Of a DNA stretch of 64,000 nt, positions 1 through 64,000 are shown in pieces. The stretch's first letter is position 1; each line of letters starts with the position of its first letter. Under the pieces are notes generated by a model. It ran no database searches and was not told the DNA's origin. It saw only the letters and a program-made list of their open reading frames with translations. This DNA is from Mayamaea pseudoterrestris (taxonomy: Eukaryota), in contig BROI01000001.1 of assembly GCA_027923505.1 (NCBI GenBank), positions 2,418,001 through 2,482,000 on the forward strand, read 5' to 3'. The position numbers and the translations under genes are program-made.

Positions 1-2618
1 AGTTTTGTACCGGCAAAGGCGGTGGTCTAGTTTGTTGCCAGCTACCGAGCGTCGAAACGGTTTGGTCATCGTTTGCCTCAACATTGATCTCAACAATAGA
101 ACCAATTGTTGATGCATCATTCGCGACTGACTGCCTCAAAGACAGACCGTGCGATTCTTCGGTGACATTAGGTGTCGCCAGCTGGGGCAGACCCAGACCA
201 AAGTCAAGACCAGTAATCAAGGCTGGAGCCTCCTCTAAAGTTGTGTCAACTATTTGCGTCTGCACGCCTTGCAACTGCCTAGCCTGTCTGTTCCATTCTC
301 GGTTACGTCGACGCTGTTCCTCACGCTTCGCAGCTAAGCGTTCGGCCACCAAACGGTCCTCTTCAGCTTTCTTTGCCACTTCGACTCGTTTCGCTTCCGT
401 ATCTTTCTTGTTATGCGTTTTCCGACTCTTGTTGTTCCTAGACGCAGGCTTTTGGTCATCCGTTTGCGCATTCATTTTGGCTCCCATCGCCTCGGAATGG
501 CCCGTGCCGCTATCTTGGCCAAATATCCATGCTACGACTTCGTCCGGCGTAGCACTATTCACTCCACCACATTCTCGAATACCTCGCATTACCTGCTCCC
601 GCTCAAAGCCCATCTGCACAAGTGCAATAACTAAGGGAACATCCGGAGACACTGACTTAAACTGCGGTTTGGCTGCAATGACTGGTTCAGTCGCGATGGA
701 GTGGTCGTACTCGTTTTTACCAGTATCTGGCGTCGTTGTGGAATCATCATTTTCAGCCTCAGCTTGTGAATCGCTATCTTCGCCGTCAATTAGATCGTCA
801 ACTTTCTGGCCGCCCTCGCTTTTGGAGTAGAAAACCTCACGAGCCTGTGCGGTCGCTTCCCGCGCAAGCTCCTCCTCATGCTTAATTTCATCAGGTGCCA
901 GCGGAATGTAGTCGTTAATCTCAATTTTTTTGAGGCGCTCAATCAAACGTTGAACTGACACCAGATATCCACGAGCGCTTGGCGTCTTAAAAATATCTTT
1001 CGAGAGTTCCGGTACTGCCATTCCATGCGATTCAATCAATTTTTCATTATTCTGCACTAAGCATTCCAAAAGTTGTCGTGGCGTAAAACCCTTGCCAGTG
1101 CGTGCATGCCATGTGTGGGAATCGTTTGTGAGATTATTAAATGTTTTTGAGGCTTTGCCGCAACTGAGCAATGCTTCAACCATCTCGAATGATCCAGAAA
1201 TGGCTGCGTAATGAGATGGAGCAAAGCCGGAGTCGAAACAGGTCTGTTCAATGACTTTATTCATGATAGATGAAGGCATTTTTGATGCCAGCATGAGAAT
1301 CATACGCGAGTCGGCGTGAAAACAAGCAGTATGGAAAATGCTGCGCCCATTCCTCAGTTTTACCAACACAACATCAGGCGCCAGGTCAATAAGGAATGCC
1401 ACCAGCCTCTCCCTGACGTCTCGGCCTTTATCCTTAGACGCTCGATTCTTAGAGACACAAAGCGGAAGCAAAGACTCCACATGCAATAGAACTGTGTCCA
1501 GTGGGTCATCCTTACGCAAGGGCGATGCTTCTAAAACTTCTTCCAACTGAGACAATGACTGCATAGACGACGCTACTCGAGATTTCCAATTTGTTATAAT
1601 CTTTTCTCGTTTCTTCAACAACTCCTCTTTCGCCTTGACTTGGGCATCTTTTCGCGCCCTTTCCTTCTTCCAATTTTTCTTGGTATCCTTAGCCTTGACA
1701 TTTTTGCGAGCACGTTCCTCTTGCTCGAGAGCGTCTTCAATGGCGATTCGCTCCAGAGAATCCCATTCCAAAGGCACTATTCCCTCCAAGCCTGCAACGG
1801 GTTCTGGTTCGACATTGGGAATGATAATAACAGGAAGCGGCTTGACTGTTCTAGGTTCGTTCATGAGGTGAGGGTGCTTGAGTCGATATGCCTGTGCGTC
1901 AAAGTCCATCAATTCCGGGACAGAGTCTACGCTATCGTCGTCATTGTCATGTGGCCACATCTCAGGCCATCCTCCTGGCGGCGGAGGAAGATCATCGGGG
2001 AATTTAAAGAGACTCTTTGAAGCACTGCGTGGTTTGTTGAGCTTGTCAGTATTCATCTGGAGCCTTAAAAACAGTATTTGCATGTGAGTGATAAGGGGCT
2101 CCATGACACTAAAGTTATGTCCATTGATGCTTCACGTACCCCATTATTTCCACAAACATACTCATAAGCGCCTTCATCTCCTTCTCACTGCATGGGATGC
2201 TAGGATCCTTACGTCTCGAACTCGGCGGCATGAAACTTGGTCCAGGAAGTTTGCTGTTGGTCGCTGGTCCGACAGAAGCTGTTGCGGTGCCACCTTTACC
2301 AAATGTCTAGACAAGTTCGATGCAAAACCATTGTGAGAAGAGAATGATTCATCCTGCTGGCACTCGCGCCTTTGGCTCCCACAACAAACACGTCAAGGCT
2401 CGTCAACCCAAACAAAACGAACTCAATCGATCCCTACTCACCAACTTCATTTCACGAGCGCCACCAAAGGCTCCCTTGCTAGCAATGGTCTTCAGATAAT
2501 CCGCGGCCTGGTCTGGGGTCATGGTTTTTGCAGCCTGCCCCCCAATTTTGACCTGGATTGTTCGCTGCTTCTTTGATGACTCTTTACCGTTGGCGGCTTT
2601 ACCATCATCCTTGTTCAT
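1..2618 (-). CDS. Uncharacterised coiled-coil-rich protein, 3 exons, 3' end beyond the window edge
   Basis: ATG at 2618. Exon 1 is 2618-2442, intron 2441-2307 (GTGAGT..CTAG), exon 2 is 2306-2140, intron 2139-2064 (GTACGT..TAAG), and exon 3 is open from 2063 to position 1. The splices give a continuous frame (..EMKL/TFGK..EIMG/LQMN..). K/E-rich helical segments are present. Confidence 0.7.
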
Positions 2619-2855
2619 CTTTCTAGTCAATGAACCTCTCTCTCTTCTCCAACTTGCTTTGTTATGCTGCTACATTAATGGGGGAGACGAATTGAGTTGA
2701 ATGCTGTGGCTGGCTGATCGCCGCGCGTTTCTCTTGTTGGCACGACTCGTACCGGTACTTGCGTCATGTGAGTACCGGTATGATGTGTGTAACAACGGGT
2801 AGTTTAGGTGTACGAGTAAAATGAACGCGTACCATGTTAAAGTTTTGCTAATCAT

Positions 2856-5105
2856 TTACCAAGCTCCTTGATAATCAACATCACTGTCCAGACTACGCTC
2901 GTCGTCACTAGCAAACGCGTTTTCCAGAACCCGTTGTTTGCGTTCCATCTCCTTACGAGCCCGTTCTTCGACAAGATCTTGCTGCCGTTCCAACTCACTC
3001 GAAATGCCAGACTTCGACTTGGCATCCATTTGAGGTAATTCCAGTGGCAGACTTCGTTGCTGAAGCTGCAACTTGGGGCGCTCGCTGACAAGGCCGTCCA
3101 CGCGTGAATTGATAGCATCTGGTACATCATTCATCATTGTTCGAGTGGCGCCGCCACTCATGGGGATGCCGGTCGACGCTATTTTTCCAGTGTTATTATT
3201 TGTATCAAAGGGCAATGTACGAGGCTTTAGTACCAACGGAGCCCGCAACTCGGGACCAGTCGGAAGTGGCCGCATGATGAGCAATGGTCCCTTCCAGTTT
3301 CGTACAGCTTCCGACAGTAGCGGCATTGGCACCCGCGCGTCCAGTTGCTTGCGACAATGAATGTAGCGCTTACCCTCTGGATCGTAACTCTGCGTCTCTA
3401 AGTTCCAAAAGTCGCTGTATTCGTGAACAAACACTCGAGTGGGTCGATCCATTGGCGTCAACGACAATGAGCTTGCTGCCTTGTCCGTCACAAGCTGGGT
3501 CCACTTCTTCTCCAATTTCAAAAGTAAGGCAGGGCGTTCTTTAGCTTGGAAAATCAGCGAGTCGGGGTACACAGTAGTTCGGAGCTCGTCTACAAATGCA
3601 GCCCTGTCACTCTCGACCTCTGCACGAGTGGACTTAATACCAAGCGCGTCTGCCAATGCCATGTTTCGTTCCAAAAGGGCATCGCTTATCACAGGTTCGG
3701 TTACCGTGGTAATCGTTGAAACCGGTGGTACAGAGGATGGCTCTGGTGGCAGCATTCCAAATGGAAGGTTCGCTGCCGCAGCTCGACGAAGTGCATCTTC
3801 GCGAGCCTCTCGCTGCCTCTGAAGTTCCTCTGGGTTAGTCTTTTTGACCGCCTTGGCAATGAGAGATAGCGTAGCAACGGTTTTTTTCTGTGGTACAGGA
3901 TCTGGCAACATAGCATCCGCCTGCCTCAATAGTTCCATTGTTTCGGAAAGCGCTGGAAAATCAACAGGTTGTGGCGTTACAGATCGAAAGGAACGTGCAA
4001 TGTGACTCGCCGACCAAAGCGAATTCGCATTTGACATTCCTCCGCGAGGAGCGTCATGAACAAAAGTTTGCGTGCTGCCTCTCAATTCTGGGTTTAACGC
4101 ATCGTCAATCACATAAAATCCGCCTTCGCCATAGATTCCCACGTCATCGTTGTTGTGACGGCCTCGTGGCGGACGGTGTTGGGCCGGTTCAGCGTCTTCC
4201 CGCGCATATGCCTGATACTGCGCACGAAGTCGACTCGTAGGGGGCGCGCTGGAAGCAGGTTGCTGCGGTGCGCTTGGATGCGTACCAAAGAGTGCGTTCA
4301 ACAATTGTGTAGCCTCCTGCTGAAGAATGGCGGCCCGACCTGCTTGCGTATTTCCTGCAGCGCCAGCGGTGGAGATGGTGATGCCTCTTTTATCGTATGC
4401 TTCAGTCACACTTAAACTCGAAAAGCCGTGCTTCTTTAGATAATGATCAAGACCTTGAATCTCCCGCCGCGTCAAGTCGCGTCGGTTGAGTGGGTCAATA
4501 AACTGCAGCTGAGAAACCATGTAGTAGGCAAGCGCTCTACCATCATATAAATGGTAATGACGCTTCTCGGGCTGAACAAGAGGAACTCGCCCTTCAATTT
4601 CATTAGTGCCAGTTTCTTTGGCAGTGAATCCAAGTGTCGTGTTGCCCCACTGCTCCTGGAGTACTCGCATTCGTCGCTCTTCTTCCGTTTCTTTAACGTC
4701 AATCTCGACTGCCAATTGCGATTCGACTTCTGTCGCCTTTGGAATTGGCCACTCTCGGACGGGATCATAGGGTTCCGATGCGACAAGAGCAAAAGGTGGG
4801 TAAGGCAACGAAACAAGACTCTCCAGCGTAATAGGATCGACCGTGTCGGCAGGTATATGCTTGCGCCATGGATACCGTCGCCGGGGACCTTTTTTGCGAG
4901 GTCTGGGTTTGGCATTCGCTTTTGGTGCATGCTCAGGGAGAGTCTGCGGTTGCTTTTCCTCTTGCTGTGGCTGTTCGTCAAGTTTTACTTTCTGTTGCCG
5001 CTTCTTCCGCGGTCCTCGATTGCGCTTGACATTACGGCCATTCGCTCCGTTTCTCGGGCCAGTTTCTGCCAGTTGGGTGGCACCACTATTTTCTGTTGCG
5101 TCCAT
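2856..5105 (-). CDS. R3H-domain protein (NF-X1-type R3H-like, putative nucleic-acid binding)
   Basis: Long ORF with probable start MDATENS. It contains LTPMDRPTRVFVHEYSDFWNLETQSYDPEGKRY, an RxxxH R3H signature, and N-terminal DPITLE / DPLNRR motifs. Confidence 0.65.
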   Translation of the reverse strand: MDATENSGATQLAETGPRNGANGRNVKRNRGPRKKRQQKVKLDEQPQQEEKQPQTLPEHAPKANAKPRPRKKGPRRRYPWRKHIPADTVDPITLESLVSLPYPPFALVASEPYDPVREWPIPKATEVESQLAVEIDVKETEEERRMRVLQEQWGNTTLGFTAKETGTNEIEGRVPLVQPEKRHYHLYDGRALAYYMVSQLQFIDPLNRRDLTRREIQGLDHYLKKHGFSSLSVTEAYDKRGITISTAGAAGNTQAGRAAILQQEATQLLNALFGTHPSAPQQPASSAPPTSRLRAQYQAYAREDAEPAQHRPPRGRHNNDDVGIYGEGGFYVIDDALNPELRGSTQTFVHDAPRGGMSNANSLWSASHIARSFRSVTPQPVDFPALSETMELLRQADAMLPDPVPQKKTVATLSLIAKAVKKTNPEELQRQREAREDALRRAAAANLPFGMLPPEPSSVPPVSTITTVTEPVISDALLERNMALADALGIKSTRAEVESDRAAFVDELRTTVYPDSLIFQAKERPALLLKLEKKWTQLVTDKAASSLSLTPMDRPTRVFVHEYSDFWNLETQSYDPEGKRYIHCRKQLDARVPMPLLSEAVRNWKGPLLIMRPLPTGPELRAPLVLKPRTLPFDTNNNTGKIASTGIPMSGGATRTMMNDVPDAINSRVDGLVSERPKLQLQQRSLPLELPQMDAKSKSGISSELERQQDLVEERARKEMERKQRVLENAFASDDERSLDSDVDYQGAW

Positions 5106-5599
5106 GGTTGTTTTAATAAAGGAAAGACTGCGTAGTAGTGTGATAATGGTTTGATTGGTACTTGTAGGTGTACGACGAACAATGGCGGAGCACATTCGTC
5201 GGCGTTGTTGCAGACGTGCCTCCAGCTTTTTGTCGCACCGTCACAGCGATGTCCATGACCAGACGACCGTGCTTAACTACGAGTTAGCTACCAAGTACTC
5301 CCTACCTATACTCGTCTCCGAGTGCATTGGTCAGTTATCGCCTACCGGGGAATATAACATTGTGTCGCGAGTTTCAGGTCGAAAGAAGATTTGTAGTGAA
5401 CTGTCACAGTCTTGGCGGCGTCAACCTAAACAGCACTGCCTCACTTTTCATGGATTCTGTTGAAGCCACACACACGCCACACACCAATCATACGGAAACT
5501 ATAGTAAGCTTTGTCTTGTGATAAATCTACTTAATAATGAAAGTTTATTTACATAGCCTTCGTTCGACATACCAACTGTTACGTAGCAGGTACGTCTTC

Positions 5600-7721
5600 T
5601 TAGTACTCTTTGCTTTCCTCCAACAAGCCCGATTGTTGGTGTCGCAATGCAGAAGGTGAGAAGCTGACTGCTAAATTTATTTGCGGCGACAAGTAATGAA
5701 AGCACTTGGCGTGCAAGTCTTCCCGCAGGATCGGCTTGGTCAAGAATTCAGTAGCGCCAGCTTTGAGAGCGTCCACTCTTGAGGCTTCGATCGCATTGGC
5801 CGTTAGAGCTAGTATGGGAAGTGTCATGCCATGGCTTCGAATTAGACGGGTTGCTTCGCACCCGTCCATAGTTGGCATGGACAGATCCATGATAATCAGA
5901 GCGAACTGAGGGGCATCCGAGGCACCAGTATGATTCCTTGACAACAACATAGCATCGACTGCTTCTCGACCGTCGCAAGCAAATCGATGCTCTAAATTGA
6001 AATGCGAGAGCATTTTGCCTAGAAGCTTGCGGTTCAAAAGATTGTCGTCGACAACGAGAACCACATTGTCGTTAGAGGCCAGATTGAACTTGGTCAGCTG
6101 TCGCTTCCGCGGTGACACTGGATTGGAGAGTGACTCCATGGCCAAAATGCTCTGATTGAATGCGGAAGAACTCTGTAAAATGGTAGACGACGGTGATGGA
6201 ATGTCCTCTATGCTAACATTCATCCAGGAAGTCGATTCTTGTGTCAAAAGCGTCGCTGACGCCGTACTTGATTGTCTCACATGCGCTTCCTTAGCCAGTA
6301 TTTTCTTATCGTTAAACAATGGCAGGTTTTGTAATGAAGGTGACGTGATATCTGGTAACCTTGACGTGCTAAGACTACCGGCCATGATGCTGCTGCTGTC
6401 ATCCGTCGTCTCCTTGCAAAGAGTGTGCGAAATATGCAGTGGAATGTAGACCGTGAACGTTGCCCCTTCGCCTTCCTCGCTCTCGACTTGAATCGATCCA
6501 CCCATGAGGCGAAGGATCTTTGTAATGATCGACAATCCGAGGCCCGTGCCGCCGTGCTTGCGATAGTCCGAAAGCTTTTGCGAGTACGGTTTGAAGATCT
6601 CGCCAATACGGTCAGCTGCGATTCCGGGGCCAGTGTCCGCGACGACAACCTTCAGGACAACAGCATCCAGTTCATTGCTCGCAAGACCTTCCTCGGCATG
6701 CTGAAGTAATTTCATCGACGAGTCGGCATCGGCGTCCTCGCTCAATTTTGTAGACTTGTCCTTTGGGCAATGTGTGTTCCGCGAGGTCCCCTGTTTATCA
6801 ACCACGCCTTCCACAAGGGCCTCGTCATAGTCCATGACTGATAGACCAAAAGAGATCACACCTTCCTCGGTGAACTTGACAGCGTTGGAGAGCAAGTTGT
6901 AAAGTATCTGAAGAATGCGTACCGAGTCTCCAATAAGCATCTGCGGCACGTTCTGTGACATGTGAAACTCAAATGCCACATCCGGATGCGCCTTGATTTG
7001 TGTTTCTGTTGATGCTGCCACGTTGTGTGCCATTTCCTGGAAGTCGAAGTGCCGCTCTTCCAGCTGCAACTTGCCCGATTCGAGCTTGCTAATGTCCAAA
7101 ACATCATTCACTAACCGCAACATCAAATTCGTTGATTGCCCGATCGATCGAAGTGCCCTCTCCTGTTCGTCTGTCAACTTTCCATCCTCAAGAAAGCTGA
7201 TTGAGCTCGTCACAGCAAACAAAGGATTCCGGATCTCGTGACAGAGAAAGGCCATAAATGTGATCAGTTTTCGCCTTGACTCTTGCGTCTCTTCGTTGAG
7301 ACGAATAAGCTCCTGCAAGCCCTCGTCTAGAGTGCTCATAAGGTTCGGTACCAGTGGCAACAAGTACATTGCTGTCAAGAACGAAATAAAAGCTGTGCAG
7401 TCATTCAGAATCGCAAATCCTTCTGTGTGTCCTGCTCCAAGGCACCTCATCAGGTGACCAGCTCCGCAAAGAAACACGAACAAAGCAAACAGGATCACAA
7501 GCACAAAGACCTTTAAAGGCATAGCATGCAGTCTCGGATAGAGACAAAGACTGTAGACGATTTGCAGAGGGATGCTAAAGTACGCAATCGTAATGATCAG
7601 CTGGAGAAGAAGGAAGGGAGACAAGCAGTTGATCAGAATCACTTTCGTGCAGTTGAGCCGCCACTCGTGCCATTCCTTGAATACTTACATCGCTCATCGA
7701 AAACACCATGGGTCCGCTCAT
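5600..7721 (-). CDS. Hybrid sensor histidine kinase with N-terminal ethylene-receptor-like 3-TM domain (EBD-HisKA-HATPase-REC), 2 exons
   Basis: Exon 1 is 7721-7689 (MSGPMVFSMSD), intron 7688-7601 (GTAAGT..CTCCAG), exon 2 is 7600-5600. Motifs: SDLIITIAYFSIPL and FVFLCGAGHL (ETR1-like), CHEIRNPL (H box), NLLSNAVKFT, DTGPGI, GGTGLGL, and receiver VVDD..MDLSMPTMDG..LTAN..KP. Confidence 0.9.
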
Positions 7722-8411
7722 GATTAGATTTAAACAGACAAAGGATGGTTACCGTTGGTGATGATGGTGATGAAGGGCAAGGGAGACCATGGCACCGATT
7801 CAGCAACTTCGTTTCGAAACGCGGCGCTGCCACTCGCTCGTGCCTGCACCTCGCGTGGTGTGATTCTCCACTGTCGTGGCAAGATTATTGCCCTCTGGCG
7901 AATAACGCACTTGGAACGAGTAGGAAATTCCATTGGTCGTCTAGTCGTGACAAATCCGGCATGCACTTTAATCGCTTCAATACGTGGCGTCACCCTAGCC
8001 GCCACATGTCACGACTTCCTTTGCGAAGGTCAATGGGGCTTTGCTAACTCATTTAGCGTCCCTGTGAGGCAAGTGAACCAGGAGGTCTTCCACCTTCCAT
8101 CGCTATTCATACTTTGAGGCGTTCGCAGTCGAGGCCATTGCAAACAGGTATGGACCATAATTATTCTTGGTTGAAGCAGTCGATCGTACTCCAGTACATC
8201 AGTGAAGTAACTTCAAGTTTCTGCATACGTACGCAGCAGCTTCTGCCGGACCCATGCCAGCTAACATAAATGTGCCAATTCTTTCAAAACAAATGATTAG
8301 AAGAGTACAGTACTTGACGACATTAGCGCTACATCGACTACGGTGGTCTGGCATCTCAGTGTTTTCCAACAATAAATGACCGAGAGCCTGATAGAACGAG
8401 GTAGTTACCAA

Positions 8412-8942
8412 TCAAATCGTTTCCTCTAACAGCTCTGCCTTAACCAATGGCACCCTTTCCGTTTCATCAACCACCTTATTTTCTGCCACGGGTTTGCTTG
8501 TGCTCTTCACCTTAAAGGAAGCAACCAACTCGATCAGAGACTCTTTCTTACTTTCAGACATGTCTTGAAAGCCATTCACCATCAAGTAAAAGTCAACTTC
8601 TTCCGACGGCATAAAGTCAAGAATCTGCAGCACCTCATGGTCCGAAAGTGAAAAAATCGAATCGTCTTTTATGTTCAATGGCTGTACTTCGGCCGAGATG
8701 AGCTTGCGCTTCTTACATTGTAGCAACGACTTCAGTTCGTCACGTCGGCCGGCGTCGAGTTGAGTGCAGGGAGATGCCTCGAGATACTCGACCACACGCT
8801 GCTCTATCCAAGTTCGTTTGCGGGTCTTTTTGGTGCTATTGTCTTTAGATGTGTGTTCGTGCTGATTTTTAAACATTTCTAAAGCTTCGGCATTGCTAAT
8901 TCTGCAGGGCGCGTCAGACGGCTTTCGAGAGTTGCTTGGCAT
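8412..8942 (-). CDS. RNA polymerase Rpb4/RPC9 (CRCP/C17)-family subunit
   Basis: ISNAEALEM..WIEQRVVEYLEASPC..LSDHEVLQILDFMPSEEVDFYLMV resembles the HRDC-like Rpb4/RPC17 pattern. Confidence 0.65.
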   Translation of the reverse strand: MPSNSRKPSDAPCRISNAEALEMFKNQHEHTSKDNSTKKTRKRTWIEQRVVEYLEASPCTQLDAGRRDELKSLLQCKKRKLISAEVQPLNIKDDSIFSLSDHEVLQILDFMPSEEVDFYLMVNGFQDMSESKKESLIELVASFKVKSTSKPVAENKVVDETERVPLVKAELLEETI

Positions 8943-9220
8943 CGTAATCGTATCGATGATTTGTAAGGTCCAATTGTACTTCTAGTGTCGAAAGGCGGTC
9001 GTGGTGATAGTACAAGCTGTAGGAGTCAGTCGAAGTAGGAGTACATGACGAAGTGGGCGAAAGAGATTGCGGAATGATTTTCGTGGTCGCCCATCGTTCC
9101 ATTTGGTCGAGTCGTGAACAAGTTTCGGTGCGACAGTCGCATCGGTTCCCAATTTGTCTTTTGGAAGCGATGGGGAATCTGCGTTTGTCACACCATGGCT
9201 TCATGCACTTTTAGAACGAA

Positions 9221-11689
9221 ATGGCGTCAATTCCGCGACTCTCAGAGGCAGGAGCTGCACAGTTAATGGAACTACTTGTGGCTAGAGGACTCTTTAAGCA
9301 AGATGGCCACGAATCCATTGTCCTCAAAACGAATGCTGGGCATTATGCGACCATGCCGCATTTGCGCGCGCAGTTGTTGTTTGGTTCTAGCAACTCTCCA
9401 GCCCGGCTAGTCGATGCCACTAATGCTGCACTGGAACTTGACATTTCGATGGTAGATATTCGTCCCATATTGTCGTCACTGTCGTCGGCTAATGAAATAA
9501 GCGTTTATTCGGTCACACCTTCGCAACCGGCGTTCGAGTACGATGTCGATCTCCCCAAGCTCCTCGTCAATGACTACTTGCTCGAACAAGCTATAACGAA
9601 AGAAACTTCGAGGTTATTGGGATCGACCGAAAAGGCTAGCCGGCTTTCAGATTTTGTCGCGCATGTCCTCGCTATTCCGGACCATAAGGCACCTCATTCT
9701 TCGATACGTGCCGATGCCATCGACTTGCTTTCTTGTATAATTCGAGATAAGTTCATGTTGAACCCGATGCTTACCAACGTGAAATGCCAGCATGGAACGC
9801 TTATAATATCGGCTGATTTCATGGCGACGGCTCAGTTTTCTTTGGATTTGAAGAATGCTTTGGCAAAATTGAAGGAACCTACTCTTTTGGCAGATGTTCT
9901 GTCATGGATCGACACAAGTCCCACAATTTACCCAGACTTGAACTGGGTTATTGACAAGCTTGGCGCAGAGCATTTTAATGGCCTCATTAGTCACAACAGC
10001 AGCCACCAAAAGAATCAATCTGGGCAGTATATATTTGTACCAAACTCTTACCTAGCAATTGTCAAGGACCAAGTACTATCAGTCTTTGCGTCTCACGGCC
10101 TCTGGTCGAGAATCTTTCTGATGGAAGAAGCTAAACCGTTGGATCTATCGCTTATAACACCGCAAACTTGGCTCCAAGAGGCGCATCCAAACGCAGTCAT
10201 GCTGCCCCATGCGGTCGTTCGAGCCGACATAACCGAAACTGTACAGGAAGCGATAAAGGAAGCGGAATATTGGCTTGATGTGCAAGCATTTGTTCCTGAC
10301 GGTCTCAGTCAATCAGACATGACTGTTTATTTGAACGACCATCTTGTGAGAGATGAAAGTACTGGTATAGCCGTCGCTTCGAGCAACAACTCATTGTTTG
10401 TCTCGTGTAAGATGCTTGAAGAAATCAGGGAGGTTCTAATGCCGTCAATAGTTCGCGATTTTGTCAAGACGAGAGCGCGAGAGATCCTTAGCGGTGAAAT
10501 AAGTAACAGTACCAAGGAAGAAGGAAATAAAGACGACAAGCGTCGTAAAGGAAAGGACCGGCTCGTCGGAGCGGTGGAGATGCAACCAGACGCCGCTGCG
10601 AGCGACGTGCTTCCTCTAGAGAACGTAGTAGACGCAATACTCAGTAATTACAACAGTCTTGATGATTATGTGCACGAGCTCGGCGAGGAGAATGAACGAC
10701 GTGAGCTTGTGAGCGAGGTTTGTCGCAAATTATACTATCGAGTCGACGCGATGGAGAACGTGTGTCATGCCCTAAAAAACGAGATCTTGCAATTAGAGCA
10801 GCTCCATACGACTCAGCAGCCTTTTCGCGTCGCTGGAAAGGATAGTTTACTAGCTTTCGAGGATCAAGCTTGTTTCGCGACCGCTTGTTACATGATTCAG
10901 TTGATGGCAAGCTTCGTGGAGTATTATGAATCAACCATTGACAAGGATGATTTAACGGAGCAGGCCAGTTTGGAAGCAATGCGACAAGACTTTTTACAAA
11001 GCTTGTGCGCAGACTTTGCTCGGCGTCTTACCATGTATAGCTTGCAAAAACACGGTGTGCTTGACGACGTTTCTTTCTTTGTTCAACACGGAGGCGAAAA
11101 CCTCAGTGATTATTGCTCTCCCATTGGCATCACCGTTTGCGCCTTTCCGAAATGTCGGATAGCCTACGCAGGAACAACTGCCGAAGAGGTCCAAGACGAT
11201 CCTTTGAAGATGCTACGGGAAGCTTTGGATGCGAGTGCTGGTAAATCAGTTACTCGAATGTGGACTCTTCTTGGCAGCGAAACATGCGGCCGTGGATACA
11301 AGGCCGGCGATCTGAAGGGCTTCTTATCACACATCAAAGACGAATGTTTAACTATGTGTGGGCTTCCATTCAAGATTATGGATAAGAAAGCGAAAAAACA
11401 GCTTTTGAATGATCGTCGCCAGGGTCTGATTCGATTGCTGCAAATTGAGACTGGCGCGAAGCGTGTACTTGACTTGGCAGTGATGCACCTATGGCAGCAT
11501 TTCAAAAACCAGGTTGCATTTGGAGAACTTTTGTGTGGACCCATTTTGCAGCGTCTGGTACACGAGAGAAAAATGACTGGAGAAATGTCGAGCGCACTCT
11601 TGGAACTCGCTGCATCAATTGAGAGCGGTTGCATTTCTGAGTCTGATCAGATCGAACGAGTCAAGACACTCTCGCTTGGTAAATGCTAG
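9221..11689 (+). CDS. E3 UFM1-protein ligase 1 (UFL1)-like protein
   Basis: 822-aa ORF. N-terminal RLSEAGAAQLMELL resembles UFL1 RLSERNCIE; there is a central KDDKRRK basic patch and a C-terminal CGLPFKIMDKKAKKQLL. Confidence 0.55.
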   Translation: MASIPRLSEAGAAQLMELLVARGLFKQDGHESIVLKTNAGHYATMPHLRAQLLFGSSNSPARLVDATNAALELDISMVDIRPILSSLSSANEISVYSVTPSQPAFEYDVDLPKLLVNDYLLEQAITKETSRLLGSTEKASRLSDFVAHVLAIPDHKAPHSSIRADAIDLLSCIIRDKFMLNPMLTNVKCQHGTLIISADFMATAQFSLDLKNALAKLKEPTLLADVLSWIDTSPTIYPDLNWVIDKLGAEHFNGLISHNSSHQKNQSGQYIFVPNSYLAIVKDQVLSVFASHGLWSRIFLMEEAKPLDLSLITPQTWLQEAHPNAVMLPHAVVRADITETVQEAIKEAEYWLDVQAFVPDGLSQSDMTVYLNDHLVRDESTGIAVASSNNSLFVSCKMLEEIREVLMPSIVRDFVKTRAREILSGEISNSTKEEGNKDDKRRKGKDRLVGAVEMQPDAAASDVLPLENVVDAILSNYNSLDDYVHELGEENERRELVSEVCRKLYYRVDAMENVCHALKNEILQLEQLHTTQQPFRVAGKDSLLAFEDQACFATACYMIQLMASFVEYYESTIDKDDLTEQASLEAMRQDFLQSLCADFARRLTMYSLQKHGVLDDVSFFVQHGGENLSDYCSPIGITVCAFPKCRIAYAGTTAEEVQDDPLKMLREALDASAGKSVTRMWTLLGSETCGRGYKAGDLKGFLSHIKDECLTMCGLPFKIMDKKAKKQLLNDRRQGLIRLLQIETGAKRVLDLAVMHLWQHFKNQVAFGELLCGPILQRLVHERKMTGEMSSALLELAASIESGCISESDQIERVKTLSLGKC

Positions 11690-11947
11690 GCATTTCGGCT
11701 ATGTGCCTTTTACTGACCAACACTTTGATAGTCTCAAAACGCCACGTACCGTATACTATCGGTAGTACAAGAAGTATAGTATCTGTAGATGAGAGGATCG
11801 CCGATTTTTTACCAGTCTAGCGTCGCACCGTTTATGCATTGGAATCCCTCCGGTACCCACGTTTTGGATTTGCCCATCGACCATGGCCATCAAACATTTT
11901 TTGGCATACTCCAACACTTCAAACGCAAGCAGAAAGCATCGTCTTCC

Positions 11948-14829
11948 ATGTCTGTACTTATTAGAATACTGTTATATGCCACGTGTCTTGCAGGTAATCA
12001 TGCATGGGCTCCAAAACAATGGCAATTGTCGATGCTGAAAGGGGAGCATCGCTTGACCACGACGAGACCGCTGCAAGCATCATTGTCAGATACGGGCCCA
12101 GAAATGAACGATGGCGACGACATTTCTTTTGCTCCTTCCACTGAACGTGATAATTATGTCACTGAACGTGATACAGCCGAACAAGCCAATCTCTTGGCTG
12201 CTACGACAACCGCCACAGGTTCCATAGAACTTCAGCAAGAGATTTCCAACTCATTTCTACAATACGCACTCTCCATCATCCTTGGTCGCGCCATTCCAGA
12301 CGCTAGAGATGGTCTCAAACCAGTACATAGACGCATTCTATACGCGATGGACCAGCTTTCACTTGTTCCGACGGGCACGCATCGCAAATGCGCTCGCGTG
12401 GTGGGTGAGGTGCTTGGCAAGTTTCATCCACACGGAGACATGGCAGTATATGACGCTTTGGTTCGTCTGGCGCAAGACTTTAGCACGAACCATCCACTGA
12501 TTGACGGGCATGGAAACTTCGGTAGCATTGATGCGGATCCCGCGGCAGCCATGCGATACACTGAGTGTAAACTTACTCCGTTGTCACAAGCTGCATTACT
12601 GCAAGACTTGAATGAAGACACTGTCGAGTATATCGCCAATTTTGACGGAAATGAGAAGGAACCGACAGTTCTGCCAGCTAGACTGCCTGTTCTGCTCATT
12701 AATGGTGCCTCTGGAATCGCTGTGGGCATGGCAACCAATGTTCCGCCGCATAACTTGAAAGAGATTTTGGCAGCCTGCAGTGCACTCGTAACAGCGAGGC
12801 AAAAGCAGCAGACTGTTACTGATAAGAAGCTACTACAACTTGTCCCCGCTCCAGATTTTCCCACCGGAGCATTTATATTGGGTACATCGGGGGCGGAACA
12901 GCTCTACAGCACTGGTAATGGAGGGATTGTCATGCGGGCAACCACTGAGATCGAAAACGTGGTGGTTGGCAAAAAAGGGCAGTCGCGGAACGCAATCATC
13001 ATTAAGGAACTGCCTTATCAAGTTAACAAGGCGGCACTGTTAGAGAAGATTGCTGCGCTCGTCAATGATAAGAAGCTGGATGGGATTGCTGACTTGCGAG
13101 ATGAATCGGATCGAGACGGAATCCGCGTCGTCATTGAGCTCAAGCGCGACGCTGTCGCTGCCGTTGTGCTGAACAACCTCTACAAAAAGACGTCGCTGCA
13201 AAGCACTTTCAGCGGTAACTTTTTGGCTCTCATGTCGAATGGAGATGGAGCTACGAGTAGTCTGGTTCCACAACGGTTCACGCTTCGTCAAGCGCTCGAC
13301 TGTTTTCTAGATTTTCGGTTCAGCACAATCCGAAAAAAGTCCAAGTTTCAGTTGTCCAAGGTTGAGAGTCGCTTGCACATTGTAGAGGGACTCTTGCTTG
13401 CCTTGGCAAAGGTTGACGAAGTCATTAAGATTGTACGATCCTCCCCGGATCCCAAGGTAGCTAAAGAGAAAGTGAAACAAATGCTTGGAGCGACAGAAGA
13501 GCAGACGGAATCGATACTAAGGTTGCAGCTTGGTCAGCTGACACGACTCAACAAGGGCAAGCTCGACGAAGAGAAGTCGGATCTTCTCGCTTCGCAGTCG
13601 GAATTGAAGAATTTATTGGACGTAGACAATGCGGTGTACGACGTAATGAAGGGCGAGTTTAAGGAATTGTCAACGAAGTTTGGGGTTGAGCGCAAGAGCA
13701 GAATAATGATCGAAGATGACGGAGAACTGTCTGAGATGGATTTGATACGCAACTCCCGCTCCGTAATTGTCGTGCTTCGTTCAGGCTATATTAAGCGCAT
13801 GCCTCTAGGGACATTTGAAAGCCAAGGCCGAGGAACAAAGGGTAAGCGAGGAGCCTTTGACGGCGGTACGGGCGAGCAAGGTGACGAAATAGCACACTGC
13901 TTCACATGCAATGATCATGACACTCTTCTTATGGTCACCCAGAATGGTATTGCTCATGGCATTCGGGCCTATCAAATTCCGATTGGTAGCCGGACTGCTA
14001 AAGGCCAGGCTATTCCGTCTGTCTTGCCACTAGGAGCAGCCGATACGATTACAGCTGTGCTCCGTATTTCAGAATTTGTCGAAGATGTTTATCTTGTCTT
14101 GGCCACAGAGCATGGTTTTATCAAGCGCACACCAGTCAGTGCCTTTGGAAATATGACTGGACGAGGTCTGACAATTGCAACGCTGGAGGAAGGAGACAGT
14201 CTGAAATGGTGCCAACTATGTACTGATAATGGTTCAATTCTACTGGGAACAAAGAAAGGAATGGCAACGCGGTTTGCAGCATGTGCGTATTGCCGTTGAA
14301 ATTACATTGTGTGACTATGCGTACTCCATAAAGCGATCTCTCACTTCCTGCTTCTCTACTCTCAGCGGAAATACGCCCAACGGGACGAACTAGTCGCGGA
14401 GTGCAAGCAATGAAACTTCGGGAGGGCGACTCTATCGCCGACATGAACGTATTGGGTTGCGAGAAGAATACAAAGGGACCCATGTCCGACGCCCGCGACT
14501 TTGTGCTAGCTGTCACAGCCCAAGGCTTTGGCAAGCGCATTCCGCGATCCGACTTTCGCATTCAACATCGCGGAGGCAAGGGTGTCGTGGCAATCAAGTT
14601 TAAGAAGAATACCACCGATCAAGTTTGTGCGCTCGCAGCCGCTCGCGAGTCAGATGAGATTCTCTTGATCACTGCCAAGGGCATTATTGTGCGGCAACAA
14701 GTATCCCAAATACCTGCTCAGAGTCGAACAGCGACTGGCGTTTTGGTGCAAAGACTCGATGACGGCGATTACATTACCACCGTCAGTCGTGTTCCCGAGT
14801 ACGAGGAGACTGACAATGATGCGACGTAG
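11948..14829 (+). CDS. gyrA: DNA gyrase subunit A, plastid-targeted, 2 exons
   Basis: Signal peptide plus NHA-WAP (ASAFAP-type) presequence. Motifs [22 protein letters not shown], catalytic AAAMRYTE and GyrA box QGRGTKG. Intron 14283-14365 (GTGCGT..CTCAG) joins [16 protein letters not shown]. Confidence 0.93.
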
Positions 14830-15712
14830 TCTTGCTTGTTTGCTGCCGGATGATCTGTGCCTTGCTCAACCACTGTACCTTGTATATTCTTGTAATTTCC
14901 CTCGCACCATCATCTGTCCGTTCAATGCATTCGTCAATACATTCCGCCACAAGTCTATGTGATTGAGTCGCAGTCTTTTTCCCAAGCGTCTTGTAGAACT
15001 TGGTGTCACTCTTCCACCGTCTCATTCCGGCGAGCAAGCAAATTGAATTTGGTGCTTGCGACAAAATGTGAGCAAGAGCCAGCTCCAGCGGCTCGTGCAG
15101 GCACTCCCAGTACACGCAGTCGGATCCAATGACAAATAGCGGCAAGGCTGTATCGGCAAGCGTGTGCGACATGATGGCATGCAATGCTTGATTGGCGTGA
15201 GTAAGATTTCCCCACTCCAATGGTTGGACTTGGACGGCGTCTGGTCCCAACACAAACGAGTCCCTGTTCAAGGTGGTATTCGACTGCAAGAGAGGCAATG
15301 CTTCGACAAGATCCGTCAGTAAGACGCGTACTGGTAGTTGCGACGCAATCTCTAGTCCAGTAAGTCCGACGCCAGCGCCAAGTTCAAGAACCGACATTGG
15401 TAAACTGTCGTCGGCGTTTGACTGGCCAAAGAATTGTTCTCGATTGTCCAATATATAGACTGCAAGTTTCTGCGCCGCTGGCCAAAGCCTTTGCGCAATG
15501 GATCCTCCAAGTTGCTGCTGCTGAACTAGAACGTGCATGCACCGATGAGTCTGTAACATGTTGGATGGTACTGCCTCGGCATCAAGGTGCTCAATCTCGT
15601 CGAGTTGTTGCTTCTTCACACTGCAGCCGGATTCATCGCTCGATGATGATTTTGATCTGAATAGGGACCTGAATTCTACTCCCTCATCTGATGAGTCATC
15701 TAATTGTTCCAT
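14783..15712 (-). CDS. METTL21/EFM-type (Methyltransf_16) protein lysine methyltransferase, copy 1
   Basis: Motifs LWPAA, VLELGAGVGLTG, LLTDL, LEWG and IGSDCVY. Probable start MEQLDD at 15712. Confidence 0.85.
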   Translation of the reverse strand: MEQLDDSSDEGVEFRSLFRSKSSSSDESGCSVKKQQLDEIEHLDAEAVPSNMLQTHRCMHVLVQQQQLGGSIAQRLWPAAQKLAVYILDNREQFFGQSNADDSLPMSVLELGAGVGLTGLEIASQLPVRVLLTDLVEALPLLQSNTTLNRDSFVLGPDAVQVQPLEWGNLTHANQALHAIMSHTLADTALPLFVIGSDCVYWECLHEPLELALAHILSQAPNSICLLAGMRRWKSDTKFYKTLGKKTATQSHRLVAECIDECIERTDDGAREITRIYKVQWLSKAQIIRQQTSKTTSHHCQSPRTREHD

Positions 15713-15926
15713 CGACGTGGTGAGATGGAGCTGATGAAGGGAAGAAGAAAAGGAAACGAATGATGGTCGATGAGAGGGCGGCGATGTTGATGGATCTTTC
15801 TGTCGCATCGTTACTTGTTTCTGTCGCATCGTCACTTGCTGACGTGACGAAACGCAGAGACTCGCGCAACCGAAGATCTGCGATCCGTGAAGTGTCGCAT
15901 GCAGGCCAAGCCAGCCGCATTGCCTC

Positions 15927-17885
15927 ATGCAGATGCAGCAGCAGCCAGAGGAATCAAGTATATGTTGCAACAAGTCGACTCACATCTACATGTGGCCATC
16001 CCCGAATCGAAAGGTCTTTCCATCGCCGCAGTCTAGCGAAGCCAGCGATGGAAGTAAACCAATAGTGGAGGGACAAATTAATCCCCCAAGGCCAAGCGCT
16101 CCGCCCCTCGTGGCTGCAACTGCGGATGGCGAAGGAAACCAGACAGTTCCTACATCCATTCACGAAGACGACCATGAAGCCGTTATTGACTTGACGGAGC
16201 ATCAAGCTCCAAGTGTTGACGACGAGGAAGATGCCGACTATGTTCCAGAGTCTCTTCGATCCTTTGTCCAGCAGGCCAACAATCGCCTTTGGCAGGAAAC
16301 GCAAGGATTCTACTCGACCCTGCTTCCCCATTCGACGGATAGCCAAGACGCTGCGGAGGAGACGGATGCATCGGTGCCGAATCCGACGTTTTCTCCAGAT
16401 GCAAGCAACATTTATAACTCGCCGGCTGCGACGGTAGCGAAAAGTCACGCGTACGAAACGCCCACTATTGACTTGACCAACGTGCCGGAAACAATCAGCA
16501 CGCCGCCAGCTGCTGCGGCTACTATAATTAGTGATGATGATGGAACAAAGCCAGAACCGACAGCCTTATTTGCATCTCCACCGTCAAATGTTCAAGATGA
16601 CCAAAAACAAGAGACAGCTTCGCAGCCAGTTTTGTCAATTTCACACATTGGTGAGCTCGATGAGACCCAAGAGTCCATGCAACTGGAATCGTTCGGCGAC
16701 ACTGAAGGACAAAATATGTTGGCACCAGAGCAATTTGATTTGGACTCCTTGGAGTCTGATCTCGTTCAAGGAGAGAAGCAAGGTGACGAGATTGACGAAA
16801 GTTTGCCTTCAGATGAGGATCCGCCTGTTCCTTCGCCGTTGACCAATATAGTCTTGCCGAGTAGTATTGCTCCCGTCGATGCTCCACTGCCGCCGCCGGA
16901 CACTCTGAAAGATGAAGATGCGGCATTAGTTCCAGTCAAGGATCATCCGATGCCAGCCGAAACAGGAGTTGAAAGACATGCGCAAGCATCGCCAAAGATT
17001 GCCGGGCAAGCCAAAGTCCTTTTACCGGCGATTGTCAAGCAAGCCGGTGAATCTTGGCCAGCCGCGATGGGACCAGAAGTGTCACAGATGGAGTCACCAG
17101 CAGCAACCAAGGATGTAGTGACAGAAGATGAAGTGCACGAGTCGTCGTTAGGAGCGCAGCAGAAATCTTCTACGGGGAGTGCGGCTGCACCGGCCGCGGA
17201 CACGGAGAAAGCACCATCCATGTCTTTTTGGCAAAGAGTGACTCAGCCGGTTTTGCCATCTCAAGCAGAGAAGGATGTGAGTGTGGCTGAAGTTCAAACG
17301 TCAGCACAAGCGAGCTTTGCCTTGCCTGATCAGGTTCCTGTGGGAAATCCATTTAATCCGCCCACAACATTGGATGAAGAGCACGCTCTTTTTCCAGCAA
17401 AGTCTCAACCAGCCATTGCTTTCGAGCCTCAGAAGCATGTAGCTGGAGTAAGAGAGCAATCAATATCGCCGTCTGTAACTGCCCTTGAGGATGCTCAATT
17501 GCCCGAGACGAAACCGAATAGTACTCAAAATCAATCAGAATCGCAGCAAATTGTGAGAAATCCACCGGCGGCAAAGATAAATGTATCTGGTAAAGAAGCG
17601 GCGGCGTCGTTTTTGTTCGCTCCGGATGATAAATTTGACTTATCAAATGAGAAAATGAGCACCCCAACCTCGTCGCTGCAGCACCCACTGGCGCCACCTA
17701 CGGTCGCCTCGCGTGCGAAGGAACATGAGCGGGGGCGGAACAGCTCTACAGCACTGGTAATGGAGGGATTGTCATGCGGGCAACCACTGAGATCGAAAAC
17801 GTGGTGGTTGGCAAAAAAGGGCAGTCGCGGAACGCAATCATCATTAAGGAACTGCCTTATCAAGTTAACAAGGCGGCACTGTTAG
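15927..17885 (+). pseudogene. 3'-truncated copy of the TPX2-like gene, fused out of frame to gyrA sequence
   Basis: Identical to 20769-22573 up to RAKEHER, then reads an alternative frame of gyrA (GRNSSTAL..) to a stop at 17885. Confidence 0.85.
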
Positions 17886-19671
17886 AGAAGATTGCTGCGC
17901 TCGTCAATGATAAGAAGCTGGATGGGATTGCTGACTTGCGAGATGAATCGGATCGAGACGGAATCCGCGTCGTCATTGAGCTCAAGCGCGACGCTGTCGC
18001 TGCCGTTGTGCTGAACAACCTCTACAAAAAGACGTCGCTGCAAAGCACTTTCAGCGGTAACTTTTTGGCTCTCATGTCGAATGGAGATGGAGCTACGAGT
18101 AGTCTGGTTCCACAACGGTTCACGCTTCGTCAAGCGCTCGACTGTTTTCTAGATTTTCGGTTCAGCACAATCCGAAAAAAGTCCAAGTTTCAGTTGTCCA
18201 AGGTTGAGAGTCGCTTGCACATTGTAGAGGGACTCTTGCTTGCCTTGGCAAAGGTTGACGAAGTCATTAAGATTGTACGATCCTCCCCGGATCCCAAGGT
18301 AGCTAAAGAGAAAGTGAAACAAATGCTTGGAGCGACAGAAGAGCAGACGGAATCGATACTAAGGTTGCAGCTTGGTCAGCTGACACGACTCAACAAGGGC
18401 AAGCTCGACGAAGAGAAGTCGGATCTTCTCGCTTCGCAGTCGGAATTGAAGAATTTATTGGACGTAGACAATGCGGTGTACGACGTAATGAAGGGCGAGT
18501 TTAAGGAATTGTCAACGAAGTTTGGGGTTGAGCGCAAGAGCAGAATAATGATCGAAGATGACGGAGAACTGTCTGAGATGGATTTGATACGCAACTCCCG
18601 CTCCGTAATTGTCGTGCTTCGTTCAGGCTATATTAAGCGCATGCCTCTAGGGACATTTGAAAGCCAAGGCCGAGGAACAAAGGGTAAGCGAGGAGCCTTT
18701 GACGGCGGTACGGGCGAGCAAGGTGACGAAATAGCACACTGCTTCACATGCAATGATCATGACACTCTTCTTATGGTCACCCAGAATGGTATTGCTCATG
18801 GCATTCGGGCCTATCAAATTCCGATTGGTAGCCGGACTGCTAAAGGCCAGGCTATTCCGTCTGTCTTGCCACTAGGAGCAGCCGATACGATTACAGCTGT
18901 GCTCCGTATTTCAGAATTTGTCGAAGATGTTTATCTTGTCTTGGCCACAGAGCATGGTTTTATCAAGCGCACACCAGTCAGTGCCTTTGGAAATATGACT
19001 GGACGAGGTCTGACAATTGCAACGCTGGAGGAAGGAGACAGTCTGAAATGGTGCCAACTATGTACTGATAATGGTTCAATTCTACTGGGAACAAAGAAAG
19101 GAATGGCAACGCGGTTTGCAGCATGTGCGTATTGCCGTTGAAATTACATTGTGTGACTATGCGTACTCCATAAAGCGATCTCTCACTTCCTGCTTCTCTA
19201 CTCTCAGCGGAAATACGCCCAACGGGACGAACTAGTCGCGGAGTGCAAGCAATGAAACTTCGGGAGGGCGACTCTATCGCCGACATGAACGTATTGGGTT
19301 GCGAGAAGAATACAAAGGGACCCATGTCCGACGCCCGCGACTTTGTGCTAGCTGTCACAGCCCAAGGCTTTGGCAAGCGCATTCCGCGATCCGACTTTCG
19401 CATTCAACATCGCGGAGGCAAGGGTGTCGTGGCAATCAAGTTTAAGAAGAATACCACCGATCAAGTTTGTGCGCTCGCAGCCGCTCGCGAGTCAGATGAG
19501 ATTCTCTTGATCACTGCCAAGGGCATTATTGTGCGGCAACAAGTATCCCAAATACCTGCTCAGAGTCGAACAGCGACTGGCGTTTTGGTGCAAAGACTCG
19601 ATGACGGCGATTACATTACCACCGTCAGTCGTGTTCCCGAGTACGAGGAGACTGACAATGATGCGACGTAG
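17730..19671 (+). pseudogene. gyrA: 5'-truncated gyrA duplicate lacking presequence and catalytic Tyr
   Basis: Copy of 12888-14829 including the intron. The first ATG is at 17774, downstream of AAMRY. Confidence 0.88.
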
Positions 19672-20554
19672 TCTTGCTTGTTTGCTGCCGGATGATCTGT
19701 GCCTTGCTCAACCACTGTACCTTGTATATTCTTGTAATTTCCCTCGCACCATCATCTGTCCGTTCAATGCATTCGTCAATACATTCCGCCACAAGTCTAT
19801 GTGATTGAGTCGCAGTCTTTTTCCCAAGCGTCTTGTAGAACTTGGTGTCACTCTTCCACCGTCTCATTCCGGCGAGCAAGCAAATTGAATTTGGTGCTTG
19901 CGACAAAATGTGAGCAAGAGCCAGCTCCAGCGGCTCGTGCAGGCACTCCCAGTACACGCAGTCGGATCCAATGACAAATAGCGGCAAGGCTGTATCGGCA
20001 AGCGTGTGCGACATGATGGCATGCAATGCTTGATTGGCGTGAGTAAGATTTCCCCACTCCAATGGTTGGACTTGGACGGCGTCTGGTCCCAACACAAACG
20101 AGTCCCTGTTCAAGGTGGTATTCGACTGCAAGAGAGGCAATGCTTCGACAAGATCCGTCAGTAAGACGCGTACTGGTAGTTGCGACGCAATCTCTAGTCC
20201 AGTAAGTCCGACGCCAGCGCCAAGTTCAAGAACCGACATTGGTAAACTGTCGTCGGCGTTTGACTGGCCAAAGAATTGTTCTCGATTGTCCAATATATAG
20301 ACTGCAAGTTTCTGCGCCGCTGGCCAAAGCCTTTGCGCAATGGATCCTCCAAGTTGCTGCTGCTGAACTAGAACGTGCATGCACCGATGAGTCTGTAACA
20401 TGTTGGATGGTACTGCCTCGGCATCAAGGTGCTCAATCTCGTCGAGTTGTTGCTTCTTCACACTGCAGCCGGATTCATCGCTCGATGATGATTTTGATCT
20501 GAATAGGGACCTGAATTCTACTCCCTCATCTGATGAGTCATCTAATTGTTCCAT
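19625..20554 (-). CDS. METTL21/EFM-type methyltransferase, copy 2 (complete duplicate)
   Basis: Translation identical to copy 1, offset +4842. Confidence 0.8.
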   Translation of the reverse strand: MEQLDDSSDEGVEFRSLFRSKSSSSDESGCSVKKQQLDEIEHLDAEAVPSNMLQTHRCMHVLVQQQQLGGSIAQRLWPAAQKLAVYILDNREQFFGQSNADDSLPMSVLELGAGVGLTGLEIASQLPVRVLLTDLVEALPLLQSNTTLNRDSFVLGPDAVQVQPLEWGNLTHANQALHAIMSHTLADTALPLFVIGSDCVYWECLHEPLELALAHILSQAPNSICLLAGMRRWKSDTKFYKTLGKKTATQSHRLVAECIDECIERTDDGAREITRIYKVQWLSKAQIIRQQTSKTTSHHCQSPRTREHD

Positions 20555-20768
20555 CGACGTGGTGAGATGGAGCTGATGAAGGGAAGAAGAAAAGGAAACG
20601 AATGATGGTCGATGAGAGGGCGGCGATGTTGATGGATCTTTCTGTCGCATCGTTACTTGTTTCTGTCGCATCGTCACTTGCTGACGTGACGAAACGCAGA
20701 GACTCGCGCAACCGAAGATCTGCGATCCGTGAAGTGTCGCATGCAGGCCAAGCCAGCCGCATTGCCTC

Positions 20769-23700
20769 ATGCAGATGCAGCAGCAGCCAGAGGAATCAAG
20801 TATATGTTGCAACAAGTCGACTCACATCTACATGTGGCCATCCCCGAATCGAAAGGTCTTTCCATCGCCGCAGTCTAGCGAAGCCAGCGATGGAAGTAAA
20901 CCAATAGTGGAGGGACAAATTAATCCCCCAAGGCCAAGCGCTCCGCCCCTCGTGGCTGCAACTGCGGATGGCGAAGGAAACCAGACAGTTCCTACATCCA
21001 TTCACGAAGACGACCATGAAGCCGTTATTGACTTGACGGAGCATCAAGCTCCAAGTGTTGACGACGAGGAAGATGCCGACTATGTTCCAGAGTCTCTTCG
21101 ATCCTTTGTCCAGCAGGCCAACAATCGCCTTTGGCAGGAAACGCAAGGATTCTACTCGACCCTGCTTCCCCATTCGACGGATAGCCAAGACGCTGCGGAG
21201 GAGACGGATGCATCGGTGCCGAATCCGACGTTTTCTCCAGATGCAAGCAACATTTATAACTCGCCGGCTGCGACGGTAGCGAAAAGTCACGCGTACGAAA
21301 CGCCCACTATTGACTTGACCAACGTGCCGGAAACAATCAGCACGCCGCCAGCTGCTGCGGCTACTATAATTAGTGATGATGATGGAACAAAGCCAGAACC
21401 GACAGCCTTATTTGCATCTCCACCGTCAAATGTTCAAGATGACCAAAAACAAGAGACAGCTTCGCAGCCAGTTTTGTCAATTTCACACATTGGTGAGCTC
21501 GATGAGACCCAAGAGTCCATGCAACTGGAATCGTTCGGCGACACTGAAGGACAAAATATGTTGGCACCAGAGCAATTTGATTTGGACTCCTTGGAGTCTG
21601 ATCTCGTTCAAGGAGAGAAGCAAGGTGACGAGATTGACGAAAGTTTGCCTTCAGATGAGGATCCGCCTGTTCCTTCGCCGTTGACCAATATAGTCTTGCC
21701 GAGTAGTATTGCTCCCGTCGATGCTCCACTGCCGCCGCCGGACACTCTGAAAGATGAAGATGCGGCATTAGTTCCAGTCAAGGATCATCCGATGCCAGCC
21801 GAAACAGGAGTTGAAAGACATGCGCAAGCATCGCCAAAGATTGCCGGGCAAGCCAAAGTCCTTTTACCGGCGATTGTCAAGCAAGCCGGTGAATCTTGGC
21901 CAGCCGCGATGGGACCAGAAGTGTCACAGATGGAGTCACCAGCAGCAACCAAGGATGTAGTGACAGAAGATGAAGTGCACGAGTCGTCGTTAGGAGCGCA
22001 GCAGAAATCTTCTACGGGGAGTGCGGCTGCACCGGCCGCGGACACGGAGAAAGCACCATCCATGTCTTTTTGGCAAAGAGTGACTCAGCCGGTTTTGCCA
22101 TCTCAAGCAGAGAAGGATGTGAGTGTGGCTGAAGTTCAAACGTCAGCACAAGCGAGCTTTGCCTTGCCTGATCAGGTTCCTGTGGGAAATCCATTTAATC
22201 CGCCCACAACATTGGATGAAGAGCACGCTCTTTTTCCAGCAAAGTCTCAACCAGCCATTGCTTTCGAGCCTCAGAAGCATGTAGCTGGAGTAAGAGAGCA
22301 ATCAATATCGCCGTCTGTAACTGCCCTTGAGGATGCTCAATTGCCCGAGACGAAACCGAATAGTACTCAAAATCAATCAGAATCGCAGCAAATTGTGAGA
22401 AATCCACCGGCGGCAAAGATAAATGTATCTGGTAAAGAAGCGGCGGCGTCGTTTTTGTTCGCTCCGGATGATAAATTTGACTTATCAAATGAGAAAATGA
22501 GCACCCCAACCTCGTCGCTGCAGCACCCACTGGCGCCACCTACGGTCGCCTCGCGTGCGAAGGAACATGAGCGTCCTCCGAGTGTCACTGAAGTGACTGC
22601 TTCATCATCGACGTCTCCACAATCGTCGGTCGCCAAACTTTCGTCAACCACAACAAAGCCAAATACTCCGTTAAATTCGCTCCAGCACCGACTGTCGCAA
22701 CCAACGACGGCGTCCAAAGCGAAGGAACATGATCATCGTGCGAAAATTGCTGTTTCTACAGAGCCACCTACCAAGTTTTTGAGCACAGATAGTATTGTGG
22801 CGAAGAAGGCTACGAACCCAGGAACGACAGCGATTTTGGACCGTCTCACTCAACCAACATCTGCATCCAAGGCGAAGGAGCTTGGGCATAACAAAAATAA
22901 CATCCATGAAACTGTCTTAGCGACTCAAGTTGCGTCTCACGAGACTGAAATAACAAAGGTAACGCATTCAGATGCAATAAAGAAGGTTGAGGATGCTGAG
23001 GCGAAAGCTCTAGCAACGTCGCCTCCAGATCGCTTATTGCAACCTACTGCAGCGTCGAAGGCGAAGCAGCATGCACCAATCGAGCATGTGCAAGATTCTT
23101 CCTTGTCTGTGACAGAATCTACGGTTGTTTCTACCACAGAACCGCCGAAATCGCCCGAGTTATTGACAAGAAAGTCAGTGTCTCCGTCATTGCATCTCTT
23201 GGATCGTTTGTCAAAGCCGACCTCAGCTTCGAAAGCCAAAGAGCGCGAACACACTTCACAGGTCTCACCAACAACTTCTGACGAAAAGTTAAGATTGAGA
23301 AAGGCTGCTCTAGCTCCTATTGATACGTCACTGTCGCCTGCTTCGCCAGCCTCGTCTCCAACAATCGTTGATCAGGTGACTCGACTGACGGCAGCGTCCA
23401 GTGACCATGCTGTTCGTGCTACATTAGAGCAATCGGCGCCTGAAAATGAGAGCAAAGGGGAAGTTCCACGGACTCCTTGTAAGTCGTCGGCGCCGGTTTC
23501 GATTGAAGCATTTCTGGGATCCACCCATGAACAGCCTTCACCGATTCAAACTGTAGCATCACCTGTAAGCCACGACACTGAGCGCTGCAGCAAGCAAGAA
23601 GTTTCGATGGCGACGCGACCAGATATGCCGAGACCAGCCTCCGACTCCGTTGTGAAGCCTGATTTGATTGCCGCCGGACCTCTTTCTACTGTAGGAGCGC

Positions 23701-25199
23701 GACGCATCGCGTTGAAAGGTAATGCTTCTATAACACCGGCAGCTGACCAGGCAGTCGCAGCAGCTCTAGCGAGAATTCGGCAGGTTAGACAAAAAGACAA
23801 GGCACTTCTGGGCAAGGAAAATGGAAAGCCCAGGTCCAAACCTCCGATGGGACGAATGTATTCAGCGAGGACACCGAATGTTCGGCAGCTTACCGTACCG
23901 AAGTCCCCTCATTTTGCGACAACGGCTAAACTAGGAGACTCGAAGCTACGAGCAAGAGATAGGCTGGCGGAGATGACATTTGCCCAAAGTACAGACCTTC
24001 TTCGGCGCGGTCTGCGCGATTCGAGTGTCTCATTCACTTCTGACGGCGTTGCTTCCACTAGACCAAGAACACTGACAGTTCCACAGTCGCCGAAATTTAC
24101 TATGACCGCAAAGTACGGAGAGAAGAGATTGTCTGCATCTCGCAACGGCCAAAATAAGGCCGCTCCTTCGTTGGCGCAAAGCGGTGAAGTTTTGGCCAGC
24201 CAGTTGCGCGTATTTGATCCGCCTTTGACGACCACGAGTGCGCGTCAGGTAACTCTTCCGGTATCGCCGAAGTTCCACTCAACGTCGAAGCGACACGAAA
24301 GACCCATGGCTGTGAATAACGAAGGCATCCAACCAGTACGTCAGTCGAGAGTATCCATGCCAAATGCGTCAATTAGACTGTCGACGAGGCCTGCACTGCT
24401 TCCATTTGGGAATAGCGTCACTGATACGGTGATAAATTCTGTATTCAAGGCCCGTCCGATGCCAAATTTTGGAAAGCATGCGTCTGTCGTCCGAATGGCT
24501 TCTAAAACTTCTTTTCGATCATTGACGGCACGAGATAAACAAATGTGTACTAGGTCAGATGACGGCACAGATGACGATATGGAGCAGAAAAGACCATTCA
24601 AGGCGAAACCATTGCCTTCGACTACATACCAACCAGAGCGCATTAAGAAACCTGCGAAGGCGCTGACCAAAGAATCGGCCGAGACAGCAACCAAGCCCTT
24701 TAATTTGAAATCAGCGAACCGACATGAGCAATATCAAGCGAAATTGCGCGAGAAATTAAGGGAACAAGAAGAGCAGGAAAAGGCTCAGCGCCAATTTCAT
24801 GCGAAGGAATTCAAGTGCCCTCCTGCTCCGGAGTCGCGAATCAAGTCGAGCAAGGCACCGACAACGCCTGCCCCATTTCAACTGGCCTCACTGGATCGAC
24901 ACGAGAAGTTTGAGTTAGAAACCAAGCAGAAGCTTGCCGACGAAGACGAAGAGATGCGGCGCTTGGCGAATTTCAAGGCGACTCCAGTACCCAAGTCTAC
25001 ATACGAATCCACAAATTCGCCGCCGCATGGACCGAAAGTTGAAGAAGAGAGACGCCGGAAAGAGATGTTACAAGATGACGAACGGAGGAGAGCTGCCAAT
25101 TTCAAAGCAAAACCTCTTCCAAAGACGACGTACAAGTACATTCCTATTTCGTCACCCAAACCACCAGAGAAAAGCAACAAGGCGCCGCAAACGTTATAG
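20769..25199 (+). CDS. Large disordered TPX2/FAM161-like microtubule-associated protein
   Basis: 1476-aa ORF (the start may be MWPS at 20832). Repeats: (D)RLxQPTxASKAK about 5x; LTVPKSPHF, LTVPQSPKF and VTLPVSPKF; FKARPMP, FKAKPLP, FKATPVP and TTPAPFQL. Confidence 0.65.
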   Translation: MQMQQQPEESSICCNKSTHIYMWPSPNRKVFPSPQSSEASDGSKPIVEGQINPPRPSAPPLVAATADGEGNQTVPTSIHEDDHEAVIDLTEHQAPSVDDEEDADYVPESLRSFVQQANNRLWQETQGFYSTLLPHSTDSQDAAEETDASVPNPTFSPDASNIYNSPAATVAKSHAYETPTIDLTNVPETISTPPAAAATIISDDDGTKPEPTALFASPPSNVQDDQKQETASQPVLSISHIGELDETQESMQLESFGDTEGQNMLAPEQFDLDSLESDLVQGEKQGDEIDESLPSDEDPPVPSPLTNIVLPSSIAPVDAPLPPPDTLKDEDAALVPVKDHPMPAETGVERHAQASPKIAGQAKVLLPAIVKQAGESWPAAMGPEVSQMESPAATKDVVTEDEVHESSLGAQQKSSTGSAAAPAADTEKAPSMSFWQRVTQPVLPSQAEKDVSVAEVQTSAQASFALPDQVPVGNPFNPPTTLDEEHALFPAKSQPAIAFEPQKHVAGVREQSISPSVTALEDAQLPETKPNSTQNQSESQQIVRNPPAAKINVSGKEAAASFLFAPDDKFDLSNEKMSTPTSSLQHPLAPPTVASRAKEHERPPSVTEVTASSSTSPQSSVAKLSSTTTKPNTPLNSLQHRLSQPTTASKAKEHDHRAKIAVSTEPPTKFLSTDSIVAKKATNPGTTAILDRLTQPTSASKAKELGHNKNNIHETVLATQVASHETEITKVTHSDAIKKVEDAEAKALATSPPDRLLQPTAASKAKQHAPIEHVQDSSLSVTESTVVSTTEPPKSPELLTRKSVSPSLHLLDRLSKPTSASKAKEREHTSQVSPTTSDEKLRLRKAALAPIDTSLSPASPASSPTIVDQVTRLTAASSDHAVRATLEQSAPENESKGEVPRTPCKSSAPVSIEAFLGSTHEQPSPIQTVASPVSHDTERCSKQEVSMATRPDMPRPASDSVVKPDLIAAGPLSTVGARRIALKGNASITPAADQAVAAALARIRQVRQKDKALLGKENGKPRSKPPMGRMYSARTPNVRQLTVPKSPHFATTAKLGDSKLRARDRLAEMTFAQSTDLLRRGLRDSSVSFTSDGVASTRPRTLTVPQSPKFTMTAKYGEKRLSASRNGQNKAAPSLAQSGEVLASQLRVFDPPLTTTSARQVTLPVSPKFHSTSKRHERPMAVNNEGIQPVRQSRVSMPNASIRLSTRPALLPFGNSVTDTVINSVFKARPMPNFGKHASVVRMASKTSFRSLTARDKQMCTRSDDGTDDDMEQKRPFKAKPLPSTTYQPERIKKPAKALTKESAETATKPFNLKSANRHEQYQAKLREKLREQEEQEKAQRQFHAKEFKCPPAPESRIKSSKAPTTPAPFQLASLDRHEKFELETKQKLADEDEEMRRLANFKATPVPKSTYESTNSPPHGPKVEEERRRKEMLQDDERRRAANFKAKPLPKTTYKYIPISSPKPPEKSNKAPQTL

Positions 25200-25265
25200 C
25201 AAACTTCTGTAATTTTTTGGATTAGAAAATTTACAAGCAAACGCACATTCTAGCTCTTAGGAAAA

Positions 25266-26307
25266 AGTAATGATTTTTGCACCATGCTTGTGTGATTTAG
25301 GTATACATGGCATGTTATATGGGAGTTGAATGTCCAGGATTTGCGGGCTGAGACTGGCGACACAAGTGACATTGCAGTCCACTGAGACACCAGCCAGTCA
25401 ACTTATCTTGAAGCGCACCTGATGAAATAAGGATGTTAGCACCATTGGCTTGATTTGGGCAAACTTGGAGACTACACAGGCTAGTGATGAATGCATTGCA
25501 CTTTTGACATCATGAATCAATGCCTGTCAACTGCCAGCTATCAATTGACACCTCTCTGGCTGTTGGAGTGGGTTGTGGCAGCTAGCTACTGTGGACAAGC
25601 CTGGGGAAACGATATGATGGCAGTCCCTGTCATGGAACTTATAGACTACATGGGCTAGTGATGAATGCATTGCACTTTTGACATCATGAAACAATGCCTG
25701 TCAACTGCCAGCTATCAATTGACACCTCTCTGGCTGTTGGAGTGGGTTATGGCAGCCAGATACTGTGGACAAGCCAGGGGACATGAATTGCTGGCAGCCC
25801 CTGTCATGGAACTTGGAGTCTACATGGGCTAGTGATAAATGCATTGCACTTTTGACATCATGAAACAATGCTTATTTGCCCGCAAACAAGTGACACCTCC
25901 TGAATAATGATGTTGGCACCATGCTGGTGTAATTTGGGCACCTACAGGGCTTGCTGTAGGGGCGTTTGAATGTCATGGCATCTGCTGGCTGAGACTGGTG
26001 ACAAGTTGTCACCAAATACATTGCCATCCCCTGAGACACCAGCCAAGCCTGCCATATTGTAGCGCAGCGAGAATAATGATGTTGGCACCATTCTGGTGTA
26101 ATTTGGGCACCTACTGGGCTTGCTGTAGGGGCGTTTGAATGTAACGGCATCTGCTGGTTGAGACTGGCGACAAGTTGTCACCAAATACATTGCAGTCTTC
26201 TGAGACCCCAGTCAAGCTTTCCATCTTGTAGCGTAGCCTGAATAATTATGTTGGCACCATTCTGGTGTAATTTGGGCACCTACAGGGCTTGCTGAAGGGG
26301 CGTTTGA
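25266..26307. repeat. 169-bp tandem repeat array (family B), interrupted by a 174-bp array and cut by an LTR
   Basis: AATAATxATGTTGGCACC starts at 25903, 26072 and 26241, with degenerate units at about 25266-25461. Internal palindrome GGTGACAA-G-TTGTCACC. Confidence 0.85.
25462..25871. repeat. 174-bp tandem repeat array (family A), about 2.3 units
   Basis: CTAGTGATxAATGCATTGCACTTTTGACATCATGAA at 25481, 25655 and 25829. Confidence 0.9.
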
Positions 26308-29300
26308 TGTCACAATGACGATCTAGTCCAGTCGCTTGACGCGAACCTAGACGTCGCCGGGGGCGCACGAGCATAGTACTCGAACCTCCGTTGCGGTACC
26401 AGAAAAGACATCTACTCACAACTACGTCATTGAAATATTGCATGTGTGCCAGCCGCAGGCACGATTAAACAAGATTAGTATTCACTATCGTGAATGGTCT
26501 TGAAAGAGCCATCTGATCAATCGCTCTTTCTCGACCGATCGTAAATCAACTCACTTTCTAGAGAACTGCTTAATCAACTAGCGTTTTGTAGGATAAGACC
26601 CCTGTAGGATAAACCAAGGTAAAGGACTGATCATCCCGCTCACTTGGAAACCGACTACAGAGGGTGAGGAATCGTTGCAGCCGTACGAACTGGAACTGCA
26701 TCGTGTCAGATCACACAGTCTTGGTCTTTACAATCAACTCTCTCGGGCGCTGGTGACGACCACTCCCGTCGTTTCGTTGCACACTACATTGGCAGCGGAC
26801 ATCCCTCGTTCATTTCCTGTCCGAGGCTTCAATCTACAATAGTCCGGCAGACGGAGGGATTGAAGACCGAGTCGAATTGCAAGCATCGCTCGGATAGAAT
26901 CGACTTCCTCGATTATTCTCACGGTATATATTCATCCCGTACCAATCAATCAACAACATGACAGTCGTCGAAGAAGAACCTCCCGTCGGACCCAATGTCA
27001 CGCAAGATGACGCGGAAGACAACTCGCTCGCCGTCGGATTGAAAAGCATTTACAAGCTGAAGACCGTCAACAACGACAAGTTCATGAAGCTTCCAGTCAT
27101 CGTCGCCATCAAGTCACTCCTCCCGGACGGACGCCTACTCACGGAGCCATTCCTAATGCTGACCATCAAGGACATCGAGTCGGTACTGAAGGAATCCAAA
27201 ACGCACATCACGGTTATTCGAACCATTACCCGCCTTCGTCAATGGGCATCGGAAGAGCGCGAACTCAAGGAATGGGCGACGCTCACATTCGCAGCACTCA
27301 TCAAAGCGACCGAATCGCCCGAAGAGTCTCTATTCCAAAGCGACATGAGTCGAATTCAACGAGTCAGCTCGACGGACGTTCCAGAGAAGTCCGAGGCCGA
27401 GAAGTACAAAGCTCGCGTCCGAGTCGACACCAAAGCATACACCGAGTTCAAAGACGAGTACAAATTCCGTCAATGGTGGCTCAAGACGTTCGCAACGGCC
27501 AAGAACCAAGGCATCGAGCGAGTCTTCGATCCGGATTTCAACCCGACAACGCTTTCGCCCGAAGATCTCGAGGTATTCAAAGCGCAAGAAGCCACAGCAT
27601 TCGACATCATCACTTCATACTGCAAAGTCGCCAACTGCATCCCGATCATTGGCCACGGCCACAGGGCGGGTCGGCCCACGAGTGTTTCACGGAAAGGAAC
27701 AAGATGTACTTGACGGGCAAGAACGCCGAGCGCGCAGCACAGCGAGCCGAGTCGAAAGTTCGCGACATGAAACTGACGAACGACCACGGCAGCACGTACA
27801 CTGCGTGGTTCACTCAATGGGAGAATGCCTTGCTCGATTACGAAGATTATACCGGCGAAACAGTCCCCGACGCGACGCGCAAGAAGTGGTTGTCCGAATC
27901 GGTTCGCTGGAACGACGCCTTTCGCCAAGAAATCAGTTCGGCGAGTCGTATCCTCAACGCGCAAGGTCAAGATCAAAGCTTCGAAGACTGGTACAAGCAG
28001 CTCATCGAGTTCGCTCGCGATACCGACGACGTCAAAGCGGCACGCAAACGCCAAATGAAGATCCACCAATCCATCCAACAAGCAAGTACTCCACCGACCG
28101 GAGGCACTCCACCGACTAGCGGCAACACTCCAAGCAGCGGCCAAGGCGGAAACGGTCGTGGAAATGGCAGCGGACGCGGAACCGGTCGCGGTTCTGGACC
28201 GCGGTGGACGCGGCGGCCGAGGTAACTTCGGGCGAGGTGGTGGACGCGGACAGTGCACAATCCTTCTGCAGCATCGAACCGTCGAGTCGAACCGGATGTA
28301 TGGTTCTCTCGGAGGAGCAACGCGAAGCTCACAAGGCAGAAACTCGCCGAATCCGAGAAGCGGAACGTGCGCGCCTGCAGCTGAACGCAAGCCAAGCCAG
28401 CACGAACAACACTAATACACCACCAACTCCACAAATTCAGCTTCCACCGGCGAATACGACGGCGATGTCAACCATGTCGGCGATTACTCAGCCTACAGTC
28501 GGAACTACACCAGCACGTGGAACCGCCATGCGCGCGTTTCAGTCTCAGCAACAAGGCTCGATCGCTCAAGGAAGCCAGCCATCTACTCCACCAGTGTATC
28601 AAGCACGAGTCGGCGACGTTACATACAACATGTATCGTGCCAACGCAACCAACGTCACGCGTCGTTCTACAAACCATGTCGCTACACATAACGTATCCTA
28701 CGCAGATGCGCTTATGGGTATGAATACTCCGGCAACCGAAGGGCCACACGCGTCACAGTTCCATGTTACTCGTGCAATTACGTCTCGAAGCCCGTCCATG
28801 ATGGATCGCGGTGCCAACGGTTCGATCGCTGGTAAGGACATGATTTGCTTGGATCGATCGACGACTCAGTTCGCCGACGTTACCGGAATCGACAATCACA
28901 TGATGCAAGGACTACCCATCGGAACATTCGCCGCCAAGATCTGGACGACGGAAGGGAACCGACGCGACCATTCATTCGGTCGTTCAGCTCGAGGACTTCG
29001 GAAACAAGGTATTCGACAAGGCAAGCGCACTTGGCGGACGGCAGCTCATGATTACACCCGAAGGAGCATTGATCCCATTCACGGTCCAGAACGGTTTGGT
29101 CCATTTGAAGATGCATCATTTCACCGACGCCGAGTTCGACACATTGCCGCACGTCGTCATGACGGCAGACACGCCTTGGGATCCGTCAAAGTACGATGGA
29201 GACCTTAATGACGATTCGATTCAAGCGGAAATTGAAGCCGCGACGGACGATCACGAAGCGCCAACACTACTAGTCAACAACACCCAAGTCAACGGAAACG

Positions 29301-32203
29301 CGCAAGACGAATATCCCGAAGACCTTTCAGTCGAAACACTCAACGTCGTCTCATGGAATGGACTCGAAACCCACGAGTGGGAGCACTTCAGCGACGAGTC
29401 GGACCCTATGCAGGTCGAAACCGAGGGTCCATCCGAGCGCATTGCCGACATTGTACCCGATGACGCTTCTTACAACACGAACCCACAACAGGATGACATT
29501 TCACTACCCTCACTACTCTCACGCGGAACCATATCGACATCCGGATCAAGCCATGCTCAGAACCCCAACGACGCAACGTTCGAATACGAAGACACTGCCG
29601 GGGAAATGTACGATCCGTACGAGCTGCAGGTCAATGCCGCAATTGTAGAAGCTGGAGGCAATCCATATTCTGGACTAGCCGGCCGACCGGCACGCACTGT
29701 GGTTCCTACGCGACCAGATTACCAAATGCTTCGTCCCAACTTCGGATTTCTACCCACCGATCGTATCAAGGAGACTCTCAAGAACACTACGTTCCAGAGA
29801 AGTCCGAGGCCGAGAAGTACAAAGCTCGCGTCCGAGTCGACACCAAAGCATACACCGAGTTCAAAGACGAGTACAAATTCCGTCAATGGTGGCTCAAGAC
29901 GTTCGCAACGGCCAAGAACCAAGGCATCGAGCGAGTCTTCGATCCGGATTTCAACCCGACAACGCTTTCGCCCGAAGATCTCGAGGTATTCAAAGCGCAA
30001 GAAGCCACAGCATTCGACATCATCACTTCATACTGCAAAGTCGCCAACTGCATCCCGATCATTGGCCACGGCCACAGGGCGGGTCGGCCCACGAGTGTTT
30101 CACGGAAAGGAACAAGATGTACTTGACGGGCAAGAACGCCGAGCGCGCAGCACAGCGAGCCGAGTCGAAAGTTCGCGACATGAAACTGACGAACGACCAC
30201 GGCAGCACGTACACTGCGTGGTTCACTCAATGGGAGAATGCCTTGCTCGATTACGAAGATTATACCGGCGAAACAGTCCCCGACGCGACGCGCAAGAAGT
30301 GGTTGTCCGAATCGGTTCGCTGGAACGACGCCTTTCGCCAAGAAATCAGTTCGGCGAGTCGTATCCTCAACGCGCAAGGTCAAGATCAAAGCTTCGAAGA
30401 CTGGTACAAGCAGCTCATCGAGTTCGCTCGCGATACCGACGACGTCAAAGCGGCACGCAAACGCCAAATGAAGATCCACCAATCCATCCAACAAGCAAGT
30501 ACTCCACCGACCGGAGGCACTCCACCGACTAGCGGCAACACTCCAAGCAGCGGCCAAGGCGGAAACGGTCGTGGAAATGGTAGCGGACGCGGAACCGGTC
30601 GCGGTTCTGGACCGCGGTGGACGCGGCGGCCGAGGTAACTTCGGGCGAGGTGGTGGACGCGGACAGTGCACAATCCTTCTGCAGCATCGAACCGTCGAGT
30701 CGAACCGGATGTATGGTTCTCTCGGAGGAGCAACGCGAAGCTCACAAGGCAGAAACTCGCCGAATCCGAGAAGCGGAACGTGCGCGCCTGCAGCTGAACG
30801 CAAGCCAAGCCAGCACGAACAACACTAATACACCACCAACTCCACAAATTCAGCTTCCACCGGCGAATACGACGGCGATGTCAACCATGTCGGCGATTAC
30901 TCAGCCTACAGTCGGAACTACACCAGCACGTGGAACCGCCATGCGCGCGTTTCAGTCTCAGCAACAAGGCTCGATCGCTCAAGGAAGCCAGCCATCTACT
31001 CCACCAGTGTATCAAGCACGAGTCGGCGACGTTACATACAACATGTATCGTGCCAACGCAACCAACGTCACGCGTCGTTCTACAAACCATGTCGCTACAC
31101 ATAACGTATCCTACGCAGATGCGCTTATGGGTATGAATACTCCGGCAACCGAAGGGCCACACGCGTCACAGTTCCATGTTACTCGTGCAATTACGTCTCG
31201 AAGCCCGTCCATGATGGATCGCGGTGCCAACGGTTCGATCGCTGGTAAGGACATGATTTGCTTGGATCGATCGACGACTCAGTTCGCCGACGTTACCGGA
31301 ATCGACAATCACATGATGCAAGGACTACCCATCGGAACATTCGCCGCCAAGATCTGGACGACGGAAGGGAACCGACGCGACCATTCATTCGGTCGTTCAG
31401 CTCGAGGACTTCGGAAACAAGGTATTCGACAAGGCAAGCGCACTTGGCGGACGGCAGCTCATGATTACACCCGAAGGAGCATTGATCCCATTCACGGTCC
31501 AGAACGGTTTGGTCCATTTGAAGATGCATCATTTCACCGACGCCGAGTTCGACACATTGCCGCACGTCGTCATGACGGCAGACACGCCTTGGGATCCGTC
31601 AAAGTACGATGGAGACCTTAATGACGATTCGATTCAAGCGGAAATTGAAGCCGCGACGGACGATCACGAAGCGCCAACACTACTAGTCAACAACACCCAA
31701 GTCAACGGAAACGCGCAAGACGAATATCCCGAAGACCTTTCAGTCGAAACACTCAACGTCGTCTCATGGAATGGACTCGAAACCCACGAGTGGGAGCACT
31801 TCAGCGACGAGTCGGACCCTATGCAGGTCGAAACCGAGGGTCCATCCGAGCGCATTGCCGACATTGTACCCGATGACGCTTCTTACAACACGAACCCACA
31901 ACAGGATGACATTTCACTACCCTCACTACTCTCACGCGGAACCATATCGACATCCGGATCAAGCCATGCTCAGAACCCCAACGACGCAACGTTCGAATAC
32001 GAAGACACTGCCGGGGAAATGTACGATCCGTACGAGCTGCAGGTCAATGCCGCAATTGTAGAAGCTGGAGGCAATCCATATTCTGGACTAGCCGGCCGAC
32101 CGGCACGCACTGTGGTTCCTACGCGACCAGATTACCAAATGCTTCGTCCCAACTTCGGATTTCTACCCACCGATCGTATCAAGGAGACTCTCAAGAACAC
32201 TAC
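26308..32203 (+). mobile_element. Truncated CoDi-like Ty1/Copia LTR retrotransposon (probable 5' LTR, gag, protease; no integrase core, RT or 3' LTR)
   Basis: Begins TGTCACAATG where the satellite breaks; the putative LTR runs to about 26716. Gag starts at 26958. Protease MMDRGANGSIAG, IHSVVQLEDFGNKV, LPHVVMTADTPWDP and LRPNFGFLPTDRIKETL are typical diatom CoDi motifs. Frameshifts and an internal deletion near 28955. Confidence 0.85.
27376..32203. repeat. 2,413-bp tandem duplication inside the CoDi-like element (27376-29790 / 29789-32203)
   Basis: ORFs recur at +2413. AC microhomology at the junction. One visible SNP (C28168 / T30581). Confidence 0.95.
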
Positions 32204-32482
32204 CCCCTTGTTGAGAACTTTGAAAGTAGCATATTGGTGATGGCAACTGCCGCCGCGATTTCCCATTGCTTGACAACGACCAGCGAAGCATGCAAACTAA
32301 TCTAGAAAACAAGAAATCATTAATACGGATAATGAAGACGTAGTAGTCGTAAATTGTTTGCCATTAAAGCCAACTTAGCAAAGCATCGTGCCCCGCAACA
32401 TTTTTTATGTATTTGCTGACTCAAGTGTCATACTCTGCGCATGAGTTGTGTATATACAATTGGCCAAGTGAATCAATAATTT

Positions 32483-32866
32483 TTACGTTCCGTAGCCCAG
32501 TCCGAATCCAAGAGCCATCGACAAAGCGCATGCCATGAGAATAGTCGAGTAGCTGAGATCAACATCCATTGAATCGTCATCAGTTGCATCCTGCTGCCAT
32601 GGCGTAAAGTCTTGATACTCATGTACGACAGCGAATGGATTAGCGTGTCCGCCGGCATGGGATGCTGCTAGAAAGCTTGGCTGCTTGTGACTGCGCTCTC
32701 CCGGTGACTTGTGATTGTCGTTTGCAATCGGAACGGTCGATGAGGCTGCTGCTGCCCCGTTGGTTGCAAAAGCATTTGGTCGGTCTCGCTTCTGCACAGT
32801 CAAAAATGCGGTCGTAGTTTGTACAAGCAAGAGCGATATCGCTACTTGCGACAACGAGGCTTTCAT
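32483..32866 (-). CDS. Small probable plastid-targeted protein with a C-terminal transmembrane helix
   Basis: Signal peptide MKASLSQVAISLLLVQTTTA-FL (ASAFAP-like), then a transit-like segment, ending ILMACALSMALGFGLGYGT. Confidence 0.65.
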   Translation of the reverse strand: MKASLSQVAISLLLVQTTTAFLTVQKRDRPNAFATNGAAAASSTVPIANDNHKSPGERSHKQPSFLAASHAGGHANPFAVVHEYQDFTPWQQDATDDDSMDVDLSYSTILMACALSMALGFGLGYGT

Positions 32867-33081
32867 TTGTATACGGAGTTGTCTTATTGAGAAGCTGACG
32901 GATGGGGAAATGTTTGCTGCTTGCGATGGAGTTGCTGCGTATCTGTCGCCGTTGCAATATAATTGATGCTACTTTAGAATCAAGCCGATTGATATCACGA
33001 CTGTGTAACCCGTCTGCACGATGAAAGGTTCTATAATCGCTTGCTTTGCGGCGACGAATGTGGCCGAATCAGAATGTCATG

Positions 33082-33353
33082 TGCTGAGAATCGGTGATTA
33101 AACAGGTGATCCTCAGTACTATGGCCTACATCCCAGGGCATTGGTAAAGATGCGGGATCGACTGGCTGCGTTGCAATGAACAGGACAGTTAGCTATAGAG
33201 ACTCGGAGACACTCTTGGAGAGGTCAAGATTCCAAGAGTTACGGCGGTCGCTTAGGATAGAATAAGCTCACTCTTTTATAGCGGATCTTTTTTGCAAGCG
33301 AATAGGAGAGGTTTATATCGTAAATTACAAGTACATTTGGAGCAATCTCAGCA
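33082..33353 (+). repeat. 5' LTR (272 bp)
   Basis: TGCTGAGA...TCTCAGCA inverted termini; matches the 3' LTR. Confidence 0.95.
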
Positions 33354-36300
33354 TACCTTAAGGTAGCCTCGGAGATACCCGAGTCAGCATGGCTGAACCA
33401 GCCCAAGGAATCGTTCCTGCAAGGACTGACGAGGAGCGATGGAAAGATGAGCGCTGGAACAAGAAGCCTGCGGCGATCCCCAAGTTGGATAAAGACAAGA
33501 AGTTTTGGACTTGGAAGATGGAGATCGAGGCGTGGCAAGTTGCGCATGACTTGGACAAGGTAATGGATCCAAGCGGATGGGCGGACCTGCCGACGCGAGA
33601 AGAACAGCCAAATCAATCGTACGCCAACAGGCGAGCCGTCAAGATGAACAAGGTAGCCATGGCGCAGTTAATCATGGCGCATGGCGACGGAGACAAGGGA
33701 GCGGAGTTCCTCTTGATCATTACGGAATCAAGGACGGAAGCGTGGCCGACGGGCAAGGCAAGTGACGTCATGAAGAAGCTGATCGAACAATATCAGCCGA
33801 CCGATCAAGTTGCCCAATTAAAGTTGATGGATGACCTTAGCAGTCTCTCGATGCGAGACAGCCAAAATCCAACCAAGTTGTTCCTAAAGGTAGCAGAGCT
33901 GGAGAGTCAGTTTCTAGCGTCAGGAGCAAAGCTCGAGGAGCGTCAAGTCGTTCCTCATATCATCAAGGCCTTACCGGAGCGGTACAGCGGACGAGTGTCG
34001 GCCATGTTTGAAAAGCACAAGGAGCTAACCAAAGCAATGATACGCGAAGGCGTAGAGGCAGAATATCGCCTCCAAGTGGCGAAAGGCGCCATCAAGGAAG
34101 ACGACGATGAAGATGAAGATGAACAAGCTCTCTTTACTCAATCGTCGATCGGAAAACCCAAAGGGCTGCTGGCTTTGCGGCAGCACGGAACACAGGAAGA
34201 AGGACTGCCCAAAGTATAAGGGAACGGCGGCGGCGGCGGAGGCAACAGAAGCAGGTCGAAGAAAAGATTCCAAGGAACGTGCGACGAATGCGGAAAGCAA
34301 GGGCACAAGAAAGAAGACTGCTTTCATCTTGAGAAGAACGCCTCCAAGCGCCCCGCTTGGTTCAAGAAGATCTTGGAGAAGAAGAATGAGTCGGCAAATG
34401 TCACTTGTGACGACGAATTCTTCATCATGGCAACCAAGGGCGTCGCGGAGGTCGACGACGAGTTGTGGTTTGCCGACAACGGGTGCACGAGCGCCATAAC
34501 GAAGTCAAAAGAAGCAATGTATGAGACAAGGGCAGCAACAAGCGTCGATAAGATCAAAGTCGGGAACAGTGAATACGTACATCCCGAGCTTGTTGGAAAG
34601 TTGCGAGGCACAATCGTGGATAAGGACGGCAAGAAGGTTGGAAACTTGTCGTTGGATCGAGTCAGTTACTCGGAGTCAGCCGTCGGCAACCTCATTCCAG
34701 TCGGAAAGATGATAAAGGAAGGTTGGACGCTGAAGCAGTCAATAGATGGACTGGAGTTAAGCAAAGGAAAGCGCAAGTTAGTCTTCGATGTGACGGTACA
34801 AGTCGGCAGCGGAGTCTTCCACGCTATGCGAGTCAAAAGGACGCCGACGACGGCAGAACAAGCAACAGTCGCGGCAAACGCAAACAGAGTCGTTTCTTAC
34901 CAACAAGTGCATGAAGAGTTTGGCCACATGGGCAAAGCAGCGACTCGAGCGACAGCGAAGCACTTAGGATGGACGCTAACTGGAAAGATGAATCCATGCG
35001 TCTCTTGGGCGTAGCGAAGCGCCGAGAAGGATATCGCTCGAAAGGAGCCAGCCGAGAAGGCAAAGACACCAGGACGACGCATCTACTTGGACTTGACGAC
35101 GCCAAAGGATAAAGAAGGCAAGAATCTGCCAGGCAAGTTGAACGGTCGATGCATCGTGGACGAGGTGACAGGATTCAAAGTTGTCGACTTCTTCGCAACC
35201 AAGAACGCAATGGTGGAACCAACCTTGAACCTGCTTAGAGAATGGAAGCACAAAGGAAGGGAGGTTGAGTTTCTAAGGATGGATAACGCTGGGGGAACAA
35301 GAGTCTTGCGAGGCAAGCCAAGGCAGAGGGACTCGTCAAGCGCATTGAATGGACAGCGGCAAACACGCCGCAACAGAACCAAGCAGAAACCTGCTGGCGC
35401 ACACTCAAAGGGCGTTCAAGAGCTATAGCATACAGAGCAAACGTACCAGAGAAGCAGAGGCAGAAGTTCTTTGCAAGGCTAGTAAAGCATGCTAGCAAGT
35501 TGGATGGACTCACCATGGTCCAGTTGAATGGGGAAATGAAAACACGCTATGAGCACTTTGGCGAAAAAGATTCCACGCTTTGTTAAGTACATGAGGCGTT
35601 GGGGCGAGGCGTGCGTGCTGGTACAAAGGTGTCAAGAAACCGGGAATGGAATTTGACAAAGGCGCAGTCGGCATGTTGGTAGGCTTTCCGGATGACCATG
35701 AGGGAGACGTCTATCAAGTTTGGAATCCCAAGACGAATAGAGTTGCAGAGGTTAGAGATGTAACGTTCCTAAACAAGTGGTATTTCCAAGAAACGATCAA
35801 GGAGATAGCCGACTTAAAGGAGAAGGAAGGCATCGATTGGGATCTTGACACCCCAAGAGGTGCGACTCACGACGCGCAAGCCAGCGACAGTGAGGAAGAG
35901 GAGAGTGTCAACGGTGACGTTGACAGCGTACATCAGCAAACGAGCGCGCTGTCACAAAGATTGACCATGGGGAAGGAAGAACAATAACTCGATCCGGGCG
36001 CGTTGTAATACCAAGGCAACGATTGATCGAGCAAGTAACGCTGGCGTATCAGCTGGCGACCCAAGAATGCGCGTTGGCGATGCTGGACTGTGAGCTTACG
36101 CTCAACGCGGCAATCATCGAGGAGATGGAGGAAGGCGAGTGCTACGCGCCGGCGCGCGACGAGTTAGCGTGTTGGCGCAGGGATTGGCGATGGCATTGCG
36201 CATACATCAGAGCTACAAGTAATGAAGTTCAGCGAGGCAATGGCGAAGGGACCAGTCGCTGAATGGCAGAAGGCTGTTGACGACCAATGATCGAATGCTC

Positions 36301-37819
36301 AAGTACAAATGCTTCAAAGAAATCCCACGCTCGCAGCTTCCTGAAGGAACGAAGCTGATCGACACGACATGGGCAATGAAGCAAAAGGCAAACGGAACAA
36401 AGCGAGCAAGAATGGCGGTCAGGGGATTCCAGCAGATCGAAGGAGTCCATTACGATCCGAAGTTGGTGTCGGCGCCTGTCGTGAATCTATCGACGACGCG
36501 CATCATGTTGGTATTGATGTTGATGGCACGCTGGGACGCGCACATTGTCGACGTGCGAGGAGCATTCTTGCAAGGCAAGTTCGAAAACGACGAAAAGATT
36601 TACATTAAGATACCACAAGGATTCGAAAAGCATTATAAAGCAGACAGCGTGTTGCAGCTGTTGGCGCCAGTGTACGGATTGATACAAGCGGCGTACTGTT
36701 TCTATTTGGTGTTGGTCAGAGCGTTCGACAACCAAGGATACGGAAGGAGCAAGGCCGATCCATGCCTCTATTATCAATGGGGCGAAACAAGGATTACATC
36801 TTTGGTCGAGTCATACGGATGACTGCTTGTCGGCCGGAAAGGATATCATCACAGCGAAGAACAAATTCATGAGCGAACTCGACTGCGAGGACATTGGCGA
36901 GTTGAAAGAGCACATCGGCTGCAAGATCGATATCAACAAGGAAGAAGGATGGTTGAAGATAACTCAACCAGTCGCAATTCAAAGACTCAAAGACGAGTTC
37001 AATATACCCGACGAGCTCGATGAGGAGAGGCTTCCGGCGTCACCGGGAAGCAAGTTAAAGAGCGGCGAAACAATCGTTGGAGCGCAGGAGCATCACGAGT
37101 TTCGCAGCGGCGTTGGCATTGTTCAATGGATTAAAAGAGGCTCGAGACCAGAGATAAGCAACGCTGTTAGAGACGTTGCAAGGCGTCTACAAGGACCAAC
37201 GGAAGCGCATGTGAAAGCGAACCATCGAATCATGCGCTACTTAACGAGGACTCCGGAGCGTGGACTCGTCCTCAAGCCATCGAGGCAATGGGATGGCACA
37301 CCAAGCTTTAAGTTCAGATTGAAAGTGATTACGGACTCATCATACGCGTCGGATCCAGACACAAGAAAGAGTCCAGGAGGCTACAGCACGTTTCTAGAGG
37401 ACGCGCCAATCGTTCAATGCTCAAAGATGCAAGACTTTGTCACGCTGTCGCCCACGGAGGCGGAGTTAGTGGAGATGACGAACGGAGCGCGCAAGCTGTT
37501 AAGCCACAAGCGATTACTGGAGTCGATTGGATTACAAGTCGAGCTCCCAATGAAAGTTATAGGAGACAACAAGGGCGCGTTTGATCTAACGAACAATTGG
37601 TCGACGGCCGGCAAGACGCGTCATATTGACGTGCGATATTATTTCCTTCGAGAGTTGAAGGAGAAAAAGATTATAGACATTGAATGGATTGGAACCGACG
37701 ACAATTGCGCCGATATCTTTACAAAGAATCTGGGCGTGAAGGCGTTTAACAAGCACGCAAAGGTGTTCGTCGGCGACGATGAGTACTTTGAAGATTAAGT
37801 ACATCGGATCAGAGGAGAG

Positions 37820-38089
37820 TGCTGAGAATCGGTGATTAAACAGGTGATCCTCAGTACTATGGCCTACATCCCAGGGCATTGGTAAAGATGCGGGATCGAC
37901 TGGCTGCGTTGCAATGAACAGGACAGTTAGCTATAGAGACTCGGAGACACTCTTGGAGAGGTCAAGATTCCAAGAGTTACGGCGGTCGCTTAGGATAGAA
38001 TAAGCTCACTCTTTTATAGCGGATCTTTTGCAAGCGAATAGGAGAGGTTTATATCGTAAATTACAAGTACATTTGGAGCAATCTCAGCA
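37820..38089 (+). repeat. 3' LTR (270 bp)
   Basis: Identical to the 5' LTR except a T6 vs T4 homopolymer; preceded by the PPT. Confidence 0.95.
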
Positions 38090-38558
38090 AACCCATGGTT
38101 GCCCAAGCCAGCTTGTGAAACGACATGTACTGCGGCTTGCTGTTTGTTGATTTGTTTCGGTCAAGAGCATAAATATGCTCATGTTTCCATATATCCCACA
38201 TTGGCATATCTGACAGCACTTCATGTTCTTTGGGAGCTACCAACTGTATATTGGTTGTATGAGGCGCTTGACAGTACGTTGCGACGGCTTGGTAAGCTAG
38301 CTGCTGCTGCGCAGCCATTGACATGGCGTTTGGAGCATACAGAAAGCCAGGATAGTCAGACAATGTGTAGAGTGGACCTTGATAGCAATTGCTCAAGCTT
38401 GGGTCTAGCTTCACTCGTTCCATTGTGTGGTCTGATTGGCAGCTGCATGTCGGTCGAAATTCGTTCGAAAAGTCGACGAGTTGATCGAGGTCATCGATGC
38501 GATCGGGGTTGTTGGGCTGTCGTCGGAAGCGCTGAAAGCAATTCTTAAACTCATCCAT
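38090..38558 (-). pseudogene. 5' half of an ALKBH1-like 2OG-Fe(II) dioxygenase, cut by the Copia 3' LTR
   Basis: YPGFLYAPNAMS..YCQAPHTTNI..FHKLAWATMG resembles ALKBH1 KLRWATLGYHY. The frame enters the LTR immediately after MG, and the catalytic HxD...H is absent. Confidence 0.7.
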
Positions 38559-38949
38559 TTTGGATATTCCCGGCGTCGCTTATGGGTGGCTTTTGTGTCG
38601 TACCCATCTCGGATGACAACAACATGATGTGTTTGCGTTTGTCCCTTTTTGTGGCGTTTTAAACGAGTACCGGTACGTCATTTGGTTACTCATATGAGTC
38701 ACAGTTTCACCGACGCACGCGAACCCTTGCCACATCATGGCGTAGCACCAAGCAATGTTGCTGCTGCTGCCATCAATGCGCAGCCCACATGGCAAAACCC
38801 ATCACCAACTCATCCGGCGCCAGTATTACCATCACCGAGTCATAAATCGTAACGAAAAGATAAATCTAGAAAGTGAATCTGGCTACTTGTCCGGTCACAG
38901 CACATAGGTTCCATTGCAGAGACCAAACGCTGAGCCGTTTTCGTCTAAC

Positions 38950-40797
38950 ATGCCAATACCATCGACTCGCATGGCAAGGAGGTTCGCCCTCGTGCTCCTC
39001 ATGTCACAATCAATTGTCGCATTCTCGCCAATGCATGCGCGGCTACCATTGTCTCATACATCGACTGCACTCAATGGGAGCTTCAAACGAGCAAGGTATT
39101 TTTTCAGAACGAATAGTCGACTGCTAAAGACCTTTCCAGCAAAGTTAAACGGCGAAACTGACATTGGAAAGGAATCTACATATCGGCTGACGCAAAGTCC
39201 AAAATATTTGGAACAGATTGATCGATACAGAGGATACAGGCGCGCTATCGAGGAACGGAAAAGCAGCAATGCCACGGAAACGACTCGCTTCTTTCGCAGA
39301 ATTGTATCCGACGCAATGATTGACGACTGTCGGCGTCGCTCCAAAGTCTATGTATCAGACTGGACGGATGCTTCCAAAAACGTGAAAAAGGTGGTGCCAG
39401 CGATTCTCTTTCTTTACTTTTCATGTTTATCGCCGGCCGTGAGCTTTGGAACCATCGCGACGCAGATTACGGGCGGATCGATTGGTATCACAGAGTTTCT
39501 CCTAAGTTCCGGCTTGAGTGGAATGGCGTACGCCATTTTGTGCGGCCAGCCCATGGCCTTTATCGCGCCGACGGGTTTGACACTGGCATTCATATCGGGT
39601 CTCTACAGGTTCTGCTCGGTGAATATGCTTCCATTCTTTCCAATCTATGCCTGGGTCGGGCTCTGGACCAGCTTCTTCTTCGTATTACTTGGTCTTGGAG
39701 GATCTAGTCAGTTCATTCGATATTGCACCCGGTTCACCGATGAAATATTCAACGCATTGCTTTCAGTGAATTTCATATACGAGGCGGTCTCGTCACTGCG
39801 ACGAAATTTTGAACAGGCTGATCCGTCAAACTTGTCAATGCCATTTATTGCATTAGCCATGGCGTTGAGCACATTTTGGGCCACAATGAAAGTAACAGCC
39901 TTTGAAACGAGCAAATACTTTAACCAAAAAGCGCGAACGATCATTAAGGATTTTGGTCCAGTTACCATCTTCGTCCTCATGTCATGCCTTAATCAGCTTC
40001 CCTTGATCAAGAAGTTTGCCGTTCCAACGCTCACACTCCCGGCATCATTTGAACTTGCTGGTGGACGAAATCTTTTAATACCTTTAAACGCCATTCCCTT
40101 GCAAATGAGGCTTTTGTGCGCCGTTCCAGCAGTACTTTTGAGTGCGCTATTCTACATGGATCAAAACATTAGCGTCAGAGTCGTCAACAACGAGGACAAT
40201 CAGCTAAAGAAGGGCGCGGCGTACAATCTAGACATGGTTGCCTTGGGCTTGATTACTGGTGTCTTGTCACTCGTTGGTTTGCCCTGGATGTGCGGGGCGA
40301 CGGTGCAGTCGCTCAATCATATACGGGCCATGACCGAAACGCGCTTCAACGAAACAACCGGACAAGCTGAGGTCGTGGGAGTGCTGGAGACGCGAGTGAC
40401 TGGGTTCAGTGTTCATGCACTCATCGCCGCGACAGTCTTCATCTTGCCGGTACTAGGTTTTGCGCCAATACCTGTTGTAGGAGGTGTTTTCCTTTTCTTG
40501 GGTCGTAAGCTAATGTCAGGAAACTCTTTCCTGAGGCGGGTGCGCGATACATTTGTGCAAGAGAACAGACTCCCCGACGACCACCCCATACGATATATTG
40601 GCAGGAAGAAGACCACTATATTTACTTCGGTTCAGCTCCTATGTCTCATGGGTCTTTGGGCGTTCAAACAAAACAGCTCGACAGCTATCTTGTTCCCCGG
40701 TGTCATCGGTCTTTTGATGGGGATTCGAGCGTTTGCTCTGCCGCGTATATTCACCGAGGATGAGTTGAACGATCTGGGAGATCCTACACCGGCATAG
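38950..40797 (+). CDS. SLC4: SLC4-family bicarbonate/anion transporter with plastid-type presequence
   Basis: Motifs LFLYFSCLSPAVSFG, GQPMAFIAPTG, TRFTDEIF, FYMDQNIS, LKKGAAYNLD, PWMCGATVQSLNH and ETRVTG. Signal peptide ends IVA-FSP. Start at 38950 or 38971. Confidence 0.92.
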   Translation: MPIPSTRMARRFALVLLMSQSIVAFSPMHARLPLSHTSTALNGSFKRARYFFRTNSRLLKTFPAKLNGETDIGKESTYRLTQSPKYLEQIDRYRGYRRAIEERKSSNATETTRFFRRIVSDAMIDDCRRRSKVYVSDWTDASKNVKKVVPAILFLYFSCLSPAVSFGTIATQITGGSIGITEFLLSSGLSGMAYAILCGQPMAFIAPTGLTLAFISGLYRFCSVNMLPFFPIYAWVGLWTSFFFVLLGLGGSSQFIRYCTRFTDEIFNALLSVNFIYEAVSSLRRNFEQADPSNLSMPFIALAMALSTFWATMKVTAFETSKYFNQKARTIIKDFGPVTIFVLMSCLNQLPLIKKFAVPTLTLPASFELAGGRNLLIPLNAIPLQMRLLCAVPAVLLSALFYMDQNISVRVVNNEDNQLKKGAAYNLDMVALGLITGVLSLVGLPWMCGATVQSLNHIRAMTETRFNETTGQAEVVGVLETRVTGFSVHALIAATVFILPVLGFAPIPVVGGVFLFLGRKLMSGNSFLRRVRDTFVQENRLPDDHPIRYIGRKKTTIFTSVQLLCLMGLWAFKQNSSTAILFPGVIGLLMGIRAFALPRIFTEDELNDLGDPTPA

Positions 40798-40840
40798 TGG
40801 TGGCTACGTTAATACGCGACGGCTATTGTCTTTGTATTGT

Positions 40841-43294
40841 CTATATTTTAAGTACATTAATTGCCTCCATGATATCTGCTTTACATACGATACAATCTTC
40901 GGTCTTACTTTCCCGGCGCATGCATCGGAAAACCGATTCACGGGTGATGCCCTCTAGATCGGCAGCGCTAGCGTTCTTTGCGACGAGTTCAGTGGCTAGC
41001 GAATATAGATCCACGTCGTCGCAGAGAGGAATGCGCGAGTATTGATGCTGCAGAATCTCCCATGTATCCTCAATAGCAGGAAGCGAAAGCTCAATGTGCG
41101 CTTCGAGACGACCCGGGCGAAGTAAAGCCGCGTCAAGGCTATCTAAGCGATTTGTGCACGCAACGACCAGCACATTGTCCTTCAAACCTGACGAAACGCC
41201 GTCCATTTCATTCAAAAGTGTCGACAGCAGACGAGAATAAACATCAGTTGACTCACCAGACGTCCCTCGGTTATTTGCTATCGAGTCAAGCTCGTCAAAC
41301 AAGAGACAACAAGGAGATGCTGCCCTGGCCCTCGCAAATAGCGATCGAATGATTTCTTCCGATCCTCCCAGCCATTTGTCCAGCACGTCCGCAGCGCGAA
41401 CTTGAATCATGGGTAGGCCAAGTGATGAACCCAAACAAGTCGCCGCCAGCGTTTTCCCACACCCCGAGCGGCCATGGAACAAGACACCAGACGGTGGCGA
41501 GATTGCGTGAGTCGTTGCCGAAAGTGCTGTCCCGTTTTCAAAATGCCGCCTCCATGGAGCCACCACAGTGCGAAAGATCCTCTTTTTCAACGAAGCAAAA
41601 CCACGGAACCTCTCCCAACTTCTCTGATGTATTTCAATCCAATCGAGTTGAGATTCATTCTCCAGGTACAAAACTGGCTTTTTGACATCCAGAGTGGCGA
41701 GTTGAGAAGGACGGCATGCACGGGCGGCACTTTTCCAAGTGTCCCAATTCATTAATGCCGCTTCATCTTCAGCAGCGTCCATACACGCGTCAGCTACCAT
41801 CCGATGCAAGTCTCCTGCCACGCATCCTGCCGTTGCTACTGAGAGCAGCTCTGACCAATTTTGACGTGTGGCTTGCTCCAAATCGATATGCTCAAGGAAA
41901 TAGCACAAAATTATTTCTCGTTGGCGCTGGGTAGGCGGGCTCATTTCAATTGCCTTTTCTAGCCGACCAGCTTTGAGCAAGGATGGCGGCAGCCTTAATT
42001 TATTTTGTCCGGCGCCAATAATTCTGGCGTTTGCAGCGACAAGTCGATCAATCGCCTGCAAAACGCAGTTCAATAGCAATCTCCGTTCGTAGTCCATTGC
42101 TACATGTTCCTCACTCGCCTCATCTAGTTGCAATACGTCCAAATCGTCAATCATCCAGCACGTTTTGTTTGAATACTTTGTCGGCATGAGCAGGTTTAGT
42201 AGCGACTCTTCCGACGAGCTATTTGCGTGTAGCAGCATTTCCTGCAACGATACATAGTGGACGAGCATTTTTTGTTGCCTTTGCAGATTGCCGCGTATGT
42301 ATTGCAATAGGCGAGACTTGCCGACTCCGGCGCACCCCAGTAGGAACAAGCCTGAAGGCGAAGCCGGACCTTGCAAGCAAAGAAGTTGCTCGATAGACTC
42401 CGCGAGTGGTTCATACCCTGGGCAGGATGATGTTTGTTGGCCGGGAGAGGAGCCATACTCAGTACTTTCTGCTTCTGTGGATAGACCATCGTCAGGCGAA
42501 GCAGTCATAATGACTTGAAAAGTGTCGCTCGTTCCAAGCCTGTAAGCTACCTTGTCGTCGCTACTGCCATTGACAGAATGTACGACGGCGACAATGAAGT
42601 TCTCATCCGACTCTATAGATAGAACAATCGATGTTTTGGCCATGATATATCGGCCCTGCAAGGCACTCTTGATAGCAAAAGTCAAATCGCCATCATATAG
42701 AGTAGCAACGTCAGGGTCGGCATAGAGGCACTGCATTTGGATGCAAATGTCGGCGTCAATCTCACCAATCTCGACTTTTTCGACAGACCAACAAGAGGAA
42801 GATTTAAGTTCTTCTGCCGGACACGACGGAATCAACATTCCAGGATACGGAATGATCGGAGCGATTGTCATTGCGTCATTGTCGAGACAGTCGTCAAGAT
42901 TCATTTCGTTCGTACAAAGCACTTCTGCTGATTGCGTAAGAAAGTCGAAGAGAACGTGATGTAGTCGGAGCTCTCGCTCGTTGCTGGATTGTTGCTTTCG
43001 CGGTATCAGCTGCATGACACACCTCGTAAGCTCATGATACTCATCGTTTCCTCGTCCAAGAAGCGAAATCACGACAACGCCAAATGGCTTGGCTCCAAGT
43101 CGATCAAAGATTGAAACTGGAGCTTCTGCCAAGCCCAGCCAGCTCGAATTGCAGCTCATAACGCTTGTGCGTACTCTTCGAGCAAAATTGAAAAGAGACA
43201 GGTCCCGTTGTAGTACTTGTAGGTGGTCGGAAAGTGAATGGGAAAAAAGCGAGATCAAAATTTCACTCAGTCGTACCGTTACTAACTGCGACAT
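40841..43294 (-). CDS. CDC48/AFG2-like double AAA+ ATPase
   Basis: D1 has GCAGVGKS and WMIDDLD. D2 has GRSGCGKT, LLFDELD and the SRH TNRLDSLDAALLRPGRLE. Confidence 0.85.
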   Translation of the reverse strand: MSQLVTVRLSEILISLFSHSLSDHLQVLQRDLSLFNFARRVRTSVMSCNSSWLGLAEAPVSIFDRLGAKPFGVVVISLLGRGNDEYHELTRCVMQLIPRKQQSSNERELRLHHVLFDFLTQSAEVLCTNEMNLDDCLDNDAMTIAPIIPYPGMLIPSCPAEELKSSSCWSVEKVEIGEIDADICIQMQCLYADPDVATLYDGDLTFAIKSALQGRYIMAKTSIVLSIESDENFIVAVVHSVNGSSDDKVAYRLGTSDTFQVIMTASPDDGLSTEAESTEYGSSPGQQTSSCPGYEPLAESIEQLLCLQGPASPSGLFLLGCAGVGKSRLLQYIRGNLQRQQKMLVHYVSLQEMLLHANSSSEESLLNLLMPTKYSNKTCWMIDDLDVLQLDEASEEHVAMDYERRLLLNCVLQAIDRLVAANARIIGAGQNKLRLPPSLLKAGRLEKAIEMSPPTQRQREIILCYFLEHIDLEQATRQNWSELLSVATAGCVAGDLHRMVADACMDAAEDEAALMNWDTWKSAARACRPSQLATLDVKKPVLYLENESQLDWIEIHQRSWERFRGFASLKKRIFRTVVAPWRRHFENGTALSATTHAISPPSGVLFHGRSGCGKTLAATCLGSSLGLPMIQVRAADVLDKWLGGSEEIIRSLFARARAASPCCLLFDELDSIANNRGTSGESTDVYSRLLSTLLNEMDGVSSGLKDNVLVVACTNRLDSLDAALLRPGRLEAHIELSLPAIEDTWEILQHQYSRIPLCDDVDLYSLATELVAKNASAADLEGITRESVFRCMRRESKTEDCIVCKADIMEAINVLKI

Positions 43295-43530
43295 TTAAGT
43301 CCAAGTAGTAATGTTACACGACCGATTATGTATAATAGTGTTTTTTATGGTACTCTAGTTCTTGCATACTGCCTAGGTAATGATAATTTAGTTATCTAGC
43401 AGCTAATTTTCTGGGGATATACAGGGGATGGACACCGCAGTGCATTGACTTTGCTTTCGCTTTGGGGATAGTTCCTTTCAACGGCAACATTGTATCTCCA
43501 CGAACATCAAGCCTATAATAGCACAAATTG

Positions 43531-46332
43531 TCACTCTTCCATAATACTGTTTTCGGTCGCTTCAGCATAGCTGGTGCTCGCTTCCTCTGTCAATACCGGC
43601 AAAAGGCCAACCTCATCCTTCCATTGTCGGGCTTGCGTTGCTGGAAGATGCGTTAGCATTCGCTCGTATTGCTCCTTCACAGAAGCAAAAGATGATGCAT
43701 CCGGACTATTCCATAGCGAGGCAAATAGTTGCTTATCGCCGCCGTCCTTGACTACTGTCGAATCGACCGCGCGAACAGCTTCCAGAGTCACCTTGACTAA
43801 GGTGTCGCGAGGAAGAATCAAATTACCAAAGGCCGACCAATCGTTCAAAAGTCGAACAAGCTGCTCATGTGCACTTGTACACGCAGAGCCGCGACTGTCA
43901 GCGCGCAACCAACCCAGCCATGACTGAATAACAGAGTCTCGTGTGCTTTTCGGAAGTTTAGCCTTGTGGCGTAACAGAGTCTTCGACAAGCAGACGAAGA
44001 ACGCACGGTGGTCACACAAAGTAGGCAATAAAAGCTGTACACCAAGGGCAAGCTTCGGAAATGTCAGGGCAAGCGAAGATTCGTTTCCAAGACCAGGCTG
44101 GCACAAAAATACAATCGCGCCTTGAAGCAGAGCAGCAGCCACTTCCATTTGGTCCCCAGCTGCCCACATTTCTGTATTGATCTGCTCGGCTTCAATGCTC
44201 ACTGACTGAGCAGCAGCATGCAAGTCTCCACCTGGCGAGATTCGCCGATCGAGTTCGGCTTCAAGAAAAAGTCGGAGAACCAGGGGACTAATCTGACGAA
44301 GTGTTGCGAAAGGCACATTTGTCGGGTCATTATCATTGCCCAGCTTTTGCATGCCGCTGTCTGGAATGAGATATCGCCTGCCCGACACGGCGCATATTTG
44401 CCTTGACCAGCGAGCTAGATGCAAAAGCTGAAGCAACGATGGAGCTGCGACATGTGCTGCTGGAATGGACGTTCCGTTTAGCGTGCCATGTCGAAGATCT
44501 CGTTGGGTTCTGGCCAAAACGATTCGAACAACGAAAGGATCTGCCAGCAACATGGACGCAAGAGCTGGCATACTGGGATCTTGATCATCTTTTGAACTCT
44601 TTTTCCTTTTACGAGTTGCGGCAGGCAGGGGCGATATATCAATTTCCTCAGTTGAAGTCTTTCGTTTTCGCTCTGAATCGTCCGTAAAATTCCGTTTCGC
44701 AGTTTCACTTTGGTAGAGGCGCTTGGCCTGAGGCAGAATCTCATCGCGAAATACCTTTCCCTGTCGGAGTGCCTCGCCACGAAACCACTGGCCTGCTGGC
44801 CCGCGATTGTAGTCGACACAATTCTTGAATAATAGTCTGACATCCTTGTCCCATTCTTCAATTGAACTGTATTTGTTCTTTTTCACTTTCGCTTCCATTT
44901 GCGTAAGACTGATAGGCTTGCTAATAATTTTGCTGTAGCCAGGCGCAATCGCATCTGTGACAGGGTTTAAAAACAAACTTTGCGGATCGGCGTCCTTCAT
45001 TGCGTCAATTCCGGCAGTAATGACCTTGTTGAGCTGTCGCAACGCAGCAAGTGAGATCTCTTCTTGTATTTGCACTTGAGACAACCCATCACTTTGGGCG
45101 TTACTCTCCGCTGCCTTGCTCGACGTAGTATCGTCATCGGACAGGAAAATTAGAGTCAGCGTCTGCTGAATCTTTTTCACAGCCGCATCGGAAATATTTC
45201 CTTCTTGAACACAATCGTCTAGCGTACGTGCCAATGCAGAGAGATGCTGGTATCCTCTCGGCAAAGGTCCTCCAGCTGAAAGCAGAATGTCCGCGACCAA
45301 TGTGCATCGCAGATTGCTAGCGCCGCCGATTTGACCCATGGTTATACTTCCATGCTCCGCCATGAGGATTGAAAATAGCGAGTAGAGTAGTTTGGGACGA
45401 AAGGTGGATGCCGTACCAACAGTGTCACATAGTAGGCTGCGTATGGCTGCAATGGCTTTACCAGAGTCGAGGACTTCGATACCTTCCTTTGCTACACAGC
45501 TGCCGGCCATTGTTGAAGCAGGAACTGTTAGCGCACGCCTCTGTTTGGTAAGCACTCGTCTTTCCCGAACAGTTGACACAAACAGTTGATCCGCCATATC
45601 TACTAAAACTTTGTTGTTGCAATATTGAGAAATCAACGGTTCAAGAGTTTCGTAGAGAAGCGTCGTTTGATATTCGTCAAGTGGTCGACTGTCCGCATTA
45701 GAACTCGAAACGCGACTCTCCCAATCCGCTTCCCAACACAGGCGTTTTAGAAGAGGCGACAGTGGTTCAAACAAATCCTTGTGCCGCAGTTTGCTATCTT
45801 GATCTCGCAATGTGAGCGCTTGCAGCACTGGCAAAGGAGTATCTTCACCCAGTTGCTTCAAGACGGCCCAAAGAACAGGCCTCATTTCAGTTTGGGTCGT
45901 CGCAAATGTCAAACAGGACTGGAGTAAACTCAGTAAAGCTTCAGTGTTTTTCGATTTCCTAATTTCTTCCTCCAATTGCTTCATAAGCGTATCGCTGATT
46001 CGTTTATGCACTTCATAGTGCGACACGCCAAGGTGCGAAAGAAAGGCAATGGCCGGATCACTATCCAATGGCTCCTCCGTCTGCTTGTCTTGACTGCGCG
46101 TCTTTTTCATTTCATGTCGAGGAGTGGTACCAAAGGCTCGCGCCATCATGGTATGCAGCGAATGCTCCTGCTGAAAGGCTTGAATAGTGTCGGCAGGGTT
46201 GGTGGAGCGACGAAGCTCGCGGCGGAGTTCCCTCTTGGCGACGACGGAGGAAAAAAATGTCGTGAGATTATTCTCTGCGACTTCACTCTTTGTCTCGGAG
46301 GCATCTTTGCTTGTCGGAGTTGTTGCTGACAT
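43531..46332 (-). CDS. Bromodomain protein with an N-terminal NELF-B/COBRA1-like helical domain
   Basis: Single 933-aa ORF. Bromodomain LFLNPVTDAIAPGYSKIISKPISL..DVRLLFKNCVDYN. N-terminal blocks match NELF-B by eye (see findings). Confidence 0.8.
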   Translation of the reverse strand: MSATTPTSKDASETKSEVAENNLTTFFSSVVAKRELRRELRRSTNPADTIQAFQQEHSLHTMMARAFGTTPRHEMKKTRSQDKQTEEPLDSDPAIAFLSHLGVSHYEVHKRISDTLMKQLEEEIRKSKNTEALLSLLQSCLTFATTQTEMRPVLWAVLKQLGEDTPLPVLQALTLRDQDSKLRHKDLFEPLSPLLKRLCWEADWESRVSSSNADSRPLDEYQTTLLYETLEPLISQYCNNKVLVDMADQLFVSTVRERRVLTKQRRALTVPASTMAGSCVAKEGIEVLDSGKAIAAIRSLLCDTVGTASTFRPKLLYSLFSILMAEHGSITMGQIGGASNLRCTLVADILLSAGGPLPRGYQHLSALARTLDDCVQEGNISDAAVKKIQQTLTLIFLSDDDTTSSKAAESNAQSDGLSQVQIQEEISLAALRQLNKVITAGIDAMKDADPQSLFLNPVTDAIAPGYSKIISKPISLTQMEAKVKKNKYSSIEEWDKDVRLLFKNCVDYNRGPAGQWFRGEALRQGKVFRDEILPQAKRLYQSETAKRNFTDDSERKRKTSTEEIDISPLPAATRKRKKSSKDDQDPSMPALASMLLADPFVVRIVLARTQRDLRHGTLNGTSIPAAHVAAPSLLQLLHLARWSRQICAVSGRRYLIPDSGMQKLGNDNDPTNVPFATLRQISPLVLRLFLEAELDRRISPGGDLHAAAQSVSIEAEQINTEMWAAGDQMEVAAALLQGAIVFLCQPGLGNESSLALTFPKLALGVQLLLPTLCDHRAFFVCLSKTLLRHKAKLPKSTRDSVIQSWLGWLRADSRGSACTSAHEQLVRLLNDWSAFGNLILPRDTLVKVTLEAVRAVDSTVVKDGGDKQLFASLWNSPDASSFASVKEQYERMLTHLPATQARQWKDEVGLLPVLTEEASTSYAEATENSIMEE

Positions 46333-46743
46333 GGTATCTGGGCCCTACTGGCGAATACGGATCCTGCGATGTGCATTGCGCGTCAATCCTTGGCGCTGCG
46401 CAGCTTCGCGGCTCAATTGTCGTACTGGTATCTCAATGTTTGCGACATGAAAATCTGTCATCCGGTACTCAAAATGGTTCGGCTGAATGCTCCTTGTCGC
46501 TCGCAAATGATTCTTAGGATCTACAACGATCAGACTGACGAGCGCCATGGAATAAGCCCGAGGCGCTGGGAATCGTCGTTGAAAGATTCCGCCACCGCGT
46601 TGTTCAACGATGCAGCAGCAGTATCGACCATTATCATTGCACAAAAGAAGGCTCTCGCTTCTTAAAAATTTTTGACTTCGATTATAGTTCATTTTTTACT
46701 GTCACATTGGCCAGCTAGTCACTAGCATTAATCTTTTACAACC

Positions 46744-47901
46744 ATGCCAAGCAAGAGCTCATCAAATGACAGTCTCGTCGAAAACAACGACGAAGCTCCA
46801 GTCCGAAAGGACAAGAAGTTTAAACGCATCAGAGGCCTGCTGGGTGGCGATAAGAAGGATAAGAAGCACGGAAAGGGAAAGGGAAAGAACAAGGGCAAGC
46901 ACGCTGACGACGACGCAACCTACAATGTCAATGTCGACGAACGCTCGATTGCGACGGCACCCGCGAAACACGACGAACCTCTTCGAAGAGGTTCCGATGC
47001 CAAGCGCTCGTACATGCTCAAGGTGGTGCTTCTCTTGATGGATCCGAAATCCCGTAGGTTTGAACTGCTGCAACTGGAATTTGACTCCCTCAAGGCGTTG
47101 GTGTCCGATGTCCTCGCCCAAATTCCGGTTTCAGTCACGGAAGATGTGCTTCGCGAGCAAACCTACCTTGGTATTTGCGGGCATGACGGAAAGGAAATGC
47201 CTTTGAACGCTTTGTTGTCGGAGTTTTGCAAGGGTAGTGAAGTGTTTGTTGCAGTACCCAAAGGAGTGGCGGCCAAGGAGTGTGCCCGCCTGGCAGTGCC
47301 TATTTTGACCGACGACAAGGTGGTGAACATGTTGCGGTCCAGTGACATTAACATGAATGAATGGCTCGACAACAAGAACAAGAAAACTAGCAAAAAGGCT
47401 GTGAAACTGTCTTCATCTTCAGGAAAAGTCATTGCGACTGACGATGATTCACACAAAGGTGGGAAGTCTGCCGGTCTTATTGCAGTCATTTTGGCAGCTA
47501 TCGTTTTGCAGGTTTATCATTTATACATTTCTGCGCCAATCAAGCCAGGTCATATTGTTTCGCCTGGTATTCATCTTAGCAAGTGCGGTGTCTTGTCCAT
47601 TTTGCCCACATGCTCGAATGAATACATGACATTCGCGGATGAAGAAACAATCGTCATGAAAGATGCAGCCGATAAAGTTTTGTGGTCTATCAGGGGAAAC
47701 ACTTGCAAAAAGGGAGATAAGGGATGTATTCGTGGCATGAAGGTCGGCGAGGATGGGGAGCTTATCATTGGCGGCAAAGTCGTTGACAGTGTACGCACCT
47801 ATACAGATGATGTTAAGCTTTCGCCATGGCCATTTGCCGAGGAACCCAAGATTCGAATCAAGCGCGACACTCCAGAGTCTTCAAAAAGCTCTGGTGATTA
47901 A
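46744..47901 (+). CDS. Uncharacterised single-pass membrane protein
   Basis: 385-aa ORF with a globular LLMDPKSRRFELLQLEF domain, a TM segment AGLIAVILAAIVLQVYHLYI and a Cys-containing beta-rich C-terminus. Confidence 0.7.
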   Translation: MPSKSSSNDSLVENNDEAPVRKDKKFKRIRGLLGGDKKDKKHGKGKGKNKGKHADDDATYNVNVDERSIATAPAKHDEPLRRGSDAKRSYMLKVVLLLMDPKSRRFELLQLEFDSLKALVSDVLAQIPVSVTEDVLREQTYLGICGHDGKEMPLNALLSEFCKGSEVFVAVPKGVAAKECARLAVPILTDDKVVNMLRSSDINMNEWLDNKNKKTSKKAVKLSSSSGKVIATDDDSHKGGKSAGLIAVILAAIVLQVYHLYISAPIKPGHIVSPGIHLSKCGVLSILPTCSNEYMTFADEETIVMKDAADKVLWSIRGNTCKKGDKGCIRGMKVGEDGELIIGGKVVDSVRTYTDDVKLSPWPFAEEPKIRIKRDTPESSKSSGD

Positions 47902-48255
47902 TGATAGCAATCTGTTGCGTTACGTTCCGCTGTCCAACTTCGTATGATGCTTCGTTCCTGCCTTCTAATGAGCATGTTTTTTACGCTCGAATACATAAAA
48001 ATCTTGCAGTACTTCTACAATCATGTCGTTAACTATAGGATCGCTGTTAAAGAAGAATGGTGCCAAGCGCACGTGCGAAAGTAGGTTCCATTTTAGTGAC
48101 AATGTCGCGGACACTCAGCGTCGAGGCTCGTGGCATTCCACTAATACATACTGATACATAGTGACTGCATATCACAGCAAAGAGTTGATATTATTTACGC
48201 GTACAGCGACTCGCTACCTTTTGAAGGAGCGTCAGATATGAGTTTAACCCAATAC

Positions 48256-48303
48256 ACTGCTGTCAGGCGCGGAACGTTGTATCCCTTCGCCGTCATGCGC
48301 AGC
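48256..48303 (-). promoter_or_regulatory. Candidate SECIS element in the 3' UTR
   Basis: Minus strand GCUGC-GC-AUGAC-GGCG-AA-GGGA-UACAACG-UUCC-G-CGCC-UGAC-A-GCAGU: AUGA/GA quartet, two helices and apical As. The apical loop is shorter than canonical. Confidence 0.5.
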
Positions 48304-48344
48304 TATCTTTGGTAACCGAACCTATAAGCGAGCCCTCAAAGTAT

Positions 48345-49229
48345 CTATTTCGACCAATGGCTTCCCCGTTTGACAATATCATCCGAAACGCCCAATATCT
48401 GGCCAAAGAGGGGACCGCTGACCACTTGGCCACGTTTCTCAATCTCTCGAAACAATGGAATGAAGGCGTCGGCATGTGCAGCACCATCAATCAAGGTACT
48501 ACCTTCGATAATGAACTTTGGAATGCCATGGATACCCAGCTGGCGAAGTGTTGAAAGAGCGCGCTCAATCTCAACTCTCCCTTCGTTGCCATTCAAAAAG
48601 TCAAGGAGAGAAGTTTCCGATGGCGCCTTGTTGGGCAGCAGAACTTTGAGCTCTCTGGCAACCGTCGCAGCAAGTTTCGGACGATCATTTAATGAATGTC
48701 CATCAACAAAGTAATATACGTTCAGCAAGTCGTAAATAGTTTCACTCACTTCCAGTCCATACTTCTTGCCTAGATGCTGAATGAGTCGGTGCGACGCCAT
48801 TGTATTCGACGCCAGTCTGTCCAAATTAAAGAATTTGATCCCTGCTTCTTCGCCTCGACCTTTCAAGTCATGTTGTCTCTTTTGTCGCTCCCAGCCTGCA
48901 CGGCCGCCCCACTTCTTGACAAGCCTTTCTCGATTAGATTCAATGTAAGGCTTTTCTTCAGAGTAGTCTGGCTCCAAGAAAAACGGAACCCGAAGCACGG
49001 AAAAGGCAATGGGACGAGGTGCGTTTGGCAATGGATTGCTAAGAACATGCTCCATTGCGCGATTCAAATGCTTCTTCCCTATATACCCGTTGGGTCACAT
49101 TGTATCGCTGACCAATTCAATGGGAATGACAAGTGGTGCTGCAGTCTCCGTCGCCGATGAGGACGCCATCGTCCTAAACGATTTGTGCATGAAAGCTTTA
49201 CCGCCAGTGGATGTGGCCAATCTAATCAT
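48345..49229 (-). CDS. DsbA/FrnE-like thioredoxin-fold protein, putative selenoprotein (UGA at codon 45)
   Basis: ATG at 49229 is in frame with the 240-aa ORF through a single TGA (49097-49095): IELVSDTM-U-PNGYIGKKHL. It also has SNTMASHRLI and cis-Pro GIHGIPKF. Confidence 0.85.
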
Positions 49230-49568
49230 CGCTGAATTAGTATGATACAAAAATGTCGACTGAAAGTGAACACTGAAACACTGGCGTCGCGTTCTAATTG
49301 ATGAATACGGTACAGATGAGACGTACGACGACCCGTTCAGTGCCGATACAAACGCCGATGATTACTGCTTTGTGGCTCATGGTCGGTCGTCGCTCGTCGC
49401 GATTAGCATGGCGAGGATAACGGTACGATAGACAAATGAGTCATATTGACATCATTAAAAAAGGAAAAATGACCCATGAAATGACTCTTGGCGAGCGCTT
49501 ATGTCACCGACCGTTGATTCAACGACGGACCTCGTTTCCCTTCACAATTTGAAAAGCTGCGAGACAAA

Positions 49569-50679
49569 ATGAACCGCTTTCTCGCTTCTTTATCATCAAT
49601 CGCTCTCTTGTCGTTGTTTTACTATTCATTGGAACGAAAACAAATAAATGCACCTGCAAGTTTTGATTGGAAGAATGGGGTATCAACGACAAAGCCCGAG
49701 CATCAGATGATACATGAGGTGCAGCCGGAATGGCAGCCGCCATTGGAAGCGTCAAGTCTGTTTTCACATCTTGCTCCTGCAATCTTCAATACAACAGCTC
49801 AATCAACAGCAGCTCCAATGTTCTGGCATGTTCCCAAATCAGGTAGGCATACTTGGAAAGTGAGGCGATGACTTTGTATATAGTATCAGTTAGCAAGTCG
49901 CTAAAAATATTTCATTTGTTCGCTCAGGTGGAACGTCCATGAAATTCTTTGGAGCTTGTCTGCAGCTAATAGTTGTCGACCAGCGAGGATCAGATGCTTC
50001 GCCTTCGCTGAAAGTCATTGCTGGGAGGGACAAGCGCTTTGTCAACTTCAATTCATGCTCTGTGGACGGCTTGAAACAGGCGCATGAACTTGGCTATGCC
50101 GCAGTGCAGCCTGCCGAAGTGATTTATTCGCCGTTCATATTAGAAGCAATTGACCTTCTGTTTGAAGAAACAAACCAAGCTCAGGTCTTTGTACTTTTGA
50201 GACATCCCGTTGATCGAATCGTTTCGCTCTTTTACTATTTGCAGCATGCAAGGTGGGAAGGGGCCTACGATCCGAGTTTGAAAAACATTACGCTGCTAGA
50301 ATACGCCCAAGAGCTACCCTACGATAACACTTTGACACGCATACTTACCAAAAAGGATGGTGACAACGGCAATGTACCCCTCAATCAAGACGATTTGGAA
50401 TTGGCAAAGTATTTCATGATGCGATACGTATTGGTCGGGTTAACGGACCAGGTAGACGAAAGCGTTGACCGTTTTGGCCAGGCCTTTGGCTGGCAAAACC
50501 GTCCACAATGGACGCAATGTCGGGCGCGGGCACAAAAGGGCCAGAACCGCTTTCGGCATCCGCAACTGACACCAGATGATGAGGCATACAAGGTTTTGGC
50601 AAGCAAGCACGAATATGATATACAGCTTTATCAATTTGCGACAGAACTGTTTGACCAGCAAAGAGCCATGTTTGAATAG
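49569..50679 (+). CDS. Golgi-type (type II membrane) sulfotransferase, 2 exons
   Basis: Intron 49843-49927 (GTAGGC..CTCAG) reconstitutes the PAPS loop FWHVPKSGGTSM. The 3'-PB motif is LRHPVDRIVSLFYY, and there is an N-terminal TM anchor. Confidence 0.88.
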
Positions 50680-50980
50680 TTCCAGCCAGGCAGCCGAAAA
50701 GGCTAAGCTATCGAAAGAGCCAGCGTTGGTTCATGGCGCCAAGATGGGTGGAAAGCTTTATCTGTTGCCAGCCACTTTTGAACTATCTGATGACGCCATG
50801 GCGACCAACTTATAGTTAATGTAACAAGCTTTATTAAAGTATGCCAACGTAACTGTAGCTATTGACAATAGTGAATACAGTATAGCAACCCGACAAATGC
50901 TGCACCTTATAGAATGACCAGATTCACAAACGGAGTAGCAGACGACACAAGATAGCACGATGCTTTATATTTGCAAAGAG

Positions 50981-52882
50981 TCAACGGGGCTTGGCTTCCA
51001 GGGCTGCAGCTTTGGCCAATAGCTGAGAAAAAGTAAAAGACTTGTCATTCTGTTGATTCAAAACACAATTGTCGAGTGAAACGGCAGCTCCCTGCGATGA
51101 GCTACCAGCTGTTTCGGCCAACGGCCGAAGCAGAGGCATTGGCTGGCTATCATTCATTGGTACTCGCGGACACGCCTGCTGGATACATACGTCCACCTTG
51201 TCAGCTTGCTTGGTCAAACTCGTCCTTGACACATCCTTTGCGGCAACGCTTTTTGAAAATGACTGTGCCTTCGCTTGCAGGTCCTTGTAACTAAAGCTGC
51301 CATTAGTCGCGGATTCCGTGATAGATTGCTCGGTGAGATTTTTCTCCACAGCTAATGCTTTAGATTGCAATTCCTTCTTATTGACAGTGTGAGACGGTCT
51401 CTTTGGCGATGCTGCTGCAAGATTTACTTCAACCTTTGCTGCACGAGACCGCAGCTCATTCGTGTCAATGCGTGTGGAATCTTGTTGCCGCCCAAGCGCT
51501 TTTGCTCTAAGCCCAGCAAAGTCAAAACTTTCCCCTTGGTCATTAACCGCGTCTTGTTCGCTCTCGATGCTTAACATTCCTAGCTGCAAGTTTTCCAATT
51601 TTGCTGTCGCCGCGGGTGCGTTTGTCGCACCCACTTCGCTTTCCATCGCATCTGCGGGTGCAACAGGCTTAGTTTGTGAAGTACTATCATTTCGTTCCGT
51701 GTCGTGCACTTTCGCGCGTTGTTGGATGCGAATGTATTCACGACTAGCTTCTGGTCGCTTGATGGGTACCGTCGACGTTTTCGATTCCAAGGATTGGGCT
51801 TTGGCTCGAAGATCTGCGAACGAGTTGCGTGTCACTGGCAAGGGACTTTTTGATGATGGCGGCTCATCGTCTGATGCTTCTTCTCCTTGTTTTATTCCTA
51901 CAGTCGGCTGCTCCTGGACCGTAACGTTGGGTGTTTCAAGTGAAGTCGCCTGTGCTTTTAGGCGCGCAAGAATATTTTGACTAGCAGCGTCTGGTTGCTT
52001 GATAGAAACTGCATGATTCTTGATGTCCAATGACGGGGCTTCGGCTCGAAATTTTGCAAAGACGTTAGACGAAGATGGAGAAGCAGCTGCTGTTGACGAT
52101 AGCCCAGAGTCTGGAGCCTGCTCTTCCTTCTCAATCTCAATCGGCCGTTCCTGGCCTCTATCATTGCTTGCTTCTAATTGGCTTGCCCGTACTTTAAGAC
52201 GCGCAACAATATCTCCATCAACTGTTTTCATTTTCGGTTTTGCTTGTGCTTGTTGCGGCCGATTTAAGGTATTACTTGACTTCCAGTGCGTCCTAAGCTG
52301 TATGCAGCTCGAACCGGCCTTTCGCACGGAATGAAATGCATGTTCCAGCTCGTCAAGTCCTTCAGTACCAATCCTGTTATCCCAAACGAACAATTCCTGC
52401 AAAGTCGTGTTATGAAGTATCAGTTCAGCGAGCGCTGATGCGCCAGTATTACTGACAGTATTTTCGTAAAGGTACAGCTTGAACAATGCAGCATTCTCCA
52501 TGAGAGCTTCTGCAAGAGCCGAGCAGCCAATATCTCCAATACAGTTGCGAGCCAGATTAAGAACTCTCAATGATCCATTCAGTTTAAGCGCTCCTGCAAA
52601 ACTTTCTGCGCCCTTGTCCCCAACAACGTTCCCCATGAGATAAAGTCGTTCGAGTGTATTATGCTTCAGCGTCGTCGCTAGCTTGGCACTACCATTCGGC
52701 CCAATACCGGTATTAGCAAGATTAAGCTCTTTTATGAACTCATTGTTCTTCAAGGCGAAACCAAGAGCCATGCAACCAGCGTCTCCAATAGTTGTTCCAG
52801 ACAAGTCGAGGATTGTAAGAGTGCTATCATTCTCCTTGAGACGCCGACAGGCATCCTCTAGAGATATTTTCGTGTCTGTCAT
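50981..52882 (-). CDS. RNI-like leucine-rich-repeat protein with a repetitive low-complexity tail
   Basis: About six 28-aa LRRs (LxxLxLxxNxIGDxG) in the first 185 aa, followed by repeated LxAKAxxLE helices. Confidence 0.85.
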   Translation of the reverse strand: MTDTKISLEDACRRLKENDSTLTILDLSGTTIGDAGCMALGFALKNNEFIKELNLANTGIGPNGSAKLATTLKHNTLERLYLMGNVVGDKGAESFAGALKLNGSLRVLNLARNCIGDIGCSALAEALMENAALFKLYLYENTVSNTGASALAELILHNTTLQELFVWDNRIGTEGLDELEHAFHSVRKAGSSCIQLRTHWKSSNTLNRPQQAQAKPKMKTVDGDIVARLKVRASQLEASNDRGQERPIEIEKEEQAPDSGLSSTAAASPSSSNVFAKFRAEAPSLDIKNHAVSIKQPDAASQNILARLKAQATSLETPNVTVQEQPTVGIKQGEEASDDEPPSSKSPLPVTRNSFADLRAKAQSLESKTSTVPIKRPEASREYIRIQQRAKVHDTERNDSTSQTKPVAPADAMESEVGATNAPAATAKLENLQLGMLSIESEQDAVNDQGESFDFAGLRAKALGRQQDSTRIDTNELRSRAAKVEVNLAAASPKRPSHTVNKKELQSKALAVEKNLTEQSITESATNGSFSYKDLQAKAQSFSKSVAAKDVSRTSLTKQADKVDVCIQQACPRVPMNDSQPMPLLRPLAETAGSSSQGAAVSLDNCVLNQQNDKSFTFSQLLAKAAALEAKPR

Positions 52883-53111
52883 TTCATATCTTTTTGTCTA
52901 TTCTTGATTGCTTCTCTGTTACATTGCTTGTCCCCTTTTTGAATTGCTAGGAATCTCGTGCCTTTGTCGTCTCGCAAGTCGCAAGCTGTCAAGCGACGAG
53001 TCATTTTCGCCCGCATGGAAATGGATGTCGCACAGGTTTTGACCGCGCCGGTCGAGCGACGCCATTATTTTCCTTCCCATGTGATTGTAGAAGACGAAGA
53101 AAAATGACTAT

Positions 53112-53150
53112 GACCCGACCCGACTCGACCCGACTCGACCCGACTCGACC
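53112..53150. repeat. Pentanucleotide microsatellite (GACCC/GACTC)n
   Basis: gacccgacccgactcgacccgactcgacccgactcgacc upstream of the LRR gene. Confidence 0.85.
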
Positions 53151-53455
53151 GGTAGCGGCTGCTGGTCGAGGCGCGGCAAAGGCACGGGATGTGCGATCAG
53201 TCATTATTTTCCACGTAACCTTCCTCTTGGTGGCCGAGTGTCGAGTCGTTTGGCATTTGGCGGCGCATTTCCGAGCAGCACGCCCCGCCCCGCAGTACTC
53301 TGGCTCAGTACGACACAATAGCGAAACCATGGTATGAACAAATTTTCAATTCTATTTCGTTACTCTAAAATGACAATCACCAAATCCAATCGCAGCGCTC
53401 CGTCATCGCCCGATACCCGACATTTTAATGATCGCGACGTTCCACCAGGCTTTGC

Positions 53456-53903
53456 TTACACATTTGCTGCCGCGACAACCAACAACGTGGCTGCCGCGTA
53501 ACCAAGTCCAGTCGAAACGGCCCCAGATCCAGCCGTGTATTCGGCAGACGTGACCGAGCTAACAGTTCCGCGCGTCGGATAACCCTTGGAGCCTTTGGTA
53601 CTTTTCGATCCCTTGACGCCTTTGGAACCCTTGGACTTGCTGGAACCGTTCTGAATGGAGCTCCATCCGTACGAGCGTTCTCCCAAAATGCGGTTGAGAC
53701 TTTCCTTGTACTAAGTCGAGACGAGAAGTGAGAAAAACGCGCTCGCCTGGTCATTTCAACGCAGCGCGTGAACATGCGAATCTTACCTCTTCCTCATGGG
53801 CAAACAAGGCTGCGTGCATGTCAATGTTGGCTTGGCGTACATTTGCATGTTGCGCATTGCACAAAGCAAAGCAAGAAGCAACGATGAAAGCGGCAAACTT
53901 CAT
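53456..53903 (-). CDS. Small secreted, probably GPI-anchored silaffin-like (KxxK/RXL) protein, 2 exons, 123 aa
   Basis: Exon 1 is 53903-53787 (signal peptide MKFAAFIVASCFALCNA), intron 53786-53711 (GTAAGA..TTAG), exon 2 is 53710-53456. Contains NRIL, KSKGSKGVKGSKSTKGSK and a hydrophobic C-terminus. Confidence 0.8.
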
Positions 53904-54978
53904 GGTGAAATGAAAGAGATGCTGGAGAGTGACTTCAACGGCGTTGATATTTTATCCTTGTGAGGATTTGTGAGCGATTCAGCCACCATCACCGCACGTG
54001 CACGCAGCGTGGGTGCGAGTTGTAAGCTCCGCTGCGAAATGATTCGACTCACACGCTCACGTAAGTCGTGCCGTGCAGCATTACGTTCATCATTGATCTA
54101 GCAGGGCCAACGTCGCCACGATTCCGCCAGCGTGGGATAGTCATTGCGACGTGGATGCAAAAGGTGCTTCGTATGTGTGATGCAACGCGAGCATTTCGCA
54201 TCGCTCTTGCGCGTCATATGTGCGACCAAGGTTTTGCGCCACTACCGGGGTGTCATGTACTCTAAAAAGCTTCGACAATTCCTATTGGAACAAACACCCA
54301 TCCATGACGCATGTCAGGACATTCGTTTCCCAATTGGCATTGGTACGATTCAGAAGAGATGCGTCGAATACTAAATTGTCGTTCGTATCACCTTGAATAT
54401 CTTGATGGTGCTAAGGACTCGAGGTGCATCAAGCTTGCGTTTGATTACGATACTGTCGAGTAACACTTACTACATTGCGCACCGTCAGAGCAGGTAAGAG
54501 CGCACCCACAACCTTCCTTAAGAAACAAATAATTCTGCAAGGCAAAGCGGCGGCCTGCGGCTACCTGACTCTTTTCCTTGCAGCAGAAGCAAATGCATGG
54601 ACCTCGTTTGTGCAGAATGAATTCACTGATTTATGTGAGACAAAAGTTGAGCCGGGTGATGCTCCTTTCCATGTTGCTTCAATCGTTGCGGTGACTATTG
54701 CAATGCGCTTTGATGGTTTGCTTAACTTGCTGCTGGGAACTGTTTATTGGGTTTTCGCCCTCTTTGGCTCATTGAGCCAGACTGCAACACCTTTGCCGAC
54801 CCTTTACTCATGATGAGACCAAGTTAAGCAACCCGCACCCCCTTGTTCCCGCCGTTTGCAGTCCACCTTTCAAGTAGACACTCACGATGGATTTCTCAAG
54901 TCGAGGGTGCCCCGCTGCTATCTCAGCCAGTCCGCAGCCGCCACAAGCCTAATTAACCTAAAAGAAATGGCATGCTGC

Positions 54979-55102
54979 CGCCTAGAAATTTTATTTGATG
55001 ACGGAGCACGACACGGCAAGAAAGCAGCATCTACACGCACACCGCCGCCACCCTAGAAATTTCAATTGATGACGGAAAGCACGACATGGCAAGAAAGCAG
55101 CC
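54979..55102. repeat. Degenerate ~71-bp direct repeat x2
   Basis: CCTAGAAATTT..TTGATGACGGA..GCACGACAxGGCAAGAAAGCAGC at 54981 and 55052. Confidence 0.75.
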
Positions 55103-55329
55103 ACCGCAGTTCAAGGCATCAATCACTTGGATGGATGTCTGGCTCCTACCACCACGCACATCGTTGGCGGAAGCAGCTGGGGTAGGGTAAAAACGTATGC
55201 TGTACATGACTAGCGCTAATGCTTATATAACTTTTTTGTAGTGTAGAAACTTATTGTTTAACTGGCCTCCAGAAGGTGAGGTATCGACCTCGCTTCAGCG
55301 GCCTTCCCCCTTTCTCGGCTCTGACGCTT

Positions 55330-55865
55330 ATAGTACTTGTGTTTTATGTCTATCCTAAAAAGTATCTGATCCCACCATCGTTGCAGGCGGGATGAGCCAG
55401 GCGCTCGCCTGGTGTTGGTGCAGAGATCAAATATAGGCCTGGTAGCGATGTAATCAACGGCGTGGTTGCGGCGACTTTGGATTAACTCCTCCATCGGCAA
55501 CACGCCAGCGATTTCCAATGCACAGTCAATGGGAGGGTAATACCACCGCTGCTCCCCCTGGGGGAGTGTGCGGCATTGGGGCAAGAGGCCTGAAAGCCGT
55601 CGAGCGATCCGATGATGGAATCCTTCCAATGTCCGGAGCATGGAGGAACTGAGGTTCCACGATTCACTACCGTATAACAGGACCGATTGGACCACGGCCT
55701 TGTAAAACATTCCCGAAATAAGGGGGCTGGCTCCCTCCCGTGTGAGAAGGCGGGAGATCATGGCCCAGCGCTTGCGCGCCTTCATGACATTCCTGTGCAC
55801 TGCCGGCCAGTCACTGTCGAAACAGTTCAATGGGCGGCCCAAGTACACAAATGTCGGAACCGAAT
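55330..55865 (-). mobile_element. 5'-truncated non-LTR retrotransposon (LINE) 3' fragment
   Basis: TFVYLGRPL..KARKRWAMISRLL..FYKAVVQSVLLYGSESW..LEGFHHRIARRL matches the RT thumb and C-terminus of RTE-like LINEs. Confidence 0.8.
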
Positions 55866-57519
55866 CAAGATGTGAAGACGACTTCACAGCCGCGGTGGGC
55901 ATCCTCGGCTGCGTGCCAGTTTGGTGGCCGGTGTTCAGAGCGAATTATGGCACAAACATGTCGCAGAGTTCACAACGCGGTAGCGCAGTGGAGCCAATGC
56001 TTTATATTACTAGTGTCGGACTAAGATTAAAGGAACCACTGTCGGGGATCGTTACCCCAGCGAAAAATCAAACGACAACCTCAACATTTGAGAGCCAATC
56101 TCGAACAAAATATCGACCACCACTAGACTTTCAATCATCAACCAATTCTACGCCATTTCTACTGGTTTCATCACATTCAAACATCAACCCATTTAAAACA
56201 ACACTATCGGCATAATCTCGTCTTCTCAAATTGGCAAGCAGTACTGCTGATAATATTTATCTTTCATGCTCTTTCACTCTGGCATTCGCAGGTTATACCT
56301 TTGTGTAACCGTCGTGCGCGGGCCTGCGGCATCGATTCAATACTGTTTTCGTCCCTTTTTTTGAGCATTATTCCTAATTTTTGAAAACTTTGCCTCTACC
56401 CACCGACGGAGCAGTATCAAATTATATTGACCTGGCTAAAATCTTAGAAGCATCTTGCGAAAAAAGTTCGAAATCATCACAATACAGCATACTGAAGATT
56501 TGTTTGAAATTGGCTTCCAAAGGACAGGGGTTATCGCTGGATACCAATCCTCGACAATGGTACCTACCTTCCTAGGCTATAACACAAACGCGTTATCTAA
56601 TTATAACTTAAACAATGCATTCAAAAGTAGTGTCACCATTGATGCTTTGTTAAAACAATTAATTGTCAAATTTGCTGTTAGATAAATCTTGATTTTCTTT
56701 TTTTAAACCAAACTTAATGATTGAGTCAATTGATAATTTGACTCAATTGATAACTGATTTTCACATAGTTTAATAATGCTCACATGAAGTGGTGTCTCTC
56801 ATTACTTTTTGAAATAATGGTTATTTGTTGTTAAAAATATGTTGTTAAAAATATGGATAGACGGCAGGGAGCAGACAATGGACAAGCGGCAAGCGAATCG
56901 GCGACTAGCATTATGGTCTTGCAACGGCGTCGTTGGCGGTGCGGTCCCGTGAAGACGAGGCAGGCTCGCTTACAGTCGGTGGCGCGTTGGGCGTATCGTC
57001 GGGCGTAGGGATGGCGATGGCGCAGTGGTTGGTGGCGGAACGAGCAAGTGATGCTGGTTGTTGCGCTTGTCGAAGCAGGGGGGCAGATGTCGATCGGTGA
57101 CACAATTAAAGGCGCTTGCCAGAGAACGGATGGACGAGTCAGTCGACACCCTTAGTTATGGCGCAAACCAGCCGGCGGGGAGACAGGTAAGTCTTCCACC
57201 CTCAGAAATGGGGCAGGGTCGGCAGCAGGAAGCTGGTAGCGCTTGGACGCGATTGTCAGAGGTCGGCGCGAAGAGAGACGGCAAGTTTTTGAAGGCGTTA
57301 GCAGTCTTAAGAACTTCCGATGCGGCGTGGATGCGGGAGTCAAGCGAAGAAAGAAGCAGGGACACAGACGATGGAGGAAACCAAGCAACTTGATGGCATG
57401 TCCGCTCGATGTTCGTCTTCCAAATCTAGACGCGATAGTCGCGATATGTCAGTGCTGGTCAAGATATCAGCTATCAAGCTTTCGAGGCTCTAAGGAGCCG
57501 TGGTCATCGGCAAACCTGT

Positions 57520-58285
57520 TAGCTGGTTGCCCATTGGTATGAAAGAGCCAGTTGCAGACCGAAATCTCTCTCTCCATCCACCCTTGAGGCTGAGTACAGT
57601 GCTTTATTCTACTCGCTCACGACTCTCCTTCCTTTAAAGCGCATCCTTGGAAAATTTGTTGAGACCTCCATTGATGCCCGCGTTTTCGAGGACATATAAG
57701 GTTGCTATTACCTTGCTACATATCAGAAACATAGCCAATCGCACCAAGTATTTCCTGGTTAAGTATCACTGGTTTTGGTCGCACCACAATCGAGGAGAGT
57801 TTGAGTTCTTCAAGGTTGATACCAAGGATCAAGATGTCGACTACATCACTAAAGGGTTGCAGCGCGAGTCCTTCGAACGGAACCGCCTTTCAGTCCAAGG
57901 TTGGTAGACCATGAATGTCTGCAACCAGCTGTTATAGAAAGAAGTCGCCCCTATTGTCGTCTATATGTTTAAATTGATTCCCCGTCCAGTTTCGCGAGGG
58001 AGAGTTAAAGGTCGTTGCGGTTTTCAGTGCGACACCTTTCAGCCACTCGTCTCGTTCCACATTATCAAGCCATCGCCATGGGAATCTTCCCTATTTACTT
58101 GAACTTGCAGCGTCAGGCCTTTATTTAAATGCAAGTTGAATGTACCTTGAGGTGAATCTGAGCTGGAGCATACGAGGGTGGCCTTTCTTTGCTCGTTTAG
58201 ATTGCAATCGTTTGCTCAGTCTCAGTGTTCTTTCACCGACCCACATCACATCTAATTCACACCTACTCTAGTAAAGCGACTTTCA
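57520..58285 (+). mobile_element. Degenerate Copia remnant: RNase H end, PPT and probable 3' LTR (about 58005-58285)
   Basis: Disrupted GCPLV*KSQLQTEISLS/TLEAEYSAL..RTKYFLVKYHWF..DYITKGL..VQGW*. PPT GAGGGAGAG at 57996-58004, with imperfect inverted termini TTAAAGGTCG / CGACTTTCA. Confidence 0.75.
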
Positions 58286-58399
58286 CCCAACTACTGTCTT
58301 GTACCTTAGAGTGGGTGAGCAAGGACGCGGATGCCGATTGGAGCAAGGGGCGTGCGATTGAGGTCGAAGAGACCTTGAACGAGCGTTGAGTGAGACATC

Positions 58400-58910
58400 A
58401 ACTCTGGCTTCTATAACGAATTTGCTCTGCAGGTCGAGTGGGGGACTGCGAATCGCCTGCGACCAGGATGGCTCGATAACAGCAAGCAATACAGCAATAC
58501 CCGTCAACCTTTAATGCGCTTATACTTGTTAATATTGTTGGCGCTGGCTTCTAAACGAGTATTCTGCAGCATTCAGACTGCCCCATTGGCAAAGGTGCAA
58601 ACGAATCGCCTGCGACCAGGATGGCTCAACAATCAATACCCGTTCCAACCTTAATATACAAGCGGCAATGGTTCCTGGCGCTCATAGTGTTCATATGGCT
58701 TGTAAAACGAATTCGCTGCACCCATTGGCAATTGCAAACGAATCGCCTGCGACCAGGATGGCTCAATAACAGCATTCAATATCCGTTCCAACCTTTAATA
58801 TACAAGCGCAATCATTCAATATCCGTTCCAACCTACAAGTGCAATGGTTCCTGGCGCTTATAGTGGTTATATGGTTGGCGCTGGCTTTAGAAACGAATAT
58901 TCTGCTCTTC
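58400..58910. repeat. Degenerate tandem repeat (about 140-150-bp period, 3+ units)
   Basis: GAATCGCCTGCGACCAGGATGGCTC at about 58450, 58603 and 58740, with shared GGCGCTGGCTT and CAATAxCCGTTCCAACCT motifs. Confidence 0.75.
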
Positions 58911-59104
58911 ATAAAAGCACGAGTTCATCGGATGAAAATCGTTTGTTGCATTGACAGTGAGGGGGAGGCAAATTCAGCCTTGAAGCAGTATCATGCAGAT
59001 GGGCATATCCTACCCGACCGGAGTATCGTTGTGTGCTGGGTGCTGGCTTTCGTATCGTTTGCGCTAGCTTTGGCTTTATCATCAGAGCTCAGAGCGTCGT
59101 TATA

Positions 59105-60651
59105 AGATGGTATCGTGGAGGCAGAAAGATCAACAAGCTTTCGAAAGGATCAAGGAAGCGTTGACGGCAGGCGTAATGCTTTCATTACCCGAATTCAGCA
59201 AGCCAATCGACGTGCATGGAGGAAGACCAATTGCATTCTTCAGTCGCATGCTATCATCGGCGCAAAAGACGTATACAATAGGCGAACGAGAGATGCTCGG
59301 TATTGTGGAAGCGCTCAAGGAAATCAGAAACGTTTTGCTTGGACAAGAGGTACGCATTTACACGGATCATTTAAACAACATCAATCCAACGACGTGGCAT
59401 CAATCGAATCGCATTCAAAGATGAAGATGATTACTGGAAGAATATGGACCAACGTTCTATATATCAAAGGAGAAGATAACAACATTGTAGACGCATTGAG
59501 TCCTTTACCCATTGAAACAGAGAAGGCTTAAACGGACGCCTCAAACGAAACATCCTTCACCATCGTGGACACAACAAGCTCCCACGCTCGTGCTTTACAG
59601 ATTGCAATGCACTTGCATCATTACCAAGAAGCAATTAGGTATATATGGACGCAAGCTTACCGTTCGTCGAGGACTCTCTAACAATTAACATCCAGTCGAG
59701 TCGAAAGGATCCGACGGCCTCGGCAAGAGATGCGACGCCAAAGCTTAAGCGCAAGACGCGGAGCTACAGCAAGAGCTTGCACAATGACCAGAAAGCTTCA
59801 CAATCTGCGGATCGACTGACAGAACTCGTATCATTCAATGGCAAGATCAACGTGCCACTGCCTTTGCGAGAACCAATCCTTAAAAGGTATCACGAATCAC
59901 TTTGTCACCTGGTATTAGCCGCTTGGAAGCGACGATACGACGGCACTGAGTCCGGCCATGGCCAACCATGCGGCAGTCTGTTGAGTCGTCTGTACGCAAT
60001 TATCACGTTTGCTAGCTCTATAAGGCGACAAGGCGACATTACGGCGAGATTCCACCAAGGGAAACAGAGTATCATCCACGGCACACCGTGTGTGTCGGCA
60101 GCTACGGTCCTTTCACCGTCACAAATAGCAACAATTAGAAAGAGTACACGCTTAACGCGATTACGATGGCAGATTCAAGTACAGGATGGTTTGAAATCGC
60201 GGCCGTGAAGGATAAAGGAGCAGCGATGGCATCCGGAACGTTCGATCACGAATGGCTATGCAGATACCCACGACCAGTGCAATGTATCCATGATAATGGT
60301 CCAGAATTTTATTGAGAAGAATTTAAGGAAATGCTCGACAGTTATGGCATTCAAAACAGGCCGACGAAAATTCAAAATCAACAAGCAAACTTCGTCGAAC
60401 GGATCCATCAAACACTCGGCAACATGCTTCGATTCGATCAAGAGGATCGTTCGACGCCTATATTAGCCAAGTGTGCTTGGGCAATTCGAACGACAGCGCA
60501 TACGGTATCAGGAGCGACACCAAAAGAGCTCATCTCAATGTTATTCGAATTGGAACGAAAGCAAAGCGCATCAAATGTCAACAATCAACGCGAAAACGCC
60601 AAGCGGTCACGATTTGAATATAAAGCAGGGCGACACGGTCTAACTACGTAG
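59105..60651 (+). mobile_element. Degenerate Ty3/Gypsy pol remnant (RNase H, then integrase)
   Basis: RPIAFFSRMLSSAQKTYTIGEREMLGIVEAL..IYTDHLN, then YHESLCH, IHDNGPEF and QANFVERIHQTLGNMLR. RNase H precedes integrase; stops and frameshifts are present. Confidence 0.85.
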
Positions 60652-60813
60652 AAAGAGGCTGCATTATGACAATTTACAATTCAATTTATACAAGCGCATC
60701 AATCCTGGATGGTGTTGTGGTGTTGTTCATCGCTGCTGTTTTGTTGCTGGAGTATGTTCGCGGTTGAGCGCATCCATAATCAAGCAACTAGTAGAAAGTA
60801 CCAGCCACAAGCA

Positions 60814-62276
60814 TCACGACTTACTTTTTGGCTTGACCTCCTCTTCGTTGACCGGATGAATAAAAATGTCATTGCCCTGCTGAGCATGGCTGCTGCCCTT
60901 ACTCCAGTCGTAGCAGCTTGCAAAGGCAAACAAGTCACCCTGAGTGCTGAACGCCGCTGCAGTAATAGGACGTTGAAGCGCAGGAAATCCTTTAAGGCGT
61001 TGCTTGTTGTCCTTGTCCCAAGTATTAAACACATTCGCGGGGCGGGGAGGTGGTAGGATCAATGGTTTTTGTTTTGGACGCAGTATGGGGGGAGTATTAA
61101 TCACACCATCAGAGCCACACGTCACAAAGGTTTTGTGTACGGGCTGAGAGGGGGCAATAATTTGAGAAACAATTGCACCATGCTGATGATACTGACGCAT
61201 ACCTTGAACGAGCACCCCTCAACCATACAAATAGACTTACATGGAAAGCGATTGCATTGACGGCGTATGTGTTGGTTTGCTCTCGGTGGCACTTGAAAGC
61301 AAAACTATCCTTGCCGTTTGGTCCAATCTTTTGGAAGTAATGGATTCCCACGCGACCCTCGATACTCCCAATCGCAAAGCCCGACAAGTCCGGAAAGCAA
61401 GTGATGCAACGCGTCTGATACTTGAGAGGACTCTCCTTTTTGTAAATTTCTGTTGGGCCTTTAGACGTATCGTAGGCGATCACATGGCGCCCCGCCGTGG
61501 CAACGACAATTTTATCTTCGCAAACATCCATGGCGTAGACTCGTTCCGGCATTTTGAATTGGCCAACCGGTGTCTGTGACCGACAATCCCAGAATTTAAG
61601 CTGTCATAAAAAAGAACAAGAGAGAGCATCATTTGATTAGTACCATCTGTTAGTGGCATGCGCCTGTCGACATTGCAACGCAAAATGTAATGATTTTATC
61701 CTGCGCTCGCAAAACAGACATTCTTACATACCTGACGATCCCAGCCTCCAGTGACAAGCAAGTTCAAATTCTTGCAAAAGCCAATACACTTGATCGGAGC
61801 GTCATGCACTCCAATCTGCGTAGCGAGTCCTTGCTGTTGGCCAAGCGTGTACATGCGAGCAGCATTGTCAGCGCCGCCACTAAAGACGGTACCTCCATCC
61901 GGGCTGAAGCAAGTGTCCAACACTGGCTTTAAATGAGTGACTTCAAAATGTAGAAAGTGAGGATTGAATAGAATGATTCGCAATTATTGAGTGTCAAGGC
62001 AAGCAGCGAGCACACGAGACGTTATAAAAATGTCTTCTCACCTAGCGCCTTTGCAGTCGCCATTACCTGCGTCTGTCCTGGCGCAATGTTTTGCGTCTGC
62101 ACCTCCCAGACTCGCACGCTGTTATCCCAGCTGGACGAGACCAAAATGTTCGCTGCAGGGCTCCATGAGAGCGAGGATGTCGCGTCCGTGCCAGCGTTCG
62201 CCACGAGGTGGTCGTTGGGTCCAATGCCGCGCGCAGGACTTGCGGCGCTTCCAAAGGCAGTTCCAAATGTAGACAT
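60814..62276 (-). CDS. RAE1: mRNA export factor RAE1/Gle2 (WD40), about 4 exons
   Basis: SSWDNSVRVWE, GVHDAPIK, VTGGWDR, ESPLKYQTRCI, GSIEGRVGIHY, FAFKCHR, WDKDNKQRLK and YDWSKG. GT-AG introns near 62041-61941, 61731-61601 and 61240-61145. Confidence 0.92.
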
Positions 62277-62526
62277 AGAAACTTTTAAGTGAGAGTAAAG
62301 AGTGAAGTGAATATGCTAAAGACGGCGCTGATAGCTTGAGAATGAGAGCAGCAGCGAGCAGCGAGGCGACTGCATTGTGGCGGAGCGGAGGCGTTCGTTT
62401 CCACGGAGCGAAAACGTCTTCAAAACCGCTCCGACGCGTGGAGCTTGGAATTTCGACGCGATCCCATGCATCACGAATGTCAGTACTCTATCAAGCACAC
62501 GTAGTTGACATCGAGACAAGTGCAGG

Positions 62527-63291
62527 ATGGATAAGAAAGGCGATGAACCATCGAAAGACAGAAAGGATGCAGTCAGAGAGGCGCGAAAGTTGTTCCCGGC
62601 ACTGTTCTTTGGCTGGGACGACGGCAAACGAGATGACAAGGAACATGGTCAACCATCATCAGCTTCCAAGAGCACCGACGCGGAAGCGAAAAGTAGCGTT
62701 TCCTCGACGGAAAGGAGAAACAAAACATTACAGAACAAGGAAAGTAAGCTGTCTGCAGAGGAAACGCATCAGAATCAACCAATGGCAGCCGCTGAGAAAG
62801 CCTCAGAGCTCATTGCCAGTCTGATAACGAAGAAGAATGGAAAAGAACTTCGCGAATCGTGGTTCTTTACAGAAACTTACAAGCAAGCTCTTTGGCAGCG
62901 AGATGCATACTTTATTGGGCCAGAGTATGCGAATTGGAGCAGACGTAGACGACAACGAGAGCAGAGCAGCGACACTAGATCCGTCAAGGCGTACCTCACG
63001 CTCATGCCGTATGACGATTCACTCGCCAGCCAGCAACTCGCCAAAATTGCAGCCGACTTTATCCCTACGGAAACTGTCAAGCAGGCGTTGCTTCCAATTG
63101 TTCTGGCTTTGCCCAAAGGTGCCTTGTATGGAACGACACAGACGGCTCTGGTCGATATCATTCGCTCGCAGCAAAGTACGCTTGATCAAGTGGTCAAAAA
63201 TTCTCTGATATACTTTCTTGATGATCCAACAAACAGGCAGAATATCAAGAATACGACAAAGGGATTCATCTCCCAATTTGACAAGGATTGA
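62527..63291 (+). CDS. Uncharacterised protein
   Basis: 254-aa ATG-initiated ORF divergent from RAE1; no recognised domain. Confidence 0.55.
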   Translation: MDKKGDEPSKDRKDAVREARKLFPALFFGWDDGKRDDKEHGQPSSASKSTDAEAKSSVSSTERRNKTLQNKESKLSAEETHQNQPMAAAEKASELIASLITKKNGKELRESWFFTETYKQALWQRDAYFIGPEYANWSRRRRQREQSSDTRSVKAYLTLMPYDDSLASQQLAKIAADFIPTETVKQALLPIVLALPKGALYGTTQTALVDIIRSQQSTLDQVVKNSLIYFLDDPTNRQNIKNTTKGFISQFDKD

Positions 63292-63595
63292 TGCGATTGT
63301 AATGTGTCGGTGCTCTCCGATGAGGCTGCAACATGCAGTTCCTCATTGCTCTCGTCTGCGGGGTCACCAAGAAGGGTGTACTCTGGAGCTTGGGTATGAA
63401 GCCATTTGGCCCGGCAGGCCGAGGTACCTTACAACATACTACCGGAAGTACGGATATATGTTAAGCTACCACATTTATTTAGAATTTTGTTCGTTGTTCT
63501 ATAAGGCGAGAATCGATCGTCCATATGACATCCGTAAACGGTGAACAAAGGTGGCATAGAGTCATCTGGAATTGTAACGAGACGCAAGTATACAG

Positions 63596-64000
63596 CTAAG
63601 CAAAGTAATCCAGGCTTCCCTTCTTCTTGGCCGAAACAACAGTAATGGCTTCGACAAAGTCTTCGTGCATGATTTCTGTCATTTCGCGTCGCAGTGCCAA
63701 CATTCCAGCTTCAACGCAAACGGCTTTAAGTTGTGCACCGTTGAAGTCTTCGCAACCCCGCGATAACTCTTCAAATACAACCTCAGAGCTTACATGCATC
63801 TTGCGCGAGTGAATTCTAAGAATTTTGGTGCGTGCATCTTCGTTGGGATGCGGCAGTTCAATCTTTCGGTCCAATCGTCCAGATCGCAGCAGAGCTGGAT
63901 CCAAAACATCAGGTCGATTCGTCGCGGCAATAACCTTAATCATTTCGTTACTGGAAAAGCCGTCCAATTGACTCAGCAGTTCAAGCATTGTACGCTGGAC
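63596..64000 (-). CDS. RPT5: 26S proteasome regulatory ATPase RPT5/PSMC3, 3' part
   Basis: [55 protein letters not shown] and a C-terminal KKGSLDYFA tail. The 5' part lies outside the window. Confidence 0.92.

What the first reader, a model, noticed from the sequence alone, without database searches (positions are those of the whole stretch)
43531..46332. NELF-B/COBRA1-like pausing-factor domain fused to an intact bromodomain
Seen: one uninterrupted ORF with an N-terminal helical region (about aa 35-400), a bromodomain (about aa 430-540, keeping the GY and the acetyl-lysine-binding YN), an NLS-like RKRK and a helical C-terminus. Collinear by-eye matches to human NELF-B, recalled from memory: NPADTIQAFQQEHSL~EPLKAIEQFQTENGV, AIAFLSHLGVSHYEVH~ALPFLDLHGTPRLEFH, MRPVLWAVLKQL~LQPVVMCVMKHL, LKRLCWEAD~VKRQIWQDN, LEPLISQY~VSPLLKQY and RCTLVADILLS~YCTLRAELLMS. 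Established: NELF enforces promoter-proximal Pol II pausing in animals, is absent from yeasts and land plants, and animal NELF-B has no bromodomain. Inference: diatoms may have a NELF-like complex wired directly to histone acetylation, a chromatin-reading pausing system I do not know to have been described.
Basis: partly seen in the sequence, partly recalled or inferred. Interest (0 to 1): 0.82.

Follow-up and report, generated by a model that had tools for sequence, protein, structure and literature searches.

The report
Diatom NELF-B with inserted bromodomain
This diatom gene encodes a relative of NELF-B, the scaffold of the factor that pauses RNA polymerase II in animals, with an acetyl-lysine-reading bromodomain inserted at its hinge, a layout shared by diatoms, oomycetes and Nannochloropsis.

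Summary
Window 43531..46332 (-) is one 933-aa ORF with a Pfam bromodomain (E 6e-19).

Pfam's COBRA1 model misses this protein and all 28 orthologue N-halves scanned. A profile of the diatom N-halves nevertheless hits only NELF-B among all PDB sequences (6 of 6 hits, E 8.6e-11). It aligns to non-stramenopile NELF-B at hhalign E 2e-34, and the N-half model matches NELF-B chains best (Z 14.6, next unrelated 7.0).

The "helical C-terminus" is the rest of NELF-B (hhalign E 1e-9 to profile columns 300-520; Z 11.6 to human residues 328-549). So the bromodomain is an insertion of about 196 aa at the N-module/hinge boundary (near human residue 295), not an end-to-end fusion.

The same insertion point (COBRA1 profile position about 187/188) is seen in oomycetes (Achlya, Saprolegnia, Aphanomyces, Albugo) and in Nannochloropsis, whose protein NCBI already names "negative elongation factor b". 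The layout is therefore stramenopile-wide.

NELF-B outside animals is published. My searches found no paper on the bromodomain insertion. Acetylation-coupled pausing remains an inference: NELF-C/D, Pol II association and acetyl-lysine binding were not testable here.

Verdict: a new variant of a known kind.

The parts
43531..46332 (-). Complete single-exon CDS, 933 aa plus stop (P0001): NELF-B orthologue with an internal bromodomain
   Evidence: In one search, 157 proteins had E<=0.001 and the best 120 were listed; they cover 61-100% of the query (mostly 90% or more) at 40-67% identity.
46252..46332 (-). aa 1-27, low-confidence, variable N-terminal leader
   Evidence: pLDDT below 50 for residues 1-24. 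This stretch is variable in alignment A1.
45148..46251 (-). aa 28-395, NELF-B N-terminal module (about human NELF-B residues 9-295)
   Evidence: hmmsearch of A2 against PDB sequences: 6 of 6 hits are NELF-B, E 8.6e-11. hhalign against 13 canonical NELF-B: Prob 99.9, E 2.1e-34, P0001 19-395 to profile 8-290. Foldseek top 4 are NELF-B, E 2.4e-4 to 9e-3. VIA Z 14.6, 241 residues aligned, model 89..401 to NELF-B 41..295.
45046..45147 (-). aa 396-429, acidic/Ser-rich linker at the start of the insertion
   Evidence: pLDDT below 50 for 400-418. This stretch is variable and gapped in A1.
44698..45045 (-). aa 430-545, bromodomain (Pfam core 443-510) with PGY 464-466 and YN 508-509
   Evidence: Pfam E 6e-19. 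Closest solved relatives are PBRM1, TAF1 and BRD7/9. Key residues are invariant or nearly so in 27 orthologues.
44578..44697 (-). aa 546-585, basic linker at the end of the insertion, with NLS-like RKRK (555-558) and RKRKK (574-578)
   Evidence: A KRKK block is conserved in A1. Nuclear-import function is inferred, not tested.
43597..44577 (-). aa 586-912, NELF-B middle and C-terminal modules (about human NELF-B residues 300-550)
   Evidence: hhalign of A3 against canonical NELF-B: Prob 96.4, E 1.1e-9, aa 592-832 to profile 300-520. The control A3 against A2 gives E 0.11. VIA second look: NELF-B 9j0n_V Z 11.6, rmsd 3.4, 178 aligned, fragment 50..312 to 328..549; 8jj6_A Z 11.4; next row 9.2. In the Albugo and Nannochloropsis orthologues, Pfam COBRA1 positions 188-274 and 188-245 lie after the bromodomain.
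43534..43596 (-). aa 913-933, acidic, variable C-terminal tail
   Evidence: Variable in A1. The last blocks of the C-half model have lower pLDDT, 53-57.

Best explanation
The gene encodes the diatom orthologue of NELF-B (COBRA1), the HEAT-like scaffold subunit of negative elongation factor. A segment of about 196 residues has been inserted into it: acidic linker, bromodomain, then a basic NLS-like linker.

Shown here:
- Both halves of the protein are homologous to, and collinear with, NELF-B. The N half matches about human residues 9-295 and the C half about 300-550.
- The insertion sits at the boundary between the N-terminal module and the middle 'hinge' module of NELF-B.
- The same insertion point occurs in diatoms, eustigmatophytes and oomycetes, so the insertion predates their divergence.
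- The acetyl-lysine-binding Asn and the ZA-loop Tyr are conserved.

Inferred:
- The protein is nuclear.
- It forms a core NELF with a NELF-C/D (TH1) partner on early-elongating Pol II.
- The looped-out bromodomain docks that complex on acetylated histone tails of promoter-proximal (+1) nucleosomes. Pausing or early-elongation control would then be coupled to promoter acetylation.
- The bromodomain may supply the nucleosome contact that the metazoan-only NELF-E helix provides in animals.

My odds are about 0.93 for the homology and insertion anatomy and about 0.4-0.5 for the acetylation-coupled NELF function.
For: N half:
- A profile of 28 N-halves hits only NELF-B among 177,635 distinct PDB sequences (6 of 6 hits, E 8.6e-11 to 1.2e-8).
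- hhalign against 13 canonical NELF-B proteins gives Prob 99.9, E 2.1e-34, 278 columns.
- The Foldseek top 4 are NELF-B (E 2.4e-4 to 9e-3; the next hit is E 0.29).
- VIA gives Z 14.6-12.1 for five NELF-B chains and 7.6 for a sixth; the best unrelated row is 7.0.

C half:
- hhalign E 1.1e-9 to NELF-B profile columns 300-520, against a control of E 0.11.
- NELF-B chains rank 1-2 in the VIA second look, Z 11.6 and 11.4, matching residues 327-552.

Bridging orthologues:
- Of 32 distant hits of the N-half profile scanned with Pfam, 25 carry COBRA1 and 7 of those also carry a bromodomain.
- COBRA1 profile positions up to about 166-188 lie before the bromodomain and positions from 188 lie after it.
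- Diatom and oomycete/eustigmatophyte proteins align over 748 columns, E 4.8e-51.
- Named carriers are Achlya, Saprolegnia, four Aphanomyces species, Albugo, and Nannochloropsis oceanica, whose protein is named 'negative elongation factor b'.

Bromodomain: the key residues are conserved.

Context from papers (passages read):
- NELF-B has N (85-291), middle hinge (291-438) and C (438-519) modules (PMC4940160).
- The NELF-BE lobe is the downstream edge of the paused complex, next to the +1 nucleosome (PMC11881899).
- NELF-B and NELF-C/D are widespread and ancestral, while NELF-E is found only in metazoans (bioRxiv 10.1101/2023.02.19.529146).
Against: - Pfam COBRA1 does not match this protein. 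It matches 0 of 28 orthologue N-halves at E<=10. None of the 120 listed diatom orthologues carries PF06209 in the precomputed column.
- The C-half evidence is moderate. A profile search against PDB sequences gave 0 hits. Foldseek gave nothing below E 0.069. NELF-B was not among the top 50 of the Foldseek-independent scan, whose best row was Z 9.5 to a designed repeat. Z 11.6 for a helical repeat lies inside the range the tool warns may reflect only a common arrangement.
- Nothing here shows a NELF-C/D partner, Pol II or SPT5 association, acetyl-lysine binding, nuclear localisation or any pausing phenotype.
- No genome is held for this window and no RNA run was listed.
Confidence: 0.6

Rival explanations
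1. It is a true NELF-B descendant that no longer works in a NELF pausing complex. In stramenopiles the scaffold has been repurposed as a bromodomain-bearing chromatin adaptor in some other nuclear complex, for example a remodeller, an acetyltransferase complex or an Integrator-like assembly.
For: The diatom sequences have diverged so far that Pfam COBRA1 fails. NELF-A's Pol II-binding domain and NELF-E are reported only in or near animals (passages read). The language-model search gave only sub-threshold leads, at 0.84-0.86, to Integrator, Mediator and TH1 scaffolds. No partner could be examined.
Against: Both NELF-B modules and their order are retained under purifying selection across diatoms, eustigmatophytes and oomycetes. 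Chivu et al. report that species with only NELF-B and NELF-C/D have higher pausing indices than species without NELF (passage read). The core therefore appears functional outside animals.
Confidence: 0.25
2. It is a BRD7/BRD9-type SWI/SNF-associated bromodomain protein, as the public annotation of the Fistulifera and Seminavis orthologues says.
For: Source names are 'bromodomain-containing protein 7/9' and 'Bromodomain-containing protein 7'. BRD7 and BRD9 bromodomains are among the closest solved ones, E about 5e-12.
Against: Similarity to BRD7/9 is confined to the bromodomain: full-length BRD7 chains match only query 422-519. No other BRD7/9 domain appears in Pfam at E<=10. The 700 or so flanking residues are homologous to NELF-B.
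Confidence: 0.03
3. It is a gene-model or assembly artefact that joins separate genes for a NELF-B-like protein and a bromodomain protein.
For: No RNA run for this organism was listed, so the transcript was not seen directly.
Against: The ORF is a single open frame of 2799 nt. The same order occurs in the listed orthologues, including transcriptome-derived complete ORFs (MMETSP entries) and 30 or more metagenome contigs with one continuous tblastn segment across all three parts. NELF-B homology continues after the bromodomain, which a read-through of two genes cannot produce.
Confidence: 0.02

Closest known systems
Animal NELF-B / COBRA1 (Pfam PF06209; PDB 8JJ6_A, 6GML_V, 7PKS_V, 9J0N_V, 8W8E_V)
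   Same: Homologous and collinear over both halves of the fold. The N half matches human residues 41-295 (Z 14.6, 21% identity). The C half matches 328-549 (Z 11.6, 12% identity). Profile matches are E 8.6e-11, 2.1e-34 and 1.1e-9.
   Different: A roughly 196-aa insertion holding a bromodomain and NLS-like basic runs sits at the N-module/hinge boundary. The sequence is too diverged for Pfam COBRA1. The partners NELF-A (HDAg-like domain) and NELF-E are reported only in or near animals.
Stramenopile COBRA1+bromodomain proteins already in databases: Nannochloropsis oceanica 'negative elongation factor b' (P0274), Achlya hypogyna OQR84672.1 (P0229), Saprolegnia diclina SDRG_01019 (P0265), Albugo laibachii CCA18079.1 (P0248), Aphanomyces spp. 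(P0266-P0269)
   Same: The architecture and the insertion point are the same (COBRA1 profile about 187/188). They align with the diatom family over 748 columns, E 4.8e-51.
   Different: In these proteins Pfam still recognises COBRA1; in diatoms it does not. Most are named only 'Bromo domain-containing protein' or hypothetical. My searches found no paper discussing them.
BRD7/BRD9 (family IV bromodomains, SWI/SNF subunits)
   Same: The bromodomain sequence type is similar, E about 5e-12. This is the source of the public 'BRD7/9' label on diatom orthologues.
   Different: Nothing outside the bromodomain is shared.
BRD4-P-TEFb axis in animals (recalled from general knowledge, not from a call)
   Same: It works alike in principle: a bromodomain couples promoter acetylation to the pause/release step of Pol II.
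   Different: There is no homology beyond the bromodomain.

Membership tests
NELF-B / COBRA1 | Match to the Pfam COBRA1 model (PF06209) above its gathering score | tested here: not met
   No COBRA1 hit for P0001 at E<=10, and 0 of 28 orthologue N-halves hit. None of the 120 listed diatom orthologues carries PF06209 in the precomputed column. The feature is met by orthologues of the same architecture in oomycetes and eustigmatophytes, for example P0229 at 50.8 bits, P0213 at 42.7 and P0248 at 51.2. The best-conserved block, human residues 45-135, lies largely upstream of where the Pfam model starts in other NELF-B proteins (model position 2 falls at residue 106-133). This fits the miss, so it is a sensitivity failure rather than evidence of non-homology.
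NELF-B / COBRA1 | Sequence homology of the N-terminal module to bona fide NELF-B | tested here: met
   hmmsearch of A2 against all PDB sequences: 6 of 6 hits are NELF-B, E 8.6e-11. hhalign against 13 canonical NELF-B: Prob 99.9, E 2.1e-34. In the search of 1.84 billion representatives, 25 of 32 scanned hits carry COBRA1.
NELF-B / COBRA1 | NELF-B fold of the N-terminal module | tested here: met
   Model pLDDT 77. Foldseek ranks 1-4 are NELF-B with prob 1.00. VIA Z 14.6, rmsd 5.4, 241 aligned, against 7.0 for the best unrelated chain.
NELF-B / COBRA1 | Middle and C-terminal modules of NELF-B present and collinear | tested here: met
   hhalign Prob 96.4, E 1.1e-9 to profile columns 300-520, with a control of E 0.11. 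VIA ranks 1-2 are NELF-B residues 327-552, Z 11.6 and 11.4. Pfam COBRA1 positions 188-274 lie after the bromodomain in Albugo. The support is moderate: searches found nothing on their own.
NELF-B / COBRA1 | Forms a complex with NELF-C/D (TH1) and associates with Pol II-DSIF | not testable with these tools
   No genome is held for this window, and no tool supplied a NELF-C/D sequence to search with.
Bromodomain (PF00439) | Pfam match above the gathering score | tested here: met
   E 6e-19, 68.2 bits against a cut-off of 21.7, aa 443-510.
Bromodomain (PF00439) | Acetyl-lysine-anchoring Asn at the end of helix B and the ZA-loop Tyr retained | tested here: met
   Y466 (in PGY) is invariant and N509 (in YN) is at least 90% conserved in 27 orthologues. 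Both align with the equivalent residues of PBRM1 and TAF1 bromodomains. The equivalent Y and N are kept in 6 of the 8 oomycete and eustigmatophyte rows; P0217 and P0257 end before the Asn. Which residues bind acetyl-lysine is recalled knowledge.
Bromodomain (PF00439) | Binds acetylated lysine | not testable with these tools
   This needs peptide-binding assays.
BRD7/BRD9 | Homology outside the bromodomain (the BRD7/9 C-terminal region) | tested here: not met
   Only three Pfam families appear at E<=10, and none is a BRD7/9 domain. Full-length BRD7 chains match only query 422-519.

The most novel reading that the evidence does not exclude
Stramenopiles run an acetylation-gated form of promoter-proximal control. 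A two-subunit core NELF (NELF-B with NELF-C/D) is tethered by the NELF-B bromodomain to acetylated tails of the +1 nucleosome. In this role the bromodomain replaces the nucleosome and DNA contact made in animals by the metazoan-only NELF-E helix. The pausing factor itself would then read promoter acetylation. This would be an independent, ancient solution to coupling chromatin state to early elongation, predating the diatom-oomycete split.
Probability: 0.3. Interest if true: 0.8.

Novelty: new variant of a known kind. Interest (0 to 1): 0.62.

Why it matters
NELF is still often called metazoan-specific; the introduction of PMC11881899 says so. A recent survey argues instead that a NELF-B plus NELF-C/D core is ancestral to eukaryotes.

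This finding adds two points:
- Diatoms do have NELF-B. It is hidden from Pfam and labelled BRD7/9 or hypothetical in public annotation.
- A whole major eukaryotic lineage (diatoms, eustigmatophytes, oomycetes) carries a chromatin reader built into the hinge of the pausing scaffold.

In animals the NELF-B/E lobe faces the +1 nucleosome. That gives a concrete hypothesis for how pausing and promoter acetylation could be coupled without NELF-E. The hypothesis can be tested in transformable models: Phaeodactylum, Thalassiosira, Nannochloropsis and Phytophthora.

The finding also corrects an annotation across more than 100 diatom sequences.

Tried and rejected
- Single-sequence searches of the N part (aa 1-420) and the C part (aa 585-933) against PDB sequences gave only chance-level hits, E 0.94 and 0.87.
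- Pfam on P0001 and on the 28 N-halves gave no COBRA1 hit.
- The protein-atlas search of aa 1-420 gave scores of 0.84-0.86, below the 0.9 mark. The hits were Integrator, Mediator, EPG5 and TH1 scaffolds, which are leads only.
- The C-half profile against PDB sequences gave 0 hits. Foldseek on the C-half model gave nothing below E 0.069. The Foldseek-independent scan of 48,161 chains put designed helical repeats on top (Z 9.5), and NELF-B was not in the 50 rows shown. Only the second look at Foldseek's top 1000 put NELF-B first.
- Complex prediction of the N half with the C half returned 'no answer' (score 0.00; the tool did not use my alignments). It is reported here only and used neither way.
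- Own-genome search for TH1/NELF-C/D failed because no genome is held.
- RNA evidence: no RNA holder was listed.
- Supplementary Table 1 of Chivu et al., which holds the species list for NELF subunits, could not be read. It may already list oomycete or other stramenopile NELF-B.
- Earlier scan notes held nothing for this genome.
- The BRD7/9 reading and the fused-gene artefact were rejected; see the rival explanations.
Full report
THE OBSERVATION

Window 43531..46332 on the minus strand is a single ATG-to-stop ORF of 933 aa. Pfam finds one domain above threshold, a bromodomain at aa 443-510 (E 6e-19, 68.2 bits).

A phmmer search of PDB sequences gave 411 hits at E<=10. The 60 listed are all bromodomain proteins, with PBRM1, TAF1, BRD7 and BRD9 closest.

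PGY is at 464-466, YN at 508-509, RKRK at 555-558 and RKRKK at 574-578. In 27 full-length orthologues P464, G465, Y466, N504 and Y508 are invariant and N509 is at least 90% conserved.

THE GENE MODEL

A search of the 5.8-billion-protein collection gave 157 proteins at E<=0.001, of which the best 120 are listed. They show 40-67% identity and cover 61-100% of the query, mostly 90% or more. Named ones come from pennate diatoms: Fistulifera solaris, Seminavis robusta, Nitzschia, Cylindrotheca, Epithemia and Pseudo-nitzschia. Several are complete ORFs from transcriptome assemblies (MMETSP).

All 120 carry PF00439 in the precomputed Pfam column and none carries COBRA1 (PF06209). A metagenome scan returned 80 loci. 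About 30 of them show one continuous tblastn segment running from the N-terminal region through the bromodomain to the C-terminal region, at down to 30% identity. The ORF is therefore a real, conserved single-exon gene and not a fusion artefact.

IS THE N-TERMINAL REGION NELF-B?

Single-sequence tests fail. Pfam gives no COBRA1 hit at E<=10, and aa 1-420 against PDB sequences gives only a chance hit at E 0.94.

I built an alignment of the N part only, A2. It holds the window protein plus 27 in-frame translations from metagenome loci. Pfam scanned on each of the 28 members still gives 0 COBRA1 hits.

The profile of A2, searched against all 177,635 distinct PDB sequences, returns six hits, and all six are NELF-B (E 8.6e-11 to 1.2e-8). 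The main stretch is profile 91-177 against human NELF-B 45-135. A weak collinear stretch matches 9-37.

An AlphaFold model of the N part has pLDDT 77.2. Its four best Foldseek matches are NELF-B chains (E 2.4e-4 to 9e-3, prob 1.00), and the next hit is at E 0.29. VIA-align gives Z 14.6-12.1 for five NELF-B chains, with 241 residues aligned, 21% identity, and model 89..401 matching NELF-B 41..295. A sixth NELF-B chain scores 7.6, and the best unrelated chain scores 7.0.

The same profile, run against 1.84 billion representative proteins, gives 287 hits at E<=0.001. I scanned 32 of them with Pfam: 28 of the 51 hits ranked below the diatom block, plus four diatom-like ones from higher in the list. 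Of these 32, 25 carry COBRA1, 3 carry a bromodomain only, and 4 carry nothing.

An alignment of 13 bromodomain-free COBRA1 proteins (A4) includes an amoebozoan and a rhizarian. It matches A2 at hhalign Prob 99.9, E 2.1e-34, over 278 columns, with P0001 19-395 aligned to profile 8-290. The remaining three by-eye pairs fall on conserved columns of this alignment.

The homology is therefore established. Pfam probably misses it because the best-conserved block lies mostly upstream of where the COBRA1 model begins in other NELF-B proteins. In one search, model position 2 maps to residues 106-133.

WHAT IS THE HELICAL C-TERMINUS?

Seven of the 25 COBRA1 proteins also have a bromodomain, and the Pfam coordinates are informative.

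In several proteins the COBRA1 model runs from position 1-3 to about 166-181 and the bromodomain follows:
- P0229 (Achlya hypogyna)
- P0213
- P0219

In P0270 and P0271 the COBRA1 match ends at model position 187-188, just before the bromodomain.

In P0248 (Albugo laibachii) the bromodomain is at 458-536 and COBRA1 positions 188-274 follow at residues 605-693. In Nannochloropsis P0274 the bromodomain is at 709-797 and COBRA1 positions 188-245 are at 881-938.

The bromodomain therefore sits inside the COBRA1 domain at model position about 187/188.

For the diatom protein I aligned the C parts, aa 586-933, of 23 orthologues (A3). hhalign against the canonical NELF-B alignment gives Prob 96.4, E 1.1e-9, over 205 columns, with aa 592-832 aligned to profile 300-520. 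This begins ten profile columns after the point where the N half stopped. As a control, A3 against A2, the two helical halves of the same protein, gives Prob 0.5, E 0.11.

The C-half model has pLDDT 75.4. It has no significant Foldseek match (best E 0.069). In a Foldseek-independent scan of 48,161 chains the top rows are designed helical repeats (Z 9.5), and NELF-B is not among the 50 shown. A profile search of PDB sequences gives 0 hits.

When Foldseek's top 1000 chains are re-aligned, NELF-B chains rank first and second. 9j0n_V scores Z 11.6 with rmsd 3.4 and 178 residues aligned, fragment 50..312 matching NELF-B 328..549. 8jj6_A scores Z 11.4. The next row scores 9.2.

Taken alone, this Z is within the range that helical repeats reach by chance. 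Three further lines make the assignment sound:
- the collinear hhalign match;
- the Pfam evidence from the orthologues;
- the full-length alignment of the diatom family to the oomycete/eustigmatophyte family (748 columns, E 4.8e-51).

ANATOMY

| Residues | Part |
|---|---|
| 1-27 | variable leader |
| 28-395 | NELF-B N module |
| 396-591 | insertion |
| 586-912 | NELF-B middle and C modules |
| 913-933 | acidic tail |

The insertion consists of an acidic linker (396-429), the bromodomain (430-545) and a basic linker with two NLS-like runs (546-585).

In the amoebozoan NELF-B P0235 the two aligned blocks are 9 residues apart (307 to 317). In the diatom protein they are 196 residues apart.

Crosslinking work on human NELF divides NELF-B into three regions: an N-terminal region (85-291), a middle region (291-438) proposed as a hinge, and a C-terminal region (438-519). 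The N-terminus of NELF-E is held between the N and C regions (PMC4940160, passages read). The insertion is at the N/middle boundary.

DISTRIBUTION

The COBRA1-plus-bromodomain layout occurs in:
- oomycetes: Achlya hypogyna, Saprolegnia diclina, four Aphanomyces species and Albugo laibachii;
- the eustigmatophyte Nannochloropsis oceanica, whose 1335-aa protein NCBI names 'negative elongation factor b';
- diatoms.

Plain COBRA1 without a bromodomain was seen in a rhizarian (Lapot gusevi), an amoebozoan (Ceratiomyxa) and a fungus (Coemansia).

The shared insertion point argues for one ancient insertion, before diatoms, eustigmatophytes and oomycetes diverged. I built no tree to test this.

HOW IT PROBABLY WORKS

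What is shown is a NELF-B scaffold with both modules conserved and a bromodomain whose ligand-binding residues are under purifying selection across a very deep divergence.

What the papers say (passages read; I did not test any of it):
- NELF-B and NELF-C/D form a core that is widespread in eukaryotes.
- Species with only this core have higher pausing indices than species without NELF.
- NELF-E is found only in metazoans, and the Pol II-binding HDAg-like domain of NELF-A only in animals and Capsaspora (bioRxiv 10.1101/2023.02.19.529146).
- In mammalian paused complexes on nucleosomal templates the NELF-B/E lobe forms the downstream edge, next to the +1 nucleosome. A basic NELF-E helix touches nucleosomal DNA and is needed for full pausing (PMC11881899).

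Inference: in stramenopiles the looped-out bromodomain on the NELF-B hinge tethers a core NELF to acetylated tails of promoter-proximal nucleosomes. That would couple early elongation control to promoter acetylation, and it could substitute for the NELF-E contact.

I put this at 0.4-0.5. The main rival, at about 0.25, is that the scaffold has been repurposed in another chromatin complex.

COMPARISON WITH WHAT IS KNOWN

The COBRA1-plus-bromodomain architecture is visible in database domain tables, and one Nannochloropsis protein already bears the NELF-B name.

I found no paper that mentions the architecture. The searches were:
- 'NELF' + 'diatom': 12 papers, all unrelated.
- 'negative elongation factor' + 'stramenopiles': 0 papers.
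- 'negative elongation factor' + 'Nannochloropsis': 0 papers.
- 'negative elongation factor' + 'Phytophthora': 1 unrelated paper.
- COBRA1 / bromodomain / oomycete, any two terms: none of the 15 listed holds COBRA1 together with oomycete.
- NELF-B / bromodomain / three stramenopile genera, any two terms: none of the 15 listed holds NELF-B.
- The main text of Chivu et al. has no 'bromodomain' or 'stramenopile'.
- The main text of a eukaryote-wide survey of chromatin readers has no 'COBRA1' or 'NELF'.

Supplementary tables of these papers could not be read and may list such proteins.

For diatoms, the NELF-B identity is absent from the annotations seen. These are 'bromodomain-containing protein 7/9', 'Bromodomain-containing protein 7' and hypothetical.

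VERDICT

The identification as NELF-B plus bromodomain is correct, but the anatomy is an insertion and the layout is stramenopile-wide. The functional reading is plausible and testable but unproven. This is a new variant of a known kind, with interest 0.62.

SURROUNDINGS

The neighbours are ordinary nuclear genes with no evident functional link:
- an AAA+ ATPase downstream on the same strand (40841..43294);
- a 385-aa ORF without a Pfam match upstream on the other strand (46744..47901);
- an SLC4-type bicarbonate transporter, a hybrid histidine kinase, gyrase A-like ORFs and a copia gag elsewhere in the window.

Noticed in passing
window 40841..43294 (-): An 817-aa ORF directly downstream on the same strand is an AAA+ ATPase. 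It has a strong C-terminal AAA module (PF00004 at 604-737, E 4.5e-41, plus an AAA lid) and a weaker P-loop module near residue 316.
   Followed up: partly
window 11789..14299 (+), 14783..15928 (-), 17774..19141 (+), 19625..20770 (-): This looks like a tandem segmental duplication. A full gyrase-A-like ORF (836 aa) and a second partial one (455 aa, profile positions 215-431) each precede a 381-aa ORF on the opposite strand. The first 381-aa ORF is a Methyltransf_16 lysine methyltransferase. The second was not scanned.
   Followed up: no
window 28300..29208, 30713..31621 (+) and 33389..34219 (+): Two ORFs of identical length (302 aa) without a Pfam match lie about 2.4 kb apart. A copia-type gag ORF is nearby (PF14223, E 1.2e-9). 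This is probably a repeat or transposon-rich stretch.
   Followed up: no
window 38950..40797 (+): A 615-aa ORF carries an SLC4-type bicarbonate transporter membrane domain (PF00955, E 6.7e-123).
   Followed up: no
window 5600..7522 (-): A hybrid histidine kinase (HisKA, HATPase_c, receiver) has an ethylene-receptor-like N-terminal domain (PF25487, E 9.7e-8).
   Followed up: no
public orthologues P0014, P0015, P0038, P0095, P0097: Diatom orthologues of this gene are publicly named 'bromodomain-containing protein 7/9' or 'Bromodomain-containing protein 7'. The label rests on the bromodomain alone and hides their NELF-B identity.
   Followed up: yes
P0100 (1395 aa) and P0094: Two orthologue entries carry unrelated labels: nickel-dependent lactate racemase (PF09861) together with a bromodomain, and 'YaaW'. 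These are probably merged gene models or transferred names on metagenome contigs.
   Followed up: no
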